This document shows, one piece after another, positions 1-64,000 of a stretch of 64,000 bases of DNA (positions are counted from its first letter, which is position 1; every line of letters begins with the position of its first letter). The stretch is from Candidatus Eiseniibacteriota bacterium. Lineage in GTDB: Bacteria; Eisenbacteria; RBG-16-71-46; CAZAMP01. The notes beneath the pieces are model-generated. The model was not told the origin of the DNA, did not search any database, and was given only the letters and a program-made list of their open reading frames with translations. The position numbers and the translations under genes were made by a program. The stretch spans positions 1,504,001 through 1,568,000 of the forward strand of contig OZ245046.1 of the NCBI GenBank assembly GCA_965224245.1, read 5' to 3'.

Positions 1-1
1 G

Positions 2-2107
2 GCACACCTGTGCCGTGAAGAGGCCGATGCACAGACCGCGGCGGAGTCTCTGCGCCGGCAGCTGTACGACCGCGCCGAGGCGGAGAGCGCCGTCCTCACG
101 TTGAAGGCCCCACGGCCGGTCGCCGAGCAGCCGTCGGCCGTGCCCGACTCCGGCCTCGTGACCCACGCGCATCCGATGTCGGGCGACTCCGAACGGGGAG
201 GGTCCGTGACGGGCGTCCCGGGGCGACAGAGCGGTCAGATGGCCAGCCCATTCGTGTCGGGTACGCCGCACCCGAGCGGTCAGATGGTCAGCCCGTACGC
301 GGACCCGCCGCCGAGCAGCCAGGTGGCCGGCGCGGCGCCCGGCGCCGCGGATCGGGCCGGCAGCGGAGGGTCGGCCGGTCAGACGGGGTTCGATTTCCAG
401 AACGAGGTGCTGGGGGAGCTCTCGAGCTTCCTGGCGCACCTCGACGATCCGGCGGCCGCTGATTCGCCGCCAGCCCCGGCGCCCCGCTCGCCGGTGACGC
501 GGACCGACCCAGACGCGGCCGTCGAGCCGGCAGGAACGTCGGCCAGCGCCCCGGCGGCCGGCGCACGGTCGAGCCCCGAGTCCGATCGCGGTCCGGTCGA
601 AGCGACGCCGGACGCGACACGCGAGGGCGACGCACCGCCCGCATCGAGCATGCCGCTCGTCGACGTCGCGACCGCGGGCGCGACGGACACCGGATCGGGG
701 AGCCTCGGCTCTGCCGGCACTGACGAGGTCGATGCCTGGGCCGCCGACGGCGCCGAAGGCGATGCCCGCACTCCGGAGGCCGAGGAGGCGTGGAGTGCCG
801 AGGCCGACGCGTGGAGTGCGGAAGCCGGCAAGGCCGACGCGTGGAGCGCGGACGGCGATCCGTCCGGCGACTCCGGCGGCGGGGCCGCCGATGCCGTCGC
901 ATCCGACGCCAGGGCCTCGGGCCCGGGCACGACCGAGCTCGGCGGTGACGACGACCCGATCGCCGACGGCGATCCGGGATCTCCGATGGAGTCCGAGGCG
1001 GTGGCCGCGGCGGCACCGTCCCCGGAAGCGCCGGGCGAGGAGCGCGCGAAGCCCGAGGGTGGCGGCCGCTCGCGAGCGCGCACGTCATACGGGCTCGCCG
1101 CGCTGACGCTCCTCCTGGTCGCGATTCCGATCGCGTTCATCGTGCTCGATCTCCCGCTGCCGTGGGCGTCGTGGGGCGGCGCCGCGACCGGTGGCGGACG
1201 CCACGAGCGCGTCGAGTCGTCCTCCGACGCACGCGGTCCGGCGACCGGCGACCTTCCGAGCCCGGCTCCGGGTGGGGCCGAGTCCCTCGATCGCTACGGG
1301 ACATGGGGGGCGCTGGACTTCCTTGGCGGCGACGCCTCGCCCGAGATTCCGTTCGACAGCACGTCGATGGGACGCGACGGCGACGGACTCCTCCGCGACG
1401 CCGGCTCCATCGGCGATGACGGGTCACCGGCGATCGACCCGGCCGGAGCGGAGGATCCGTCCTCGCAGAGCACGTCGGCGAGCGGTGGAATGGGGGTGGG
1501 CGATCGCGCGTCCGCGCCGCCGCCCGCCGGCATGGGCCGCCTCGCCGTCGGGGCCCGCCGGTTCGTCGGCGACGGATTCGACGCGTCGCGGGGGGACTCG
1601 GTCTTCGTGGATCGCCAGTTCGCCGGCGTCACCCCGATCGAGCTGACGGTGGCTCCCGGCATGCACAGTGTGCGCGTCGGCGCCGATCTCGCCACGGCCA
1701 TCACGCGGATCGTGGACGTGCCCGAGGGCGCCTCCCGGACCGTTCGCGCCGACTTCGGAGTTGAGGCGCGCCTGACGCTCCGCCCGACGTCGTACCTGGA
1801 GGTGGAGGCGGGGCAGCCCCTGATGATGTCGGTGCTCGTGGACGAGGCCGATCATTCGAAGGCCGAGCGGCTGACCTGTCACTACCGCGTCCCGGGCGGC
1901 GAAGCGTTTCAGTCCCGGCCGATGACGCGTGCGCAGGATGGGTTCCCGTACTGGGTCGCGTCGCTCCCGGGCTCGGAGACGGCCACCGGGACCCTCGAGT
2001 ACTACTTCGCCGCGTCCGACGTGGACGGCGCCGAGATCGTCTCGGAGATCTTCGAGGCCTCGTTCGAGAATCCGAATCCCGATGCCCGGGCGGTGGCGAG
2101 GAACTGA
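2..2107 (+). CDS. 5'-truncated membrane-anchored PEGA-domain protein with a long acidic Ala/Pro/Gly-rich disordered region
   Basis: Frame is open from base 2 (AHLCREEADAQ...). Single TM (LAALTLLLVAIPIAFIVL), then a PEGA-like segment (SVFVDRQFAGVTPIELTVAPGMHSVRV) and a C-terminal beta-rich domain (LEYYFAASD). Confidence 0.7.
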   Translation, partial: AHLCREEADAQTAAESLRRQLYDRAEAESAVLTLKAPRPVAEQPSAVPDSGLVTHAHPMSGDSERGGSVTGVPGRQSGQMASPFVSGTPHPSGQMVSPYADPPPSSQVAGAAPGAADRAGSGGSAGQTGFDFQNEVLGELSSFLAHLDDPAAADSPPAPAPRSPVTRTDPDAAVEPAGTSASAPAAGARSSPESDRGPVEATPDATREGDAPPASSMPLVDVATAGATDTGSGSLGSAGTDEVDAWAADGAEGDARTPEAEEAWSAEADAWSAEAGKADAWSADGDPSGDSGGGAADAVASDARASGPGTTELGGDDDPIADGDPGSPMESEAVAAAAPSPEAPGEERAKPEGGGRSRARTSYGLAALTLLLVAIPIAFIVLDLPLPWASWGGAATGGGRHERVESSSDARGPATGDLPSPAPGGAESLDRYGTWGALDFLGGDASPEIPFDSTSMGRDGDGLLRDAGSIGDDGSPAIDPAGAEDPSSQSTSASGGMGVGDRASAPPPAGMGRLAVGARRFVGDGFDASRGDSVFVDRQFAGVTPIELTVAPGMHSVRVGADLATAITRIVDVPEGASRTVRADFGVEARLTLRPTSYLEVEAGQPLMMSVLVDEADHSKAERLTCHYRVPGGEAFQSRPMTRAQDGFPYWVASLPGSETATGTLEYYFAASDVDGAEIVSEIFEASFENPNPDARAVARN
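229..294 (+). repeat. 21-bp direct repeat, 45-nt period (SGQMASP / SGQMVSP)
   Basis: gagcggtcagatggccagccc (229-249) vs gagcggtcagatggtcagccc (274-294), one mismatch. Confidence 0.75.
730..852 (+). repeat. coding repeat (D/E)AW(S/A)A x4
   Basis: gcgtggag(t/c)gc at 788, 809 and 839, plus DAWAAD near 730. Confidence 0.7.
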
Positions 2108-2163
2108 GCCCCGCGGGCCGCGTCCCGGCCGTGCGGCGCCCCGCGAAAGAGATTCCGGCCCGA

Positions 2164-2192
2164 TTGACACCTCCCACACCACCGATTAGAGT
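2164..2192 (+). promoter_or_regulatory. sigma70-type promoter
   Basis: TTGACA (2164-2169), 17 nt, TAGAGT (2187-2192), upstream of the OM barrel gene. Confidence 0.65.
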
Positions 2193-2284
2193 CGTTACTC
2201 GGTGTCTTGCCGTGTCTTGGCGTAATCACGACACGTCCGACGGCAGACGACTCATCGCACGTGGACCCGAGGGAGGTTGCTGGG

Positions 2285-3271
2285 ATGGCGAGATATGCCC
2301 GGTGCGCAGCACTGGCCGGTCTCTTGGGGGTTGGGTTTGCGACGGCGGCCGTGGCCGAGGATCCCGAAGGAAACGTCTGGGTCTGGTTTCGACCCGGCGG
2401 CATCTACACCGACCTCGGCACTGGAAACGACTTCATCGACGCCGGGAACGAGATCTTCGAGGACCAGGGGTGGGCCACGCTCGACTCGTTCCACCTCACG
2501 TACGACGTGAGCGCCGAGGTCCATGCGAACATCACCGAACGGGTTACGGCGTACGGCGGGTATGGCTCGACGTTCGGGTCGGTCACGCAGAACTTCGACC
2601 GGGTCATCTCAGCCGAGGTGTCCGGCAACCCGATCACCGGCGGTGTCCTGTATCGCGTCCCGCTGCCCGACTCGTGGCGAGACGCGGTAGAGAACCTCGA
2701 CGTGTTCGCCGGTGCCGGCGTCGTGTACATGTCCAACTTCGAGTATCGCGTCCGAGACGAGGACCTGAAGACCGATCGCGAGTTCCTCGAGGAGCGGATC
2801 TTCTCGGGGGACGGGCTCGGGTTCGAGCTCCGTCTCAACGCCGAGTACTTTCTCAGCCCGAAGTTCACGATGATGGCGGGGTTCTCGTACCGGGCCCTCA
2901 CCGCGAGCGATCTCACGCACGAGGTACGCGTCTCGAACCCCAACGTCTTCAATCCGACCGAGGACGACGACGGCGACGGGATCCGCAACGATCGCGACCC
3001 CGACTACCTCGGGGAGAACCTGATCGAGGGCAGCGGGAACTTCCAGCGCATGTACGGGCGTCCGATCCCCGATCCGGAGAACGAGGGCGAGTTCATCTGG
3101 TCGCGTCCGGCGGATCGGTTCCTGGAGCCGTTCTACAAGTTCGACCCCGGGGCGTTCGCGAACGAGGCGGCGCCGGCGGCGCTACGCGGGATCTACGATC
3201 CGAGCGCGAAGTTCGACATGGAGCTCAGCGGCATCCAGCTGCGGATCGGTCTGAGCTACTACATCTTCTGA
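2285..3271 (+). CDS. outer-membrane beta-barrel protein with an acidic DxDGDG Ca-binding-like loop insertion
   Basis: ATG 2285 follows GGGAGG. Signal peptide MARYARCAALAGLLGVGFATAAVA, alternating beta strands, C-terminal BAM-type signal LRIGLSYYIF; contains DDDGDGIRNDRDPD. Confidence 0.7.
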   Translation: MARYARCAALAGLLGVGFATAAVAEDPEGNVWVWFRPGGIYTDLGTGNDFIDAGNEIFEDQGWATLDSFHLTYDVSAEVHANITERVTAYGGYGSTFGSVTQNFDRVISAEVSGNPITGGVLYRVPLPDSWRDAVENLDVFAGAGVVYMSNFEYRVRDEDLKTDREFLEERIFSGDGLGFELRLNAEYFLSPKFTMMAGFSYRALTASDLTHEVRVSNPNVFNPTEDDDGDGIRNDRDPDYLGENLIEGSGNFQRMYGRPIPDPENEGEFIWSRPADRFLEPFYKFDPGAFANEAAPAALRGIYDPSAKFDMELSGIQLRIGLSYYIF

Positions 3272-3292
3272 CGCGGGTGCTCGAGAGCGAGC

Positions 3293-3336
3293 CCTCCCGC
3301 AGACGTCCTCCCGTGCCGATCTCGCGCTGCGGGAGG
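3293..3336. terminator. inverted repeat between convergent genes (possible terminator)
   Basis: cctcccgcag (3293-3302) / ctgcgggagg (3327-3336), perfect 10-bp stem, no U-tract. Confidence 0.35.
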
Positions 3337-3345
3337 CGGCGTCCG

Positions 3346-4230
3346 TCAGTCGATCAGCACGTAGTTCCGGTACTCGCCGAGGCGCGTCCTGAGCACGTTG
3401 CGCTCGACCCAGGTCAAGACGCGGGTCGAGAGTCGATTGTGCTCGTGTTCGCGGCCGGATGGGCCGGGCGCGGGCAGCGTCCAGTCCTGGCCGGCGATGC
3501 GGTCGCGCATGACCGCAGGATGGGTGCCCTGGAACCGGGCGACGTGATCGAGGGGACCGTAGTCGAACGGGATCGTCGGGTCGGGATGCCGATCCGCGAC
3601 CCACTTCGCGTCGTGATGGAGCGAGTCCAGCGCGATCGTCTTGCGTTTCATCAGGTGTGGCGGGCGCACCCAGCCGTAGTGAAACACGCGGGCGCCCGAG
3701 CGGATCACGTTGAGCTTGCGTTCGTCGATCCGGAAGCCCTGAGCGCTCTTCCAGGAGCGCACGCCGATGCCGCCCCGGACCATACGCACCTCGTGGCGGT
3801 ACCAGTTCCGGGCGGTCTGATACGTGTCGTAGGTGGCCCAGAAATGGAGATAGTCGAACAGCAGCCCCTCGACCTCGGGGCGGTCCCGGGCGTCGCGTGC
3901 GGTCCGGAGGATCGCGTCGTAGTCGTCCTCGTGGAGCACCTCGTCGGCCTGCAGGTAGATGCACCAGTCCCCCGAACAGGCGTCGAGCGCGATGTTCGTC
4001 TGGACGGCGTTGATGGCGCCGTGCACGAAGTGCTTCTGGTCCCACTCGGTTTCGATGACGCGGATCTTGGGGTCACCGATGGCCCGGATGCGCTCGAGGG
4101 TGTCGTCGTCGCTCTCGCCGACGGCGATCACGAACTCGTCCACGATGGGCAGGGCGGAGCGGATGGCCTCGGCGATGGGGTAGTAGAGGCTCACCGCGTT
4201 GCGGCAGAACGAGAAACCGGAAACCTTCAT
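3346..4230 (-). CDS. glycosyltransferase family 2
   Basis: MKVSGFSFCRNA...DEFVIAVGESDDDT; WCIYLQADEVLHE motif; FHYGWVRPP. Confidence 0.85.
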   Translation of the reverse strand: MKVSGFSFCRNAVSLYYPIAEAIRSALPIVDEFVIAVGESDDDTLERIRAIGDPKIRVIETEWDQKHFVHGAINAVQTNIALDACSGDWCIYLQADEVLHEDDYDAILRTARDARDRPEVEGLLFDYLHFWATYDTYQTARNWYRHEVRMVRGGIGVRSWKSAQGFRIDERKLNVIRSGARVFHYGWVRPPHLMKRKTIALDSLHHDAKWVADRHPDPTIPFDYGPLDHVARFQGTHPAVMRDRIAGQDWTLPAPGPSGREHEHNRLSTRVLTWVERNVLRTRLGEYRNYVLID

Positions 4231-4457
4231 GTGGACCCGCGTGTCACTTTAGTGTGTTGATTTCTCTAGGAGTTCCGATAGCCGACGATTATAAGAGGGG
4301 GCTGCCGAGATGCAAGCCGGCACTCCCCTTTCGACGCCGCGCGCCCAGGCGCGCGGTCTCCGGCCCGGCTTCGAGCGCCTCGGGCGCTCGCGATCCCCGA
4401 GGCCGCGCCGGAGCCTGAACCGCCAACATCGCGCACCGCGCGACGAGGAGCCTCCAC

Positions 4458-6293
4458 ATGCGTCCAGCCACGTCGAGCCCCCGGTTCGGAGCGCGATGCC
4501 TCGCGGGCCTGGCGGCCAGCCTGTTGTGCGCCGCCTCCTCGGCCATCGCCGACACCGACCTGGACCCGGCGAAGTTCATGACCGTCGACGAGATCCGTCC
4601 CGGGATGCACGGGACCGGCGTGTCGGTGTTCTCCGGTCGTGGGCGGCAGAGCTTCGACGTCGAGGTCATCGACGTGCTCCGGCAGCACGGTCCCCGCCGG
4701 AACCTGATCCTGGCCGAGCTGACCGGCGACGTGGTCAGCGAGGCCGGCATCATCGCCGGGATGAGCGGGAGCCCCGTCTACATCGACGACCGGCTGATCG
4801 GGGCGGTCGCGTACGGCTGGTCGTTCGCCAAGCGTCCGATCGCCGGCATCACGCCGATCGAGGAGATGCTCGAGGTCATGCGCATGCCCGATCCTCCCGA
4901 GCCTCCGGTCTCGGCCGGCCTCGAGTACGACCGGCCGATGCCGCCCGACCTGGCCGACGCCGGGCTGCCCGGCGCGCCGGCCGTGGGGGCCGGGTCGCGC
5001 CGGTCGGTGTCGAGCCGCTACGGGGATCTCGTGCCGTTGCGGATGCCGTTGGTGGTCAGCGGCGTGGCCGAGCCCGGGGTGGACATGCTGGCGTCGTTCT
5101 TCTCGCCCTTGGGCGTGGACGTCGTGCAGGGGGTCGGAGGGTCGGTCAGTGCCGAGGGGGCCGCGACCACGATGGGGCCGGGCGACCCGGTCGCCATCCC
5201 GCTGGTTCGCGGCGACGCGTCGATCGCGGTGTTCGGGACCATCACCTACTCCGACGGCGACCGACTGGTCGCGTTCGGGCATCCGGTCTTCCACACCGGC
5301 GGCCAGCGCCTGCCGATGGCCGGCGGGCACGTGGTCGGCGTTCTACCCAGCCAGCTCCAGTCCTTCAAGTTCTCCAGCGCGGCCGAGCCGGTGGGCTACA
5401 TCTTCTCGGATCAGACCCCCGGCGCGGTGGGGCGGATCGGCGAGCCGCCGTCGATGCTGCCGGTCTCCCTGGTGATCGACGGGCCCACCGGCGAGCAGGC
5501 CTTCGCATACGAGGTCGTGCGCGACCGCTTCCTGACCGTCCCCATGATCCAGGCGCTCGCGTCCAACACGATGACGTCGCGCATCTATCGCTCGGGCATG
5601 GGAACGCTGCGCACCGACGTCACGGTGACGCTCGCCGACGGCCAGGTCATCCAGCACCGCGACGTGCTCGCGACGATCAATCCGCCCGACAACGTCGGCG
5701 TCATGGCCGCGAGCCCGGTCTCGATGCTCCTGAACAATCCGTTCGTCGAGCCGTCGATCGAGAAGGTCGATCTCAGGGTCACGCTGGACCAGGACGTCGA
5801 CATCGTGATGATCGAAGAGGTCTCGGTGAACGATCCGTGGGTTCCCGGTCAGATCGGTCGCGTGTACGTGCGGATGCGCGCGTACCGGGGCGACATGATC
5901 GAGCGCGTGATCGAGCTCCCGGTTCCCGAGTCGATGCCGGAAGGGAGCGCGCTGGTGAAGGTGTGCGACCGCGTCTCACTCGATGCGTGGGACCGCGAAC
6001 GAGCGCCCGACAAGTACCGCGCCCGCAACCTGCGCCAGTTCGTCAAGAGCATCCAGGAGCAGCCGGCCCACAACGAGCTCGAGGCGCGTCTGTTCGCCGC
6101 GGGGGCCGCGCTGGTGGTCCAGGGCCACGAGATGCCCGATCTGCCGCCGTCGGTCGCGGCCACGCTGGCGCGAACGAGCTCGAGCGGCGACCGCGCGTTC
6201 GCCGACGGCGTCGAGATGGCGTCCGTCGTTTTGTCTCTCGATCAGCACGTCGTTGGCTGTCACACGCTGTCGGTGGAGGTCGAAAAGCGATGA
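4458..6293 (+). CDS. secreted SpoIVB-like peptidase S55 domain protein
   Basis: Signal peptide; IIAGMSGSPVYIDDRLIGAV (catalytic Ser motif); GTITY...LVAFGHP (His motif). Confidence 0.85.
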   Translation: MRPATSSPRFGARCLAGLAASLLCAASSAIADTDLDPAKFMTVDEIRPGMHGTGVSVFSGRGRQSFDVEVIDVLRQHGPRRNLILAELTGDVVSEAGIIAGMSGSPVYIDDRLIGAVAYGWSFAKRPIAGITPIEEMLEVMRMPDPPEPPVSAGLEYDRPMPPDLADAGLPGAPAVGAGSRRSVSSRYGDLVPLRMPLVVSGVAEPGVDMLASFFSPLGVDVVQGVGGSVSAEGAATTMGPGDPVAIPLVRGDASIAVFGTITYSDGDRLVAFGHPVFHTGGQRLPMAGGHVVGVLPSQLQSFKFSSAAEPVGYIFSDQTPGAVGRIGEPPSMLPVSLVIDGPTGEQAFAYEVVRDRFLTVPMIQALASNTMTSRIYRSGMGTLRTDVTVTLADGQVIQHRDVLATINPPDNVGVMAASPVSMLLNNPFVEPSIEKVDLRVTLDQDVDIVMIEEVSVNDPWVPGQIGRVYVRMRAYRGDMIERVIELPVPESMPEGSALVKVCDRVSLDAWDRERAPDKYRARNLRQFVKSIQEQPAHNELEARLFAAGAALVVQGHEMPDLPPSVAATLARTSSSGDRAFADGVEMASVVLSLDQHVVGCHTLSVEVEKR

Positions 6294-8362
6294 AGCGTTT
6301 CTCGCTGATGGGCGCTCTGTGCGCCATCGGAGTCGGATCCCTGGCGGCCTCGACGAGCGCCGTCGAGACGCGCTTCTGGAGCGTCGATTCTCAGGGCGCG
6401 TTCGAGGAGGGCGATCTGGACGGCGTGTCCGTGAACGCCGACGGCTACCTCACGCTCGCGCCGTCCAAGCGGCTCGTGCACGACGGCGAGGACGTCTACT
6501 TCTGGAAGATGACCACCGGCGCCGACGGCACCGTCTACGCCGGCACCGGGGACGATGGCCGCGTCTACGCGATCGACGGCGACGACGCGCGGGTCATCGC
6601 GGATCTCGAGGTGGTCGAGGTCATGGCCGTCGCCGTCGCCGAGGACGGCACGGTCTACGCCGCCGGCACGCCGGGCGGTGTCGTGTACGCGATCACGGAC
6701 GACGGCACGGTCTCCGAGTTCGTCGACACCGAGCAGGGGGTGGTCTGGGATCTCGCGGTCGCGCCGGACGGCTCGCTCCTCATCGCGTGCGGGGAGACCG
6801 GCCTCCTGCTTCGCGCGGAAGGATCCGATCAGACCGACGTCGTCTACGAGGCCACCGACCCCCACGTGATGTGCGTGGTGCCCGAGGACGCCGGCACGTA
6901 TCTCCTGGGCACCGCCGGCGACGGCCTGGTCTGTCGGGTGTCCCGCGACGGAGACACGACCGTCCTCTACGACGCCGAGGAGGAGGAGATCCGCGCCATC
7001 GTCTCGCACGACGGCGAGATCTACGTCGCCGTGAACGTCGCGCCCGCATCGGGCGACGAGGACACCGAGCCCGCGGTGTACGCGCTCGGCGGCTACGGAA
7101 GCGCGCGCCGCCTCTGGAGCGCGGACGCCGACTTCATCTTCGATCTCGACGTCACCGACGACGGCATGCTCGTCGTGGCCACCGGCGAGCATGCGGGGCT
7201 GTACGAGCTCGATCCACGCCGCCGGGACACGGCGCGGCTCCTCGCGTTCGACGAGGGCAGCGTGCTGTCGTTCGTTCGCCGGGGCGACGAGCTTCTGGCC
7301 GGCACCGGCGACCCCGCGCGCTTGTTCGCCATCGGTGGAGACCTCGCCGAGACCGGCACCGTGATCAGCGACGTCCGGGACGCCGGCGCCGAGGCCACCT
7401 GGAGCCGCATCCGCTGGACCGGCAGCACACCCGGCGGCACGTCGGTCTCGTTCGCCACGCGTACCGGCAATCGCGGCACCCCCGACCGCACGTGGTCGGA
7501 CTGGCGCGAGGCCGTCGACGAGGACCGCGCCTTCCGGATCACCAGTCCGGCGGCGCGATACCTCCAGTGGCGCGTCACGCTCGACGGAGACGGCTCGCGC
7601 ACGCCCGAGGTCACCAGCGTGACGACGTCCTACCGCGAGCGCAACCTGTCGCCGATCGTCCACGCCATCGACGTCAGCCGCAAGGGATCCGATCTCTTCG
7701 CCGACGCCGAGAGCCGGACGCGGTCGGTGCGACGCCGGCTACCCGGAGGCATCGAGGTGGACTACTCGCTGCCGTACGACGGCGCGGGGCGCCCGGTCTC
7801 GCCGGTCGACGCCGACTGGGCCATCGGGCTCCGATCGGTGTCGTGGGTGGCGTCCGATCCCAACGGCGACGAGATGCGCTTCGATCTGCACTACCGCCCG
7901 GTGGAGAGCGAGCGGTGGCTGGTGCTGGCCGAGGACGTGGACGACCTCGTGTACACGTGGGATGCGTCGTCGTTCCCGGACGGCGACTACGAGGTGCGCG
8001 TCACGGCCTCCGACGAGCCCGGCAACCCGGACGGCGCGCTCACCGACATGCGCACGAGCGAGGCGTTCGAGATCGACAACACGCCTCCGGACATCCGGAC
8101 GCTCAGCGCCCGGCTGGAGGCGGCTCGGATCCGCGTGGAGGCCGAAGCGCGCGACGAACGCAGCGCCATCGTTCGGGCCGACGTCTCGATCGATGGCCGG
8201 GAGTGGCAGCCTGCGCGACCCGAGACGGGGCTGCTCGACGCTCGCGGTCTCGACCTCGAGTTCGCCCTCGACGCGGGCGATCGTCAGAAGGGCGACCCGA
8301 TCGTGCTCCGACTGATCGACGAGGCCGGCAACAAGGTGGTCGAACGCACGTTCCTGAAGTAG
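6290..8362 (+). CDS. secreted beta-propeller protein with C-terminal FN3/Ig-like domains
   Basis: ATGA overlap with the S55 stop. Signal peptide MKRFSLMGALCAIGVG; repeated blades (DGTVYAGTGDDGRVY, DGTVYAAGTPGGVVY); SPAARYLQWRV; PDGDYEVRVTASD, IDNTPP. Confidence 0.8.
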   Translation: MKRFSLMGALCAIGVGSLAASTSAVETRFWSVDSQGAFEEGDLDGVSVNADGYLTLAPSKRLVHDGEDVYFWKMTTGADGTVYAGTGDDGRVYAIDGDDARVIADLEVVEVMAVAVAEDGTVYAAGTPGGVVYAITDDGTVSEFVDTEQGVVWDLAVAPDGSLLIACGETGLLLRAEGSDQTDVVYEATDPHVMCVVPEDAGTYLLGTAGDGLVCRVSRDGDTTVLYDAEEEEIRAIVSHDGEIYVAVNVAPASGDEDTEPAVYALGGYGSARRLWSADADFIFDLDVTDDGMLVVATGEHAGLYELDPRRRDTARLLAFDEGSVLSFVRRGDELLAGTGDPARLFAIGGDLAETGTVISDVRDAGAEATWSRIRWTGSTPGGTSVSFATRTGNRGTPDRTWSDWREAVDEDRAFRITSPAARYLQWRVTLDGDGSRTPEVTSVTTSYRERNLSPIVHAIDVSRKGSDLFADAESRTRSVRRRLPGGIEVDYSLPYDGAGRPVSPVDADWAIGLRSVSWVASDPNGDEMRFDLHYRPVESERWLVLAEDVDDLVYTWDASSFPDGDYEVRVTASDEPGNPDGALTDMRTSEAFEIDNTPPDIRTLSARLEAARIRVEAEARDERSAIVRADVSIDGREWQPARPETGLLDARGLDLEFALDAGDRQKGDPIVLRLIDEAGNKVVERTFLK

Positions 8363-8397
8363 ATCGGTAGAACGCCCGAGTCCCCAGGAGTGTTCCG

Positions 8398-9102
8398 ATG
8401 CGCACGCTCTCACGCTCGAGCCGGGTCGTGATCCTCGCGATCGTGTCGTCGTGCGTGTCGGTCGGCGGACGGGCGGTCGCGCTCGACCTCTACGCGCCGT
8501 TCGTGCGCTTCGAGAGCGGCGAGTCGGCACGGCTGTCGCTCTCCGACGAGTCCGGGCAGGGCTCGCTGGTGCGGATCCACCTGATCGACATGGACGGGGA
8601 GCGCATCACGTACGGCGGACATCCGGTGACGATCAGTCGCGCCGTACCACCAGGAGAGGCGCTCGAGGTCGATCTGGCGCGGTTCTGGTCGCACGCATTC
8701 GCGGGCAGCCTCAGGCTGGATTGTCGGGGACGGGTGGCCGCGCGGCTGAGCCTGCCCTCGGCCGGCTACGAGCTCGGAGAAGCCAGCGCGGCCGGTGAGC
8801 AGCGCTTCACGCGGCAAGGCGGCGCACCCGACGCCGAGCTCCTGGTCGCGGTGGTCAACGCCACCGACGACGCGGAGTCGGAGATCGAGATCCAGCGCGC
8901 GCCATCCGACGGCGGGGACCGTCGATCGCTCTCGACGTCCAAGCTGTCCCCGCGTGCCGCGCTGCACGCGCGCGTGTCGGCGAGCCTGGCGCCGGACGAC
9001 GACGTCCTCCTGACGTCCAGCACCGCGATCGCGGCCATCCTGCTCGAGCGCCCACCGTCGGCCAAGGATGGGCGCTGGTCGCTGATCCGTCGGTCTCGCT
9101 GA
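8398..9102 (+). CDS. hypothetical secreted protein
   Basis: AGGAG RBS, signal-peptide-like N-terminus, co-directional with the upstream operon; no family recognised. Confidence 0.55.
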   Translation: MRTLSRSSRVVILAIVSSCVSVGGRAVALDLYAPFVRFESGESARLSLSDESGQGSLVRIHLIDMDGERITYGGHPVTISRAVPPGEALEVDLARFWSHAFAGSLRLDCRGRVAARLSLPSAGYELGEASAAGEQRFTRQGGAPDAELLVAVVNATDDAESEIEIQRAPSDGGDRRSLSTSKLSPRAALHARVSASLAPDDDVLLTSSTAIAAILLERPPSAKDGRWSLIRRSR

Positions 9103-9156
9103 GTCGATGCGAACGAGGCATGCGGCCCGCGGGCTCCGGAGCGAGCGCGCGCGTCC

Positions 9157-10530
9157 CTAGCGTCGTGAGGGTGACGGTCGGCGTCGCCCGAGCCGCTCGC
9201 GAGCCCTCGCGAACGCGACGCGCACGAGATCCCGGTCGGTGGGGTCGGGGACCAGGAGCACGCGAACGGGGACGCCGGACAGGCGCCGGTATGCCGCGAC
9301 CCGCAGCACCAGGTTCACGACGTTGGTCACGCTGGCCGCCAGCGCGGCGCCGGTGATTCCGAGCGGTGGGATCAAGGCCAGGTTCGACACCACGTTCAGG
9401 CCCATCGCGATCAGGTTCAGTCGCATCGCGACGTCGGATCGTCCGCGCCCGGCGATGTCGCCGGTGAGCACCCGCGAGACCGCCACCGCGACCGCGCCCG
9501 GCAACAGCACGAGCAACGGGGTCACCGAGGACGCGAAGGCCGCACCGAACAGAAGCGAGACCAGAGGGCGTGCCAGGGCCGCGATGAGGATCGCCGCCAG
9601 CGCGGTGAGGAGGAAGTTCCACCGAGCGACCCGGGGTGTGATCGCACGGCGCGTCTCCTCGTCGCCCTCCAGGTTGGCGATCAGCGGGAACGTCACGAAC
9701 ATCGCCGCGTGCGAGACGATGCCGAGTCGCTCGATCACGCGGACCGCGCTCGAGTAGATCCCGACGGCGGCGGTGCTGGCCAGCGCGCCGATCAGGAACG
9801 CATCGGCGCGGGTGCGGATCGTGTACGCGAGCTCGCCGATGTGGAGCTTCCAGCCGTACGCGAGGCTCTCGCGCACGTACGCGCGAAACGTTCCAACCGA
9901 GGGCCGGCGCGCGGCACGCGCGAGGGCGACCCCGGTGGCGAGCATCGTGACCGCCTGACCCGCCAGCCACGACAGCATCAGCGCGACGCCGCTCGCGCGT
10001 CCGAGGGCGGCGAGCGCGAGCCCCGCGGCCAGCGTGACGGCCAGAGGGCCGAGGCTGACGAGTGCATGCGCGGCGAACGCGCGCCGCCCCTGGAGCACGC
10101 CTCCCAGGATCTGGAGCGTGAGGACCAGCGGGATCCCGATCACGCCGAGCGCGACCACGGAAGCGGGATCGAGCCATCCGGCGCTCACCGCGATCCGGTG
10201 GACGCCCCAGCCGAGTGCGGCGGCGAGCGGTCCCAGGATCGCGCACACCAGGAGCGTCGCGCCGATGGCCTCGCGGTCGTCGCCGCGGCCCCGCGCGATC
10301 AGGAACGCGCTCGACCACGGGAATCCGAGCGTGGCCAGCGCCGCGCCGAACAACGAGACGAAGATCCCCAGGGTGACCGCGCCCGCGAGCGCCGGTCCGA
10401 GGGCGCGCGCGAGGAGCGACGCCCACGCGATGCCGAGGACGAGGGCGAGGAGACGGCGACCCAGCGTGACCACGAACCCGTCCGCGAGGTCGCGCAGCGC
10501 GGAGCGGGGTTCGGGCGCGGGGCCGGTCAC
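9157..10530 (-). CDS. Wzx-type polysaccharide flippase
   Basis: GTGA overlap with the upstream stop; many TM helices; LARALGP, RADAFLIG...AVGIYSSA, LIPPLGITGAALA. Confidence 0.85.
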   Translation of the reverse strand: MTGPAPEPRSALRDLADGFVVTLGRRLLALVLGIAWASLLARALGPALAGAVTLGIFVSLFGAALATLGFPWSSAFLIARGRGDDREAIGATLLVCAILGPLAAALGWGVHRIAVSAGWLDPASVVALGVIGIPLVLTLQILGGVLQGRRAFAAHALVSLGPLAVTLAAGLALAALGRASGVALMLSWLAGQAVTMLATGVALARAARRPSVGTFRAYVRESLAYGWKLHIGELAYTIRTRADAFLIGALASTAAVGIYSSAVRVIERLGIVSHAAMFVTFPLIANLEGDEETRRAITPRVARWNFLLTALAAILIAALARPLVSLLFGAAFASSVTPLLVLLPGAVAVAVSRVLTGDIAGRGRSDVAMRLNLIAMGLNVVSNLALIPPLGITGAALAASVTNVVNLVLRVAAYRRLSGVPVRVLLVPDPTDRDLVRVAFARARERLGRRRPSPSRR

Positions 10531-11657
10531 GACGGCGCCGGAGGCTCGGGGGTCGCGGCGTCGGTCCGGTCCCCGGTGACCACCCGGGCCATCGCGGCCC
10601 GATACTCGGGATTGGGCATGCCGACGGGCACGCGCACCACGAACGCGCGCGCGGACGCGAAGCGGGGAGCGAGCAGCGTGCTCCAGGCGGCCGCTCCCCA
10701 GCTCGGCGTCAGGGGCGGGCGCGAGGCGATCGTGCGATTGACCGACGTCCACGTCGCGTGGCGCCCGAGCTCGGCGTGCTCGGCGTCGAGGATGCGGGCC
10801 GAGAGCGCGGCGGCGCCGTCCGGACCGATCGCGTCGACCCGAAGATCGGGATCGCCGGTCCGGAAGACGAGGTACACGCGACGCAGCGGCGCCGACTCGG
10901 CCACCGGGCCGTAGAGTGCCCGGGGATCGATCGCGCGACGCACACGGGCCGGCGTCCCGCGCCGGGCGATCCAGTGGAGGCGATCGAGCGCCGAACGCCC
11001 GTCCAGGAGCCGCCGCTCCAGCTCCGGATCGCCCGCCACGTTGTAGGCGTAGATCTTCGGCCAGCTCGCGTTCAGGTGGACGACGCCGTGCGCATCCACG
11101 CCGACCATGTCGTCGGCCAGAAACCGATACCCGCTCCCGCGGGCCAGCTCGAGCGAGAGGCTCGTCTTGCCGACGCCGCCGGTGCCGCCGACCACGACGC
11201 CGCCGCCATCTGGCGCGGCGAGCGCCGAGCCGTGCACGAAGAGCAGCCGGTCGGGGAAGAACATCTGCGCGGTGCCGACGAGCATCAGCTCGTGGAGGTG
11301 CTTGCCGGCGTCGTCACGCGGTCGGTGGAACTCGGCGTTGCGCAACTGGCGCACGAGGGCGCGCACCGGCTCGTGGATGACCATCTCGACGTCGACGTGC
11401 GTGGGGCGTCGCCGCCAGCGCGCGGTCAGGAACGGACCGAAGTCCGCCTCGAAGCCGTCATCGAGCTCGCGATGGATCGACGGGTTCATGGCGAACGGCC
11501 GGGCCGGGGGCAGCGTCTCCAGCACGGAGACCCGGATGTCGACCGCGTCGCCGGCGTCGAGCCGGCGATAGGCCGACGTCTCGCGCTCCAGCACGGCGCG
11601 CACGCGCGCGTCCCGTGCGTCGACCGAGACGCCGAGCGGACCGAACCGAAACCTCAT
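10527..11657 (-). CDS. HPr-kinase-related P-loop kinase
   Basis: VHGSAL...GGTGGVGKTSL (Walker A) followed by FLADDM, the HprK-like DD signature; ATGA-coupled to the upstream GT. Confidence 0.7.
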   Translation of the reverse strand: MRFRFGPLGVSVDARDARVRAVLERETSAYRRLDAGDAVDIRVSVLETLPPARPFAMNPSIHRELDDGFEADFGPFLTARWRRRPTHVDVEMVIHEPVRALVRQLRNAEFHRPRDDAGKHLHELMLVGTAQMFFPDRLLFVHGSALAAPDGGGVVVGGTGGVGKTSLSLELARGSGYRFLADDMVGVDAHGVVHLNASWPKIYAYNVAGDPELERRLLDGRSALDRLHWIARRGTPARVRRAIDPRALYGPVAESAPLRRVYLVFRTGDPDLRVDAIGPDGAAALSARILDAEHAELGRHATWTSVNRTIASRPPLTPSWGAAAWSTLLAPRFASARAFVVRVPVGMPNPEYRAAMARVVTGDRTDAATPEPPAPS

Positions 11658-12844
11658 GTGGATGCGCTCCGGGTCGACGTATCGGCGAGCGGGGACGCGA
11701 CGTTCTCCGCGAGCGAACGATAGAGCTCGACGTGCGCGGACACGACGCGATCGAGCGTGTAACGACGCTGCACCGTCTCGCGCGCGGCGTTCGCCAGACG
11801 CGCCCGGAGCTCGCCGTCGGAGCAGACGCGACGAAGCGCCGCGGCAAAGGCGTGCGCGTCGCGGGGATCCACCACGAGCCCGTCCACGCCGTCGGTGACG
11901 ACGTCCACGTTGCCGCGCACGCGCGAGACGACCGGTGGGATTCCCATGGCCATCGCCTCCAGGGCCGCGATCGGCAGACCCTCCCAGCGAGAGGGCAGGA
12001 TCAGCGCCGCGGCGGTCCGGATCGCGTCGAGGGCCTCGGCCCGCCCGAGCGCCCCGGTCAGACGGACCGACCGGAGCCCGCGCCGTGCGACGTCTCGCCG
12101 GACGTCGGCCTCGAGATCTCCACCGCCGACGAGGACGAACGTGTACCCCTCGGGCTCCAAGAGCTCGGCCACGCGCACGACGAGGTGTGGATCCTTCGGA
12201 TGAGTCAGCCGGCCCAGGAACGCGACCGTCTTGGTGGCGGGCGCGGCCGGGGCGGGCAGATCGTCCACCCGGATCCCGTTGGGGATGACCCGGCCGCGCC
12301 CCAGCTCGAAGCCGTGAGCCGCCGCCACGTCGCGATCGGAGGCGCTGACCCACACCAGGGCGTCGGCGCGCCGGCTGAGCCAGCGCTGAGCGCGGGCTTC
12401 GAGCGGTCGGACCGGCATCGGCTTTCCGAGGAAGTGGTAGCCGCGCACCGTGTACGCGAGGAGCGGCGTACGCGCACCACTCGCTCGGCGAGAGCGTCGG
12501 CGCGCGCCGAGGGCGGGCATCTCCAGGGCGATCCCGCCGAGCACGCCGGCGCGGGCGCCTTGCAGGTGGACGACGTGCGGGGACGAGGCACGCACGGCCC
12601 TGGTGAGCGTCGCGATCGCGTGCGGAATGTGTCGCCGCGTCATGAAATCGATCCCGATCGTTGGGAGCCCGAGAGTCGTGGCACGCGCCCGTGCGTACGA
12701 GTCGGCCGCGGAGACCAGGGTCACATCCAGACCTGCGGCCGCCAAGCCCTCGCTGAGCGAAAGTACGCTCGTCGTGCCCCCGCCGGGGGACCCGTCGGCG
12801 ACGACCATCCACACGCGTCGGCCCGCGGACGTCGAGCGGCTCAC
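11654..12844 (-). CDS. glycosyltransferase family 4
   Basis: VIPNGI, FLGRLTHPKD, LPSRWEGLPIAALEAMAMG; GTGA overlap. Confidence 0.9.
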   Translation of the reverse strand: MSRSTSAGRRVWMVVADGSPGGGTTSVLSLSEGLAAAGLDVTLVSAADSYARARATTLGLPTIGIDFMTRRHIPHAIATLTRAVRASSPHVVHLQGARAGVLGGIALEMPALGARRRSRRASGARTPLLAYTVRGYHFLGKPMPVRPLEARAQRWLSRRADALVWVSASDRDVAAAHGFELGRGRVIPNGIRVDDLPAPAAPATKTVAFLGRLTHPKDPHLVVRVAELLEPEGYTFVLVGGGDLEADVRRDVARRGLRSVRLTGALGRAEALDAIRTAAALILPSRWEGLPIAALEAMAMGIPPVVSRVRGNVDVVTDGVDGLVVDPRDAHAFAAALRRVCSDGELRARLANAARETVQRRYTLDRVVSAHVELYRSLAENVASPLADTSTRSAST

Positions 12845-14115
12845 GGGGCGAAGTCCGCGTGTCGTGCGGCATCGCGCCCGGCCAGCTCGGCGAGGCGGCT
12901 CGCGAAGCGCGCGAAGTTCACGTCGGCTCGGAAGTCGCGTGCGTACCGGGCCCGTGCCCCTTTTCGCCGCGCGTCGTCCGGTGCCTGACCCGCATACGTC
13001 GTCAGCGCGTCGGCGATCGCGTCGGCGTCGGGCCGATCGCCGAGGAGGGTGCCGGTCGTGGGCGAGACGATCTCGGACGTGCCGCCCACGTCGGTGGCCA
13101 GGATCGGGATCCCGGCGCTCGCGGCCTCCATGATCGAGACGGGTACGCCTTCGGACGCGCTCAGGCTGACGAACACGTCCACCGGCCGACGCCGGTAGTG
13201 GTCGAGGACGCGCTCGCGAGGGACGTGTCCCGCCCAGTCGACCCCGATGCTCGGCGGCAGGCGCTCGGCCCGTACGTGAAGCTCGCCCCGGAGCGGACCG
13301 TCGCCGAAGTGGGTCCACTCCACCGGTGAGGCCGGGTGCCTCGTCGCGAAGCGGGCGAGGGCGTCGATGGTCCGGTCCACGCGCTTGACCGGCCTCAGCG
13401 CGGAGCAGCTGACGATGCGGAGCACGTCGTCGGAGCTGGGGGCGCACTGGACGCCCGGGTCCGCGACGCCGAGGCGCGCGGTCTCGATCCGATCGGCGAG
13501 ATCGGGAAAGCGCTCGGTGAGGCGTCGCGCACCCAGCGTGCTCACGGGAAACGCGTGTCCCATGCCGAGGGCTCGGCGCAGGCGATCGTCCAACCCGGGG
13601 GCGGCCAGCGTGTTGTAGAGATCGGATCCGTGTGCCCGGCACACGACGACCGGACGCCGCCCCGTGACGAGTCGGGCCGCGTGCGCCAGCGCGGCGAACG
13701 ACGCGTCGAACCAGTACGCGTAGAGCACGGTCGGCATGCCCGGCTCGGCGTCGCAGAGTGGCACCAGCGTTCGTTGGGCCCAGCTCCGGACGCGGGCGAG
13801 TTCGCGCAGGAACGCTCGCCGCCGGGCCAGCGCGGCCACCGGCCGGAGCGGGCGGGGCACGATCGGTACCGGTCGACGGAGGACGTCCGAGCGGAGGCGA
13901 CCCAGAGCACCGGTGACCGGCCCCGCCGCGGACGCGGCGACGGCCAGGGAGTCGAGTACGTCGACGCGATCGGGGACGGGGTGTGGGGGCCCCAGGCGCA
14001 GCCTCGGTGCGAGGTGGATCGCATCGAACACCCGAGCCAGCGCGTGCAGCTCGTCGGCCAGGAAGGTCTCTCCGCTTCCGAACGGATGGACCTCGTTCAC
14101 GATGACGATGCGCAC
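12841..14115 (-). CDS. glycosyltransferase family 4
   Basis: HPFGSGETFL, RAHGSDLY, SASEGVPVSIMEAASAGIPILATDVGG. Confidence 0.9.
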   Translation of the reverse strand: MRIVIVNEVHPFGSGETFLADELHALARVFDAIHLAPRLRLGPPHPVPDRVDVLDSLAVAASAAGPVTGALGRLRSDVLRRPVPIVPRPLRPVAALARRRAFLRELARVRSWAQRTLVPLCDAEPGMPTVLYAYWFDASFAALAHAARLVTGRRPVVVCRAHGSDLYNTLAAPGLDDRLRRALGMGHAFPVSTLGARRLTERFPDLADRIETARLGVADPGVQCAPSSDDVLRIVSCSALRPVKRVDRTIDALARFATRHPASPVEWTHFGDGPLRGELHVRAERLPPSIGVDWAGHVPRERVLDHYRRRPVDVFVSLSASEGVPVSIMEAASAGIPILATDVGGTSEIVSPTTGTLLGDRPDADAIADALTTYAGQAPDDARRKGARARYARDFRADVNFARFASRLAELAGRDAARHADFAP

Positions 14116-14223
14116 GTCGGCTCCGAGGCTTGTGCAAAGTCGATCCCGCTAGGCTATCGTCTGACGCCGCGCACCGGACGGGGCGCTCGCGAGCCAGACG
14201 GGTCACGCCAGGATCGACGGCCC

Positions 14224-15564
14224 TTGAGAATCCTCATTGTCACAAAAGCGTTTCCTCCGCTCAATACCATGGGAGCGGGGCGACCGTACTCGTGGGCCAG
14301 GTACTGGACGCGGGACGGGCACGACGTGACGGTGTTGACGACGCCGAAGACCGGGTCGGGCACGAACCTGGATCTCCCCCCGCCACCGTGCCCGGTCTGG
14401 GAGGCGCCGCTCGGCGGCGTCGAGTGGCTGCGACGTCTCTACCACCGGGCGCGGCGTGACCCGACGGTTGCCGCCGGCGCCGGCCCGGCGGAACCGGGCG
14501 CCACGGGCCGCGCCCCCCGGCTCGCGCGGGCGATCCGCGCCGTCCGGAGTCGACTGGACGTCGTGCACACCTCGCGGATGCCGACCCTCGCCGACCTGTG
14601 GATCCGGCCCGCGCTGGAGCTCGTGCGGGGTCGCGCGCGACACGGGCGTCGATGGGACGCCGTGGTCAGCACGTCCTCGCCGTACGCCGCCCACGTGATT
14701 GCCGACCGGATCGTGCGCGAGGGGCTCGCCGCTCGCTGGATCGCGGACTTCCGGGATCTGTGGACCGAGAACCCGGCGATCGACGGGATCTTCCCGTTCG
14801 TCCGCGTCGAGCGTGCGCTGGAGGATCGGCTGATGCGTCGGGCGAGCGGGATCACGGTGGTCAGCGAGACCGATCGGGCGTTGATGGCGGCGCGCCACGA
14901 GCCGACGCCGGTGGTCGTGATCCCGAACGGGTTCGACCCCGAGGACCACCGGTCGCTCTCGCCGGCGCCGGCGTTTCCCGACGACGAGCACGACGTGTAC
15001 CGCATCGTCTACACGGGATCGATCTACCGCAACCAGAGCGCCGAGCCGCTCTTCGCCGCGGTCGCGGAGCTGGATCGCCGGGGATGTGCGGCCGCGCGCC
15101 GGATCCGGATCCTGTTCGCCGGGCCACGGCTGGGAACCGTGGAGACCGACGCCCGTCGTCACGGGGTGGACGATCGGGTCGTCCTCCACGGACTCGTGCC
15201 CCGCACGGTGGCGTACCGGATGCAGCGCGACGCCGACGCGCTCCTGTTTCTCGACTGGCGGGATCCATCCGTCCGCGGCATCCCCACCGGGAAGATCTAC
15301 GAGTATCTGTTCGCGTCCCCACCGGTGCTCGCGGTGGGGGGCTCGCGCGACTCCGCGGCCGCCGAGCTCGTCCGGCGAGCTCGGGCGGGGTTCGTTTTTG
15401 GTGAGGACGCGACCGCGCTGGCCGACCACCTGGGCACGGTCCTGAGGGGGCAGGGACCCTCACTCCCCGGTCGAGATCCCGATGTGCTGCAGTCCTTTAC
15501 ACGGGAGAGCCTGGCGCGCCGCCTGCTGGCGCTGCTGACCGGAGAGACCCCGGCCGGCGGGTGA
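14224..15564 (+). CDS. glycosyltransferase family 4-like
   Basis: TTG start LRILIVTKAFPP; WIADFRDLW, IPNGFD, IPTGKIYEYL. Confidence 0.85.
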   Translation: MRILIVTKAFPPLNTMGAGRPYSWARYWTRDGHDVTVLTTPKTGSGTNLDLPPPPCPVWEAPLGGVEWLRRLYHRARRDPTVAAGAGPAEPGATGRAPRLARAIRAVRSRLDVVHTSRMPTLADLWIRPALELVRGRARHGRRWDAVVSTSSPYAAHVIADRIVREGLAARWIADFRDLWTENPAIDGIFPFVRVERALEDRLMRRASGITVVSETDRALMAARHEPTPVVVIPNGFDPEDHRSLSPAPAFPDDEHDVYRIVYTGSIYRNQSAEPLFAAVAELDRRGCAAARRIRILFAGPRLGTVETDARRHGVDDRVVLHGLVPRTVAYRMQRDADALLFLDWRDPSVRGIPTGKIYEYLFASPPVLAVGGSRDSAAAELVRRARAGFVFGEDATALADHLGTVLRGQGPSLPGRDPDVLQSFTRESLARRLLALLTGETPAGG

Positions 15565-15612
15565 TGTCGGCCATCGAATGACCATCGGGACCGGTCTCTG
15601 CACGCCGGCCCA

Positions 15613-15641
15613 TTGACCGTCGACCTCGCGCCACTTATAAT
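15613..15641 (+). promoter_or_regulatory. sigma70 promoter of the wza-asnB-priming GT-wzc-GH operon
   Basis: TTGACC (15613-15618), 17 nt, TATAAT (15636-15641). Confidence 0.8.
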
Positions 15642-15648
15642 ACTCCGA

Positions 15649-15666
15649 CCTGTAAATGGTTACAGG
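15649..15666. promoter_or_regulatory. palindrome at the predicted transcription start (candidate operator or 5' hairpin)
   Basis: CCTGTAA-atgg-TTACAGG, AT-rich in a GC-rich background. Confidence 0.5.
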
Positions 15667-15920
15667 GAAGCGAGCTGCGTGATTTGTCGATCAGGCTCGG
15701 GCGCCGCCGGGGGGAGCGCCCCGGGAGGGGAGCCGCTAAGCTCGGGACGAGCTCGACCGAAACCAATAGCAAGAACCCTATCGCGCCGCACCCGACGACC
15801 GGTGCCTCGAATGTCGCCGGCGAGGTGCGTCGCCAAACGACCCGTCCTGGAGCGGTCTCGACCGAGCCCGATCGCCGGACCCAAACCCAAGCTCTCGCAC
15901 GAGGACTGGAACGAGCTGTC

Positions 15921-16556
15921 ATGAGGTTACTCCTTTCGCTCGGCGCGGTGATCGCCGCGTTCGTCGTCGATACGGCATCCGCGCAATCCGAAGCGCCGTC
16001 CACGGCGAGCGTCTACCACGTGGGTGACGCGATCGAGCTTCTCGTCGTCGGATACGAGGACGACCTGAACGGCGTGTATCGCGTCGCATCCGACGGTGCG
16101 CTGAGCATCCCGTACATCGGTCGCGTCCCCGCGGTGGGCCTCACGCACGACCAGCTCACCGAGACGCTCGAGGGGCGCGTCTGGAGCTACTACATCAACC
16201 GCCCCGAGGTCGTCGTGCGGCCGCTGTACGCGGTCACGGTTCTCGGAAACGTGCGGCGGCCGGGCACGTTCAACATCGGTGGTGGGGAGCGATTGAGTGC
16301 GCTGATCGCGCTCGCGGGCGGTACCGACGACGAGGCCTACATCGAGAAGGCCAAGGTCACGCGCGACGGCAAGACGCTCGAGCGGAACCTGAAGTCGGCC
16401 CTGTCGAGCGGCGAGACGATCCAGGACATCGGCATCCAGTCGGGTGACGTCGTGTTCGTGCCCCGGACGTCGTGGTGGCGGAGCTTCCGGAACTGGGCCG
16501 TCGTGGTGTCGACGGTATCGCTCTCGTTCGCCGTGTACGATCGGATCACCAACTGA
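15921..16556 (+). CDS. wza: short polysaccharide export protein (Poly_export + SLBB, Wza-like)
   Basis: YHVGDAIELLV...VASDGALSIPYIGRV; VTVLGNVRRPG; ALAGG; IQSGDVVFVP. Confidence 0.85.
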   Translation: MRLLLSLGAVIAAFVVDTASAQSEAPSTASVYHVGDAIELLVVGYEDDLNGVYRVASDGALSIPYIGRVPAVGLTHDQLTETLEGRVWSYYINRPEVVVRPLYAVTVLGNVRRPGTFNIGGGERLSALIALAGGTDDEAYIEKAKVTRDGKTLERNLKSALSSGETIQDIGIQSGDVVFVPRTSWWRSFRNWAVVVSTVSLSFAVYDRITN

Positions 16557-16605
16557 CCGACGACCGAGCGGTCGTCGGCGAGCACGCTCGCGAGGAACGC
16601 TGAAC

Positions 16606-18513
16606 GTGTGTGGCATCACGGGCTACTGGAATCTCCGATCGGGTGAGCCGATCTCGCGCGAACGCCTCGTTCGGATGAACGACGTGATGATCCCGCGCGG
16701 GCCGGACGATTCCGGCGTGTTCGTGGACCGCGACTTCGGCATGGCCGCCAGGCGCCTGTCGATCATCGACCTGGACGGCGGACATCAGCCGATCGGCAAC
16801 GAGGACGAGAGCCTCTGGATCGCCTACAACGGCGAGACCTACAACTTCCCGGAGATCCGCGCGCGGCTCCAGAGCCAGGGACACGTGTTCCGGACGCGCA
16901 CCGACACCGAGACCGTCCTCCATCACTACGAGGAGCGGGGGATCCAGTGCGTCGAGGATCTGAACGGCATGTTCGCGTTCTCGATCTTCGATCGGCGGGC
17001 CCGGCGCCTGTTCATCGCGCGCGATCGCGTGGGGATCAAGCCGCTCTTCTACGCCTACGTGAACGGAACGTTCGCGTTCGGCTCGGACATCAAGTCGTTC
17101 ATCGTCGCGCACCCCGAGATGGTCGGCGAGCTGGATCACGACGCGATCCACCACTACCTGTCGCTGAACTACATCCCCGCGCCGGCCACGATCTTCGAGC
17201 ACGTGCGGGTCCTGATGCCCGGTCACGGTCTGACGCTCGACGCCGACGGCGAGCTCGAAATCTTCTCCTACTGGGACGTGACCTACACGCCCGAGGAGCG
17301 GCCGATCGACGCCTACGTGGAGGAGCTCCGGGCGCTGCTCGCCGACTCGGTGCAGAAGCGCCTCCTGGCCGACGTCCCGGTGGGCGTGCTCCTCAGCGGC
17401 GGGCTCGACTCGAGCAGCATCTGCCGGTTCATGGCCGAGCGCCACACGGGGCCGGTGAAGACGTTCTCGGCCCACTTCGCCGAGGAGTCGTTCTCGGAGG
17501 TCCGGTTCGCGCGTCAGGTCGCGGGCCGGCTCGGCACCGAGCACTTCGAGGTCGAGGTAGGCGCCCCGGACGAGGCGTTCATCGTCCGATTGGCCGAGGA
17601 TCTGGGGCAGCCCTACGCGGACTCCAGCATGGTGCCGCTCCGGCACGTGTGCGAGCTGGCGCGCCGGCACGTCAAGGTCGCCCTGTCCGGGGACGGGGGG
17701 GACGAGGTCTTCGCCGGGTACCAGACCTACGCCGCCTACCAAATCGCAAAGGCGTATCGAAAGCTGCCGAGTTTCGTGTCAAACGGACTCATCCGCCCCC
17801 TCGTCGAACGCCTCCCGACCTCGGATCGCAAGATCAGCTTCGAGTACAAGGCGAAGCGGTTCGTGCGGGCCGCCGCGCTGGATCCGGAGGTCGCGCACTA
17901 CGAGTTTAAGGTACTATTCACCGAGGCGGAGAAGGCCGCCTTGTACGGCGCGGCGTTCCGGAATGGACACGACCGACCCGACAGCTTCCAGGTATTCGCC
18001 GACAGGTACCGGGTCAGCCGAGACGGCGGTGAGATGCTCAACCGCCTCCTCTACGTCGATACCAAGGTCTACCTACCCGACGACATCCTGGTCAAAGTCG
18101 ACCGCATGAGCATGGCGAACTCGCTGGAGGCGCGGGTGCCCCTGCTCGATCACCGCGTGATCGAGTTCGCAGCCAGGCTGCCGGCCGGGCTCAAGCAGCA
18201 CGGCAAGGAGGGCAAGTGGCTGTTCAAGCGTGCCATGGACGGGCTGCTGCCGCCCGGCATCGTGCGGCGCAAGAAGGCGGGCTTCAACGTCCCGGCGGCG
18301 CAGTGGCTGAAAGGCCCGCTCCGAGGGCTGGTCGAGGAGCATCTGGGACCGCGCGCGCTGGCCGAGACCGGCGTTTTCGAGCCGGCGACGGTCCGGCGGT
18401 TCGTGACCGCGCACGATGAGGGGTTGGAAGACCGAAGCCGCGAGCTCTTCGGACTTCTGATGTTCCAGGTTTGGCACCGACACGTGTATCAGGAGTCGAG
18501 AGTAGGGATCTGA
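16606..18513 (+). CDS. asnB: asparagine synthase (glutamine-hydrolysing)-like amidotransferase
   Basis: GTG-CGITG N-terminal Cys; RRLSIID, LLSGGLDSS, LSGDGGDEVFAGY, KVDRMSMANSLEARVP. Confidence 0.93.
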   Translation: MCGITGYWNLRSGEPISRERLVRMNDVMIPRGPDDSGVFVDRDFGMAARRLSIIDLDGGHQPIGNEDESLWIAYNGETYNFPEIRARLQSQGHVFRTRTDTETVLHHYEERGIQCVEDLNGMFAFSIFDRRARRLFIARDRVGIKPLFYAYVNGTFAFGSDIKSFIVAHPEMVGELDHDAIHHYLSLNYIPAPATIFEHVRVLMPGHGLTLDADGELEIFSYWDVTYTPEERPIDAYVEELRALLADSVQKRLLADVPVGVLLSGGLDSSSICRFMAERHTGPVKTFSAHFAEESFSEVRFARQVAGRLGTEHFEVEVGAPDEAFIVRLAEDLGQPYADSSMVPLRHVCELARRHVKVALSGDGGDEVFAGYQTYAAYQIAKAYRKLPSFVSNGLIRPLVERLPTSDRKISFEYKAKRFVRAAALDPEVAHYEFKVLFTEAEKAALYGAAFRNGHDRPDSFQVFADRYRVSRDGGEMLNRLLYVDTKVYLPDDILVKVDRMSMANSLEARVPLLDHRVIEFAARLPAGLKQHGKEGKWLFKRAMDGLLPPGIVRRKKAGFNVPAAQWLKGPLRGLVEEHLGPRALAETGVFEPATVRRFVTAHDEGLEDRSRELFGLLMFQVWHRHVYQESRVGI

Positions 18514-18516
18514 AAG

Positions 18517-19257
18517 ATGGAGCGCATTTCAGAGGTTTCACCTGTCCCGGAGACGACCGCGGTGACGTACACCCGAGGCAACCTGGACGAGGACTGGTCC
18601 ACGGCGTACTACATCGTGCGCCGCGCGGCGGCGGTCATGTTCGCGTGTGGCGTCTTGATGGTGTTCATGCCGTTCGTGCTCGTCCTCGCGCTGTTGACGC
18701 GGCTGGAGAGCCCGGGCCCGCTGTTCTATCGCGGCCGGCGCGTCGGCAAGGACGGCAAGGTCTTCACGATGTACAAGCTCCGGACGCTCCGCCACGGGGT
18801 CGAGAGTCAGATCGGAGTACACCTTCTTCAGGAGAACTCCGATCATTTCACCCGGGTGGGACGCATCGTCCGGCGGACCAAGCTGGACGAGATCCCGCAG
18901 TTCTTCAACGTCATCCGCGGCGACATGACGATCATCGGGCCCCGTCCGGTCAGGCCGATTCGCGCGCGCCTGTTCCTGAAGACGATCCCGGGGTTTCGGC
19001 AGGTCCTGCAGGTGAAGCCCGGGATCTCCGGCTTGTCGCAGATCATGGCGGACTACTACGATCCCGCCGAACGCAAGTTCGAGTACGACCTGGAGTACAT
19101 CCGCAACCGGAGCCTCTGGCTGGACGTCAAGCTCGTCATTCTGACGGCCGTGCGGGTCCCGATCGCGGCCGTGCGCTACCTGGCCGGCCGCCTCGCGGGC
19201 GAGGACGAGGGACAGCAAGAGACGCAGACGCACGCCGAGGTGCACGGACCACGCTAG
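18517..19257 (+). CDS. priming polyprenyl-phosphate sugar transferase (Bac_transf)
   Basis: RVGKDGKVFTMYKLRT, KLDEIPQFFNVIRGDM, VKPGISG, DLEYIRNRSLWLDVK. Confidence 0.9.
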   Translation: MERISEVSPVPETTAVTYTRGNLDEDWSTAYYIVRRAAAVMFACGVLMVFMPFVLVLALLTRLESPGPLFYRGRRVGKDGKVFTMYKLRTLRHGVESQIGVHLLQENSDHFTRVGRIVRRTKLDEIPQFFNVIRGDMTIIGPRPVRPIRARLFLKTIPGFRQVLQVKPGISGLSQIMADYYDPAERKFEYDLEYIRNRSLWLDVKLVILTAVRVPIAAVRYLAGRLAGEDEGQQETQTHAEVHGPR

Positions 19258-19311
19258 AGCACCTTGGGTACGCCGCGGCGGCACGCTGAGGGAGCTGAGG
19301 AGACGTCACGA

Positions 19312-21450
19312 ATGGAGAAGAAGGACCACGGCACGCTCGGCGCGTACATCGATCTGTTCCTGCGCCGCAAGCTGCTGTTCCTCGCGATCTTCGCGGTGCT
19401 GTTCGGCGTACTGGGTGCCGGCGCACTGTCGGTCAAGTCGTCGTATCGGGCCAGGAGTCTCCTGGCGATCGGCGAGTCCGAGCCGCTGGGCCTGCTGCAC
19501 TCGGGCGTCCAGGCTCGCAATCGGGCCAAGCCGGCCAGCGCATCGCTCTCCGGAAAGACGTACGCGACGATCGTGCAGGGGCTGCCCATGTCCGCGGCGG
19601 TCGCCGACCGCCTGAGCTCCGACTCGCTCCAGGTCTCGGGCGAGTTCATTCACCGGGCCGTCAGCGCCGAGTTCTTCGAGCCCGAGGTGCTGGAGATCCG
19701 CGCCACCGCCAAGGACCCCGAGCACGCGAAGGTGATCGCCAACGCGGCCGCGATGGAGTTCGTCGAGTACAACCGCGAGCAGATCCGGAGCGAGATGCAG
19801 GAGTCGGCCAACTTCGTCCTGCGCGAGCTGGAGCAGGTCAGCCACGAGCTGGCCTCCATCAACAACGAGATCAACGAGTTCAAGGAGCGCGAGCAGGTCA
19901 CCGACCTGGACGTCGAGGTCGAGGAGCTCCTGGGCGCGGTGGTCCAGTTCGAGAAGGACAAGCGCAAGGCGGAGGCCGATCGGGCCGAGCAGGCCGCGCG
20001 CCGGGACGAGATCGAGGCCATGCTGTTCGGCCAGACCGACGTCGCGATGAGCCCGCTCGAGAACCCGAGCGTCCGCGCGCTCTCCGAGCGCTACGGCGAG
20101 CTCTCCGGTGAGCTCGAGATCGCCCGGGCCGAGTACGGTCCCGACCACCCGCGTCGCCAGCTGCTCGAGCGGCAGGTCGAGCGCGCGCGGTCGCAGCTGG
20201 AGGCGGCGGCGGCCGAGCCGATCCCGGGCACGGCGGTCACCGAGTCCGCCTACTACACGGCGCTACGCTCCAACCTGACCCAGACGCTGGTCGCGCTGAC
20301 CGGCCTCGACGCGCGCATCGGCGCGCTCCAGCGGGCGATCGACCAGGGACGCCAGCAGCTCTCGGCGCTCCCGCCCAAGCAGTTCGAGCTGCGCGGGCTC
20401 CAGCTGCGCGAGAGCGTGACCGAGGACAAGTACCGTCGTCTGCTGGAGCGCCTCGAGGAGATGGAGGTTGAGATCGAGGGCATCCAGGGCAACGCCACCA
20501 TTCTCGACCTGGCGGTGCGCGCCAGGCCGGCGGTGTCCCGTGCGATGCTCCTGATCTACGTCGCGCTCCTGAGCCTTCTGGGTGCGGTCGCGGGCGTTCT
20601 GACCATCGAGTATCGCGACAACACGATCAAGTCTCCGGAGATCATCTCCAACGTGCTCCAGATGACGAACTTCGGCTTCGTGCCCCGCATCCAGGGCATG
20701 GGGCGCAAGTGGTTCGCCGAGGAGTCGCTGCACGATCACGCGTTCGAGCACTACCGCAAGCTGAGGGCCAACGTGCGCTTCTCGTCGGTCAAGAAGCCGA
20801 TACGCTGCATGATGGTGACCAGCTCGTCTCCGGGCGAGGGCAAGTCCTCGACGATCGCGAACCTCGCGGTCGCGCTGGCGCAGATGGATCAGAAGATTCT
20901 CCTCGTCGACACCGACCTCCGGCGCCCGAACATCTGGCGCCTGTTCGAGGTCGAGACCTCGCCGGGCGTGACCGACGTCCTCACCGGGCAGAGAGCGCTC
21001 TCGGAGGTGATCAAGTCGTCGGGCATCCCGAACCTCGACCTGCTGACGTCCGGACCCATCCCGCCGAACCCGGCCGAGCTGTTCGAGTCCGAGCAGATGG
21101 ACGCGCTCGTCGAGACGCTTCGCGAGCACTCCGGCTACGACATGGTGCTGTTCGACTCGGCGCCCACGCTCCTGACCACCGACACACCGGTGCTGGCGGC
21201 GAAGATGGACGGCGTGCTGGTCGTGCTGGAGGCCGGCCGCACCACCGAGGAGCAGGGCCTGATGACCAAGGAGATGCTCACGAACTCCGGCGCGCGCGTG
21301 CTCGGCGCGGTGCTCAACAAGGCGCGCTCGTCGTCCAGCGGGTACTACTACTACGGCGCCGGCCAGAACGGCGATCGACGGCCGTCCAGCAACGGCGGCT
21401 TCATGGGCAGCCTGAAGAACCTCGGCGAGAAGATCGGCATCGGAGGCTGA
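19312..21450 (+). CDS. wzc: polysaccharide co-polymerase / tyrosine autokinase
   Basis: Two TMs flanking a coiled-coil (YGPDHP); SSSPGEGKS Walker A, VDTDLRRP, C-terminal GYYYYG cluster. Confidence 0.92.
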   Translation: MEKKDHGTLGAYIDLFLRRKLLFLAIFAVLFGVLGAGALSVKSSYRARSLLAIGESEPLGLLHSGVQARNRAKPASASLSGKTYATIVQGLPMSAAVADRLSSDSLQVSGEFIHRAVSAEFFEPEVLEIRATAKDPEHAKVIANAAAMEFVEYNREQIRSEMQESANFVLRELEQVSHELASINNEINEFKEREQVTDLDVEVEELLGAVVQFEKDKRKAEADRAEQAARRDEIEAMLFGQTDVAMSPLENPSVRALSERYGELSGELEIARAEYGPDHPRRQLLERQVERARSQLEAAAAEPIPGTAVTESAYYTALRSNLTQTLVALTGLDARIGALQRAIDQGRQQLSALPPKQFELRGLQLRESVTEDKYRRLLERLEEMEVEIEGIQGNATILDLAVRARPAVSRAMLLIYVALLSLLGAVAGVLTIEYRDNTIKSPEIISNVLQMTNFGFVPRIQGMGRKWFAEESLHDHAFEHYRKLRANVRFSSVKKPIRCMMVTSSSPGEGKSSTIANLAVALAQMDQKILLVDTDLRRPNIWRLFEVETSPGVTDVLTGQRALSEVIKSSGIPNLDLLTSGPIPPNPAELFESEQMDALVETLREHSGYDMVLFDSAPTLLTTDTPVLAAKMDGVLVVLEAGRTTEEQGLMTKEMLTNSGARVLGAVLNKARSSSSGYYYYGAGQNGDRRPSSNGGFMGSLKNLGEKIGIGG

Positions 21451-21545
21451 TCGGACACTCGACCACGAGGGTCAGAACCGTCGTCACGGGTGGAGGGTCG
21501 CGCACCCCGCGCTTCCTTCACCCGTTACTCGTCAGGGAGCGATCG

Positions 21546-23438
21546 ATGTCCTCACCAGACCGCGGAGCCCTGCTCGTCCGTGGAGCCCCGCTCTTCGTCC
21601 TGTCCTCACTGGTTGCCGCCGCGCTCGCCTTCGCGGGCGAGGAGCCGGCGAGCCCGCTCGGCGTCGTCGACAAGGAGCTCTTCGACGACGCCGCCGAGGT
21701 CGGAAGCGGGTGGATGCGCGAGCACATCGTGTGGAAGTACTTCGAGACGACCGATGGGGTGTTCAGCCCCGGTGGCTACGACTTCGATCTCTCGAACATG
21801 GAGTCGCGGGGCATCCGCATGAGCCCCGTCCTCGTCACCGGCCTAGGGTGGGCCACGCATCAGGCGGGCGACGCCTGGGATCCCGGCGACGATCCGGACT
21901 CCTACCCCGACGCGCCGTCGCGCGCCCCCAACGACCTGTCGTCCACCTACGACGCGACCCACGCATACAGCGCCACGTACTACGACTTCGTCTACACGTT
22001 CGTCCAGACCTTCGGGGACCGGATCGATCGAATCACCATCGAGAACGAGGTGAACGCAGCCAACTTCTGGGAGGACTCGGCCGAGGAGTACCTGCGTCTC
22101 CTCGTGACCGCCCGCAAGGCGGCGCGGGACGCGAACCCGTCGGTGATGGTCTTCGACAGCGGCATGGGCTCCGGCTCCTGGGGCGTGGCCATCGCCGAGA
22201 GCCGGTACGATGCCGGCACGTGGGCCTGGAACGTCGCGTTGAACTTCATCCGGGACTACTACGAGCGCGACGTCTACGTGCGCTCGGGGTTTCCCCAGAT
22301 CTACACGATCTCGACGCCGGCGGGTCTGGAGGCGTTCTTCGACAACGCGGCCGTCGTGGAGAACAACCACCGTGTGGGGACGGTCCTGACCGGGCTCTAC
22401 TCGGCCGAGCTCGGTGACATGCTCGTGGACGGGCTCAACTTCAAGTTCACGGGCGAGCCGTGGCATCTCGGCGAGGTCATCTCGTGGATCGACGAGATGA
22501 TCGCGAGCGTTCCCCAGCAATCCCCGGTCGACGTCAAGGTCAACAACGAGGCGTCCAACTGGTGTCGCGACTTCTCAGACTTCGACGCCGGCAACAACGT
22601 CTGCGCCACGATGCCGGGCGACGAGCGCCCCTCGGCGTCGGAGATGGTGCAGAAGATCATGCGCGGCTTCGAGGTGGGTGTCGACCAGAACCTCTGGTTC
22701 CCGTTCTCGAACTGCCTTCCCGGCAACTGCCCGATCGGAAACGAACCGACGCCGCGGCTGGGTCTGATCGACTACGAGGGGAATCGCACCGAGTCGTTCG
22801 ACGCGTTCCAGAGGCTCGCACGCTTCGTGGGCCCGAGCCGCGTCTTCGATGCGTCGGACGAGGCCGGTGACGTCGTGCGCGTCGGGTTTCGCGAGGTGGT
22901 CACCGACCGCGTCGACGTGCACGTCCTGTGGTGGGACAACGGCGGGCACGGTGCCGGCACGGCCGACGCCGTCCTCGCGGCGCCGCTGGGGACCGTCGTG
23001 GCGAGACAGTACACCGCGGACGGAGATTCACTGGAGCTGGTCGTGGACGGTGGAGAGGTGACCGCATCGGTGACCGAGGCGCCCTCCATCGTGTACTTCG
23101 ACGACGGCGTCACGCCCATCCAGTGGCCACTCGATCCGGTCGTGGGGCCGGTGCCTCCGGCGGTGCGGCTGTCGGCACCCGCTCCCAATCCGGCCCCGGG
23201 CTGGACGCGCGTGCGCTTCGGGCTTCCCGCGGGCGGCACCCCGGCGCGCGTGGCGGTCTACGACGTGGCCGGGCGTGAGCTCGCGGTGCTCGTCGACGGA
23301 ACGCTCGACGGGGGCACCTACACCGTGCGGTGGGACGGACGCGATCGAGACGGCCGGGTCGTCGCCGAGGGCGTCTATGTCGTCCGGTTGACCACCCCGT
23401 CGGGAGGCGAGGTACGAAAGCTCGTCCTCGCCCGCTGA
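21546..23438 (+). CDS. secreted clan-A (GH39/GH5-like) glycoside hydrolase with C-terminal FlgD-Ig/T9SS-like sorting domain
   Basis: Signal peptide; ITIENEVN (acid/base-like) and VNNEASNW (nucleophile-like); C-terminus PNP...VYDVAGREL...WDGRD...GVYVVRL...RKLVLAR. Confidence 0.7.
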   Translation: MSSPDRGALLVRGAPLFVLSSLVAAALAFAGEEPASPLGVVDKELFDDAAEVGSGWMREHIVWKYFETTDGVFSPGGYDFDLSNMESRGIRMSPVLVTGLGWATHQAGDAWDPGDDPDSYPDAPSRAPNDLSSTYDATHAYSATYYDFVYTFVQTFGDRIDRITIENEVNAANFWEDSAEEYLRLLVTARKAARDANPSVMVFDSGMGSGSWGVAIAESRYDAGTWAWNVALNFIRDYYERDVYVRSGFPQIYTISTPAGLEAFFDNAAVVENNHRVGTVLTGLYSAELGDMLVDGLNFKFTGEPWHLGEVISWIDEMIASVPQQSPVDVKVNNEASNWCRDFSDFDAGNNVCATMPGDERPSASEMVQKIMRGFEVGVDQNLWFPFSNCLPGNCPIGNEPTPRLGLIDYEGNRTESFDAFQRLARFVGPSRVFDASDEAGDVVRVGFREVVTDRVDVHVLWWDNGGHGAGTADAVLAAPLGTVVARQYTADGDSLELVVDGGEVTASVTEAPSIVYFDDGVTPIQWPLDPVVGPVPPAVRLSAPAPNPAPGWTRVRFGLPAGGTPARVAVYDVAGRELAVLVDGTLDGGTYTVRWDGRDRDGRVVAEGVYVVRLTTPSGGEVRKLVLAR

Positions 23439-23452
23439 TATGGAACGGCCTT

Positions 23453-23458
23453 TGTCAA
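23453..23458 (-). promoter_or_regulatory. outward-facing -35 hexamer at the IS right end (circle-junction promoter half)
   Basis: Minus strand reads ccTTGACAaaggccgttccatatc, a position typical of IS1111-group elements; the matching -10 is not convincing. Confidence 0.5.
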
Positions 23459-23468
23459 GGAACGAAGA

Positions 23469-23626
23469 GAGGGAGGAGCGGTTGTCGACGATCATCAGGC
23501 TGATATTCGCGGGTCGGAACCGCATTGGCCATGACTCGTCTGGGACTGCCTCTTTCTAGGAGCGCGGGTCGACTCGGGGTCGCCGCGTAACGTAGTCGAG
23601 GATCTCCCTGTCGATGCTCCTCCCTC
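23469..23626 (-). ncRNA. candidate bridge RNA / seekRNA of the IS110 element
   Basis: Non-coding region 3' of the transposase, closed by an 11-bp stem gagggaggagc (23469-79) / gctcctccctc (23616-26), with short internal matches to donor and target junctions. Confidence 0.6.
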
Positions 23627-23646
23627 GCATACCGAACGTGAGCTCC

Positions 23647-24740
23647 TCAGCTAGGCTGGGGAGCCGCTTCTTTCATCACCGCCCACACGAAGCCGGCGAG
23701 CTCTCTGGCGACGGCCGTGACGGCGACGTTCGCAGGCTGAGGCGATAGAACCGCTTGCTGAGTCGGTGCTGAGCCTTGACGGCGATGCCCACGATGCCCG
23801 GCGGCTGCCCTTGCCGTCGACGGTTGAGGATGAGGTTGGCGCCGCTACGGTGATGGTTGTTCCAGGCGGCTTCGACGAGCACGCGGCGGACGTGTCCGTT
23901 GCCGGTCTTGGTGATGGGACCTCGACGTTCACGCTCTCCGCTCGATCGTTCGCTGGGCACCAGTCCGATCCAGGCCATCAAGGCCTGAGGGGAGCGGAAG
24001 CGATGGATGTCACCGATCTCGGTGGCGAGCGTCATGGCCGTGAGGGTCTTCACGCCTCGCAGACACTGCAGTGCCTCGACCGTCGGTCGGTAGGGCTCGC
24101 GGGCGGCGATCCGATCGATCTCGGCATCGAGTGCACCGAGCTGGGTCTCCAGATACTCGAGATGTTCGAGCTCGACGGCCAGGCACATCCCCTGGGGACC
24201 GTCGAGCCGTGTTCGGAGCGTGCTGAGCCAGGCCCGATGCTTCTTCGTCCAGTTGCTCTTGGTTCCCCGGAAGACGTGTCCCTGCGCGAGCAGCATGCCG
24301 TTGATCCGGTACTTGGTGCGGGTGACCTGACGCTGGTAGGCCAGGCGGAGACGGACCACCGAGCGCACGGCCTCCTGCTCCTCGCTGGGGACCTGCACCG
24401 GGGTGAGATGGCCTCCGCGGTAGAGTCGAGCCAGGCGGATGGCATCGAGACGATCGGTCTTGCGCCGATCACCAACCTTGCGCGGGATCAACGTCGGGGC
24501 GATGACCTCGCAGGTGTACCCATCGTCGGCCAGCACCCGGTGCACGACGAAGCCGGCCCCGGAGGCCTCGTAGCAGGACCGGACGGTCCCGCGCGTCGAA
24601 AGGCGGCCGAACAATCGCCGGAGCTTCATGAGATCCGCGGGCAGCTTGACCACTTCGGCGTCCGGGTTGTCGCCGTCGAGGATCGCGGCGGTGATCGAGT
24701 TCTTGTGCACGTCGAGACCGACCCAGATAATCGGATCCAC
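23647..24740 (-). pseudogene. IS110 transposase, frameshifted near the C-terminus (~23730)
   Basis: GLDVHK, CYEA, KTDRLDA (DEDD), GLVPSERSSG. The annotated frame ends in TSPSRPSP... at 23676, while the canonical NVAVTAVARELAGFVWAVMKE continues in a shifted frame to TGA at 23647-49. Confidence 0.75.
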
Positions 24741-24828
24741 GGCTGGACCTCCTCTTGTGTTGTGACCTCGTCGTCACATGTGGCTCTGATCTGCCGATCA
24801 ACCCACGATATCAACGAGGTCCAGCCGT
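24739..24828 (-). promoter_or_regulatory. 13-bp hairpin overlapping the transposase RBS and start codon
   Basis: acggctggacctc (24739-51) / gaggtccagccgt (24816-28); the arm covers part of GAGGAGG and the GTG start. Confidence 0.65.
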
Positions 24829-24838
24829 TCCATAGGTT

Positions 24839-26110
24839 CTAGGCGGGGGTCGGAGGACGCGTGCCGCCGCTCCCGGTCACGGCCAGCCCCAGCATGCAGC
24901 CGGTGACCGGGGCGCAGAAGCTGGGCACGGCCAGCCCCGCGACGCCGATCGCGATCACGGTCGCGGCGATCGCGACCGACGTGTTCGATCGGCGGGTGCG
25001 CCACAGGTCACGGAGGACCAGCGCGAGGCTGACCAGCATGGCCAGCGTGAGCCCGACGCCGCCCTGGAGCGTCCACTGGAGATACTGATTGTGGATGAAG
25101 TGGTGCCGCGGAGCGTCGGGGTCGCCGTGCGGGATACGAAACGACGCGCCGAAGCCGTACCCGATCGGGCGCTCGAGCGCGTACGGGATGACGCCGCGCC
25201 ACTCGTCGACGCGGGTCTGCATCGTCGCGGCCTGGGCGGGGTGTGCCAGCTCGGCGGAGCGCTGTCGCACGGCGTCGCCGTTCAGCCCCACGGCCACCGT
25301 GAGCGCGACTCCGCCCGCGATGCACACGGCGGTGGCCGCGGTCGCGATCGCGGCGCGCCGCCACCGGGTCGTGGCCACGGCGCCCAGGGCCACGGTGATC
25401 CCGATCACGTAGCTGAGCCAGTACGTGCGCTTGTACGTCAGTACGAGCGCGGCGGCCAGGATCAGCGCCGAGGCGGCACGGGCCGGCGTCACGCGCTCGG
25501 CCAGACGCAGCGTCACGATCGCGAGCGGGAGATGTGGAAACGCGAAGTCGCTCTGGATCTGGACACCGCCGTCGTCGAGCACGGCGCCCACCAGCCACAC
25601 CAGCCGCCCGTTCTCTCCGCTCGCGTACGAGATCTGAAGCAGGACCAGCGCCATGGCGGCCGCCATCACGACGTAGGCGTCGAGGATCCGATCGACCCAG
25701 GCGGCTGGAATCAGCCGGCGCGTGGCGTAGTACGCGAGGGGGATCACGATCACGTAGTGGTAGGCGTCGGCGGCCAGCCACGATCGCCCGTGGCCGTTGG
25801 CCGCGCCTCCGATCGCGGCCAGGAGGGCCAGAAGCCCGGCCACGAGCATGCCCCGATCGGCGCCGCGAGACGGCCACCGCGGACGGTGGGGTGCCCGGAC
25901 GACGGCGGCCGCGGCCAGGAGCAGGATGGTCCCGCCGAGCCCGATCGCCTGCACCTCGGGGCGATACGTCCACAGGGGGGCGGTCAGGGTGGCGGCCAGA
26001 AACGCGGCAACGCCCCAAAGTGGACGCCGGAACGTGACGAAAACGATGAGGAGGGCCAACGCCGCGCATACCCACGCGCCGCCGTCGGCGAACAGCAGTC
26101 CGGCTTCCAT
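24839..26110 (-). CDS. O-antigen ligase/polymerase (Wzy_C-like) membrane protein
   Basis: Multi-TM; LTYKRTYW, TRVDEW...RPIGYGFG, FIHNQYLQWTLQGGVG. Confidence 0.8.
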   Translation of the reverse strand: MEAGLLFADGGAWVCAALALLIVFVTFRRPLWGVAAFLAATLTAPLWTYRPEVQAIGLGGTILLLAAAAVVRAPHRPRWPSRGADRGMLVAGLLALLAAIGGAANGHGRSWLAADAYHYVIVIPLAYYATRRLIPAAWVDRILDAYVVMAAAMALVLLQISYASGENGRLVWLVGAVLDDGGVQIQSDFAFPHLPLAIVTLRLAERVTPARAASALILAAALVLTYKRTYWLSYVIGITVALGAVATTRWRRAAIATAATAVCIAGGVALTVAVGLNGDAVRQRSAELAHPAQAATMQTRVDEWRGVIPYALERPIGYGFGASFRIPHGDPDAPRHHFIHNQYLQWTLQGGVGLTLAMLVSLALVLRDLWRTRRSNTSVAIAATVIAIGVAGLAVPSFCAPVTGCMLGLAVTGSGGTRPPTPA

Positions 26111-26225
26111 GACTGTCTCCGCGGTTGCGATCGAGGCGCCGCATTCTCGGCGTCGGACCTCGCGAAGTCAACGTCACGACCCGTGACGCCCCGTTGGATC
26201 GCGTGAGGGGAGTGAGCGACCCACG

Positions 26226-27332
26226 ATGAACGAGGATGTGATCCTCCGCGACTACGAGCCCCGTGACGTTCCGCAGATCACCTCGCTGATGCAGGAGATC
26301 TACGACCCCGAGATCATGGCCAACAGCCGACGCCACTGGCACTGGCAGTACCACGAGAACCCGCGGAACCCGGACGGTCGGGTGGCGATCCGGGTGGTCG
26401 AGCGGGGCGACGAGATCGTGGCGATGATCTGCGGCATCCGGCAGAACTTCTCCCTCGGGGGCACGGTGGTGCCCGGTCTGTGGGTCGTCGACTTCATGGC
26501 CCGGCAGGCCGGCACCAATCAGAAGGAGCGCCACCGGTACGGCCAGCGGCTGGCCCTGGAGCTGAAGGCCACGCAGCCCCTCGTTGCGGGCGTCAACCGC
26601 CCCGCGCTCAACCGCTACTGGAAGCGCGTGCTGGGGGGCCAGATCGACATCTGCGCGTGCCCGATGATGATCCGCCCCCTCCGGGCCGGGGCGCTCGCAC
26701 GCCAGCGGATCGGAAACCCCTTGCTGGCCACGCTGGCCGGGACGCTCGGGCGCGTGGCCCTGCCGATGATGTACCGGGCCCGGCATCCGGACGTTCCGGT
26801 CGGACTGGCGTTCGAGCCCGTCACGCGCTTCGATGCATCGTTCGACGCGTTCTGGGCGCGGGCCAGCACGGGGTTCTCGCACCTCACGGTGCGGGACGCC
26901 GCCTACCTGAACTGGCGCTACCTCGACATCCCCGACCGGGAGTACAGTGCGTTCGTGGCCCGGCAGGACGGCGAGATCCGGGGGTGGGTCGTGCTCCGCG
27001 AGATCCGCGCCGACGGGCTTCGGAAGGGTCGGATCGTCGATCTCCTCGCGCCGCGCGACGACGAGGTGATGTGGCACTATCTACTGGCGGAGGCCGTCGA
27101 CCGGTGCCGGGAGGCCGGATGTGATCTCGTGCACGCGCTCGGCTCGACCGTCGAGCCCCTGATGCGGGCCTTCGCCGCCTGCGGGTTCCGTGCGAACCCC
27201 GAGCACTCGAGGTTGGCGCAGTACATCGCGTACACGAGCGTGGACGGGATCGATCTGGATGAGTTCTACGACGGTGACAACTGGTACGTCACGCTCGGCG
27301 ACTCCGACACCGACTTCGCGACGCCGCACTGA
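26226..27332 (+). CDS. GNAT-family acyltransferase (tandem GNAT fold)
   Basis: LRDYEPRD...WHWQYHENP; VRDAAYLNWRY; GRIVDLLA; WYVTLGDSD. Confidence 0.7.
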   Translation: MNEDVILRDYEPRDVPQITSLMQEIYDPEIMANSRRHWHWQYHENPRNPDGRVAIRVVERGDEIVAMICGIRQNFSLGGTVVPGLWVVDFMARQAGTNQKERHRYGQRLALELKATQPLVAGVNRPALNRYWKRVLGGQIDICACPMMIRPLRAGALARQRIGNPLLATLAGTLGRVALPMMYRARHPDVPVGLAFEPVTRFDASFDAFWARASTGFSHLTVRDAAYLNWRYLDIPDREYSAFVARQDGEIRGWVVLREIRADGLRKGRIVDLLAPRDDEVMWHYLLAEAVDRCREAGCDLVHALGSTVEPLMRAFAACGFRANPEHSRLAQYIAYTSVDGIDLDEFYDGDNWYVTLGDSDTDFATPH

Positions 27333-27339
27333 GGGCCCC

Positions 27340-28404
27340 GTGCGCGTCCTTCACCTCCGCAACACGTGCGGTCACTTCGGTGCCGAGCGATGCATCGTGT
27401 CGTGGATCGGCGAGATGTCCTCGACCGATGCGTCGTTTCATCTGGCCGTGTTTGATCATCCCGATCCCTCGACGGCCGAGTTCTACGCCGCGGCCCGTCG
27501 GGCCGGCGCCGAGGTGCACGTTCTCCCGCGGTCACACGTCCGGGCGCCGTCGTCGATCGCGACGGTGACGGCGCTCGTCCGCCGGCATCGCATCGAGGTG
27601 ATTCACGCGCACGAGAACCGGAGCCAGGTCATCGGATGGCTCGTCGGCGGGCTCACGGCGACGCCGGTCGTGGGCACGGTTCACGGCTACGTGCCGTCGA
27701 GCGCGAAGACGCGGCGTTTCAACCGGCTCAACCGCTGGTTTCTCGGAGGACGTCGGCTGGCCGCGCTGACGGTGCCCACCCGGGAGCTCGCCCGCTCGCT
27801 TCCGGGCGCCACGCTGGTTCCGAACGCGATCGCGGGAGCGCTCGCCGACACGCCGATGGCGGTCGACAGCCGACCCGACCCGCCTCACTTCGGCGTGGTG
27901 GCGCGGCTCTCGGGCGAGAAGGGCGTGGACGTGTTCCTCGACACGGTTGCCGGGATGCCGCCGGACTGGCGCTTCTCGGTCATCGGAGAGGGGCCGGCCG
28001 CCGCGACGCTCCGGGCGCACCGGGCCGCGGATCGGGTGGAATGGCTCGGCTTCCGGGCCGACGCGGCCGAGCGGATGCGCGCCTGGTCGGCGCTGGTCAT
28101 CCCGAGTCGTAGCGAGGGGCTGCCGTTGACGTTGCTCGAGGCGATGGCCCAGGGCGTTCCGGTGATCGCATCATCGGTCGGCGGTGTCCCCGACGCGGTG
28201 GCCGACGGCATGCACGGGCTCCTGGTGCCCCCGGACGACGCCGATCGGCTCGGGGCCGCCATGCACGCGCTGGCCCGAGATCCGGTGGGGGCGACCGACC
28301 GCGCGAGCCGTGCGCGGGAGCGTTTTCGCGAGCGCTACACGCTGGCCCGGGTGGCCGAGGCGCTCGCGTCGATCTACGCCGGCGTCGCGCGGAGGCGAAC
28401 GTGA
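27340..28404 (+). CDS. glycosyltransferase family 4
   Basis: VARLSGEKGVD, PSRSEGLPLTLLEAMAQGVPVIASSVGG. Confidence 0.9.
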   Translation: MRVLHLRNTCGHFGAERCIVSWIGEMSSTDASFHLAVFDHPDPSTAEFYAAARRAGAEVHVLPRSHVRAPSSIATVTALVRRHRIEVIHAHENRSQVIGWLVGGLTATPVVGTVHGYVPSSAKTRRFNRLNRWFLGGRRLAALTVPTRELARSLPGATLVPNAIAGALADTPMAVDSRPDPPHFGVVARLSGEKGVDVFLDTVAGMPPDWRFSVIGEGPAAATLRAHRAADRVEWLGFRADAAERMRAWSALVIPSRSEGLPLTLLEAMAQGVPVIASSVGGVPDAVADGMHGLLVPPDDADRLGAAMHALARDPVGATDRASRARERFRERYTLARVAEALASIYAGVARRRT

Positions 28405-29783
28405 AGGTCTTCGAGGTCGAGGTGTTCGGCCGCGGGGGGCTGACGCACTACGTCTTCAACCTCGCGCGTGAGCTCGGCGCGCGCGGGGTGAACGTGTGCA
28501 TCGTGACCGCGGCCGAGTACGAGCTGGATGCCCAGGCGGCCGCGCTGCCGGTGACGGCCCGGGTGGAGCGTCGTCTGAGCCGGCTGGCCGCGAGGTTGAC
28601 ACGCCTCCCGTACCGGGCCCGGCGCATGCTCAAGGGCGTGGAGTTCGTGACCGATGCGCTGTCGGTGGCCGCCCTGGCGTGGCGGGAGCGCCCCGACGTC
28701 ATCCATCTCCACTGTACGAACGGCATTCTCCTGTGGCTGATGATGTGTCTCCGTCCGCTCCGGATTCCGCTGTGCTACACGGCGCACGACGTGACCCCAC
28801 ACGAGCGGTTCCGGCTCGATCGGCTCGTGTACCGGGCGATCCACGGGCTGGCCGATCACATCATCTGCCACAGCCGGCGCGACCGGGACCGACTCGCCGA
28901 GGAGTTTCACCTGAATCCCGGTCGCGTCAGCGTGATCCCACACGGCGACTACGCGTTCTTCACCGCGCCGGGCGGGTCGGGCGCCGGCGGCGACGATGCC
29001 GGTGCGTCGGAACGCGCGAGTGCGGCCCCGGGCGCGGGCACGGCGGAGAGCGACGAGGCGGGGCTCGGGAAGACCGCCCTCGCGCGGTCGCGTCTCGGCG
29101 TGGCCGACGCCGAGAGCGTCGCCCTGTTCTTCGGCTTCGTGCGCGAGTACAAGGGGCTCGACCTCCTGATCGAGGCGTGGGACGACGTGCGGACCCGCCA
29201 CCGGGGCGCGCGGCTCCTGATCGCCGGCGACCCGTCGCGCATGAGCGCCGAGCGACTCCTGGAGCTGCGCCGCGAGGCCGACCGGGTCGGGGCGGTGCAT
29301 CGGTTCGCGTACGTGCCGTTCGAGGACGTTCCCGACTACTTCGCCGCCGCCGACGTGCTGGTGCTGCCGTATCGCCGCATCTCACAGAGCGGCGTGCTGC
29401 TTCTGAGTCTCTCGGTGGGGGTCCCGGTGATCGCCACCCGAGTGGGCGCGTTTCCGGAGGTGATCGAGGACGGTCGCACCGGTATCCTCATCGAGCCCGA
29501 GTCCCGGGACGCCCTGGTGGACGCGCTCGACCGCGTGCTGGGCGACCCGGAGCTCCGCGAGCGTCTGGGCACCGCGGGCCGTGAGATGGTCGAGGAGACC
29601 TACTCGTGGTCGGCGATCGCCGAGCGCACCGAGCGGACCTTCGCCGCCATGCTGGCCGGTGGGCCATCGGCGCCGAACGCCGTCACCGAGACCGATACGA
29701 ACGCGCCGCCTGCCTCGGCGAGCGTCGGGACTCCGGCCGAGGGATCCCACGACGCGCCGCCGGGTCTGGCGAAGGGAAGCTGA
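28401..29783 (+). CDS. glycosyltransferase family 4
   Basis: FFGFVREYKGLD, VLPYRRISQSGV, PVIATRVG. Confidence 0.9.
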   Translation: MKVFEVEVFGRGGLTHYVFNLARELGARGVNVCIVTAAEYELDAQAAALPVTARVERRLSRLAARLTRLPYRARRMLKGVEFVTDALSVAALAWRERPDVIHLHCTNGILLWLMMCLRPLRIPLCYTAHDVTPHERFRLDRLVYRAIHGLADHIICHSRRDRDRLAEEFHLNPGRVSVIPHGDYAFFTAPGGSGAGGDDAGASERASAAPGAGTAESDEAGLGKTALARSRLGVADAESVALFFGFVREYKGLDLLIEAWDDVRTRHRGARLLIAGDPSRMSAERLLELRREADRVGAVHRFAYVPFEDVPDYFAAADVLVLPYRRISQSGVLLLSLSVGVPVIATRVGAFPEVIEDGRTGILIEPESRDALVDALDRVLGDPELRERLGTAGREMVEETYSWSAIAERTERTFAAMLAGGPSAPNAVTETDTNAPPASASVGTPAEGSHDAPPGLAKGS

Positions 29784-29786
29784 ACG

Positions 29787-31283
29787 ATGCCACGCGCACA
29801 CATCCGCACGCGGACCCGGCGTGAGTCCCTGCCCACGATCTCGCCGGCCGTCGTGGCCGCCGCGCTCCTGATCGCGGAGTTCGCGCTGTTCGCGGTGTCC
29901 GCGGGACAGGCGTCGATGGTGATCCGATCGTTCGTGGTCGCGCTGCCGCTGCTGATCTTCATCGCGCGCGCTCCGGTCGTCGGGGTGTACGCGATCGCGT
30001 TTCTGATCCCGCTCGAGCTGTTCGCGCGCATTCCCAACGAGTTCTTCTCGCTGTACAAGCTCCTGGGGCTCTTCACGCTGACCTCGGCCGCGGTCCACTG
30101 GATCTCGGGCGACCGTGGCCTGGCCGGTCAACGGACGGGTCTGCACCGCTGGGTCGGGCTGTTCCTGTTCCTGACCGCCTGCTCGGTCCTGTGGAGCATC
30201 GAGCCCGAGAAGTCACTTCAGGCCGTGCGGCGCCTGGTCTCTCTGGCCGTCTTCTACTGGCTGACGATCCGCCTGGTGAACACCCGGAGCAAGCTGCGGG
30301 GCCTCGTCATCGCGGTGATCGTCTCCTGTGTGATCGCCGCTGCGTTCGCGATCGCCGCGTACGTCCAGGGCGACGCTGTCTTCGACACGCAGACCGACGT
30401 GACCGTCGACGATCGGCTCCGAGCGTCGGGCGCGAGCCTCGATGCGAACTTCTTCGCCGCCACCATCCTGACCGCGCTTCCTTTCTGTCTCCTGGGATGG
30501 CGAACCGAGAAAGGGACCGGGGCCCGCGCGTTTCTCGCGGCGGCCGCGATCGCGATCGTGGCCGGCACCGTCTTCTCGTTCTCGCGCGGCGGCGCGCTGA
30601 CCATGGTGCTCGTCCTGGCACTCGCGTACTTCGCGGCGCTCCGGCGGATGACGGGCAAGGATCTTCTGGGTGCGCTCCTTCTGGTGCCGATCGTCTTCGG
30701 CATCGGGTTCCTGATGCTCCCCTCGGCGTACCGGTCTCGCGTCGAGAGTCTCAGCTCGCCGATCGAGGGCGACGAGTCGATCCGCGGCCGCTGGCTCTAC
30801 GTGGAGTTCGGTCGCGAGGCGGTCTTCGAGAGCCCGCTCGGGGTCGGGGCCGGCGCGTTTCCGATCGCCTTCGCGCAGTCGTCGCAGAACCAGGAGTATC
30901 GATACTACGGCCTCGAGCCCGGCGAGCAGCAGGGCCGCAGCGCCCACAACATGTACCTCGAGGTGTCGGTCGAGATGGGGCTCCTGGGGGGCTTCCTGTT
31001 CTTCTGCATGATCGTGTTCGCGCTCTACGAGTCCCGACGCGTGGGACGCCACCTGGACGAAAAGGACGACGCGTTTCTCGCCACCGCGAACGCGGCGGTG
31101 GCCATCAGCCTGGCCGGCTTCGCGTTCTCGGGGCTGTTCCTGAGCGCACAGTACGAGAAGACCCTGTGGCTGTTCCTGGCTCTCGTGCCCACGATCAAGA
31201 ACCTCTCGTACGAGGGGGAGGTGTTCGTGCCGGACATGCGCAAGCTCCGGCGCGCGCTGGCGCGACGAGGCAAGGCGATATGA
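29787..31283 (+). CDS. O-antigen ligase/polymerase family protein
   Basis: RASG...DANFFA, SFSRGG, PLGVGAGAF, AHNMYLEVSVEMGLLG. Confidence 0.85.
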   Translation: MPRAHIRTRTRRESLPTISPAVVAAALLIAEFALFAVSAGQASMVIRSFVVALPLLIFIARAPVVGVYAIAFLIPLELFARIPNEFFSLYKLLGLFTLTSAAVHWISGDRGLAGQRTGLHRWVGLFLFLTACSVLWSIEPEKSLQAVRRLVSLAVFYWLTIRLVNTRSKLRGLVIAVIVSCVIAAAFAIAAYVQGDAVFDTQTDVTVDDRLRASGASLDANFFAATILTALPFCLLGWRTEKGTGARAFLAAAAIAIVAGTVFSFSRGGALTMVLVLALAYFAALRRMTGKDLLGALLLVPIVFGIGFLMLPSAYRSRVESLSSPIEGDESIRGRWLYVEFGREAVFESPLGVGAGAFPIAFAQSSQNQEYRYYGLEPGEQQGRSAHNMYLEVSVEMGLLGGFLFFCMIVFALYESRRVGRHLDEKDDAFLATANAAVAISLAGFAFSGLFLSAQYEKTLWLFLALVPTIKNLSYEGEVFVPDMRKLRRALARRGKAI

Positions 31284-32416
31284 TCGTCACCGCCTTCTGG
31301 ATTCTCGTGGCCGTCGTCGCGTTCGCGTTCGTCGTGTTTCCGATCTCGGTCATCGTGCTGGGTGCGGTGCTCGGGCGGCGGCATCGTGTCTCGGAGGCGG
31401 CGCCGTCGGTCTCCGTGCTCATCGCGGCCTACAACGAGGCGCCCGGCATCGCGGCGAAGGTACGGAACGTGCTGGCGCAGAAGTACCCCCCCGAGCGCCT
31501 GCACGTCGTGGTCGTCGACGACGGCTCCACCGACGGTACCGCCGAGGCTCTGGCCGTCATCGACGATCCGCGACTGACCGTGATCAGCGGGGGTGAGCGG
31601 GGTGGGAAGGTCGCGGCGCTGAACGCCGGCATCTCGGCCTGTCGAGGGGACGTGGTCGTGTACACCGACGCCAACGCGGAGTTCGAGCCGCGCGCGATCG
31701 CCGAGCTGACGGCCCCGTTTGGAGACTCCACCGTGGGCGGCGTCTGCGGCAATCAGCTCAACCGTCCCGGTCGGGCCGCGCTGGCGGTCGGCGAGCGCAT
31801 GTACTGGGAGTACGACAAGCTCGTCAAACGGATGGAGAGCCTGACCGGGTCGATCGTCGCCGCCGACGGCTCGATCTACGCGCTCCGGCGCGAGCTGGTG
31901 GAAACGATCCCGCCCGGAGTGACGGACGACTTCTTCCTCTCCACCGGCGCGATCAGGCACGGACACCGACTCGTGTTCGCCGAGAAGGCGCGATCGATCG
32001 AGGTGCCGCTGGAGCGTGGAGCGGACCACTTCCGCCGTCGCGTCCGCATCACCCAGCAGGCGCTCGAGTCGCTCTCGACGCGACGCGACCTTCTGAACCC
32101 GATCCGGCACGGCGTCTACGCGTACATCATCTTCGGCCACAAGGTGGCCCGGCGGCTCGCGTCGCCGTGCGTGCTCGCGCTGTTCCCCGTGAGCGCGCTG
32201 GCGGCCCCCGAGGGCGCGCTCTACGTCCTCGCGTTCGCGCTCAACGTGCTCCTGTATGCCGCCGCGCTGGCCGGCGTCGTCCTGCGCGACCGCGTCCTGG
32301 CCAGGCTCGCGGCCGCGGCCTCGTACTTCGTTCTCGGCAACGTCGCGACGACGGTCGGAATCTTCCACTTCCTCCGGGGCCAGCGGCGCGAGCTGTGGGA
32401 GCCGGTGCGTTCGTGA
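31280..32416 (+). CDS. membrane glycosyltransferase family 2
   Basis: VSVLIAAYNEA, VDDGSTDGT, YTDAN, TDDFFL, RRRVRI; ATGA overlap. Confidence 0.9.
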   Translation: MIVTAFWILVAVVAFAFVVFPISVIVLGAVLGRRHRVSEAAPSVSVLIAAYNEAPGIAAKVRNVLAQKYPPERLHVVVVDDGSTDGTAEALAVIDDPRLTVISGGERGGKVAALNAGISACRGDVVVYTDANAEFEPRAIAELTAPFGDSTVGGVCGNQLNRPGRAALAVGERMYWEYDKLVKRMESLTGSIVAADGSIYALRRELVETIPPGVTDDFFLSTGAIRHGHRLVFAEKARSIEVPLERGADHFRRRVRITQQALESLSTRRDLLNPIRHGVYAYIIFGHKVARRLASPCVLALFPVSALAAPEGALYVLAFALNVLLYAAALAGVVLRDRVLARLAAAASYFVLGNVATTVGIFHFLRGQRRELWEPVRS

Positions 32417-33957
32417 CCGCCGCGCCCCACGTCGAGAGCGTGCGCCTCGGCGCCGCCGTGCTCGCGGTCGCACGCGCCGGTCGATTCGCACTCGGGTTCC
32501 TGGCCACGGTGCTGATCGCGCACGCGTTCGGTGCCACCGATGCCACCGATGCGTTCTTCGTGGCACGGATCCTCCCGATCACGTTCATGGACTGGGCGGG
32601 CAACATCCTCAAGGTCGGCTTCATCCCGACGCATGCCGAGATCCTGGCCCGCGAGGGGGCGGAGACCGCCCGTCGGGTGTCGGGTCAGTTCGCGATCTAC
32701 ACCATCGGGCTCTTCGGCCTGGTCGGACTCGCGTCTCTGGCCCTGGCGCCCTGGATCGTGAAAGGTCTGGCGCCCGGTCTCGACACGGCGGCCGCGGTGA
32801 GCGCGGCCACGATGCTGCGGCAGCTCGCCCCGACGATCGTTCTCAGCGCGGCGTTCCTGGTGACCGAGACGCTTCTGAACGCGGGCCGTCACTTCTCGTC
32901 CCCCGCCCGCGGCCGGATCGTGGGGCGCGTGGTCGTGGTGGTGGCGCTCGTCGTCCTGTCGCCGGTCGTGGGGGAGAGCGCGATGCCCCTGGCGTTCGTG
33001 GCCGGGATCGTCGCGCAGCTCGCCGGCGTCGGCGCGCCTCTCGGTGCGCTCCGGGGCGCCGTCGCCGGTGTGCCCTGGTCACCGCTGCTACCGGGCACGC
33101 GGCGCGTGATGGCGCTCCTCGGGCCCGCCGCGATCTGGATGCTCCTGGATCAGATGAAGTTCGTCGTGGATCAGAACTTCGCATCGCGGCTCCCGGCCGG
33201 CCAGCTCGCGGCGATCGGCTACGCGTTCCAGATCCTCCAGGTGGTGATCTCGGTCACCGCGGGCTCCTACCTGACCGCGCTCTTCCCGACGCTGTCCGAC
33301 CGCATGGCGAGCGACGCGAGCGTTCGCCCGGTGGCCGACGGCGCGCTGGCCAAGGTCGCGGTGGTCACGGGACTCCTGGCCGCGCTCCTGATGGGGGCGA
33401 CCGAGCCCAGCGTGCGCGCGCTGCTCGAGCGGGGAGCCTTCGATCGGGCGGCCGGCGCGTCGACGACGGACGCGCTCTTCTGGTACGCGCCGGGGATGCT
33501 GTTCATCGGCGCGAACATGGTGCTGAAGATCCTGATCTTCCTCGGCCGCCGGCTGGGGGCGATCGTGTGGGTGGGCGTCGGCGAGTTCGTCCTGAACGTC
33601 GCGCTCGACGCGGCCCTGGTCGGACCGATGGGGATCGGGGGGCTCGCGCTCGCGTCGAGCTTGACGACGCTGGTCGTGTTGGTGGCCGTGCCGTTCTACC
33701 TGGATCGGCAGGGCGTCCTCGGCGCCCGCGCGTGTCTGGGCGTGGTGGCGCGAGTCGGGCTCGCGGCGGCGGTCACGGTGGTGGCGATGCGTCTGGTGCT
33801 GGCCCGGGTCGACGTTCACGATCTCGGGTCGTCGCTCATGGCCCTCGCCATCGGGGGCGTGATCGGGATCGGGGTCTACGTCCCGCTGATCGGGGCGCTC
33901 GGGCTCTCGCCGCGCTCGCTCGTCACCCGACGCGCCCCGGGCTCGGCTCCGCGATGA
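32413..33957 (+). CDS. MurJ/MviN-like (MOP superfamily) flippase
   Basis: IAHAFGATDATDAFFVA, FIP, VDQNFAS, LLERGAFD, GIGGLALASS. Confidence 0.8.
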   Translation: MTAAPHVESVRLGAAVLAVARAGRFALGFLATVLIAHAFGATDATDAFFVARILPITFMDWAGNILKVGFIPTHAEILAREGAETARRVSGQFAIYTIGLFGLVGLASLALAPWIVKGLAPGLDTAAAVSAATMLRQLAPTIVLSAAFLVTETLLNAGRHFSSPARGRIVGRVVVVVALVVLSPVVGESAMPLAFVAGIVAQLAGVGAPLGALRGAVAGVPWSPLLPGTRRVMALLGPAAIWMLLDQMKFVVDQNFASRLPAGQLAAIGYAFQILQVVISVTAGSYLTALFPTLSDRMASDASVRPVADGALAKVAVVTGLLAALLMGATEPSVRALLERGAFDRAAGASTTDALFWYAPGMLFIGANMVLKILIFLGRRLGAIVWVGVGEFVLNVALDAALVGPMGIGGLALASSLTTLVVLVAVPFYLDRQGVLGARACLGVVARVGLAAAVTVVAMRLVLARVDVHDLGSSLMALAIGGVIGIGVYVPLIGALGLSPRSLVTRRAPGSAPR

Positions 33958-35015
33958 GCCCGCGATCCGCCGAGCCGGGCGGGCCCGACCCGCACGCGGT
34001 CGCCCCGGGCACCGCGGCCGCGCCGCCGACCGTGGCGGAGCGTCCGGTCCCGGTCAGCGTGATCGTCCCCGTATTTCGCGCCGGCCGGACGCTGGGCGTC
34101 GCGCTGGAGTCGATCGCACGCACGACGCATGGCTCGATCGAGGTCATCGCCACGCTCGACGGATCACAGCCCGAGGCGGGAGCGATGCTCGAGGCACACG
34201 GCGTGCGGGTGCTGGAGATCCCGCACGCGGGACCCGCGGCCGCCCGCAATCACGCGGTGACCATGTCCACCGGCGAGATCCTCTTCTTCACCGATGCCGA
34301 CGTGGAGATCTTCGCCGACACGATCTCGCGCGGAGTGGCCGCGTTCCGGGCCGATCCCGAGCTGGATGCGCTGTTCGGCTCCTACACCGCCGGCGCCGGC
34401 GCGCCCGGCTTCTTCACGGCGTACAAGAACTACGTGCACCACCTCACCCACCAGGACGCCGGCGAGGACGCGTTCACGTTCTGGACGGGCTGTGGCTTCG
34501 TACGCCGGTCGGTGTTCGACGAGCTGGGGGGTTTCGACGACGGACAGCGCTTCCTCTCGGACGTGGAGTTCGGCTACCGCATGCACCTGGCCGGGAAACG
34601 GATCCGGATCGACAAGTCGATCCAGGTCGTCCACCACAAGCACTACGACCTTCGGGGGCTCGTCCGCTCGGACTTCTTCGGACGCGCGGTGCCGTGGAGC
34701 CGACTGATGATGCGACATCGCACCGTCGAGTCCGATCTGAACCTGAAGCCCGCGAACGTGCTCAGCGTGCCCCTGTCCTATCTGACGCTCCTGTCGCCCG
34801 CGCTGGGGTTCGTGGCCGCGCCGCTCGGGCTCGTGGCCCCGCTCGTCGGGCTCGGCGCGCTGGGCGCGCTCAACCACCGTCTGATCGGCTTCACGAAAGC
34901 GCGCGAGGGCACGACGTTTGCACTCGGCGTGCTCCTGACCCAGTGGGGGATCTACCTGATCAGCGGCGCCGGCGTGGTCGCCGCGCTCCTGGGCTATCGA
35001 TCGGGCGGTCGCTGA
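33954..35015 (+). CDS. glycosyltransferase family 2
   Basis: VSVIVPV, GPAAARN, FTDAD, LGGFD, DVEFGYR. Confidence 0.88.
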   Translation: MSPRSAEPGGPDPHAVAPGTAAAPPTVAERPVPVSVIVPVFRAGRTLGVALESIARTTHGSIEVIATLDGSQPEAGAMLEAHGVRVLEIPHAGPAAARNHAVTMSTGEILFFTDADVEIFADTISRGVAAFRADPELDALFGSYTAGAGAPGFFTAYKNYVHHLTHQDAGEDAFTFWTGCGFVRRSVFDELGGFDDGQRFLSDVEFGYRMHLAGKRIRIDKSIQVVHHKHYDLRGLVRSDFFGRAVPWSRLMMRHRTVESDLNLKPANVLSVPLSYLTLLSPALGFVAAPLGLVAPLVGLGALGALNHRLIGFTKAREGTTFALGVLLTQWGIYLISGAGVVAALLGYRSGGR

Positions 35016-35079
35016 GCGGCGTGCGTCCCACCGGGGGCATGAGCGCGCCCGAGCGCGCAGGGTGCGGCGCGATGGCGCG

Positions 35080-35108
35080 TTGAAAGCCCGCCTGGCGCCC
35101 GGTATGCT
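35080..35108 (+). promoter_or_regulatory. sigma70-type promoter of the CsgG-barrel-kinase operon
   Basis: TTGAAA (35080-85), 17 nt, TATGCT (35103-08). Confidence 0.65.
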
Positions 35109-35198
35109 CCAGCCGCTCACGATCGGACGATCGGCCGAGCACCGTCGCTCCGTGGGGACGCGGCGGCTCGGGCGGGATGGCGTCGCTCACACGAGGAC

Positions 35199-36551
35199 AT
35201 GCCTCCGCCGGCATCCCAATCGCTCGGCCCGGCGCCCCGCGCGCCGGACGGGATCGAGGCGCAAGTGGCTCGTTTTCCTTGGCTGCTCGCTCTCGTGCTG
35301 GCCCTCGCGGGCTGCACGCCTGGCTATCTGGTCGACGGGGATGCCGCGATGGTGCGCGGCGACTACGGCGAGGCCGAGCGGGTGCTCCAGCGAGCCCTGA
35401 TCGTGCACCCCGACGACGCGCGCATCCTGAACCGGCTCGGCTGGGTCGCGCTGAAGGAGTCCCGGACCGACGCCGCGCTCGAGTATCTGACGCGGGCGCG
35501 TGAGCTGGATCCCACGAACGGCGAATCCATCCTCTACCTCGGCATGACCTACGAGGCGCGCGACGACGTGGACGCTGCGGTCGACACGTACCGGCACTAC
35601 GCGTCGCTGGGCGCGCTGTCTCGCGACAAGGGACGCATCCGCGATCGGCTGGAGGCGCTCTCGCGGCGACGGGCCGAGATCTGGGCCGTCGAGCGCCGAG
35701 CGGCCGAGGACAGTCTCGGGGCCGCGCCCACCGACGAGCGCTCGCTGGGCGTGGTCGCGATGTCCCTCTCGAGTGACGACGAGGACTACGCGGGTCTCGG
35801 CGCGGCGCTGGCCGGACAGCTCAGCACCGACCTGGCGAAGGTGCGTGCGCTGACGGTCGTCGAGCGTCTCCGACTCGATGCGATCCTGCGCGAGCTGGAG
35901 CTCGCCGCGTCGGGCGCGGTGGATTCGCGCACGGCCCCCCGCGTTGGACGGCTCCTCGGCGCGCGCACGATCGTGTCCGGCGACATCCTCCCGCTTCCCG
36001 ACGACGTGATCCGTGTCGACCTGGCCATCGTGGACACCGGCGCGGCCCGCGTGATGGCCCAGGTCGGTGACGAGGCGGCGGCCACGGACTTCTTCGAGCT
36101 GGAGTCGGCGCTCGCCTTCAGCATCCTGGACGTGATGGGCATCGAGATAAGCGAGCGCGAGCGGGAGGAGATCGCCCGCGCGCCGACGAGGTCCCTGGCC
36201 GCATTCCTCGCCTACGGGCGGGGCCTGGAGGCCGATCGCGCAGGGCGGCTCGCGGAGGCCGAGAGCGAATACCGGCAGGCTCTGGCCCTGGATCCCTCCT
36301 TCGCCGGCCCGAGCCAGGCGCTCGGCGACCTCGGAACGGGCGCCGTGCCCGTCAGCGATGCCATTGCCACGCTCACCCCGCCGTCCGCGGTGCCGGCAGG
36401 GGCACCCACGGTGGACGACCGGACGCTGGATCTTCTGGACGTGGTCGGTGACGGCACCTGGGGAGAGCGTCCCGACGACGGGCGCGTCGACCCGAATGCG
36501 TCCCAGGTCGAGATCCCGCGTCCGCCGACGCCACCGGAGGGGGGGAAGTAG
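35199..36551 (+). CDS. TPR + CsgG/HfaB-fold lipoprotein
   Basis: Lipobox LALAGC; TPRs (RLGWVAL, YLGMTYE); VVERLRLDAILRELEL...VDSRTAPRVGRLLGARTIVSG. Confidence 0.8.
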   Translation: MPPPASQSLGPAPRAPDGIEAQVARFPWLLALVLALAGCTPGYLVDGDAAMVRGDYGEAERVLQRALIVHPDDARILNRLGWVALKESRTDAALEYLTRARELDPTNGESILYLGMTYEARDDVDAAVDTYRHYASLGALSRDKGRIRDRLEALSRRRAEIWAVERRAAEDSLGAAPTDERSLGVVAMSLSSDDEDYAGLGAALAGQLSTDLAKVRALTVVERLRLDAILRELELAASGAVDSRTAPRVGRLLGARTIVSGDILPLPDDVIRVDLAIVDTGAARVMAQVGDEAAATDFFELESALAFSILDVMGIEISEREREEIARAPTRSLAAFLAYGRGLEADRAGRLAEAESEYRQALALDPSFAGPSQALGDLGTGAVPVSDAIATLTPPSAVPAGAPTVDDRTLDLLDVVGDGTWGERPDDGRVDPNASQVEIPRPPTPPEGGK

Positions 36552-37658
36552 ATGCGCGCGATCAGGGTCACCGGGCTCCGAGCCGCGGTCTCCGCCGTCG
36601 TGCTCGCCGCCCTTCCATCGCTCGCGGCAGCGGGCGGTCACGTGACGGTCGGCGCGGGCGTCGATCGCTGGTCCTGGGACGAGGACGACGTCACCGAGGT
36701 CGGGACCACCGCGACGCTGGGCCTGGAGCTCACGCCGACGGTCACGCTGGAGGCCGTCACCGGATTCTCGGACGTCTCCACCGACATCGGTCCCGGGATC
36801 TCGGGGCTCACCGACACCCAGCTTCGCATCACGGCCGTTCCCCGGCCGGGGGCGATGCTGCGGCTCGGCGTGAACGGTCCCACCGGACAGAGCGAGTTCG
36901 ACGGCGAGGATCTCAGCGCGATCCTGTACCTGACCGATCGCCTGATGAGCATGCCCACGCGCGCGATCGGGCGTGGCGTCGACGTCGACCTGTCGGCCGC
37001 GTACGCCGTCCAGCTCGGATCGGCGGCGCTCGGCGGCGGCATCGGCTACCTCGTCCGCGGAACGCTCACGCCGTTCGCGGACGGAGGCGAGTACGATCCC
37101 GGGGACCGGCTGTCGCTGGCGCTGGGCCTGGATCTCGGGTCGCACGCCTGGCTCGTGCGGCAGAACCTGCGCGTGGCGACCTTCACCGAGGACGTGTACG
37201 ACGATGAGCCCCTGGTCGAGTCCGGCACGCGCGTGGAGTATGCGCTGCGCGGGGTCCGTCGGGCCGTCGGACGCGACCTCTGGGCCGCGTTCCAGTACCG
37301 GGACTTCGGTGAGGCCGAGGCCCGCTCGGACAGCCTCGACGACGCGTCGTTCAATACGGGCAGCCAGGGCGACGTCAAGGTGTCGATCGGCGCCGACCTG
37401 ACGCTCTCGCCGCGCTGGCGGCTGAACCTCTCGACCGGGCTCCGTTTCCTGTCCGAGAACGCCCAGGGCTCCGAAGGCGGAAACCGGTTCGACATCGGTG
37501 CGGACGCGTCCACGCGGCTGCGGCCCGATCTCGTCGTCTCGTTCGGCGCCGGCATCGGATCGGCGTCGGTGGACGCGGCGTCGTCGACGCTGGGCGTCGC
37601 CGACGATGCGTCGTTGACCGGCCTACGGGCCTCGCTCCGCGTGCGCCGGGAGTTCTGA
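36552..37658 (+). CDS. outer-membrane beta-barrel protein
   Basis: Signal peptide, alternating strands, GLTDTQL...GVNGPTG, YDPGD, C-terminal LRASLRVRREF. Confidence 0.7.
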   Translation: MRAIRVTGLRAAVSAVVLAALPSLAAAGGHVTVGAGVDRWSWDEDDVTEVGTTATLGLELTPTVTLEAVTGFSDVSTDIGPGISGLTDTQLRITAVPRPGAMLRLGVNGPTGQSEFDGEDLSAILYLTDRLMSMPTRAIGRGVDVDLSAAYAVQLGSAALGGGIGYLVRGTLTPFADGGEYDPGDRLSLALGLDLGSHAWLVRQNLRVATFTEDVYDDEPLVESGTRVEYALRGVRRAVGRDLWAAFQYRDFGEAEARSDSLDDASFNTGSQGDVKVSIGADLTLSPRWRLNLSTGLRFLSENAQGSEGGNRFDIGADASTRLRPDLVVSFGAGIGSASVDAASSTLGVADDASLTGLRASLRVRREF

Positions 37659-37736
37659 TGCCGCCTGAGGACCGCGCTGGACGCCCACGCCGTGCGCGTC
37701 CGGCGCGCGGGGGCTCTCACGCGAGCGGGTGAGGCC

Positions 37737-39911
37737 ATGGACGAGCTGCCTCGCTACATCCGTCACGTCGGTGAGGTGCTGGCGTCCGCGCTCGCCGACA
37801 CGCACGAGAACGTGACGTATCTCGATCGCGGCGGCATGAGCGTGTTGTTCACCGCCGACCACAAGAAGCTCCGGCAGCGTCACGCGATCAAGGTGTTCAC
37901 CCACGACAGCACGGACGTCGACGACGCGTTCCGGCGCTTCGAGCGTGAAGCGGTCCAGATCGCCAAGCTGAATCACCCGCACATCCGGCGCATCCACGAC
38001 GCCCGCGATCTGCCGGATGCCCGGCTCTCGTTCATGGTCATGGATTTCGTCGACGGCGACAGCCTGTCGGTGCGGCTGAAGCGCGAGTCGATCTCGGTGG
38101 CCGACGGCATCGCGATCGCGTCCCAGGTCACCGGCGCGCTCGGGGCCGCGCACGACCAGGGCATCATCCACCGTGACATCAAGCCCGGGAACGTGCTCCT
38201 GGATCGGGACGGGAAGGCGTATCTGGCCGACTTCGGGATTGCCCGGGATTCGGCCGATCCGGCGCTCACCCAGGCCAACGCGGTTCCGGGAACCGAGCGC
38301 TTCATGGCGCCCGAGCTGTTCGACGGGGTGCCGGCCACCGCCCGCAGCGACCTGTACGCGCTGGGCTGCCTCCTGTACCGGATGTGGCTCGGCGAGGACC
38401 CCTACGCCCGGATCGGGCTGCGGCTGAAGGCCGAGATCGACGCCGGCGTCGTGCACGAGCCCGTGGCTCCCCGGTCGCGGCGGTCCGACCTGCCGCCTCG
38501 CGTGGCGGAGCTGATGGTCGGTCTGGTCGCGATCGACCCGAACCGGCGTCCCGGCGGCTGCCGGGAAGTGCTCCGCGTGCTCGAGGGGGCGCGCGAGTCC
38601 GAGCTGTCCGATCCGACGCTGATGGATGCCACCGAGCGGACCCTGTGGCGCGCGTCCTCCGGGGGCGACGTTCCGACCGGCGGCGCCAGCGGTGGGCCCG
38701 CCGTCGGCGACCGCACCGACCCGCGGACGACCGACACCCCGGCGCCTGCCGGATCGCACGAGGCGCCGGTCGACACGCGCACGGAACGGGCGCCGGCGGA
38801 TCGGACCCGGGCGAGGCCGCGCTGGATCGCGTGGACGGCGGCCGCCGCCGGCGTCCTCGCGTGCGTGATCGCGTTCTGGGTCTGGCGCACATCGACCGGC
38901 GAGACGCCACGGGGCCCCGGCCCGGGCAGCGCGGTGTCGCTGCAGGTCGTCTCCGAGCTGGAGCTGCCGCCGGAGGGTCCCGCGTCCCTTCGCGTGCGGG
39001 TCTCCGGAGGGGAGGGCCGGGAGCTCGCGCTCACGGCGTTCCCGGAGGGGGGCGTCGCGTGCGGGACACCCGCGGACGGGTCCGGGGTTCAGAACTCGGA
39101 CGGATCGATCGTACAGGTGATCGACGCGGGTGCGCCGCGTCCGGCCACCGTGGAGGTCGCCGTGTCGGCCGCCGACGGCGCGGCCGGTCCGAACGTCGGA
39201 TCGGTTCTCGTCGAGCTGCGCGACGACGGCCGGCTGGTCGGCAGCGAGCGCGTCTCGGTTCGAGCCGTGGCGCCGGCCGGCCCGGCGGTGGTCGGCGTCA
39301 CGATCGCCCGCGAGGGGGGGCGGGGCGGCGAGCGGGTCGGGGAGCCGGCGCGCGTCCGGGTGTCGGTCACGAACGACGGTGCGGCGCGCACCGGGGAGGT
39401 CGACGTTCATCTCTTCGTCGAGTCGGTTCGAGCCGACGTCGACGACGCCGCGCACACGCTGGATCCGATCGAGCCCGGTGACACGGCCGAGGTGGTCGCG
39501 ACGGTGACGCCGCGCGACGGCGGGCGGCTCAGCATCGGGGCGCGAGTCGGGGACGGCACCGAGGTGGCCGAGGTGATCCGCACGACGTCCTGGCAGGTGG
39601 CGGCGAGACCGACTCCGCCGGCGGGGCCGCGTACGGTCCGTGTCCGGTGCCGGGTCGAGGGGCTGGCGACCACCGACGACGGACGGCAGCCGGTGGTGTT
39701 CGCGAACGGGCGTGAGGTCGGCCGGGCGCCGCTCGTCTTCGAGTTCGAGGCCCGGGACGGCGACACGATCGAGGTCACGGCCACGAGGGCCGGGTACACG
39801 TACGAGAGGCAAGGAGATCTCATCACCGTTCGTCCGGAAACCGATGAGTATCGGGTGGTCTTCACGGCCAAGCCGGCGTGGAATCTGTCCGGGGGACGCG
39901 ACGGAGGCTAG
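37737..39911 (+). CDS. membrane Hanks-type Ser/Thr kinase (PpkA-like position) with extracytoplasmic Ig/CARDB-like and PEGA-like domains
   Basis: AIKVF, HRDIKPGN, DFG, MAPE, SDLYALG; TM WIAWTAAAAGVLACVIAFWVW; VSVTNDG...IEPGDT; VFANGREVGRAPL. Confidence 0.88.
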   Translation: MDELPRYIRHVGEVLASALADTHENVTYLDRGGMSVLFTADHKKLRQRHAIKVFTHDSTDVDDAFRRFEREAVQIAKLNHPHIRRIHDARDLPDARLSFMVMDFVDGDSLSVRLKRESISVADGIAIASQVTGALGAAHDQGIIHRDIKPGNVLLDRDGKAYLADFGIARDSADPALTQANAVPGTERFMAPELFDGVPATARSDLYALGCLLYRMWLGEDPYARIGLRLKAEIDAGVVHEPVAPRSRRSDLPPRVAELMVGLVAIDPNRRPGGCREVLRVLEGARESELSDPTLMDATERTLWRASSGGDVPTGGASGGPAVGDRTDPRTTDTPAPAGSHEAPVDTRTERAPADRTRARPRWIAWTAAAAGVLACVIAFWVWRTSTGETPRGPGPGSAVSLQVVSELELPPEGPASLRVRVSGGEGRELALTAFPEGGVACGTPADGSGVQNSDGSIVQVIDAGAPRPATVEVAVSAADGAAGPNVGSVLVELRDDGRLVGSERVSVRAVAPAGPAVVGVTIAREGGRGGERVGEPARVRVSVTNDGAARTGEVDVHLFVESVRADVDDAAHTLDPIEPGDTAEVVATVTPRDGGRLSIGARVGDGTEVAEVIRTTSWQVAARPTPPAGPRTVRVRCRVEGLATTDDGRQPVVFANGREVGRAPLVFEFEARDGDTIEVTATRAGYTYERQGDLITVRPETDEYRVVFTAKPAWNLSGGRDGG

Positions 39912-39913
39912 AC

Positions 39914-40921
39914 ATGAAACGCAGGATCGCAATGTTGACGATGGGCCTCGGGGTCGCGCTGGTCGTGACCTCGGGTACCTGGGCCGCGGAGTCGGTCGCG
40001 ACGCTCGATGATGCCCTGGCCGCCTACTACGACGCGGAGTTCGAGACGGCGACCGACGTGCTCGGGCGCTACCTCGACCGGGCCGACCTGGACTCAGAGT
40101 CGCGGGCCGAGGGGCTTCTGTATCTGGCGAAGGTTCAGTGGGCGCGCTCCTCGGAGTCGGGCGCGCGGGCCGCGCTGGAGGAGATTCGCGCGTTCATGCC
40201 CGACTATCGGCCCGAGATGCGCAAGGTGCTCGACATCAAGAACCTCTACTTCGACGTGTTCGGGGCCGCGCTGTCGCGTGAGCCCGGCATCCACACGATC
40301 GCGATCGTGGACTTCACGAACGACTCGTTCGGGAAGGACAAGGAAGAGCTCGAGGGCATGGGCCGCGGCATCGCGCACCTCCTGATCGCCGAGCTCGGAC
40401 ACGCGTTGAACGTGCGCGTCGTGGAGCGCGAACGGCTCGACTACCTGCTGAAGGAGCATGAGCTCAGCAAGTCCGATCTCGTGGACCCCGAGACGGCCGT
40501 CCAGGCCGGCAAGCTCCTCGGCGCGCAGTCGTTCCTGATGGGTGGCTACATGAAGATCGGCGATCGGATGCAGATGTATCCGCGACTCGTCGTGACCGAG
40601 ACCGGCGAGATCAAGCCGCTGAGCCGCGGTCGGATCGAGGGCGACTTCGACGACCTGGCCGAGCTGATCGACGACCTGGCCAGGGCGCTCGTGGAGGACG
40701 TCGGCGGCGTTCTGGAAGGGGAGACCGATCGTTCCGGCGCGCCGGGCATCGACGCGCTGAAGCGCTACGTCGACGGCCTGGAGCGGCTGGACCGCGGAGA
40801 CCTGGACGGAGCCGCGATGGCCTTCCAGGCGGCGCTCGACGCGCATCCGCAGTACGAGGAGGCGGAGGCCTACCTGATCGAGATCCAGCCCCTGGTCGCG
40901 ATGGCCGACACCGATCAGTAG
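39914..40921 (+). CDS. secreted TPR + CsgG/HfaB-fold protein
   Basis: Signal peptide; TIAIVDFTN, VVERERLDYLLKEHEL...VDPETAVQAGKLLGAQ; C-terminal TPR. Confidence 0.8.
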   Translation: MKRRIAMLTMGLGVALVVTSGTWAAESVATLDDALAAYYDAEFETATDVLGRYLDRADLDSESRAEGLLYLAKVQWARSSESGARAALEEIRAFMPDYRPEMRKVLDIKNLYFDVFGAALSREPGIHTIAIVDFTNDSFGKDKEELEGMGRGIAHLLIAELGHALNVRVVERERLDYLLKEHELSKSDLVDPETAVQAGKLLGAQSFLMGGYMKIGDRMQMYPRLVVTETGEIKPLSRGRIEGDFDDLAELIDDLARALVEDVGGVLEGETDRSGAPGIDALKRYVDGLERLDRGDLDGAAMAFQAALDAHPQYEEAEAYLIEIQPLVAMADTDQ

Positions 40922-40954
40922 GGACCTCGACCGGATCGGCCGCGGTGCGCCGCG

Positions 40955-41482
40955 TCAGGCGCCGGTGCGCCGCGGCTCGGGCGGGGGCGCGAACAACGCC
41001 ACGCCGAGCGTGGTCTCGCCGACCACGAAACGCTGTCGCTGGACGAGCGGCTCGTACGTCATCGGAGCCGGATCGGACGGCTTGCGGCGAACGCAGAGCG
41101 TGAGCCCCCGCGGTCGCACGGCCAGCTTGGCCAGGCAGTCGGTCAGGTCCTCGCGAACGGCCCGGATGCCACCGCGCGCATCGTCCACGAAGCTGAGCGG
41201 CGTGTCGCCGTCGCGGAGCTCGAGAATCTCGACCGGCTCCTGCGCATGGGGGTCGATGCCGTAGAGTCGACCCTTCACCGGCCACGCGACCCCGCGCAGA
41301 CACGCCGGTCCGTCGTAGGGGTCGAGCTCGGGCCAGATCACGGGGCACTGCGGACACTCGGTGGCCCCGATGGGCAGGACGTGTCCCTTGGCACAGACGC
41401 GGACGGGATCGATCGACTTGCCGCACACGGCGCACACCGTCGCCCGGAGATCGTTCTCGGCGTAGCACTGCCCGCACTTCAT
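40955..41482 (-). CDS. multi zinc-ribbon protein
   Basis: MKCGQC...CAVCG...CAKGH...CPQCP; ATGA-coupled to the upstream FHA gene. Confidence 0.7.
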   Translation of the reverse strand: MKCGQCYAENDLRATVCAVCGKSIDPVRVCAKGHVLPIGATECPQCPVIWPELDPYDGPACLRGVAWPVKGRLYGIDPHAQEPVEILELRDGDTPLSFVDDARGGIRAVREDLTDCLAKLAVRPRGLTLCVRRKPSDPAPMTYEPLVQRQRFVVGETTLGVALFAPPPEPRRTGA

Positions 41483-42138
41483 CGAGCGCTCCCCACCAGC
41501 TCGAGGGGCACGATCTGAATCGTCAGATGCGAGTGCGCGGCGAGATAGGCCGCGTCGTCGCCGGGGAACTCCGCGCGAAGGACGTCCCAGGACAGGTGCA
41601 CGCGCTCGTCCCCGTCGATCACGAGCTCTTCGACGCCCCCATGGGCCGGGCAGACCGACCGCTTCATGCTCTCCACGTAGAAGCCGTTCGCCGAGAAGCA
41701 GATCAGCTTCGCGCGCCCGGGCTCGACCATCTCGACCACGAGATGCGTACGTGAGACGGTCCCGAAGAGATCGGTTCGCTTTGGAAACACGTGCTGGTGC
41801 GTGATCGGGATGCTGCGCCCGTGGGCCTCGATGGACGCGCCCTGGGCGTGCCGGCCGAAGAACACGGCCTCGTGCCGGCGGAGCGGGTAGGCGCATCCCA
41901 GCATCGGGTCGACGACGCCCGGATCGGCGCGCTCGGAGTAGATGGCGACGACGCCGAGAACGGGGTCGTGCCAGGACGGGGCCTCCTCGTCGGCGCCGGG
42001 GCGCGGGACCAGCGTGATGGACGTCGTCTCGTCCACGTCGGCGTGTCGCGGCGGGACGTACTCCGCGTTGACCGCCCCGCACTCGGGGCAGTGATGGATG
42101 AGGGGCCCCAGCCCGCTCTTGCATGCCGAGCAGCTCAG
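41479..42138 (-). CDS. zinc-ribbon + FHA domain protein (start uncertain, CTG proposed)
   Basis: CSAC...CPECG; FHA motifs FFGR, VSRTH, SANG; GGAGG 7 nt upstream of CTG at 42138. Confidence 0.7.
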   Translation of the reverse strand: MSCSACKSGLGPLIHHCPECGAVNAEYVPPRHADVDETTSITLVPRPGADEEAPSWHDPVLGVVAIYSERADPGVVDPMLGCAYPLRRHEAVFFGRHAQGASIEAHGRSIPITHQHVFPKRTDLFGTVSRTHLVVEMVEPGRAKLICFSANGFYVESMKRSVCPAHGGVEELVIDGDERVHLSWDVLRAEFPGDDAAYLAAHSHLTIQIVPLELVGSAR

Positions 42139-42362
42139 CGTCCGACCTCCGGTTGTGGGATCCGGCTGACGAGTGTAGACCGCCGTTTCGGACGCACGCA
42201 ACGTCCGCGACGACCGCCCTCGGTCGCCTTGACGCGTTGGGGGAAACGTGATGCAATCGGTCGACCGGAATCCGCTCGTCTTGCTTCGTGCTACCTCCAG
42301 CGCGGCGAACGGGGTCGTCGGCGAACGACTCGGCGCCGACGTACGAGCCGTCAGGGGTGCCC

Positions 42363-44639
42363 ATGGCGTCGGAAGATGCCGATCGTGATCGCCCGTCGTC
42401 GCGACGGTTCGTGATCGGCGACAGTCGACATCACCCGTGCTTTCGACTCGTGGTCGGGCGGACGTCCGCCGACGATCTGACCGCGCCCTTCGTTCGCTAC
42501 GACGCCGGCAACCTGCCGTACGTGGCCTACCTCGCGACGCTGGAGCAGGACGGCGTGGCCATTGCCGATCCGGTGACGGTGCTGATCGAGACCAGCGAGT
42601 ACCCTCCCGCGGCGTCCGGTACGGCGGCCGGCAGCGCGACGAACGCCCACGCCGATCGCGTCTGGGAAGAGGCCGCCGCCCGATGGCGGAGCGATGCCGC
42701 CCAGGGGGTAGCGCGCCTGGTGCCTCAGTATCGCGAGCACGTGCCGCCCGAGGGTGATCTCGTGCGGCATCCGCCACTGGCGTACTGCCGGCGCACCGGC
42801 GAGTACGTCGAGCCCGTCTGTCCCACCTGCCTCGGGCCGCTGGCGACCTGTCGCGACGAGGGCCTCCTTAGGCGCTCGGGCCTGCCGTCCTACGCGGGAA
42901 CACTGTCCCGGTTCCTGACCTGCGCGACCTGCGCCGGGCGAGATCAGACCGTCTTCTACACGTTCGAGCTGCGCGGACCGGACGCTCAGGCGGCCTCGGC
43001 GACCGTGCGCCGTCGCTCGCAGCTCTATCGGGATCTGGGGCCTCAGATCAAGGGGGGCGCCGCCGCGGTTCCCGAGACGCATGCGTGCTTCCGGTGCGCC
43101 CATCGCCACGACTGCTATCCGTCCACCGAGACGACGCAGCCGTGTCCGGCCGAGCGCTACCTCGTACCGGTCTCCTACTACGACTTCCGTTTCCTGCCCG
43201 TCGAGACGCTCCCGCTGCATGCCGACGAGGTCTGTGCGCTCCTCGGCGGCGCCGCGGTCGCCGACGGTACCGAGACGGTCACGTCGCGCAGCCTCGGAGC
43301 CGGGGCCGCCGAGGCCGAGCGGGACGATCCGGCCCGGGCGGCCACCTTCGAGGGGCTCGAGGACGCCCGCAACGCCTTCTTCTTCGCCGGCGACGGCGGC
43401 ATGCTCTACGTGGGCGAGGTCCTGTACCTGAAGCTCCGCGCATTCCGCGACGTGGTGGACGGGGTGGCGGCGCTTCATCGTGCCGGGCAGCGCCCGCATC
43501 TGGCGCTGTCGATCGACCGGGTACGCGGCCTCCGGAAGGCCGCCGGCTCGCGTGTGCCGAGTCGATGGACGCTGGGGCTCCGGATCACCGACCTCCTGAC
43601 CACGGCCCCGTTGCCCGGTCGCGCCCCGGACGACCCGATCTGGGCCACGCCGCACCCAGCCCCGTACGCGGTGCTGCCCCGGGTGATGGCCGTGCCGCAG
43701 ACCCAGATCGTCCGCATGCGCCTGCGCGTCCGGTCGCTCGAGGTCGACGGTGGCACCCAGACGAACGTCCGTGCGCCGAGACGCGTGACCCTCGTCGGCG
43801 AGCTGACCTCCGAGGACTACCGCGACGGCGGACACGGGCGCCTCGACGCGGTGGATCTCGTGGTCCACGTGCCCGGAGGGCCGGACGCCGGGGCGGCGAT
43901 CTCCGGTCGCAAGATCGACGACGCGGCCGGTGGCTTCGTCTTCCGCGGGCGCTCCGGCGAGCTGGACGCGGAGACGGCCGAACGGGTCCGTCAGGCCATC
44001 CCGTCGTCGGCCTCGGTCGAGGTCACGATCCGGCACGCACATCAGGTGACGGCCGACGTCTTCAGCCTGGGATTCATGCTGCTCCGGTTCCTGTTCAACA
44101 ACGACGACGGCCCCGATCCGAGCTGGCTCGACCGTGCGACGCTGACCCGCGTGGCCGCCCAGCTGACGCGGCGTGCCGAGCAGGCCCGCGTGTCGCAGGC
44201 GCTCTCCAACGCCGAGCAGCTGGCCGCGGTGCTCGAGGAGGAGGGGATCGACGCCGACCCCCGCGTGCTCCTCTACCGGGCCGTGGATCGCGAACGGACC
44301 GATCGGGTGACCCTGCCGAAGGGGCTCTGGGAGGACGTCCTGATCCTGGCCATCCGGATGGCCACGCACGTTCCGGGCTGGAGCATCGTGGGGCATGCCG
44401 ACGACGTCGATCCGGACGATCTGGCCGCGCCGATCCAGCTGGTGAGCGATCACCTGGAGCGGCTGATCGATCGCGTGCGGAGCGCGATCCTGGGCTCGGG
44501 CGGACGCAACGGCATCGTGCTCGAGGTGCTCGAGGACTTCTACGCCGACTACGTCGACGCCGCGCAGTCCGGCACGCTGGGGGGATCGTTCGATTCCGAC
44601 GACCCCGAGGTGACAAAGGTGGGATGGAAGCGACAATGA
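42363..44639 (+). CDS. large Cys-rich hypothetical protein with degenerate kinase-like motifs
   Basis: C...CPTC...C...CATC and CFRC...C clusters; LHRAGQRPHLAL; ADVFSLGFMLLRFL; ATGA-coupled to the next gene. Confidence 0.7.
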   Translation: MASEDADRDRPSSRRFVIGDSRHHPCFRLVVGRTSADDLTAPFVRYDAGNLPYVAYLATLEQDGVAIADPVTVLIETSEYPPAASGTAAGSATNAHADRVWEEAAARWRSDAAQGVARLVPQYREHVPPEGDLVRHPPLAYCRRTGEYVEPVCPTCLGPLATCRDEGLLRRSGLPSYAGTLSRFLTCATCAGRDQTVFYTFELRGPDAQAASATVRRRSQLYRDLGPQIKGGAAAVPETHACFRCAHRHDCYPSTETTQPCPAERYLVPVSYYDFRFLPVETLPLHADEVCALLGGAAVADGTETVTSRSLGAGAAEAERDDPARAATFEGLEDARNAFFFAGDGGMLYVGEVLYLKLRAFRDVVDGVAALHRAGQRPHLALSIDRVRGLRKAAGSRVPSRWTLGLRITDLLTTAPLPGRAPDDPIWATPHPAPYAVLPRVMAVPQTQIVRMRLRVRSLEVDGGTQTNVRAPRRVTLVGELTSEDYRDGGHGRLDAVDLVVHVPGGPDAGAAISGRKIDDAAGGFVFRGRSGELDAETAERVRQAIPSSASVEVTIRHAHQVTADVFSLGFMLLRFLFNNDDGPDPSWLDRATLTRVAAQLTRRAEQARVSQALSNAEQLAAVLEEEGIDADPRVLLYRAVDRERTDRVTLPKGLWEDVLILAIRMATHVPGWSIVGHADDVDPDDLAAPIQLVSDHLERLIDRVRSAILGSGGRNGIVLEVLEDFYADYVDAAQSGTLGGSFDSDDPEVTKVGWKRQ

Positions 44640-45496
44640 CCGACCGTCCGGCAAACCCGTTCGCGGTCTCGCCCGACGGCGTGGCCACCGAGATCCGGGA
44701 GATTCTCTCTCGCGAGGACTTTCCGAGTGACGACGCACTTCGCGCGGCGGTGCGGCGGGCCGTGCACCGCGCGGCGGTCGGACTGGACGAGGCGGCGCTG
44801 TCGAAGCTCCTGGACTCGCTACGCTCGCGCTTCCCCGACCGTAACTTCGAGACCCGCACGCGCGTCGCGCAGCTCGAGCAGAGCGAGCGCACGCTCCAGC
44901 GAGAGGTGGCGGAGCTGCGCGAAGGCCGCAACCGGCTGGCCGGTCGGCAGCAGGCGCAGGCCGCGGTGCTGCACGACCTCGTCCGCACCGCGGTCGCCGA
45001 CGGCCGCGGCGTGGCCGACATCGCCGGGCAGCCCGAGCGTCTCGGGCCGCTGGTCGGCGTGTTCGCGCGCCTCCTGGCGTTCGCCGCCGAGCAGGAGGTC
45101 GTCCTCTCCCAGATCGAGGCCTCGTTCGCCGGGGCCAAGGGCGGCGAGGGCGAGCACGAGCTGGCCGAGCTGGTCGACCGGGTGGCCCGCGGCGACGACG
45201 ACGGAACTGCGAGCGCCGAGCTCGAACGGCGCCTCGGGCGGCTGGGACGCCTGCCCAAGGCGCTTCTCGTGGGAATGCAGCAGTCGTGGACCAGCGGCAC
45301 GCTCGCGCTCCTGCGACAGCTCAGCCCCGACGACATCGACGTGGGCGGGGTCGGGCCGCTGAAGGCCAGCAAGACGCTGGCCGAGGTGGAGCGCCGATTC
45401 TCCGCCGTTCGGCGTGACATCGAGAAGAATGTGTCGCATTACTACCGCGGCAGCTTCGAGCAGATCTACACGAAGAAGATGGAGGAGGCACCCTGA
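44636..45496 (+). CDS. coiled-coil protein resembling the TagH/Fha C-terminal domain, without an FHA domain
   Basis: ALLVGMQ...ALLRQLSPDDI...YYRGSFEQIY resembles the Fha/TagH C-terminal pattern; lies just upstream of tssJKLM. Confidence 0.5.
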   Translation: MTDRPANPFAVSPDGVATEIREILSREDFPSDDALRAAVRRAVHRAAVGLDEAALSKLLDSLRSRFPDRNFETRTRVAQLEQSERTLQREVAELREGRNRLAGRQQAQAAVLHDLVRTAVADGRGVADIAGQPERLGPLVGVFARLLAFAAEQEVVLSQIEASFAGAKGGEGEHELAELVDRVARGDDDGTASAELERRLGRLGRLPKALLVGMQQSWTSGTLALLRQLSPDDIDVGGVGPLKASKTLAEVERRFSAVRRDIEKNVSHYYRGSFEQIYTKKMEEAP

Positions 45497-45498
45497 TC

Positions 45499-45960
45499 AT
45501 GCTCCGGGACGACCGCGTACGCGCGCACCGCCGGCTTCGCACGGCGGCGCTCACGTTCCTCTTGGCGTCGGCCGCCATCGGCTGCGCCGGGCCGCACTAC
45601 GTGAGCCTGACGATGGAGCCGCCGGCCTCGTCACCGGTCTGGGTGGGTGCGTTCCTGATCGAGGACAAGGCACTCCTGGACGACTACGAGACGTCGGATC
45701 TCATCGACCAGAAGGACGAGATCGCCATCAAGAAGGGCGTCCTCAATCACTCGGTGTTTCCGATCTACCCCGATCGGCCCGCGGAGGAACGCCGGTTCGC
45801 CCTGGACGACGTCGTGACCGAGACGGCGTGGCTGCTCGTCTTCGCGAGCGGGCCCGGCGGATCCTGCGCGCGCGAGAAGCGTCAGATCCACGAGTCGGAC
45901 CGGCTGGACCTCCGGGTGTCCATCGTCGACGACTGCCTCAGTGTCGTGATCGTCCAGTGA
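45499..45960 (+). CDS. lipoprotein, probable divergent TssJ
   Basis: Lipobox AAIGC, 153 aa, beta-rich (WLLVFA), immediately upstream of tssK. Confidence 0.55.
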   Translation: MLRDDRVRAHRRLRTAALTFLLASAAIGCAGPHYVSLTMEPPASSPVWVGAFLIEDKALLDDYETSDLIDQKDEIAIKKGVLNHSVFPIYPDRPAEERRFALDDVVTETAWLLVFASGPGGSCAREKRQIHESDRLDLRVSIVDDCLSVVIVQ

Positions 45961-46026
45961 GCGGTGCGGGGGGCGCGGGTTCTCTCGCCGTACCGGCGGA
46001 GTCCCGGCAAACGGAAGTGAACGAGC

Positions 46027-47406
46027 ATGCATGAGTGTCATCGGGTGGTGTGGAGCGAAGGGCTCCTGTTGAGTCCACACCACTTCCAGCAGTCCGACCT
46101 GTATCACGAGGCGCAGCTCGCCGAGCGGATGGCCCTCGCGCACCCGTACGGCTGGGGCATCCGCGAGCTCGACATCGACTCTGACGCGCTTCGCCGCGGC
46201 GAGTTCCGGGTGCTCGCATGCCGCGGGATCCTGCCCGGCGGCACCGTGGTCCGGATTCCCGAGTTCGACCCGCCGCCCCCGATCGTCAGCTTCCAGGACA
46301 CGTTCGACGTCCGTGACGAGACGCTCGACTTCTTTCTCGGAGTGCCGTCCCGGCGGACGGGATGGCCCAATCATGTGCGCCGTGGCGACGCGGGGGAGGG
46401 CACCGGCGAGGCCCGGTTCACGATCGCCGAGGTCACCGTGGCCGACGAGACCAGCGGCCGGAACGATCGTTCCATCGAGCGCGCCCAGCAGAACTTCAAG
46501 GTGCTGTTGCCACAGGACCAGCGCGAGCACTACGAGCACATCCCGCTGGCCCGGGTCACCCAGCAGGCCACCGGCGACTTCCGGCTGGTCGAGGAGTTCG
46601 TGCCGCCGGCGATCGCGCTCCAAGCCTCTCCGTATCTCGTGCGCGTCACGCGGGGGCTCCTGGAGCGGCTGAGTGCGCTCTCGACCAAGTTCGGCTCCCG
46701 CTTCGGGGACGGCGGGATCGACGCGCGCGACATCACGCCGGCCAACCTCCGGTTCTTTCTCCACTTCGCGGCCGTGAACACGGCGATCCCGGCGCTCGCG
46801 CATCTCCGGGAGCACCCCAGCGCGCACCCCGAGGTGGCGTACCGCGCGCTCTCGGCGCTGGCCGGGCAGCTGACGGCGTTCAAGGCCAGCCGCTTCCATC
46901 CCCGCGACGTCCCGCTGTACCGGCACGACGCGCTGGGGAAGACCTTCGCCGACCTCGAGCGGATCCTCATCGAGCTGCTCGACATCCGCGACGAGGACCA
47001 GGGCTACGGCGTGCTCCAGCTCGACTCGGACGGGCACGGGCGCTACGCGGTCGTCGTGGACGACCGCTACCTGAGCGGGTCCGCGGCCCTGATCCTGTCG
47101 GTGGCCAGCGAGGGGCTCAGCGAGGATCAGATCCAGGACGTCGTGCGGCGGGGGCGCTTGATCGTGGCCTCGGCCGACGCGATCGACGCGAAGATCGCGC
47201 GCAACATCCCGGGCCTGCCCCTGGCCCACCTGAGTCGGCCGCCGTCGGTCATCCCGCCGCGCGGCGGCACCCTCTACTTCGAGCTGGACCGTCGCGATCG
47301 CGAATGGGAGGCCATCTCGGCCACGAAGAAGATCGCCGTGCAGATCCCGGCCGAGCTGCGTGACGGCTCGACGATCGAGCTGCTGGGCGTGGAGGCACGC
47401 CGATGA
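46027..47406 (+). CDS. tssK: T6SS baseplate subunit TssK
   Basis: RVVWSEGLLLSPHHFQQSD, YGWG, GILPGG, HPE, YRHD, YFELD. Confidence 0.95.
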   Translation: MHECHRVVWSEGLLLSPHHFQQSDLYHEAQLAERMALAHPYGWGIRELDIDSDALRRGEFRVLACRGILPGGTVVRIPEFDPPPPIVSFQDTFDVRDETLDFFLGVPSRRTGWPNHVRRGDAGEGTGEARFTIAEVTVADETSGRNDRSIERAQQNFKVLLPQDQREHYEHIPLARVTQQATGDFRLVEEFVPPAIALQASPYLVRVTRGLLERLSALSTKFGSRFGDGGIDARDITPANLRFFLHFAAVNTAIPALAHLREHPSAHPEVAYRALSALAGQLTAFKASRFHPRDVPLYRHDALGKTFADLERILIELLDIRDEDQGYGVLQLDSDGHGRYAVVVDDRYLSGSAALILSVASEGLSEDQIQDVVRRGRLIVASADAIDAKIARNIPGLPLAHLSRPPSVIPPRGGTLYFELDRRDREWEAISATKKIAVQIPAELRDGSTIELLGVEARR

Positions 47407-48071
47407 CGACCGCGTCGCATGCGACGTCGGCCGCATCCGACGCCGGCGCGGCGGGAGCGCTCGTGGCGGCGTCGGGTCCCTTGCTCTCGCTGATCATCGT
47501 GCTCCGCCGCGCGAAGGACCTGGACGCATTCGGTGACATCCGGGGGACGGTGGCGCGCCTCGTCGAGGATCTCCGGACGAGGGCGCGCATGGAGCGGATG
47601 AACCCGCGCGACGTCGACGACGTGATCTACGCCCTGGCGGCCACGATCGACGAGACGCTCCTGATGGCCGACTGGTCCGGTCGTAGTCCCTGGGCGCAGG
47701 AGCCCCTGGCGCGACGCTACTGCAACGACGAGTTCGTCGGCGTGGGGTTCTTCGACAAGCTCGAAGCCCTGCGTCTGGACTTCGCCGCGCGACGCGACGT
47801 GGTCGAGGTGTTCTACTACTGCCTCGTCGCCGGCTTCCGGGGCCGAATGGCCGAGGATCCGGCTGCGTTCGATCGGCTGATGAGCGCCCTCTCGGCCGAT
47901 CTGCAGCCGGGTTCCCGGGAGCTCTCTCCGGATCTCGGCGCGGCGCGCGGGGGGCGGCTGCGCGCGACGGTCAACCGCTTCCCGTTCATCTGGATCTTCG
48001 TCGTGCTCGGCGCGACCGTCTTCATCTTCTACCTGGTTGCGTCACTCTACCTGGCGAGCGTCGCGACGTGA
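47403..48071 (+). CDS. tssL: T6SS DotU/TssL
   Basis: YALAATIDE, W...PL, GVGFFDKL, EVFYYCLVAGFRG; C-terminal TM, no OmpA domain. Confidence 0.92.
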   Translation: MTTASHATSAASDAGAAGALVAASGPLLSLIIVLRRAKDLDAFGDIRGTVARLVEDLRTRARMERMNPRDVDDVIYALAATIDETLLMADWSGRSPWAQEPLARRYCNDEFVGVGFFDKLEALRLDFAARRDVVEVFYYCLVAGFRGRMAEDPAAFDRLMSALSADLQPGSRELSPDLGAARGGRLRATVNRFPFIWIFVVLGATVFIFYLVASLYLASVAT

Positions 48072-48143
48072 GCACGTTGGGAGCCGGCGAGGTCCGGCAC
48101 ATGGGGTCGGTGACGCCCTCGGTGTCACCCGAGGAGAGCTGAC

Positions 48144-51100
48144 GTGGCCATGCTGTTGCCGATGTTGCTGCCGATCGGGCTGCCGGTCGCGTTGCTGATA
48201 CTCGTTCTGTTCCTGGCCCGGGCGAAGTTCGCGTTCCTGGCCGCGCTCCCGCTGTGGGTGTTTCTGGGGATCGTGGCGCTTCTCCTCGTCGTGGCGGCTC
48301 TGATCATCGTCATCCGCATCCGCAAGCAGAAGGCGGACGCCGCCGCGCTCGAGGCGGGGATCCTCGACGCGAAGGGTGGAGAGGGCGTCTCCCAGGCCGA
48401 CCTGGACCAGATGCAGGAGAAGCTCCGCGACGCGGTGGCGCGCCTGAAGGCCGGCCCCGAGGGGGCCAAGGCGCTGTACTCGATCCCGTGGTACCTGGTC
48501 ATGGGGCCGCCGGCCATCGGAAAGACGACGCTGATCCGGAACTCGGGTCTCGACTTCCCGAACCTCACCACCGCCGAGAAGATGCGCGGCACCGGCGGCA
48601 CGCGCGACTGCGACTGGTGGTTCAGCTCCGATGCGATCCTGCTGGATACCGCGGGACGGTACGCGCAGAGCCGAGAACGCACGGACTCCGAGGAGTGGAA
48701 CGCGTTCCTGGACCTTCTGAAGAAGCACCGCCGGCAGGGCCCCATCAACGGTCTCATCCTGGGCTACAGCATCGAGACCCTGATCGACAAGGACGACAGC
48801 CACCTCGTGGACTCGGCGCGCGAGCTGCGCCAGCTCCTGGACGACGTGCTGGAGCGCCTGGGCTGGACCTTCCCCACGTACGTGCTGTTCACGAAGTGCG
48901 ACCTGATCGCGGGGTTCGTCGAGTTCTTCTCGTCGCTCTCACCGCTCGAGCGCCAGGCCGCCTGGGGCTTTCCCGTGGAGGTCGCCGAGGGACCCGAGCA
49001 GCACGCGGCGGAACGCTTCTCCGAGCGCTTCCGGCGTCTCGTCGAGCGGACGCGTGCGCTCCGGGCCGGCCGCATCCGGCCCAGCGCCGGCGTGGACGAC
49101 TGGTCGCGTGCGATCACGTTCCCCGAAGCGTTCGAGAGCCTCGAGCGCAAGCTGCACCTGTTCATCGAGACGCTGTTCGCACCCAACCCGTACAAGCGGG
49201 ACTATCCGCTGCTCCGTGGCGTGTACTTCTCGAGCGGCTGTCAGGACGGGGCGCCGTTCGACCTCGTGGTCAAGGAGATCGAGCGGGTGCTCGGCGGCGC
49301 CTCTCACGATCGAGGCGACGCGCTGGTGCCGACCGAGGATGCGTACTTCGTCCAGGAGCTCTTCTCCAAGGTGCTCGCGACCGACCGGCAGCTCGTCCAG
49401 CGCACCCACCGGGAGGGGAAGCGCCGGTTCCGGATGCGCGCGATCCTCAGCGCCTGCATGGGCGTGGTGACGGTGCTGTCGTGCCTGTGGTTCGCCACCT
49501 CGTGCACGCTGGTCAAGAACAAGATCGATGCGTCCCAGGGGCTGGAGGAGAAGCTACAGCGCGACGACGGCTCGAACATGGTCTACACGTTGAATCTCCT
49601 CGATCAGCTGTATGGAGAGGTGTCCGGCTCGTTCCGGGTCCTCCCGTTCGTCGTGGCCAGGGCCCCGCGTGAGGACCTCCGAGAGGCCTACCGGCGCGCG
49701 TCCCGCGAGAAGGTGCTCGGTCCCCTCGAGAAGGAGCTGCTCGAGAAGGGCCGGGACGCGTCGCTTCCCGCGTTCGAGGTGCGCGATCTCCTGACCACCG
49801 AGGTGCTGCTCCTGTCGCCCGAGAATCAATCGGCCGTCCCGGACACCGCGCGCTTCCAGCGTACGCTGCGAGAGCTCGCCCGGTTCGACGGCGACACGCC
49901 GGTCCGCACCGTCGACCAGCTGCGCGAGGTGGGGAGGCGGTTCCTGGAGAGCGGCGAGCCGCTGCGGCCGACGACGGAGGACGATCGCCAGCAGATGCGG
50001 CGGTGGGCGCGAAGGCTCAACGCCAGCCACCATCCCGAGGCCATCGTGGCCGCCATCGTGGCCGAGGCGGCCGACGCTCTGGACGATCTCGAGCTGTCCG
50101 ATCTCCTGGGCTCCACCGACGACGACCTTCTCCGCGGCAGCCGGGAGATTCCGGCGGCGTACGCGCGCGACGGCTGGGAGCGCGTGGTGTATCCCCGACT
50201 CTCGTCGCTCGACGACTGGATCGAGGGCGATCGCACCCTCATTCGACTGGTCGGCGAGACGCCACGCGACGACCCCACGCTCCGCGAAGACGTCGTGACC
50301 TACTACGCCGAGGAGCTGGCCGACGCGTGGAGCGACTTCCTCCGGTCCGTCTCCCTGCGCACCGGAAGCAGCTGTGACGAGGCGTCGTCGGCCTATCGCA
50401 CGCTCAAGAGCGGCACCCGCTCGCCGCTTCTGGCTCTTCTGAAGAACGCGGCCGCCCAGGTGAGCTTCGAAGGGGGACCGGCCGATGCGATCGGGGTGGG
50501 CTCGGGGCTCCTGGTGCCCATCCGGCGACAGACCGCCCCGTTGACGGACATGGTCGCCGAGCCCGAGGACGGCGCCGCGCCGATCGAGATGTACGAGGAG
50601 ATCCTGGGGGACCTCTACCACGAGGTCGGCGAGTGCGCCGACGAGCCCGGACGCGACCCCGAGGGGCTGGAGGACATCGAGGACTTCGCATCGGACTATC
50701 GTGACGACCACGCGGGCTCCGACATCTCGAGGTCTCTGGAGCTGCTGCTGCAGGCGCCGGGCGAGGACGTGAAGACGCTCCACGCCTCGGCGAAGATCGG
50801 CGAGACGATCGGTCGCTGGCAGCGGGGTGTAGTTGACGAGTGGAGGACGGTCGCGTCCAGCTACCCGTTCGATGGCCGCTCGTCGTCCGGCGCGGACGTG
50901 AAGGCCGTTTGTGACGTTCTCCGGCGTGACGGCGCCATCGATGCGTTCGTGGAGACGCTCGGCGAGCGGGGCCGACAGCCGGGCGCGGCGCTCGAGCGTG
51001 CGCGAACCCGACTGACGCAGGTGCGGCGTGGCATCGAGATCGGCGACGGGACACTCGAGACGAGCTTCCGGATCACGTTCCGGTCCAGCTCGGACTGGAT

Positions 51101-51500
51101 CTCGGCGTCGACACCCGAGGGGGAGGAGAACAGACGGAGGATCGACACCGTTCGCTTCTTCGTAAACGGCGACGAGAAGGTCGTCCGCGGCAACACCGAC
51201 GAGCACGTGTTCACGTGGTCGAGCGGCGACGACGATCTCACGTGCGGGATCGAGCTGGTGTACGGCGGTCGCACCATCGGCGAGCTGCGCCGATCGGGGC
51301 CCTGGGGCGCCTTCCAGCTGTTCGATGCGGCCCGGATGACGCCGACCGGTGCCTCCGGCACGTATCGCGTCACGTGGTCGTTCCCCGACGCGGGCGTGAC
51401 GCTCGAGGTGCTCCTGCGCACGGAGAGCGGGGAGCCGTCGCCGTTCGCCCGGGACTCCGCGTTCCGCGGCTTCGCTCTCCCCGACTCTCCGATCGAGTAG
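48144..51500 (+). CDS. tssM: T6SS membrane complex TssM/IcmF
   Basis: LYSIPWYLVMGPPAIGKTT, GTRDCDWWF, LDTAGRY, PINGLI, TKCDLIAGFVEFF, GPWGAFQLFD. Confidence 0.95.
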   Translation: MAMLLPMLLPIGLPVALLILVLFLARAKFAFLAALPLWVFLGIVALLLVVAALIIVIRIRKQKADAAALEAGILDAKGGEGVSQADLDQMQEKLRDAVARLKAGPEGAKALYSIPWYLVMGPPAIGKTTLIRNSGLDFPNLTTAEKMRGTGGTRDCDWWFSSDAILLDTAGRYAQSRERTDSEEWNAFLDLLKKHRRQGPINGLILGYSIETLIDKDDSHLVDSARELRQLLDDVLERLGWTFPTYVLFTKCDLIAGFVEFFSSLSPLERQAAWGFPVEVAEGPEQHAAERFSERFRRLVERTRALRAGRIRPSAGVDDWSRAITFPEAFESLERKLHLFIETLFAPNPYKRDYPLLRGVYFSSGCQDGAPFDLVVKEIERVLGGASHDRGDALVPTEDAYFVQELFSKVLATDRQLVQRTHREGKRRFRMRAILSACMGVVTVLSCLWFATSCTLVKNKIDASQGLEEKLQRDDGSNMVYTLNLLDQLYGEVSGSFRVLPFVVARAPREDLREAYRRASREKVLGPLEKELLEKGRDASLPAFEVRDLLTTEVLLLSPENQSAVPDTARFQRTLRELARFDGDTPVRTVDQLREVGRRFLESGEPLRPTTEDDRQQMRRWARRLNASHHPEAIVAAIVAEAADALDDLELSDLLGSTDDDLLRGSREIPAAYARDGWERVVYPRLSSLDDWIEGDRTLIRLVGETPRDDPTLREDVVTYYAEELADAWSDFLRSVSLRTGSSCDEASSAYRTLKSGTRSPLLALLKNAAAQVSFEGGPADAIGVGSGLLVPIRRQTAPLTDMVAEPEDGAAPIEMYEEILGDLYHEVGECADEPGRDPEGLEDIEDFASDYRDDHAGSDISRSLELLLQAPGEDVKTLHASAKIGETIGRWQRGVVDEWRTVASSYPFDGRSSSGADVKAVCDVLRRDGAIDAFVETLGERGRQPGAALERARTRLTQVRRGIEIGDGTLETSFRITFRSSSDWISASTPEGEENRRRIDTVRFFVNGDEKVVRGNTDEHVFTWSSGDDDLTCGIELVYGGRTIGELRRSGPWGAFQLFDAARMTPTGASGTYRVTWSFPDAGVTLEVLLRTESGEPSPFARDSAFRGFALPDSPIE

Positions 51501-51509
51501 CGAGGCGTC

Positions 51510-52394
51510 ATGGCTCAGTACGGATGCTTCGGCAAGCTTCCGGTCAGCTACGAGTTCATCCGCTCGCGTCTCGCCGAGCTGGCGCCCACCGGCATGGATC
51601 GCTGGATCGGGGACGGGCTCGGCATGGCCCGGGCCGAGGTCGGTCCCGGCTACGCCAACGCGGTCCGGGAGATGCCGACCTATCACTTCGTGTGGTCGAT
51701 GGGCGGTCCCGCCGTCGCCGGGGCACTGCGTGCCGGCCGGGACGAGGCGGGGCGCGCGCACCCGTTCGTGGTCTTCGCCTCGGTCGGCGATCCGGTCGGG
51801 GGTGGAGGCGGCTGGACACCGGCGGAGGTCGGCGCCGTCGTGCGAGCCGCCGAGCGAGCCGGGGCGGCCGCCGCCGAGGCGCGCACCGAGGACGACGTGA
51901 AGGCATGCGTCGCGGCGGCGCGCGAGCTCGACGACGCACTGACCGACAGTGAACGCGTGCTCGACGTCGCCGGTGCGGCACCACTCGCGCGAGCTCTGGG
52001 TATCGCCGGCGGACGCGACGGGTTCCGGGCCGCGCTCACCTGGCCGGATGCGGCCGCACGCACCGGCTTCGAATGTCCGATCGGGGCCCGTGACGGGATC
52101 GATGCGTTCGGCGACGTCGCATTCTGGGAGCGGCTCACGTGCGCACGGGCCGGGCTGAGGCCTGGGACCGGCGTATGGTTCTGGACCGCGCCCGGCGGCG
52201 GTGTCGCGGGGCGCTGGATCCGGTTTTCGGACTCGCCGGGCCCGCGAGCATTCGTGACGCTCCTTCGGCGCCGTGACGACGACCCCGAGGTCCACCACGT
52301 GGCGCGCCCCGCCGATGCGGCCGCCGATCCCCTTGCAGGTGGTGATGCCGAGGGCGGGGAGGAGACGCTGGCCCGCCTTCTCTCGGGGCTCTGA
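51510..52394 (+). CDS. tagF: T6SS-associated TagF
   Basis: GCFGKLPVSYEFI, DRW, GRDEAGRAHPF. Confidence 0.85.
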   Translation: MAQYGCFGKLPVSYEFIRSRLAELAPTGMDRWIGDGLGMARAEVGPGYANAVREMPTYHFVWSMGGPAVAGALRAGRDEAGRAHPFVVFASVGDPVGGGGGWTPAEVGAVVRAAERAGAAAAEARTEDDVKACVAAARELDDALTDSERVLDVAGAAPLARALGIAGGRDGFRAALTWPDAAARTGFECPIGARDGIDAFGDVAFWERLTCARAGLRPGTGVWFWTAPGGGVAGRWIRFSDSPGPRAFVTLLRRRDDDPEVHHVARPADAAADPLAGGDAEGGEETLARLLSGL

Positions 52395-52426
52395 TCGGCT
52401 CGGTGGCCCGGTGAGCGCGTTTGCGC

Positions 52427-52454
52427 TTTACTTGCTCCGGACGTGCCTTACACT
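52427..52454 (+). promoter_or_regulatory. possible internal promoter for tssA-H
   Basis: AT-rich gap; TTTACT, 16 nt, TACACT. Confidence 0.35.
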
Positions 52455-52546
52455 GTTCCGGTTATCAATTCTCGACATGCGCGTCGACACTCGTCGGGCT
52501 CCCGTCGAGGGACCGGCGCGCCGCCCGGGAGGTCGGAGGGAACAAC

Positions 52547-53644
52547 GTGCCCAGTGCGGAACGCCTCGATTTTGCCGCTCTCCTCGCACCCATCTCGGAC
52601 GACGCTCCCGCGGGACCCGATCTCCGCGAAGATCCGTCGCCCACGGCCCCGTATCGTCAGATCAAGGACGCCCGACAGGCGGCGCTTCGCGCCGAGCGGG
52701 AGATCGTCGATGAGGACGCACCGAGCGTCACCGCGCTCTGGCGCCCCGTCATCGATCTGGCCCCGTCGACGCTGGCCACGGGTTCGAAGAACCTGGACGT
52801 CACGGCGTGGCTCATCCAGGCACTGGTGCGCGTTCACGGCTTCGCGGGTATCCGCGACGGCTATCGCCTCGTGCGCGAGCTCTGCGAGACGTTCTGGGAC
52901 ACGGTCTATCCCCTTCCCGACGAGGACGGCTTCGAGGGACGCGTCGCGCAGCTCGCCGGGCTCAACGGGCTGGAGACCGATGGGCCGCTCGTGAAGGCGA
53001 TCAACCAGATCGTGATCACCGAGGGACAATCCGTCGGTCCGTTCGCGTTGTGGGAGTATCGCCAGGCCCAGGAGATCGAGCGCATCACGGACCCCGAGGC
53101 GAAGGAACGTCGCGTGTCCGGTGGTGGCATCTCGATGGAGAAGTTCAAGATCGCCGTCTCGGAGAGCTCGCTGGAGTTCTTCGTGACGCTCCGGGACGAC
53201 GCCCGTGCCGCCCTCGAGTCCTTCGAGACGTGCACCGCCGTGCTCGACGAGCGATGCGGCGGCGAGTCACCCCCGTCGTCGTACATCCGCAACGCGCTTC
53301 GCGACGCGCTCGGCGTGGTGGAAGCGATCTGCGCCGAGGTGATCCCCGAGCCCGTCGAGGACGAGGTCGAGGCGATCGGTGACGGGGCATCCGGTGACGG
53401 AGAGGGTGGGGGCGGTGGCACGCCCGGCGCGCTCAAGTCCCGCGAGGACGCGTTCCGGATGCTGGCCAAGGTGGCCGAGTACTTCCGCCGTGCCGAGCCG
53501 CACTCGCCGGTGTCGTACGCGCTGGAGCAGGCCGTTCGCTGGGGACGGATGCCGCTGCCGGATCTCTGGGCCGAGCTGATACCGGACTCCAGCGCTCGCG
53601 AGGAGCTGTTCAAGGTCACCGGAATCCGGAGCGAGGATACGTAA
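52547..53644 (+). CDS. tssA: T6SS TssA (ImpA_N domain)
   Basis: LLAPISDDAPAGPDLR, SKNL, FWDTVYP, YFRRAEPHSPV, RWGRMPL. Confidence 0.92.
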   Translation: MPSAERLDFAALLAPISDDAPAGPDLREDPSPTAPYRQIKDARQAALRAEREIVDEDAPSVTALWRPVIDLAPSTLATGSKNLDVTAWLIQALVRVHGFAGIRDGYRLVRELCETFWDTVYPLPDEDGFEGRVAQLAGLNGLETDGPLVKAINQIVITEGQSVGPFALWEYRQAQEIERITDPEAKERRVSGGGISMEKFKIAVSESSLEFFVTLRDDARAALESFETCTAVLDERCGGESPPSSYIRNALRDALGVVEAICAEVIPEPVEDEVEAIGDGASGDGEGGGGGTPGALKSREDAFRMLAKVAEYFRRAEPHSPVSYALEQAVRWGRMPLPDLWAELIPDSSAREELFKVTGIRSEDT

Positions 53645-53751
53645 GCCGCCGCCCCGCGGCGCCCGACCCCATCCGCCCCGGGCGGACGGGTCGGTGAAAC
53701 CGAGTCACGAACGTCGCAAGCACGCTTGGACCGCCAGAACGGAGGAACACG

Positions 53752-54276
53752 ATGGGGAGCGTTCACGACAAGCTCAAGCGCGTGCGAAAACCACGCGTGC
53801 ACATCACGTACGAGGTCGAGACCGGCAACGCCATGGTCAAGAAGGAGCTGCCGTTCGTCGTGGGTGTGATGGGTGACTTTTCCGGCGATCCGACCTCGCC
53901 GTTGAAATCGATGAAGGATCGCAACTTCGTCCAGATCGACCGCGACAACTTCAACGACGTGATGACCAAGATGACCCCGGGAGTCAACCTCAAGGTCGCC
54001 AACACGATCAAGGGCGACGGCAGCGAGATGGCGGTCAATCTTCAGTTCAAGTCGATCGAGGACTTCGAGCCCGGCCGCATCGTGGACCAGGTCGAGCCGC
54101 TGAAGAAGCTGCTCGAGACCCGCAACAAGCTCCGCGATCTCATGTCCAAGGTGGATCGCTCGGAGGACCTCGAGGCCGTCCTCGAGAAGGTGCTGCAGAA
54201 CAGCGAGGACATCAAGGCAATCGCCAGCCAGCTCGGCGTCGAGGCGCCGTCGGGCGACGAAGGAGGTGACGCGTGA
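53752..54276 (+). CDS. tssB: T6SS sheath small subunit
   Basis: [33 protein letters not shown]. Confidence 0.97.
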
Positions 54277-55760
54277 GCGCCGAAGAGGAAAAGGTAGAAG
54301 GCCAGGCCGCGGAAGCCACCACCGAGGAGGCGTCTCTACTCGATCAGGCCATCGCCGCGACCAAGAAGACCGAGCGTTCCGAAGCCGAGAGCCTGCTCAA
54401 GACGCTCACCGAAGAGGCCATGAAGGGAACGGTCACGTGGGACAAGAACCTCACCGTGACCTTCAACAAGGCCGTGGCCGGAATCGACGAGATCATCTCC
54501 AAGCAGCTCGCCGAGATCATGCACGCCGACAAGCTCCAGAAGCTCGAGGGCACCTGGCGCGGCCTGCATCATCTCGTCATGAACAGCGAGACCGGCGCGG
54601 GGCTCAAGATCAAGGTCTTCAACGCGACCAAGAGGGAGGTCCAGAAGGACCTAGAGAAGGCCGTGGAGTTCGATCAGAGCAACTGCTTCAAGAAGCTCTA
54701 CGAGAACGAGTTCGGACAGCCCGGAGGCGAGCCGTACGGCGCGCTGATCGGGGACTATGCGTTCTCGAGCCACCCCGACGACATCGACATGCTCACGAAC
54801 ATGTCGAACGTCGCCGCGGCGGCATTCTGTCCGTTCATCAGCGCCGCGGCCCCGGAGCTCTTCGGGTTCGACAGCTGGGAGGAGCTCTCCAAGCCGCGTG
54901 ACCTGGAGAAGGTCTTCGAGTCCGCCGAGTTCGCCAAGTGGCGCTCGTTCCGTGAGTCCGACGACTCGCGCTTCGTGAGCCTGGCCATGCCGCGGGTGCT
55001 CTCGCGCCTGCCATACGGCTCGGCGACCAAGCAAATCGACGAGTTCGAATACGAGGAGTTCGAGACCGACTCCAAGGGACGGCACGTCAACGTGAAGCAC
55101 GACAACTACACGTGGATGAACGCCGCCTACGTCATGGGAACGCGGCTGACGGACGCCTACTCGCAGTACGGATGGTGCACCGCGATCCGCGGCGCCGAGG
55201 GCGGCGGCAAGGTGGAGGGCCTTCCGGCACACACCTTCACCACCGACGACGGCGACACCGACCTCAAGTGTCCGACCGAGATCGCCGTCACCGATCGCCG
55301 CGAGGCGGAGCTCTCGAAGCTCGGGTTCCTGCCCCTCAGCCACTACAAGAACACCGACTACGCGGTGTTCATGGGCGGCCAGACCTGCCAGAAGCCGAAG
55401 GTGTACGACGACGCCGACGCGACCGCGAACGCGGCCATCTCGGCGCGGCTGCCGTACATCATGGCCACGTCGCGCTTCGCCCACTACCTGAAGGTGATGG
55501 GGCGCGACAAGATCGGGTCGTTCATGGAGGCATCCGACGCCGAGGCGTGGCTGAATCGCTGGATCATGAACTACGTGAACTCCAACGCCTCGTCCGGACA
55601 GGAGATGAAGGCGAAGTTCCCGCTTCGTGACGCGAAGGTGGAGGTCAAGGAGATCCCGGGCGCGCCGGGCAGCTACAACGCCGTGGCCTGGCTGCAGCCG
55701 TGGCTTCAGATGGAGGAGCTGACGACCTCACTCCGCATGGTCGCGCGCATTCCGGGCTGA
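54273..55760 (+). CDS. tssC: T6SS sheath large subunit
   Basis: [48 protein letters not shown]. Confidence 0.97.
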
Positions 55761-55771
55761 TCTCGCCATCG

Positions 55772-55800
55772 GGGCGGGCTCTTCGCGGGCCCGCCCGTTT
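55772..55800 (+). terminator. GC hairpin with a short T-run after tssC (terminator or mRNA stabiliser)
   Basis: GGGCGGGCTC-ttcgc-GGGCCCGCCC-gttt. Confidence 0.6.
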
Positions 55801-55922
55801 CGATCACCGTCTTCATCGCGCCGGACGGGCCTCGGTGCAAGACGTCCGGCGCCGGCTCGGGGGGCGCGATCCCCGCTCCGGGGGTGCGCCCTCCTTCAGT
55901 TTCTTCGAGGTGAACGTCGAGC

Positions 55923-57449
55923 ATGCCTCATGAGGCGACATCTGAACGGCTTTCGCTGGAGACGCTCGTCGACGTGACGCTGGCGACGGCCCGCGAGCCG
56001 GGCCGGCTGGACGCGTTCCTGACCGCAGCCAGCCCCTGGGTGTCGCTCGCCGTGTGGGCCGGCGGAGCCGAGGCCCTCCGGACGTTCGACTCCCGCGAGG
56101 CGCTCTCCTTTGCGCTCCACCGGGACATGGCCCGCCTCGACGCGATGCTCGAGCGTCAGATGAACGCCATCCTGCACCATCCGCGCTTTCAGGGTCTAGA
56201 GGCTTCCTGGCGCGGGCTCCGGTACCTCGTCGACGTGGTGACGGCGCTGGACGATACCCGCTCGGTCGAGGTACGCGCCCTCAATGCGTCGTGGAAGGAG
56301 GTCACGCGCGACGTGGAGCGCGCGATCGAGTTCGATCAGATGTCGCTGTTCCGGAAGGTCTACAGCGACGAGTTCGGACGGCCCGGCGGAAAGCCTTTCG
56401 GGGTGCTCCTGGCCGACTACGAGATTCGTCACCGGCCGGATCGAGATCATCCGTACGTGGATCTCGACACGCTGGAGGGCCTGATGCAGGTGTCGGCGGC
56501 CGCACTGGCGCCGTTGATCCTCGGTGCGCATCCGGCGCTGTTCGGCGTGGATCGGTTCGACGAGCTGGTCACGATCCGTGATCTTCCCGAGACGTTCCGG
56601 TCGGTCGACTACGTGAAGTGGCGCGCGCTGCGCGAAACGCCGGACAGCCGCTACGTCGCGATCACGGTTCCCCGCGTCCTCATGCGCCCGATCTACGGTG
56701 ACGATCCGATGCGCAGGGACCGCTTCCGGTTCACCGAAGCGCTGGAGACCGAGGACGGTCGAGACGCGCATCTCTTCGGGACCGCGGTCTACGCCTACGG
56801 CGCGGTGCTCGTGCGCAGCTTCACCGACTCGGGGTGGTTCGGAGACATCCGTGGCATCCGGCGCGACGACGAGGGTGGGGGGCTCGTGCCGCTGATGGAC
56901 GTGGAATGGTTCGACACCGATCGTCGGGGCCTCGTGCCCAAGCCGGTGACCGACGTCGTCCTGCCCTCCGACGTCGAGGAGACGCTCAGCGAGCTGGGCT
57001 TCCTGACGCTCTGTCGCTGCTGGCAGACCGAGCGGTGCGCGTTCACGAACAGCCAGACGTTTCAGAAGCCGGCGGTGTACGACACGCTCGACGCGACGAC
57101 GAACGCACGTCTCTCTGCGCTTCTGCAGTACGTGCTGTGCGCGTCACGTTTCGGCCACTACATCAAGGTCCTGATGCGCGAGAAGGTCGGGTCGTTGCTG
57201 ACGGCCGCCGAGATCGAGCGCTACCTCGCCCGGTGGCTTCACGCCTACACGGCCGCCACCGACGACCTCGAGGTCGAGCTCCGCGCCAAGCACCCGCTTC
57301 GAGACGCACGGGTCGCGGTCAGCGAGAAGCCCGGGCTGCCGGGCACCTACGACTGCGTCGCTCACCTTCAACCCCATTTCCAGGTCGACCAGATGGTCTC
57401 CGCGCTCAAGCTCGTCACCGAGCTGTCGGGCGGCGCGAGATCCGGTTGA
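55923..57449 (+). CDS. tssC: second T6SS sheath large subunit (ImpD-like)
   Basis: ILHHPRFQGLEASWRGL, EFGRPGGKPFG, SRFGHYIKV, HLQPHFQ. Confidence 0.9.
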   Translation: MPHEATSERLSLETLVDVTLATAREPGRLDAFLTAASPWVSLAVWAGGAEALRTFDSREALSFALHRDMARLDAMLERQMNAILHHPRFQGLEASWRGLRYLVDVVTALDDTRSVEVRALNASWKEVTRDVERAIEFDQMSLFRKVYSDEFGRPGGKPFGVLLADYEIRHRPDRDHPYVDLDTLEGLMQVSAAALAPLILGAHPALFGVDRFDELVTIRDLPETFRSVDYVKWRALRETPDSRYVAITVPRVLMRPIYGDDPMRRDRFRFTEALETEDGRDAHLFGTAVYAYGAVLVRSFTDSGWFGDIRGIRRDDEGGGLVPLMDVEWFDTDRRGLVPKPVTDVVLPSDVEETLSELGFLTLCRCWQTERCAFTNSQTFQKPAVYDTLDATTNARLSALLQYVLCASRFGHYIKVLMREKVGSLLTAAEIERYLARWLHAYTAATDDLEVELRAKHPLRDARVAVSEKPGLPGTYDCVAHLQPHFQVDQMVSALKLVTELSGGARSG

Positions 57450-57465
57450 GGAGCCGAGGTCCAGT

Positions 57466-58269
57466 ATGAAGAAGGCGATCGAGCACTACGAGAGAGGCGA
57501 GCTGGACGAGGCGATCTCGGCCATGAACGATGAGGTGCGGTCCGATCCCACCGATCACGCTCGGCGGAGTTTCCTGTGCGAGCTCCTGTGCTTCGCGCGC
57601 AACTTCGAGCGCGCCGACAAGCAGCTGGAGATCATGCTCAACCAGCTTCCCGACGATGCGCCGGGGGTCGCGGTGTTGCGGCAGCTGGTGCGAGCCGAGC
57701 TGGATCGCCAGGAGTTTTTCTCCCAGGGGCGTGTTCCCGAGTTCCTGGCCGAGCCCGACGAGGCGCTGCAGCGGTACCTCAGGGCGTCGATCGCGATCCG
57801 AGAGGGCGACGCCGTCGCCGCGGCCACGCTCCTGGCCGAGGCCGAGGAGGCCAGGAGCCCGCGAGCCGGCACGTGTGACGGCGAGCGGATCGACGACTTC
57901 CGAGACCTCGACGATCTCACCGCCGGTGTGGTCGAGACGCTCACCAGCACCGGCAAGTACTACTGGGTGCCGGTGAGTCGCATTCGATCGATGACGTTCC
58001 ATCCGCCCGAGCGCCCGTTCGATCTGATCTGGCGCCGAACGATGATGGACGTGGAGGACGGGCCCGAGGGCGAGGTCTACGTTCCGACGCGCTACGCGCC
58101 CGGACCCGACGAGGACGACGCGGCGCGTCTCGTCCGGCGAACCGACTGGATCGGGAGCGACGGCGAGGCGGTGCGGGGAGTGGGACAGCGCATGTTCCTG
58201 TGCGGCGCGGAGCCGCGACCGATTCTGGAGATCGGCTCGATCACGCTCGACGAGTCGGGGGAGGGCTAG
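57466..58269 (+). CDS. tagJ: TagJ/ImpE (SciE) ClpV adaptor
   Basis: ELLCF...ERADKQL, RDLDD, GKYYWVP, DLIWR, PTRY, GVGQRMF. Confidence 0.9.
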   Translation: MKKAIEHYERGELDEAISAMNDEVRSDPTDHARRSFLCELLCFARNFERADKQLEIMLNQLPDDAPGVAVLRQLVRAELDRQEFFSQGRVPEFLAEPDEALQRYLRASIAIREGDAVAAATLLAEAEEARSPRAGTCDGERIDDFRDLDDLTAGVVETLTSTGKYYWVPVSRIRSMTFHPPERPFDLIWRRTMMDVEDGPEGEVYVPTRYAPGPDEDDAARLVRRTDWIGSDGEAVRGVGQRMFLCGAEPRPILEIGSITLDESGEG

Positions 58270-58275
58270 GCGCGC

Positions 58276-58773
58276 ATGGCGCACATCCCCGTCGATCAGC
58301 CGGTCGTCCCATCCGTCCTGGATCGCCTGATCCTCGACGATCCGTCGAGCACCCGCGATCCGGACAAGAGCTGGGGCGTCGTGCTGCGCGAGCTGCGTGA
58401 GTCCGTCCGGCGGGATCTCGAGAACTTTCTGAACACGCGCCAGCGCTGCCGCTCCTGGCCCGCGGCGCTCGGCGAGCTCAATCGCTCGCTCATCAACTAC
58501 GGGGTACCCGACTTCACCGGCGCGGGGCTGGGCTCCGACGAGAGCCGATCCCGGTTTCGGCGCTCGCTCGAGGTCCTGATCCGCTCGTTCGAGCCGCGTT
58601 TCAAGACCGTGAGGGTGACGGTGCTCGAGAACGCGAACCCCGCCGACCGGACGCTGCGGCTGCGCATCGACGCGCTCCTTCACGCCGAGCCGGCACCCGA
58701 GCCGCTCTCCTTCGACACGACCGTCGAGCCGGTGAGCCGTACGTTCGAGGTCAGAGGAGCCGACGATGTCTGA
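58276..58773 (+). CDS. tssE: T6SS baseplate TssE
   Basis: SVLDRL, SVRRDLENFLNTR, NYGVPDF, FEPRF. Confidence 0.93.
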   Translation: MAHIPVDQPVVPSVLDRLILDDPSSTRDPDKSWGVVLRELRESVRRDLENFLNTRQRCRSWPAALGELNRSLINYGVPDFTGAGLGSDESRSRFRRSLEVLIRSFEPRFKTVRVTVLENANPADRTLRLRIDALLHAEPAPEPLSFDTTVEPVSRTFEVRGADDV

Positions 58774-60589
58774 GCCGCTCCTCGATCACTACAACCGGGA
58801 GCTCGACTACATCCGCCGTCTGGGCGCCGAGTTCGCCCGGGAGAACCCGCTCATCGCGGGACGCCTGGGGCTCGGACCGAGCGGCACCGTCGAGGACCCC
58901 CACGTCGCGCGCCTGATCGAGTCGTTTGCGTTCATCTCGGCCCGCACGCGACAGAAGCTCGAGGACGACTTCCCCGAGCTGACCAGCGCACTGCTGGGCG
59001 TGTTGTACCCGCACTACCTGGCGCCCCTGCCGTCGATGGCGATCGCGCGTTTCGACGCGCAGCCGGAGCTGACCAGCGGTCACACGCTGCCGCGCCACAC
59101 GCTCGTCGAGACCGACCCCGTGGACGGAGAGCCGTGCCTGTTCCGGACGGGGTATCCGGTGACGCTCTGGCCCATCGGCATCTCCGACGCGGCGCTCGTG
59201 CGCAGGCCGTTCTCGATCACGGTACCGCCGGGGGCCCAGGACGCGGTCGCCGTGCTGAGGCTCGTTCTCGATGGTCTCTCGAAGGACGTCAGCTTCGCCG
59301 AGCTCCAGCCCGAGTCGTTGCGGCTGTTCATCTCGGCTCCGGTGCCGGCATGCCACCACCTGTACGAGCTTCTGGTCAACAACGTGCTCGAGGTCGCGGT
59401 GGCCACCGGTCCCGACGACAAGAAGCCGATACCGCTGGGGGCCGACGCCATCCAGCCCGTCGGCTTCGGGCGCGACGAGCTGCTGCTGCCGGTACCGGCG
59501 CGGTCGTTCAGCGGCTACTCGATCCTGACCGAGTTCTTCGTGTTCCGCGAGAAGTTCCTGTTCGTGGATATCGCCGGGATCGACCGGCGCGCGCTGCGTC
59601 AGATCGGCAACCACCTCGAGCTGTACCTGTACCTGCGCGGGACCGCGCAGGTGGCCGAGCAGGACGTGACCCCGACCGCGTTCTCGCTGGGCTGCACGCC
59701 CATCGTGAACCTGTTCGAGCACCGCGCCGATCCGATCCAGCTCGACGACGAACGACACGAGTATCGTGTCGTACCCGATTCACGGCGGCAGCAGGCCACC
59801 GAGGTGTACGCGATCCAGGCGGTGCACGCCACGCGCGCCGACGGGTCGGCACGCGCCTTTCATCCCCTCTACGGATTCACGCACGGGGTGCGCGACCATC
59901 TGGCCGCGGGACACTGGGTGTCGGTGCGACGTCCGGCGCCCGGTGCCGACCCGGGGACCGACGTGTTCATCCAGCTCGTGGATTCCGAGAGCGAGCCCAT
60001 GTCCCTCGACGAGCCCGTGCTGTCGGTGGAGACGCTCTGTACGAATCGCGATCTGCCGTCGCACCTGCCGTTCGGAGGAGGGCAGCCGCGGCTGGCGCTG
60101 GCGGAGGGAGGGGCGCCGATCGCGGGGATCGCGTGTCTGACCAAGCCGACCCGGACCGTCCGGCCGAGTCTCGGCCACGGCACGATGTGGCGACTGATCT
60201 CTCACCTGTCGCTCAATCATCTGTCCATCACCGGGGCGGACGATGGGGCCGCGGCGCTGCGGGAGATCATGGCCCTCTACGACTTTCGCGACTCCGACGA
60301 GACGCGGGCGTGGATCGACGGCATCTCGTCGGTCACCTCGTCCCGCGTGCTCAGGCGCGTGCGCTCGGAGGGACGTACCGGAATGGCCAACGGGCTCGAG
60401 GTGCGCGTCACGCTCCGGCCCGAACGGTTCGCGGCGGGCGGACTGTTCGTCTTCGCGTCCGTGCTCGAGCGGTTCCTCGGGCTGTACGCGCACGTCAACG
60501 GGTTCACGCAGATGGTGCTCTCGGTCGAGGGCCAGGAAGGGGAGGTTCGCCGATGGGCGCCACGAGCGGGCGATCGTCCGCTTCTGTAG
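58766..60589 (+). CDS. tssF: T6SS baseplate TssF
   Basis: YNREL, DPHVARLIESFAF, YPHYLAPLPS, LGCTPIVNLF, WRLISHLSLNHLS. Confidence 0.96.
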   Translation: MSEPLLDHYNRELDYIRRLGAEFARENPLIAGRLGLGPSGTVEDPHVARLIESFAFISARTRQKLEDDFPELTSALLGVLYPHYLAPLPSMAIARFDAQPELTSGHTLPRHTLVETDPVDGEPCLFRTGYPVTLWPIGISDAALVRRPFSITVPPGAQDAVAVLRLVLDGLSKDVSFAELQPESLRLFISAPVPACHHLYELLVNNVLEVAVATGPDDKKPIPLGADAIQPVGFGRDELLLPVPARSFSGYSILTEFFVFREKFLFVDIAGIDRRALRQIGNHLELYLYLRGTAQVAEQDVTPTAFSLGCTPIVNLFEHRADPIQLDDERHEYRVVPDSRRQQATEVYAIQAVHATRADGSARAFHPLYGFTHGVRDHLAAGHWVSVRRPAPGADPGTDVFIQLVDSESEPMSLDEPVLSVETLCTNRDLPSHLPFGGGQPRLALAEGGAPIAGIACLTKPTRTVRPSLGHGTMWRLISHLSLNHLSITGADDGAAALREIMALYDFRDSDETRAWIDGISSVTSSRVLRRVRSEGRTGMANGLEVRVTLRPERFAAGGLFVFASVLERFLGLYAHVNGFTQMVLSVEGQEGEVRRWAPRAGDRPLL

Positions 60590-61683
60590 TCGAGCGCCTT
60601 CGGGCGCGACCCACACGCTTCGGCTTCTTCCAGGCGGTTCGCATCCTGGAGCGCGCCGCGGCGCGCGCCGAGCCCGCGCCGGCCCGGGCCAGACGGACGT
60701 TCGTCGGATCGGACGACCCGGCGGCGGAGGCGGTTCGGTTCCGGGTCACTCCCTCGTTGGGGTTCCCGGCGCACGCGATCGATCGGATTCGACGCCGGGA
60801 GGGCCAGACGCACGACGAGGTGACGATCACGTTCACCGGACTGACCGGCCCGGCAGGCGTCCTCCCCGATCACTACACCGAGCTCGTCCTCCGGCGCTCC
60901 CGCCGCCGGGACAACGGGCTACGCGACTTCCTCGATCTGTTCAACCACCGGCTGGTCGCGTTCTTCTATCGCGCGTGGGTCAAGTACCGGCCGCCGGTCG
61001 CGTACGAGCGCGCGCAGATGCGAGGCGACACCGACGCGTTCTCGTCCGCCGTGCGCGCGCTGGTGGGGCTCGCCGCCCCGAGCCTGAGCGATCGGCTCGG
61101 GCTCTCGGACGAGTCGTTCATGTACTACGCGGGGCATCTCTCGCGTGCGCCCCGATCGGCCGCCGTGATCGAGCAGCTCGTGGCCGAGCGCTTCGGCCTG
61201 CCCGCGCGTCTGGATCAGTTTGCCGGGGAGTGGCGGTATCTGCCCGAGAACGATCGCACGCGGCTTCCCAGTGCGAGGCGCCCCGACGGCTCGTACGCCG
61301 TCCTCGGGCGCGATGCGATGCTGGGCGAGCGCTGCTGGGACGTGACGGGTCGGGTTCGCCTGTGGCTGGGTCCGATGCCGTACGCGGCCTATCGCGAGCT
61401 GCTCCCGGGGGGAGACCAGGCGCACGCGCTCGGCGACTTCACGAAGATGGTGCTGGGGCCCTCGCTCGGTGCGGAGGTCCAGCTCGTCCTGTCCCAGGAC
61501 GACGTGCCGCCGCTCCGACTGGCGGGACACGCGACGGGCGACGCGCCCGCGGAAGGCGAGATGCCGGACGACCCGGACGCGCGCCGACTGGGCTGGGACA
61601 CCTGGCTGGCCGCGTCCTCAGGGGAGACCGTGCTGCTGGGTGCGACGTTGAACGTGGATGATGAACGAGCGGCGGTGGCCTGA
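60553..61683 (+). CDS. tssG: T6SS baseplate TssG
   Basis: FGFFQAVRILE, GLTGPAGVLPDHYTE, DFLDLFNHR, LGWDTWL; ATG overlaps the tssF end. Confidence 0.93.
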   Translation: MGATSGRSSASVVERLRARPTRFGFFQAVRILERAAARAEPAPARARRTFVGSDDPAAEAVRFRVTPSLGFPAHAIDRIRRREGQTHDEVTITFTGLTGPAGVLPDHYTELVLRRSRRRDNGLRDFLDLFNHRLVAFFYRAWVKYRPPVAYERAQMRGDTDAFSSAVRALVGLAAPSLSDRLGLSDESFMYYAGHLSRAPRSAAVIEQLVAERFGLPARLDQFAGEWRYLPENDRTRLPSARRPDGSYAVLGRDAMLGERCWDVTGRVRLWLGPMPYAAYRELLPGGDQAHALGDFTKMVLGPSLGAEVQLVLSQDDVPPLRLAGHATGDAPAEGEMPDDPDARRLGWDTWLAASSGETVLLGATLNVDDERAAVA

Positions 61684-61761
61684 CGGCACCGTCGTCGCGC
61701 GACTGCACGAGGAGACGCCGCACGGCACGGGCCGACGCGGCGATAGAGGCTGGAGAGACGC

Positions 61762-64000
61762 ATGGCGATCAACCTGAAGTCCCTGGTCCAACGACTCGAT
61801 CCGGTCTGCCGGCGGACGTTGGAAGGCGCGGCCGGGCTCTGCCTGTCCCGCACGCATTACAACGTCGAGGTCGAGCACTGGCTGACCAAGCTGTGCGAGA
61901 CGACCGATACCGATCTGGCGCTGATCCTGAACCAGCTCGACGTGGACATCTCGCGCCTGAACGCGGATCTCACGCGCACGCTGGACGGGTTCAAGACCGG
62001 CAACTCCCGGCCGCCGGCGCTCTCGCCGAACGTGGTCGAGCTGGCGCGCGAGGCGTGGCTGGTCGCGTCGCTGGAGTACGGTGCAGCCCACACGCGATCG
62101 GGGCACGTGCTGATCGCGCTGGTCACCGATTCCAGCCTCTCGCGACTCGCCCGGGACGTGTCCCGCGAGTTCGAGAAGCTCGGCCCGGAGGCGGTAGCCG
62201 GCGCGTTCGCGACCGTCGGCGGTGACTCCGGCGAGAACGACGGGTCGGCCACGGTGGCCGGGGCCGCCGCGCCGGCCGGAGCCGGAGGCATGCCGGCGGC
62301 GGGCGGCGGAACCGCGCTCGCCCAGTACACGATCGACCTCACCGCCCGCGCCGCGGGGGGGCACATCGACCCGGTGCTGGGTCGCGACGGCGAGATCCGT
62401 CAGATGATCGACATCCTGAGCCGGCGGCGTCAGAACAACCCGATCCTCACCGGTGAGGCCGGCGTGGGCAAGACGGCCGTCGTCGAGGGCTTCGCCCAGC
62501 GAATCGCCGACGGTGACGTGCCTCCGTCGCTCCAGGGCGTCGCGGTGCACACGCTCGATCTGGGTCTGCTCCAGGCCGGCGCGGGGATGAAGGGCGAGTT
62601 CGAGAACCGGCTGAAGTCCGTGATCGACGAGGTCAAGGCGTCCGCCAAGCCCATCATCATGTTCATCGACGAGGCGCACACGCTGATCGGCGCAGGTGGC
62701 CAGGCGGGGCAGAACGACGCCGCGAACCTCCTGAAGCCCGCCCTGGCCCGCGGCGAGCTGCGCACCGTGGCCGCCACCACGTGGGCGGAGTACAAGAAGT
62801 ACTTCGAGCGCGACGCCGCGCTGGCCCGTCGCTTCCAGGTGGTCAAGGTGGAGGAGCCGAGCGAGGAGTCGGCGATCGAGATGATGCGGGGCCTCAGCAA
62901 GACGATGCAGTCGCATCACGGCGTTCGCGTCCTCGACGAGGCGATTCAGGCGTCGGTGCGCCTGTCCAGCCGGTACATCACCGGTCGCCAGCTCCCGGAC
63001 AAGTCCGTGAGCCTCATCGACACGGCCTGTGCGCGCGTGGCCATCAGTCACACGGCGACACCGGCGGTCATCGAGGACGGCCGGCGCGGCATCGAGCAGC
63101 TCGGCGTGGCCATCGAGTCCCTCGAGCGCGAGCAGGACGCGGGCGCGGACCATGCCGAACGCATCGGTGAGATGAAGACGAAGCGCGATGGGGCGCAGAC
63201 CGCGCTGACGCAGCACGAGGAGCGCTGGAAGCGGGAGCTGGAGCTGGCTCGCGAGATCCGCACGCTTCAGGACAAGCTCGCCGGACCGCTGACCCCGTCC
63301 GGTGGCGCCAGGTCCGCTCCGGCGACCGAGGCGGCCGGGGAGGCACCGGCCGGCGACACCTCCGAGACGCCGGCTCCCGCGGGGCCGGTCACCGATCCCG
63401 GCGAGCGGACCGCCATCGCGGGAGAGCTCGAGACCAAGCGAGCCGAGCTGCGGGAGCTCCAGGGCGAGGAGCCGCTGGTCCAGGTGTCCGTCGACGAGCA
63501 GGCCATCGCCGACGTGGTGTCCGCATGGACCGGGATTCCGGTCGGCCGCATGGTGGCCGACGAGATCGGCACCGTCCTCTCGCTCCGGGAGCGAATGGAG
63601 GAGCGAATCGTCGGCCAGTCGCACGCGCTGGAGGAGATCGCGCAGACGATCCGGACCGGCCGCGCGAACCTGACCGACCCGGGCCGTCCGATCGGCGTGT
63701 TCATGATGGCGGGGCCGTCGGGCGTCGGGAAGACCGAGACCGCGATCACGCTGGCCGAGCTCCTGTACGGCGGTGACCAGAACATGACCGTGATCAACAT
63801 GTCCGAGTTCAAGGAGGAGCACAAGGTCTCGCTCCTGATGGGCTCTCCGCCGGGGTACGTGGGCTACGGCGAGGGCGGTGTGCTCACCGAAGCCGTCCGT
63901 CGCAAGCCGTACAGCGTCGTTCTCCTGGACGAGATGGAGAAGGCGCACCCGGGCGTGCAGGACGTCTTCTATCAGGTGTTCGACAAGGGCATGATGAAGG
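61762..64000 (+). CDS. tssH: T6SS ClpV ATPase, 3'-truncated by the window edge (absent from the ORF track)
   Basis: MAINLKSLVQRL...AAGLCLSRTHYNVEVEHW; RRRQNNPILTGEAGVGKT; GPSGVGKTE; GSPPGYVGYGEGG. Confidence 0.96.
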   Translation, partial: MAINLKSLVQRLDPVCRRTLEGAAGLCLSRTHYNVEVEHWLTKLCETTDTDLALILNQLDVDISRLNADLTRTLDGFKTGNSRPPALSPNVVELAREAWLVASLEYGAAHTRSGHVLIALVTDSSLSRLARDVSREFEKLGPEAVAGAFATVGGDSGENDGSATVAGAAAPAGAGGMPAAGGGTALAQYTIDLTARAAGGHIDPVLGRDGEIRQMIDILSRRRQNNPILTGEAGVGKTAVVEGFAQRIADGDVPPSLQGVAVHTLDLGLLQAGAGMKGEFENRLKSVIDEVKASAKPIIMFIDEAHTLIGAGGQAGQNDAANLLKPALARGELRTVAATTWAEYKKYFERDAALARRFQVVKVEEPSEESAIEMMRGLSKTMQSHHGVRVLDEAIQASVRLSSRYITGRQLPDKSVSLIDTACARVAISHTATPAVIEDGRRGIEQLGVAIESLEREQDAGADHAERIGEMKTKRDGAQTALTQHEERWKRELELAREIRTLQDKLAGPLTPSGGARSAPATEAAGEAPAGDTSETPAPAGPVTDPGERTAIAGELETKRAELRELQGEEPLVQVSVDEQAIADVVSAWTGIPVGRMVADEIGTVLSLRERMEERIVGQSHALEEIAQTIRTGRANLTDPGRPIGVFMMAGPSGVGKTETAITLAELLYGGDQNMTVINMSEFKEEHKVSLLMGSPPGYVGYGEGGVLTEAVRRKPYSVVLLDEMEKAHPGVQDVFYQVFDKGMMK

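Follow-up and report, generated by a model that had tools for sequence, protein, structure and literature searches.

Does the four-gene operon beside this T6SS, which encodes a membrane Ser/Thr kinase together with three envelope proteins, carry a signal from the envelope to the secretion machine? The locus lies in a window of 64,000 nucleotides, the whole stretch of DNA that was analysed, from the genome of a Candidatus Eiseniibacteriota bacterium (G000). The most plausible reading of genes C, D, E and F (Table 1) is an input module for a kinase, and we give its coupling to this T6SS a rough probability of 0.45; together with the T6SS helper genes it may form a new switch for T6SS. The firmest result of the analysis concerns these helper genes: H, I and J, with G, are, as judged from their sequences, a split and expanded TagH.

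Layout of the locus

The gene set was fixed by GC3 frame analysis together with the ORF listing. It places C, D, E and F in one operon (35199-40921, + strand), with F overlapping E by 34 nt. The operon is convergent with G and H, both on the - strand, and these in turn are divergent from I, J and tssJKLM-tagF. The earlier note had described a four-gene operon led by a promoter, and this description holds: a sigma-70-like site, a match to the consensus only, precedes C in a region that has two such sites against 0.3 expected from shuffles. Upstream, an EPS (Wzx/Wzy) cluster occupies 13.3-35.0 kb; its last gene encodes a glycosyltransferase, and its Poly_export protein is short (290 aa). At the other end clpV is truncated by the window end and is followed in the genome by hcp and vgrG, which were named from their translations and from tblastn matches beside the T6SS genes of relatives rather than by family search. 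Two features of this layout speak against a coupling: C-F are transcribed towards G and H and are not co-transcribed with any T6SS gene, and they lie on the same strand as the EPS cluster, 184 bp downstream of it.

Table 1. Features of the envelope-kinase operon and the adjoining T6SS locus (positions in the window)
Feature	Position	Strand	Length	Description
Promoter match	35080..35108	+		sigma-70-like, TTGAAA-17-TATGCT; within the 184 bp that separate C from the EPS cluster
C	35199..36551	+	450 aa	TPR, CsgG/PelC-like alpha/beta domain and further TPR; outer-membrane lipoprotein
D	36552..37658	+	368 aa	outer-membrane beta-barrel, ~16 strands
E	37692..39911	+	739 aa	Hanks-type Ser/Thr kinase, membrane
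F	39878..40921	+	347 aa	secreted non-lipoprotein CsgG-like and TPR protein
G	40955..41482	-	175 aa	cytoplasmic double Zn-finger protein
H	41479..42201	-	~240 aa	Zn-ribbon and FHA domain protein; start uncertain
I	42288..44639	+	783 aa	Cys-rich (Zn-binding) kinase-like protein without catalytic Asp
J	44624..45496	+	290 aa	coiled coil and free-standing TagH C-terminal (T6SS_FHA_C-like) domain
K	45499..45960	+	153 aa	TssJ lipoprotein
tssK, tssL, tssM, tagF	46027..52394	+		named by Pfam or NCBIfam
tssA, tssB, tssC, second tssC, tagJ (ImpE), tssE, tssF, tssG, clpV	52421..63999	+		named by Pfam or NCBIfam

A split TagH beside tssJ

We read genes G to K as accessory genes specific to the T6SS, a TagH divided among H, I, J and G and then TssJ. 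The assignment of K is supported by its profile, for which all five PDB matches are TssJ (PA0080 at an E-value of 5e-6), and by a lipobox. Relatives keep the block H,G / I,J,K,tssKLM,tagF, and with it the adjacency of G to H; neither G nor H turned up in the 3.8 kb that precede I in G039. Gene I itself is found in seven of the 206 genomes of the class and lies directly upstream of tssK in all six that have both on one contig, the two being on different contigs in G049.

H, which overlaps G by 4 nt and has an uncertain TTG start, shows the GR...SRxH...NG motifs of FHA domains, with an insert between GR and SRxH. The Pfam FHA family does not match the window's H; a profile of H and four relatives matches FHA domains in 11 of 11 PDB hits (best E-value 0.009). 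G has Zn-ribbon matches only and a C-terminal domain without a known fold. The Zn-ribbon/FHA pair of the earlier note stands for the Zn ribbons and for the FHA motifs of H, while G shows no such motifs. The Atlas points to DZR/FHA proteins for G, a lead only.

I has no Pfam or NCBIfam family match, and no protein like it is mentioned in the available part of a 2026 review. If translation began at 42363 instead, the product would be the 758-aa form on record. The profile of its family finds protein kinases in seven of seven PDB matches, but at E-values of 0.12-0.97; these align the HRD-loop/DFG region and a DxWSxG motif, and two members of the family have sub-threshold Pkinase matches. A Foldseek search with the whole model of I returned no kinase (best TM-score 0.06-0.09). 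Separately, Atlas features of I suggest kinases. J, for which the form on record has 286 aa, is matched by no Pfam family, PF20232 included. It is homologous to small PF20232-matching proteins encoded just before tssK in other Eisenbacteria (hhalign probability 97.9%, E-value 5.8e-13), and its homologue in G039 matches PF20232 at 1.2e-3. The earlier calls of a Cys-rich pseudokinase and of a TagH-C domain are confirmed, the first as a kinase-like protein that lacks the catalytic Asp. We read these genes as a split and expanded TagH because the same parts are fused in Planctomycetota: among relatives of I of ~1100 aa, P0031 and P0045 carry I, FHA and T6SS_FHA_C on one chain and P0054 carries I and FHA.

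A pseudokinase and an FHA domain also meet in another secretion machine, the type VIIb system with YukC/EssB and the FHA-bearing EssC, as far as the accessible parts of the sources describe it (bioRxiv 10.1101/2020.05.09.085852; PMC9436818); machine and phyla are unrelated to those of the window, and the likeness is one of analogy only.

The envelope-kinase operon

The domain calls of the earlier note, CsgG-like/TPR proteins, a barrel and a kinase with intact motifs, are supported by Pfam, by AF2/Foldseek and by the HRD, DFG and APE motifs of E. C has the lipobox LALAGC, a TPR_2 match (1.4e-17) and a CsgG match (PF03783) of 38.2 bits against a cut-off of 20.8, which covers only profile positions 37-98 of 210. 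D has a signal peptide, a C-terminal Phe and a weak match to Pfam OMP_b-brl (1e-4, under cut-off); its AF2 model has ~16 strands (pLDDT 72.9) and gives 466 Foldseek matches in the PDB at E-values of 1e-3 or less, the 50 rows listed being outer-membrane proteins without exception. E combines a Pkinase domain (6.6e-40) with a single TM segment at 378-396; its periplasmic part has Ig/CARDB-like domains, with a weak Pfam match to CARDB. Its periplasmic end looks PEGA-like when the sequence is read by eye; Pfam gives no PEGA match on E itself. F has a signal peptide, no lipobox Cys, a CsgG match of 42.9 bits and a weak TPR match.

The reading of C-F as a kinase input module follows from a fusion elsewhere in the genome: in two other Hanks kinases, L063 and L064, an F-like part with CsgG-like and TPR domains stands behind the one TM segment. 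In the window, by contrast, the putative sensor domain is not fused: it makes up a secreted protein of its own, F, which has a lipoprotein paralogue and a barrel as companions. The earlier proposal of a sensor that feeds the kinase thus fares well for F-like domains, which form the extracytoplasmic part of other kinases, and is only partly supported for the wiring of C-F. We propose that C-F would be a self-contained module from envelope to kinase, in which the activity of E would depend on the condition of its partners in the periplasm and the outer membrane. Activated via C, D and F, E might then phosphorylate I, H, J or some component of the T6SS; H would read the phospho-threonine, I and J would scaffold the signal onto the baseplate and membrane complex, and TagF would be the brake.

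The closest parallel in plan is the pathway by which threonine phosphorylation controls the H1-T6SS of Pseudomonas aeruginosa (TagQRST-PpkA/TagE-Fha1/TagH-PppA/TagG, TagF being the brake). Both have, beside the T6SS, a membrane-bound Hanks kinase that carries a periplasmic domain, and within the cluster an FHA protein, TagF and a TagH-C domain; as far as the accessible source describes it, they also share an outer-membrane lipoprotein with a periplasmic partner as candidate input. The differences are several. Homologues of TagQ, R, S and T are missing from the locus, the sole trace being a TssQ match at an E-value of 0.07; with pppA, these genes had already been noted as missing. PpkA carries a vWA domain, whereas no vWA family is among the Pfam matches of E, with its Ig/CARDB-like domains and putatively PEGA-like end. 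The TagH of the window is split into FHA and TagH-C proteins, with the kinase-like I and the Zn-finger protein G added, and the input would consist of CsgG-like/TPR proteins and a barrel. A phosphatase too is wanting: no PP2C family is among the Pfam matches of the scanned window proteins (most ORFs in 1-13 kb lay outside the scan), and the three PP2C_2 matches of the genome are >700 kb from the locus.

Two further pathways bear comparison. The PpkA-TssL-Fha pathway of Agrobacterium tumefaciens likewise has a kinase, an FHA protein and TagF in one T6SS cluster, and phospho-TssL is the FHA target there, a putative option here as well (from the accessible part of PMC3953482); the FHA protein of the window differs in having a Zn ribbon and no TagH-C domain. 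Serratia RtkS, in the available text of the review (Box 1), is a periplasmic activator of the T6SS kinase other than TagQR, as C, D and F would be for E; there is no sign of homology, and the window has three envelope proteins, a barrel among them.

Coupling to the T6SS

By the terms of the earlier note, homologous operons that mostly lack a T6SS link would count against its proposal. Trees place C, D and F of the window in a separate branch (support 91/88, 100/99 and 99/94), which we term type A, and the picture differs between this branch and its sister, type B. Homologues of C, D and F that belong to type B are found at the flanks of T6SS loci. In 14 genomes from six families of the class, a D homologue shares its contig with tssK at a distance of 6.5-40 kb, and in G014, from a seventh family, one lies beside tssABC. 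The closest relatives count against the proposal: of six further four-gene operons of type A (G027:C19, G027:C8, G020:C50, G053, G064 and G033), none has a T6SS gene within the stretches fetched, which reach ~0.5 to ~10 kb past the operon (contig C105 of G053 ends after ~0.5 kb), and TssK has no match in G053, G064 and G033 (completeness 100, 95 and 99%). Across the genomes with a D-family gene, TssK is absent from 23 of 49.

Somewhat less probable than the coupling is a second account, namely that C-F are an autonomous envelope-sensing kinase module which stands beside the T6SS by accident, the split TagH being served by another kinase or working free of phosphorylation, like TagH in systems that lack tagE. 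The type A placement, the unlinked relatives and the direction of transcription favour it, and a kinase near the locus is expected by chance, since the genome has 99 Pkinase matches, one of them a second kinase ~8 kb past vgrG. Some species, moreover, retain tagH without tagE and tagG, according to the accessible portion of PMC13584744. In favour of the coupling, a Ser/Thr kinase is present at all six I-type loci examined (G000, G027, G020, L018, G014 and G039), and three T6SS loci that lack I have at that place a PEGA protein devoid of a kinase domain; at the only distant I locus examined (L019, Acidobacteriota) none is found in the fetched flanks. Against an accidental neighbour stands the position of the operon: the single D-family gene of G000 belongs to it, it ends 34 bp from G, and the chance of a single copy in 6.9 Mb abutting the T6SS is roughly 1%. 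The sister branch, too, is conserved at the flanks of T6SS loci, and G000 yielded no copy of type B. Under the coupled reading, the type A module would here take the place that the type B module has beside the T6SS loci of related genomes.

We consider it unlikely that C and D, with F, form an export gate for the polysaccharide of the upstream cluster, in the manner of PelBC, AlgKE or BcsC, with E regulating export. The shared strand, the short intergenic distance and the short Poly_export protein suggest it, and these gates resemble C-F in having TPR elements, a lipoprotein core of the CsgG/PelC type and a ~16-strand barrel. Among the matches listed, BcsC, PelB and PgaA, all polysaccharide porins, give the best superposition with the model of D (TMq 0.51-0.54, rmsd 5.5-7.7); these three and OmpG are the listed matches having TMq >0.5 and rmsd <8. 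The accessible part of PMC13631591 adds that one alpha/beta core is common to CsgG-, PelC-, LptE- and PqiC-like lipoproteins and that a PelC ring docks on the porin PelB. However, the barrel likeness is generic, porins of 14-18 strands giving similar scores, and a promoter-like site separates the EPS genes from C. Unlike the known gates, C-F are in an operon with a Ser/Thr kinase and have no synthase genes nearby, and their homologues flank T6SS or stand alone: type B copies are not at EPS loci, and near the six other type A operons tblastn (1e-5) found no homologue of the window's glycosyltransferases, Wzx, Wzy, Wza or Wzc, the sole matches being to the C-terminal part of the FlgD_ig protein, at two operons.

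Rather than a sensor, the barrel and the CsgG-like/TPR proteins might be structural components, on the outer-membrane side, of the T6SS membrane complex in Eisenbacteria, serving to anchor it or to let the spike pass. This would accord with the type B F, F', C and D that flank T6SS loci in several families, and with the T6SS loci that lack I (G006, G007 and G050), where these genes are partnered by a PEGA protein that has no kinase domain, so that phosphorylation signalling is not needed for the T6SS association; we hold it quite improbable, given that the type A operon also occurs in the T6SS-less genomes, that 26 of 27 TssK-positive genomes of one family (f9) lack a D-family gene, and that all seven type A operons carry a kinase.

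Layout of the locus

The gene layout put forward in the earlier note is borne out, as GC3 frame analysis and family scans both yield it. The window has a G+C content of 70% and lies in a genome (G000) of 6.9 Mb in 27 contigs with one tssK. The features are collected in the table: the lettered genes are C (TPR/CsgG-like lipoprotein), D (barrel), E (membrane Ser/Thr kinase), F (secreted CsgG-like/TPR protein), G (Zn-finger protein), H (Zn-ribbon FHA protein), I (kinase-like), J (TagH-C) and K (TssJ). The exopolysaccharide (EPS) cluster comprises genes for a short (290 aa) Poly_export protein, an AsnB-like amidotransferase, a Bac_transf sugar transferase, a Wzc-like protein, two Wzy_C proteins, GT4 and GT2 enzymes and MurJ/Wzx. 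The stops of F and G are 34 bp apart, and hcp and vgrG lie just past the window end.

Features of the locus with strand and, where given, coordinates in the window
Feature	Coordinates	Strand	Remarks
Wzx/Wzy-type EPS cluster	13336-35015 (13.3-35.0 kb)		
IS110-family transposase	23676-24740	minus	lies among EPS cluster genes
Sigma-70-like match	35080-35108		in the 184-bp gap between the EPS cluster and gene C
C, D, E, F		plus	four-gene operon
G, H		minus	
I, J, tssJ (K), tssK, tssL, tssM, tagF, tssA, tssB, tssC, second tssC, tagJ, tssE, tssF, tssG, clpV		plus	
tagF	51510-52394	plus	294 aa, matched at best over roughly residues 1-136 by Pfam and NCBIfam; C-terminal half unassigned
tssC paralogue	54273-55760	plus	VipB and VipB_2 domains; adjoins the next
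tssC paralogue	55923-57449	plus	VipB and VipB_2 domains

The C-F module and its kinase

The module combines two CsgG-like/TPR proteins, a barrel and a kinase. In the lipoprotein C, TPR repeats accompany a CsgG-like core; F is its secreted paralogue. The CsgG family PF03783 is matched by F over positions 8-97 of 210 and by C over positions 37-98 of 210, neither match being full-length with the membrane-spanning hairpins; as the match of C is confined to this stretch, C is not a CsgG channel, and the domains of both proteins are, judged by sequence, CsgG/PelC/LpoB-like α/β cores rather than such channels. A bona fide CsgG (PF03783 3.8e-33, positions 9-199 of 210) is encoded at L026:7460-8269 on the minus strand, just downstream of a related C-D-E-F operon in another genome of the class (G027:C8). 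D, an outer-membrane protein, is modelled as a closed antiparallel barrel with about 16 long strands (AF2, pLDDT 72.9); it has a signal peptide and a C-terminal aromatic residue (C-terminus ...RREF), and all 50 Foldseek matches listed are outer-membrane proteins. The parts of PMC13631591 drawn on here describe a common α/β core in CsgG-, PelC-, LptE- and PqiC-like lipoproteins, and docking of the PelC ring onto the porin PelB. Given this common core and the docking of PelC on PelB, C and D may by analogy form a ring-on-barrel complex. A giant ORF of about 2000-2600 aa (L028:9064-16803, minus strand) adjoins one C-D pair and contains many tandem copies of a domain that the T6SS-linked kinase of G027 has at residues ~463-630.

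The kinase E is of the Hanks type and intact (Pkinase 6.6e-40): it has the HRD, DFG and APE motifs, a single TM segment at 378-396 and a long periplasmic part. Two further proteins bear on its relationship to F: that encoded at L063:2-2683 (minus strand) consists of a kinase domain (13-259), a TM segment (296-314), an F-like domain (331-521) and TPRs (568-797), and L064:3-3311 (minus strand) encodes a receptor kinase of like architecture, with kinase domain, TM segment, F-like CsgG-like domain and TPRs. Fusion of F-like domains as the extracytoplasmic part of kinases of the same genome supports F as a candidate sensor subunit of E. The data suggest that many such receptor kinases of about 800-1100 aa occur across the class. 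Two metagenome scans, one with F and one with an alignment of its closest homologues as the query, recovered no relatives.

With its active-type Hanks domain and single TM segment, E appears similar to PpkA/TagE. PpkA carries a periplasmic vWA domain; in contrast, the Pfam matches of E include no vWA family and have a CARDB-like match instead, and a cognate PP2C is not seen in the locus. The absence of pppA and of tagQRST, which had been claimed from the sequence alone, holds up. There is no PP2C (PppA/TagG) among the window proteins scanned, the nearest PP2C_2 match lying more than 700 kb away. NCBIfam and Pfam searches of C-K recovered no homologues of TagQ, TagR or TagS/T, the single match being TssQ_fam on F at E 0.07, and there are no ABC-type genes in 35-64 kb. 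The portions consulted of a 2026 review of T6SS accessory factors place tagG in the minimal set (PMC13584744), and its main text has no occurrence of CsgG, pseudokinase, PEGA, TPR or zinc. Among the papers listed, literature searches recovered no T6SS pseudokinase, nothing related to PEGA domains in type VI secretion, nothing on CsgG-like proteins with threonine kinases, nothing relevant on type VI secretion and TagH in Planctomycetota, and only passing mentions of type VI secretion in Eisenbacteria.

A putative split TagH upstream of tssK

K carries a lipobox, sits upstream of tssK and has no direct Pfam match; its 7-row profile identifies it as TssJ, as all five PDB matches are TssJ structures (PA0080, E 5e-6). 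TagF is likewise clear: it scores 63 bits with TIGR03373, whose cut-off is 41.2, and matches PF09867 at 1.3e-16. The J family profile aligns (hhalign probability 97.9%, E 5.8e-13) with small proteins of about 190-260 aa encoded directly 5' of tssK in other Eisenbacteria (with tssJ intervening in G007), which match the TagH C-terminal family PF20232 (T6SS_FHA_C), and the J orthologue in genome G039 matches PF20232 directly at E 1.2e-3. A direct Pfam scan of the window's own J gave no match, PF20232 included; none of ten close relatives from a homologous-protein search had a Pfam domain or informative name, and a 6-row alignment of J gave E values of 0.03 and 0.26 by hhalign against single fused proteins. 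J is, on these profile matches, a TagH-C protein.

H, whose start is uncertain, is a Zn-ribbon FHA protein: it has the motifs GR...SRxH...NG, with an insert, all 11 PDB matches of its profile are FHA domains (best E 0.009), and a Pfam scan up to E 0.1 gives no FHA match. In G, LIM-like double Zn fingers (E 8e-4) are combined with a C-terminal domain without fold assignment; Atlas features, taken as a lead only, suggest that it is akin to double-Zn-ribbon/FHA proteins. No TM segment is predicted in G, H, I or J.

I (783 aa) has no match in Pfam or NCBIfam and belongs to a large family, whose representative clusters in public data number 1042 at E<=1e-3 and 302 at E<=1e-30. It may have a kinase fold: all seven PDB matches of a 52-row profile are kinases (E 0.12-0.97), with 'PHLaLsPenv...LiDlG' aligned onto 'HtDiKPENv...LiDFG' and 'CDlysLG' onto 'CDiWSfG'; Atlas features point the same way; and two of the nine family members scanned have sub-threshold Pkinase matches. 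The catalytic loop reads RPHLALS, the HRD aspartate being missing or replaced across the family consensus; the DFG-like aspartate D435 is invariant in the five Eisenbacterial rows, and for the β3 lysine an ALK motif appears only in the wider family consensus. The AF2 model of I has a pLDDT of 86 and a pTM of 0.87. Foldseek of the whole 783-aa model against PDB returned only meaningless matches, mostly gyrase, at TM 0.06-0.09; hence, we make no structure-based fold assignment.

TagH/Fha1 and this locus have the FHA and T6SS_FHA_C domains in common, the difference being that here they are placed in two proteins, H and J, encoded by separate genes on opposite strands. FHA and TagH-C share one polypeptide in distant relatives alone, where I precedes them: the Planctomycetota relatives of I, of about 1100 aa, are annotated merely as 'FHA domain-containing protein', P0031 and P0045 joining I, FHA and T6SS_FHA_C in a single chain and P0054 joining I and FHA. 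We read H, I and J as a putative split and expanded TagH.

In the class, I occurs in only 7 of 206 genomes (strong tssK matches being found in 53), and is directly upstream of tssK in all six with both on one contig. The block of H and G followed by I, J, K, tssK, tssL, tssM and tagF is present in G014, G027, G020 and the Eisenbacteria MAG L018. G039 has I, J, K, tssK, tssL, tssM and tagF; the 3.8 kb before its I revealed neither G nor H. The Acidobacteriota MAG L019 encodes an I of 27% identity on the tssK strand, ~2.7 kb upstream of that gene, with tssM beyond. The I homologue of G045 (G045:C14:50731-52957) is divided into two parts and contains an in-frame TGA, and that of L018 (L018:10001-12029) yields two tblastn segments that overlap and differ in frame; each reflects either a disrupted gene or an error of assembly.

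Association of the C-F module with T6SS loci

The D family is present in 49 of the 206 genomes. In 14 of these (G000, G027, G020, G045, G007, G071, G070, G034, G046, G044, G038, G006, G050, G106) D is on the tssK contig, always at a distance of 6.5-40 kb from that gene, and in G014 D is beside tssABC. In five further mapped loci F, F', C and D flank T6SS genes. The partner of the flanking C, D and F is a kinase in G027, G020, G014, G106 and L018, and a PEGA protein without a kinase domain in G006, G007 and G050. TssK is missing in 23 of the 49 D-bearing genomes, and D in 27 tssK-positive genomes, 26 of which belong to a single family (f9). Families f6, f13 and f7 have T6SS loci in which a PEGA-protein gene precedes the F homologue (L051:13845-15218, L056:3793-5181 and L045:3403-5658, respectively), and the N-terminal ~280 aa of these proteins have no kinase match and no known domain.

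Trees separate two branches: the T6SS-flanking copies form branch B, and branch A, which takes in C, D and F of the window (support 91/88, 100/99 and 99/94), consists of complete C-D-E-F operons. A truncated D from G038, one wrong-frame duplicate ORF and ORFs with a best match below 60 bits were dropped beforehand; the D of G027:C19, at first removed by the 60-bit rule, was included in a later tree. The earlier note took a predominance of homologous operons without T6SS linkage as evidence against its proposal. Such a predominance is found for the closest homologues, since no T6SS gene lies within ~7-10 kb past the branch A operons of G027:C19, G027:C8 and G020:C50, and those of G053, G064 and G033 belong to genomes (completeness 100, 95 and 99%) without a TssK match; for the wider family it is not found. 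No FHA partner was found beside the branch A operons of G027.

We tentatively favor coupling of C-F to this T6SS, with a probability of roughly 0.45. It is possible, though we hold it to be less probable, that C-F merely neighbors the T6SS: Pkinase matches number 99 in the genome, a density of about one per 70 kb, one of them ~8 kb downstream of vgrG (G000:C1:1579471-1580247) places a second kinase on the flank of the locus, and C-F is not co-transcribed with the T6SS genes and follows the EPS cluster on the same strand. Against this, the sole module of G000 abuts the T6SS, no branch B copy was found in this genome, and a kinase is present in all six I-type loci examined. A role of C-F as a gate for EPS is improbable, given that no EPS biosynthesis or export genes were found near six other branch A operons, and that C-F would be a structural T6SS part is the least probable of these readings.

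Coupling of C-F to the T6SS can be extended to a relay, which taken as a whole we regard as unlikely. A PelBC-like outer-membrane ring-and-barrel, together with the periplasmic CsgG-like/TPR protein, would sense envelope contact or damage and pass the signal to the PEGA-domain membrane kinase; the active kinase would dock on the Zn-binding pseudokinase; and the latter, with the FHA and TagH-C proteins (one fused chain in Planctomycetota), would nucleate baseplate assembly. In G000, a paralogous branch A module would have replaced the usual T6SS-linked branch B module. Eisenbacterial T6SSs and, because the I family is large, many of those in Planctomycetota and Acidobacteriota might then be triggered by this so far undescribed relay.

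To our knowledge, how T6SS firing is triggered post-translationally is clear for just a few Proteobacteria (TagQRST-PpkA-Fha1, RtkS). The locus offers two candidate additions, both contributed by a phylum without cultured members: a large kinase-like family that has no name and lacks the catalytic Asp, physically tied to TagH by FHA and TagH-C domains that are fused in some phyla and split here; and a module family of CsgG-like/TPR protein, barrel and kinase or PEGA protein, one branch of which is a conserved T6SS flank. If I is indeed a kinase docking site, it would provide a testable model for localizing kinase signals to the T6SS. Adjacency alone is an unsafe guide to function, since elsewhere the branch to which the window's module belongs works without a T6SS.

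Some of the compared T6SS loci show peculiarities of their own. In G106 (L048-L050, ~28.8-34.0 kb), tssF and clpV are split into several tblastn segments in different frames, pointing to frameshifts or assembly errors. A fused TssB-TssC-like protein of 532 aa with VipA and VipB domains is encoded at the border of the G027 locus (L010:3030-4628). The G007 and G050 loci each have, in the same relative place, two tandem TssC-like ORFs similar to the G027 fusion and to TssC.
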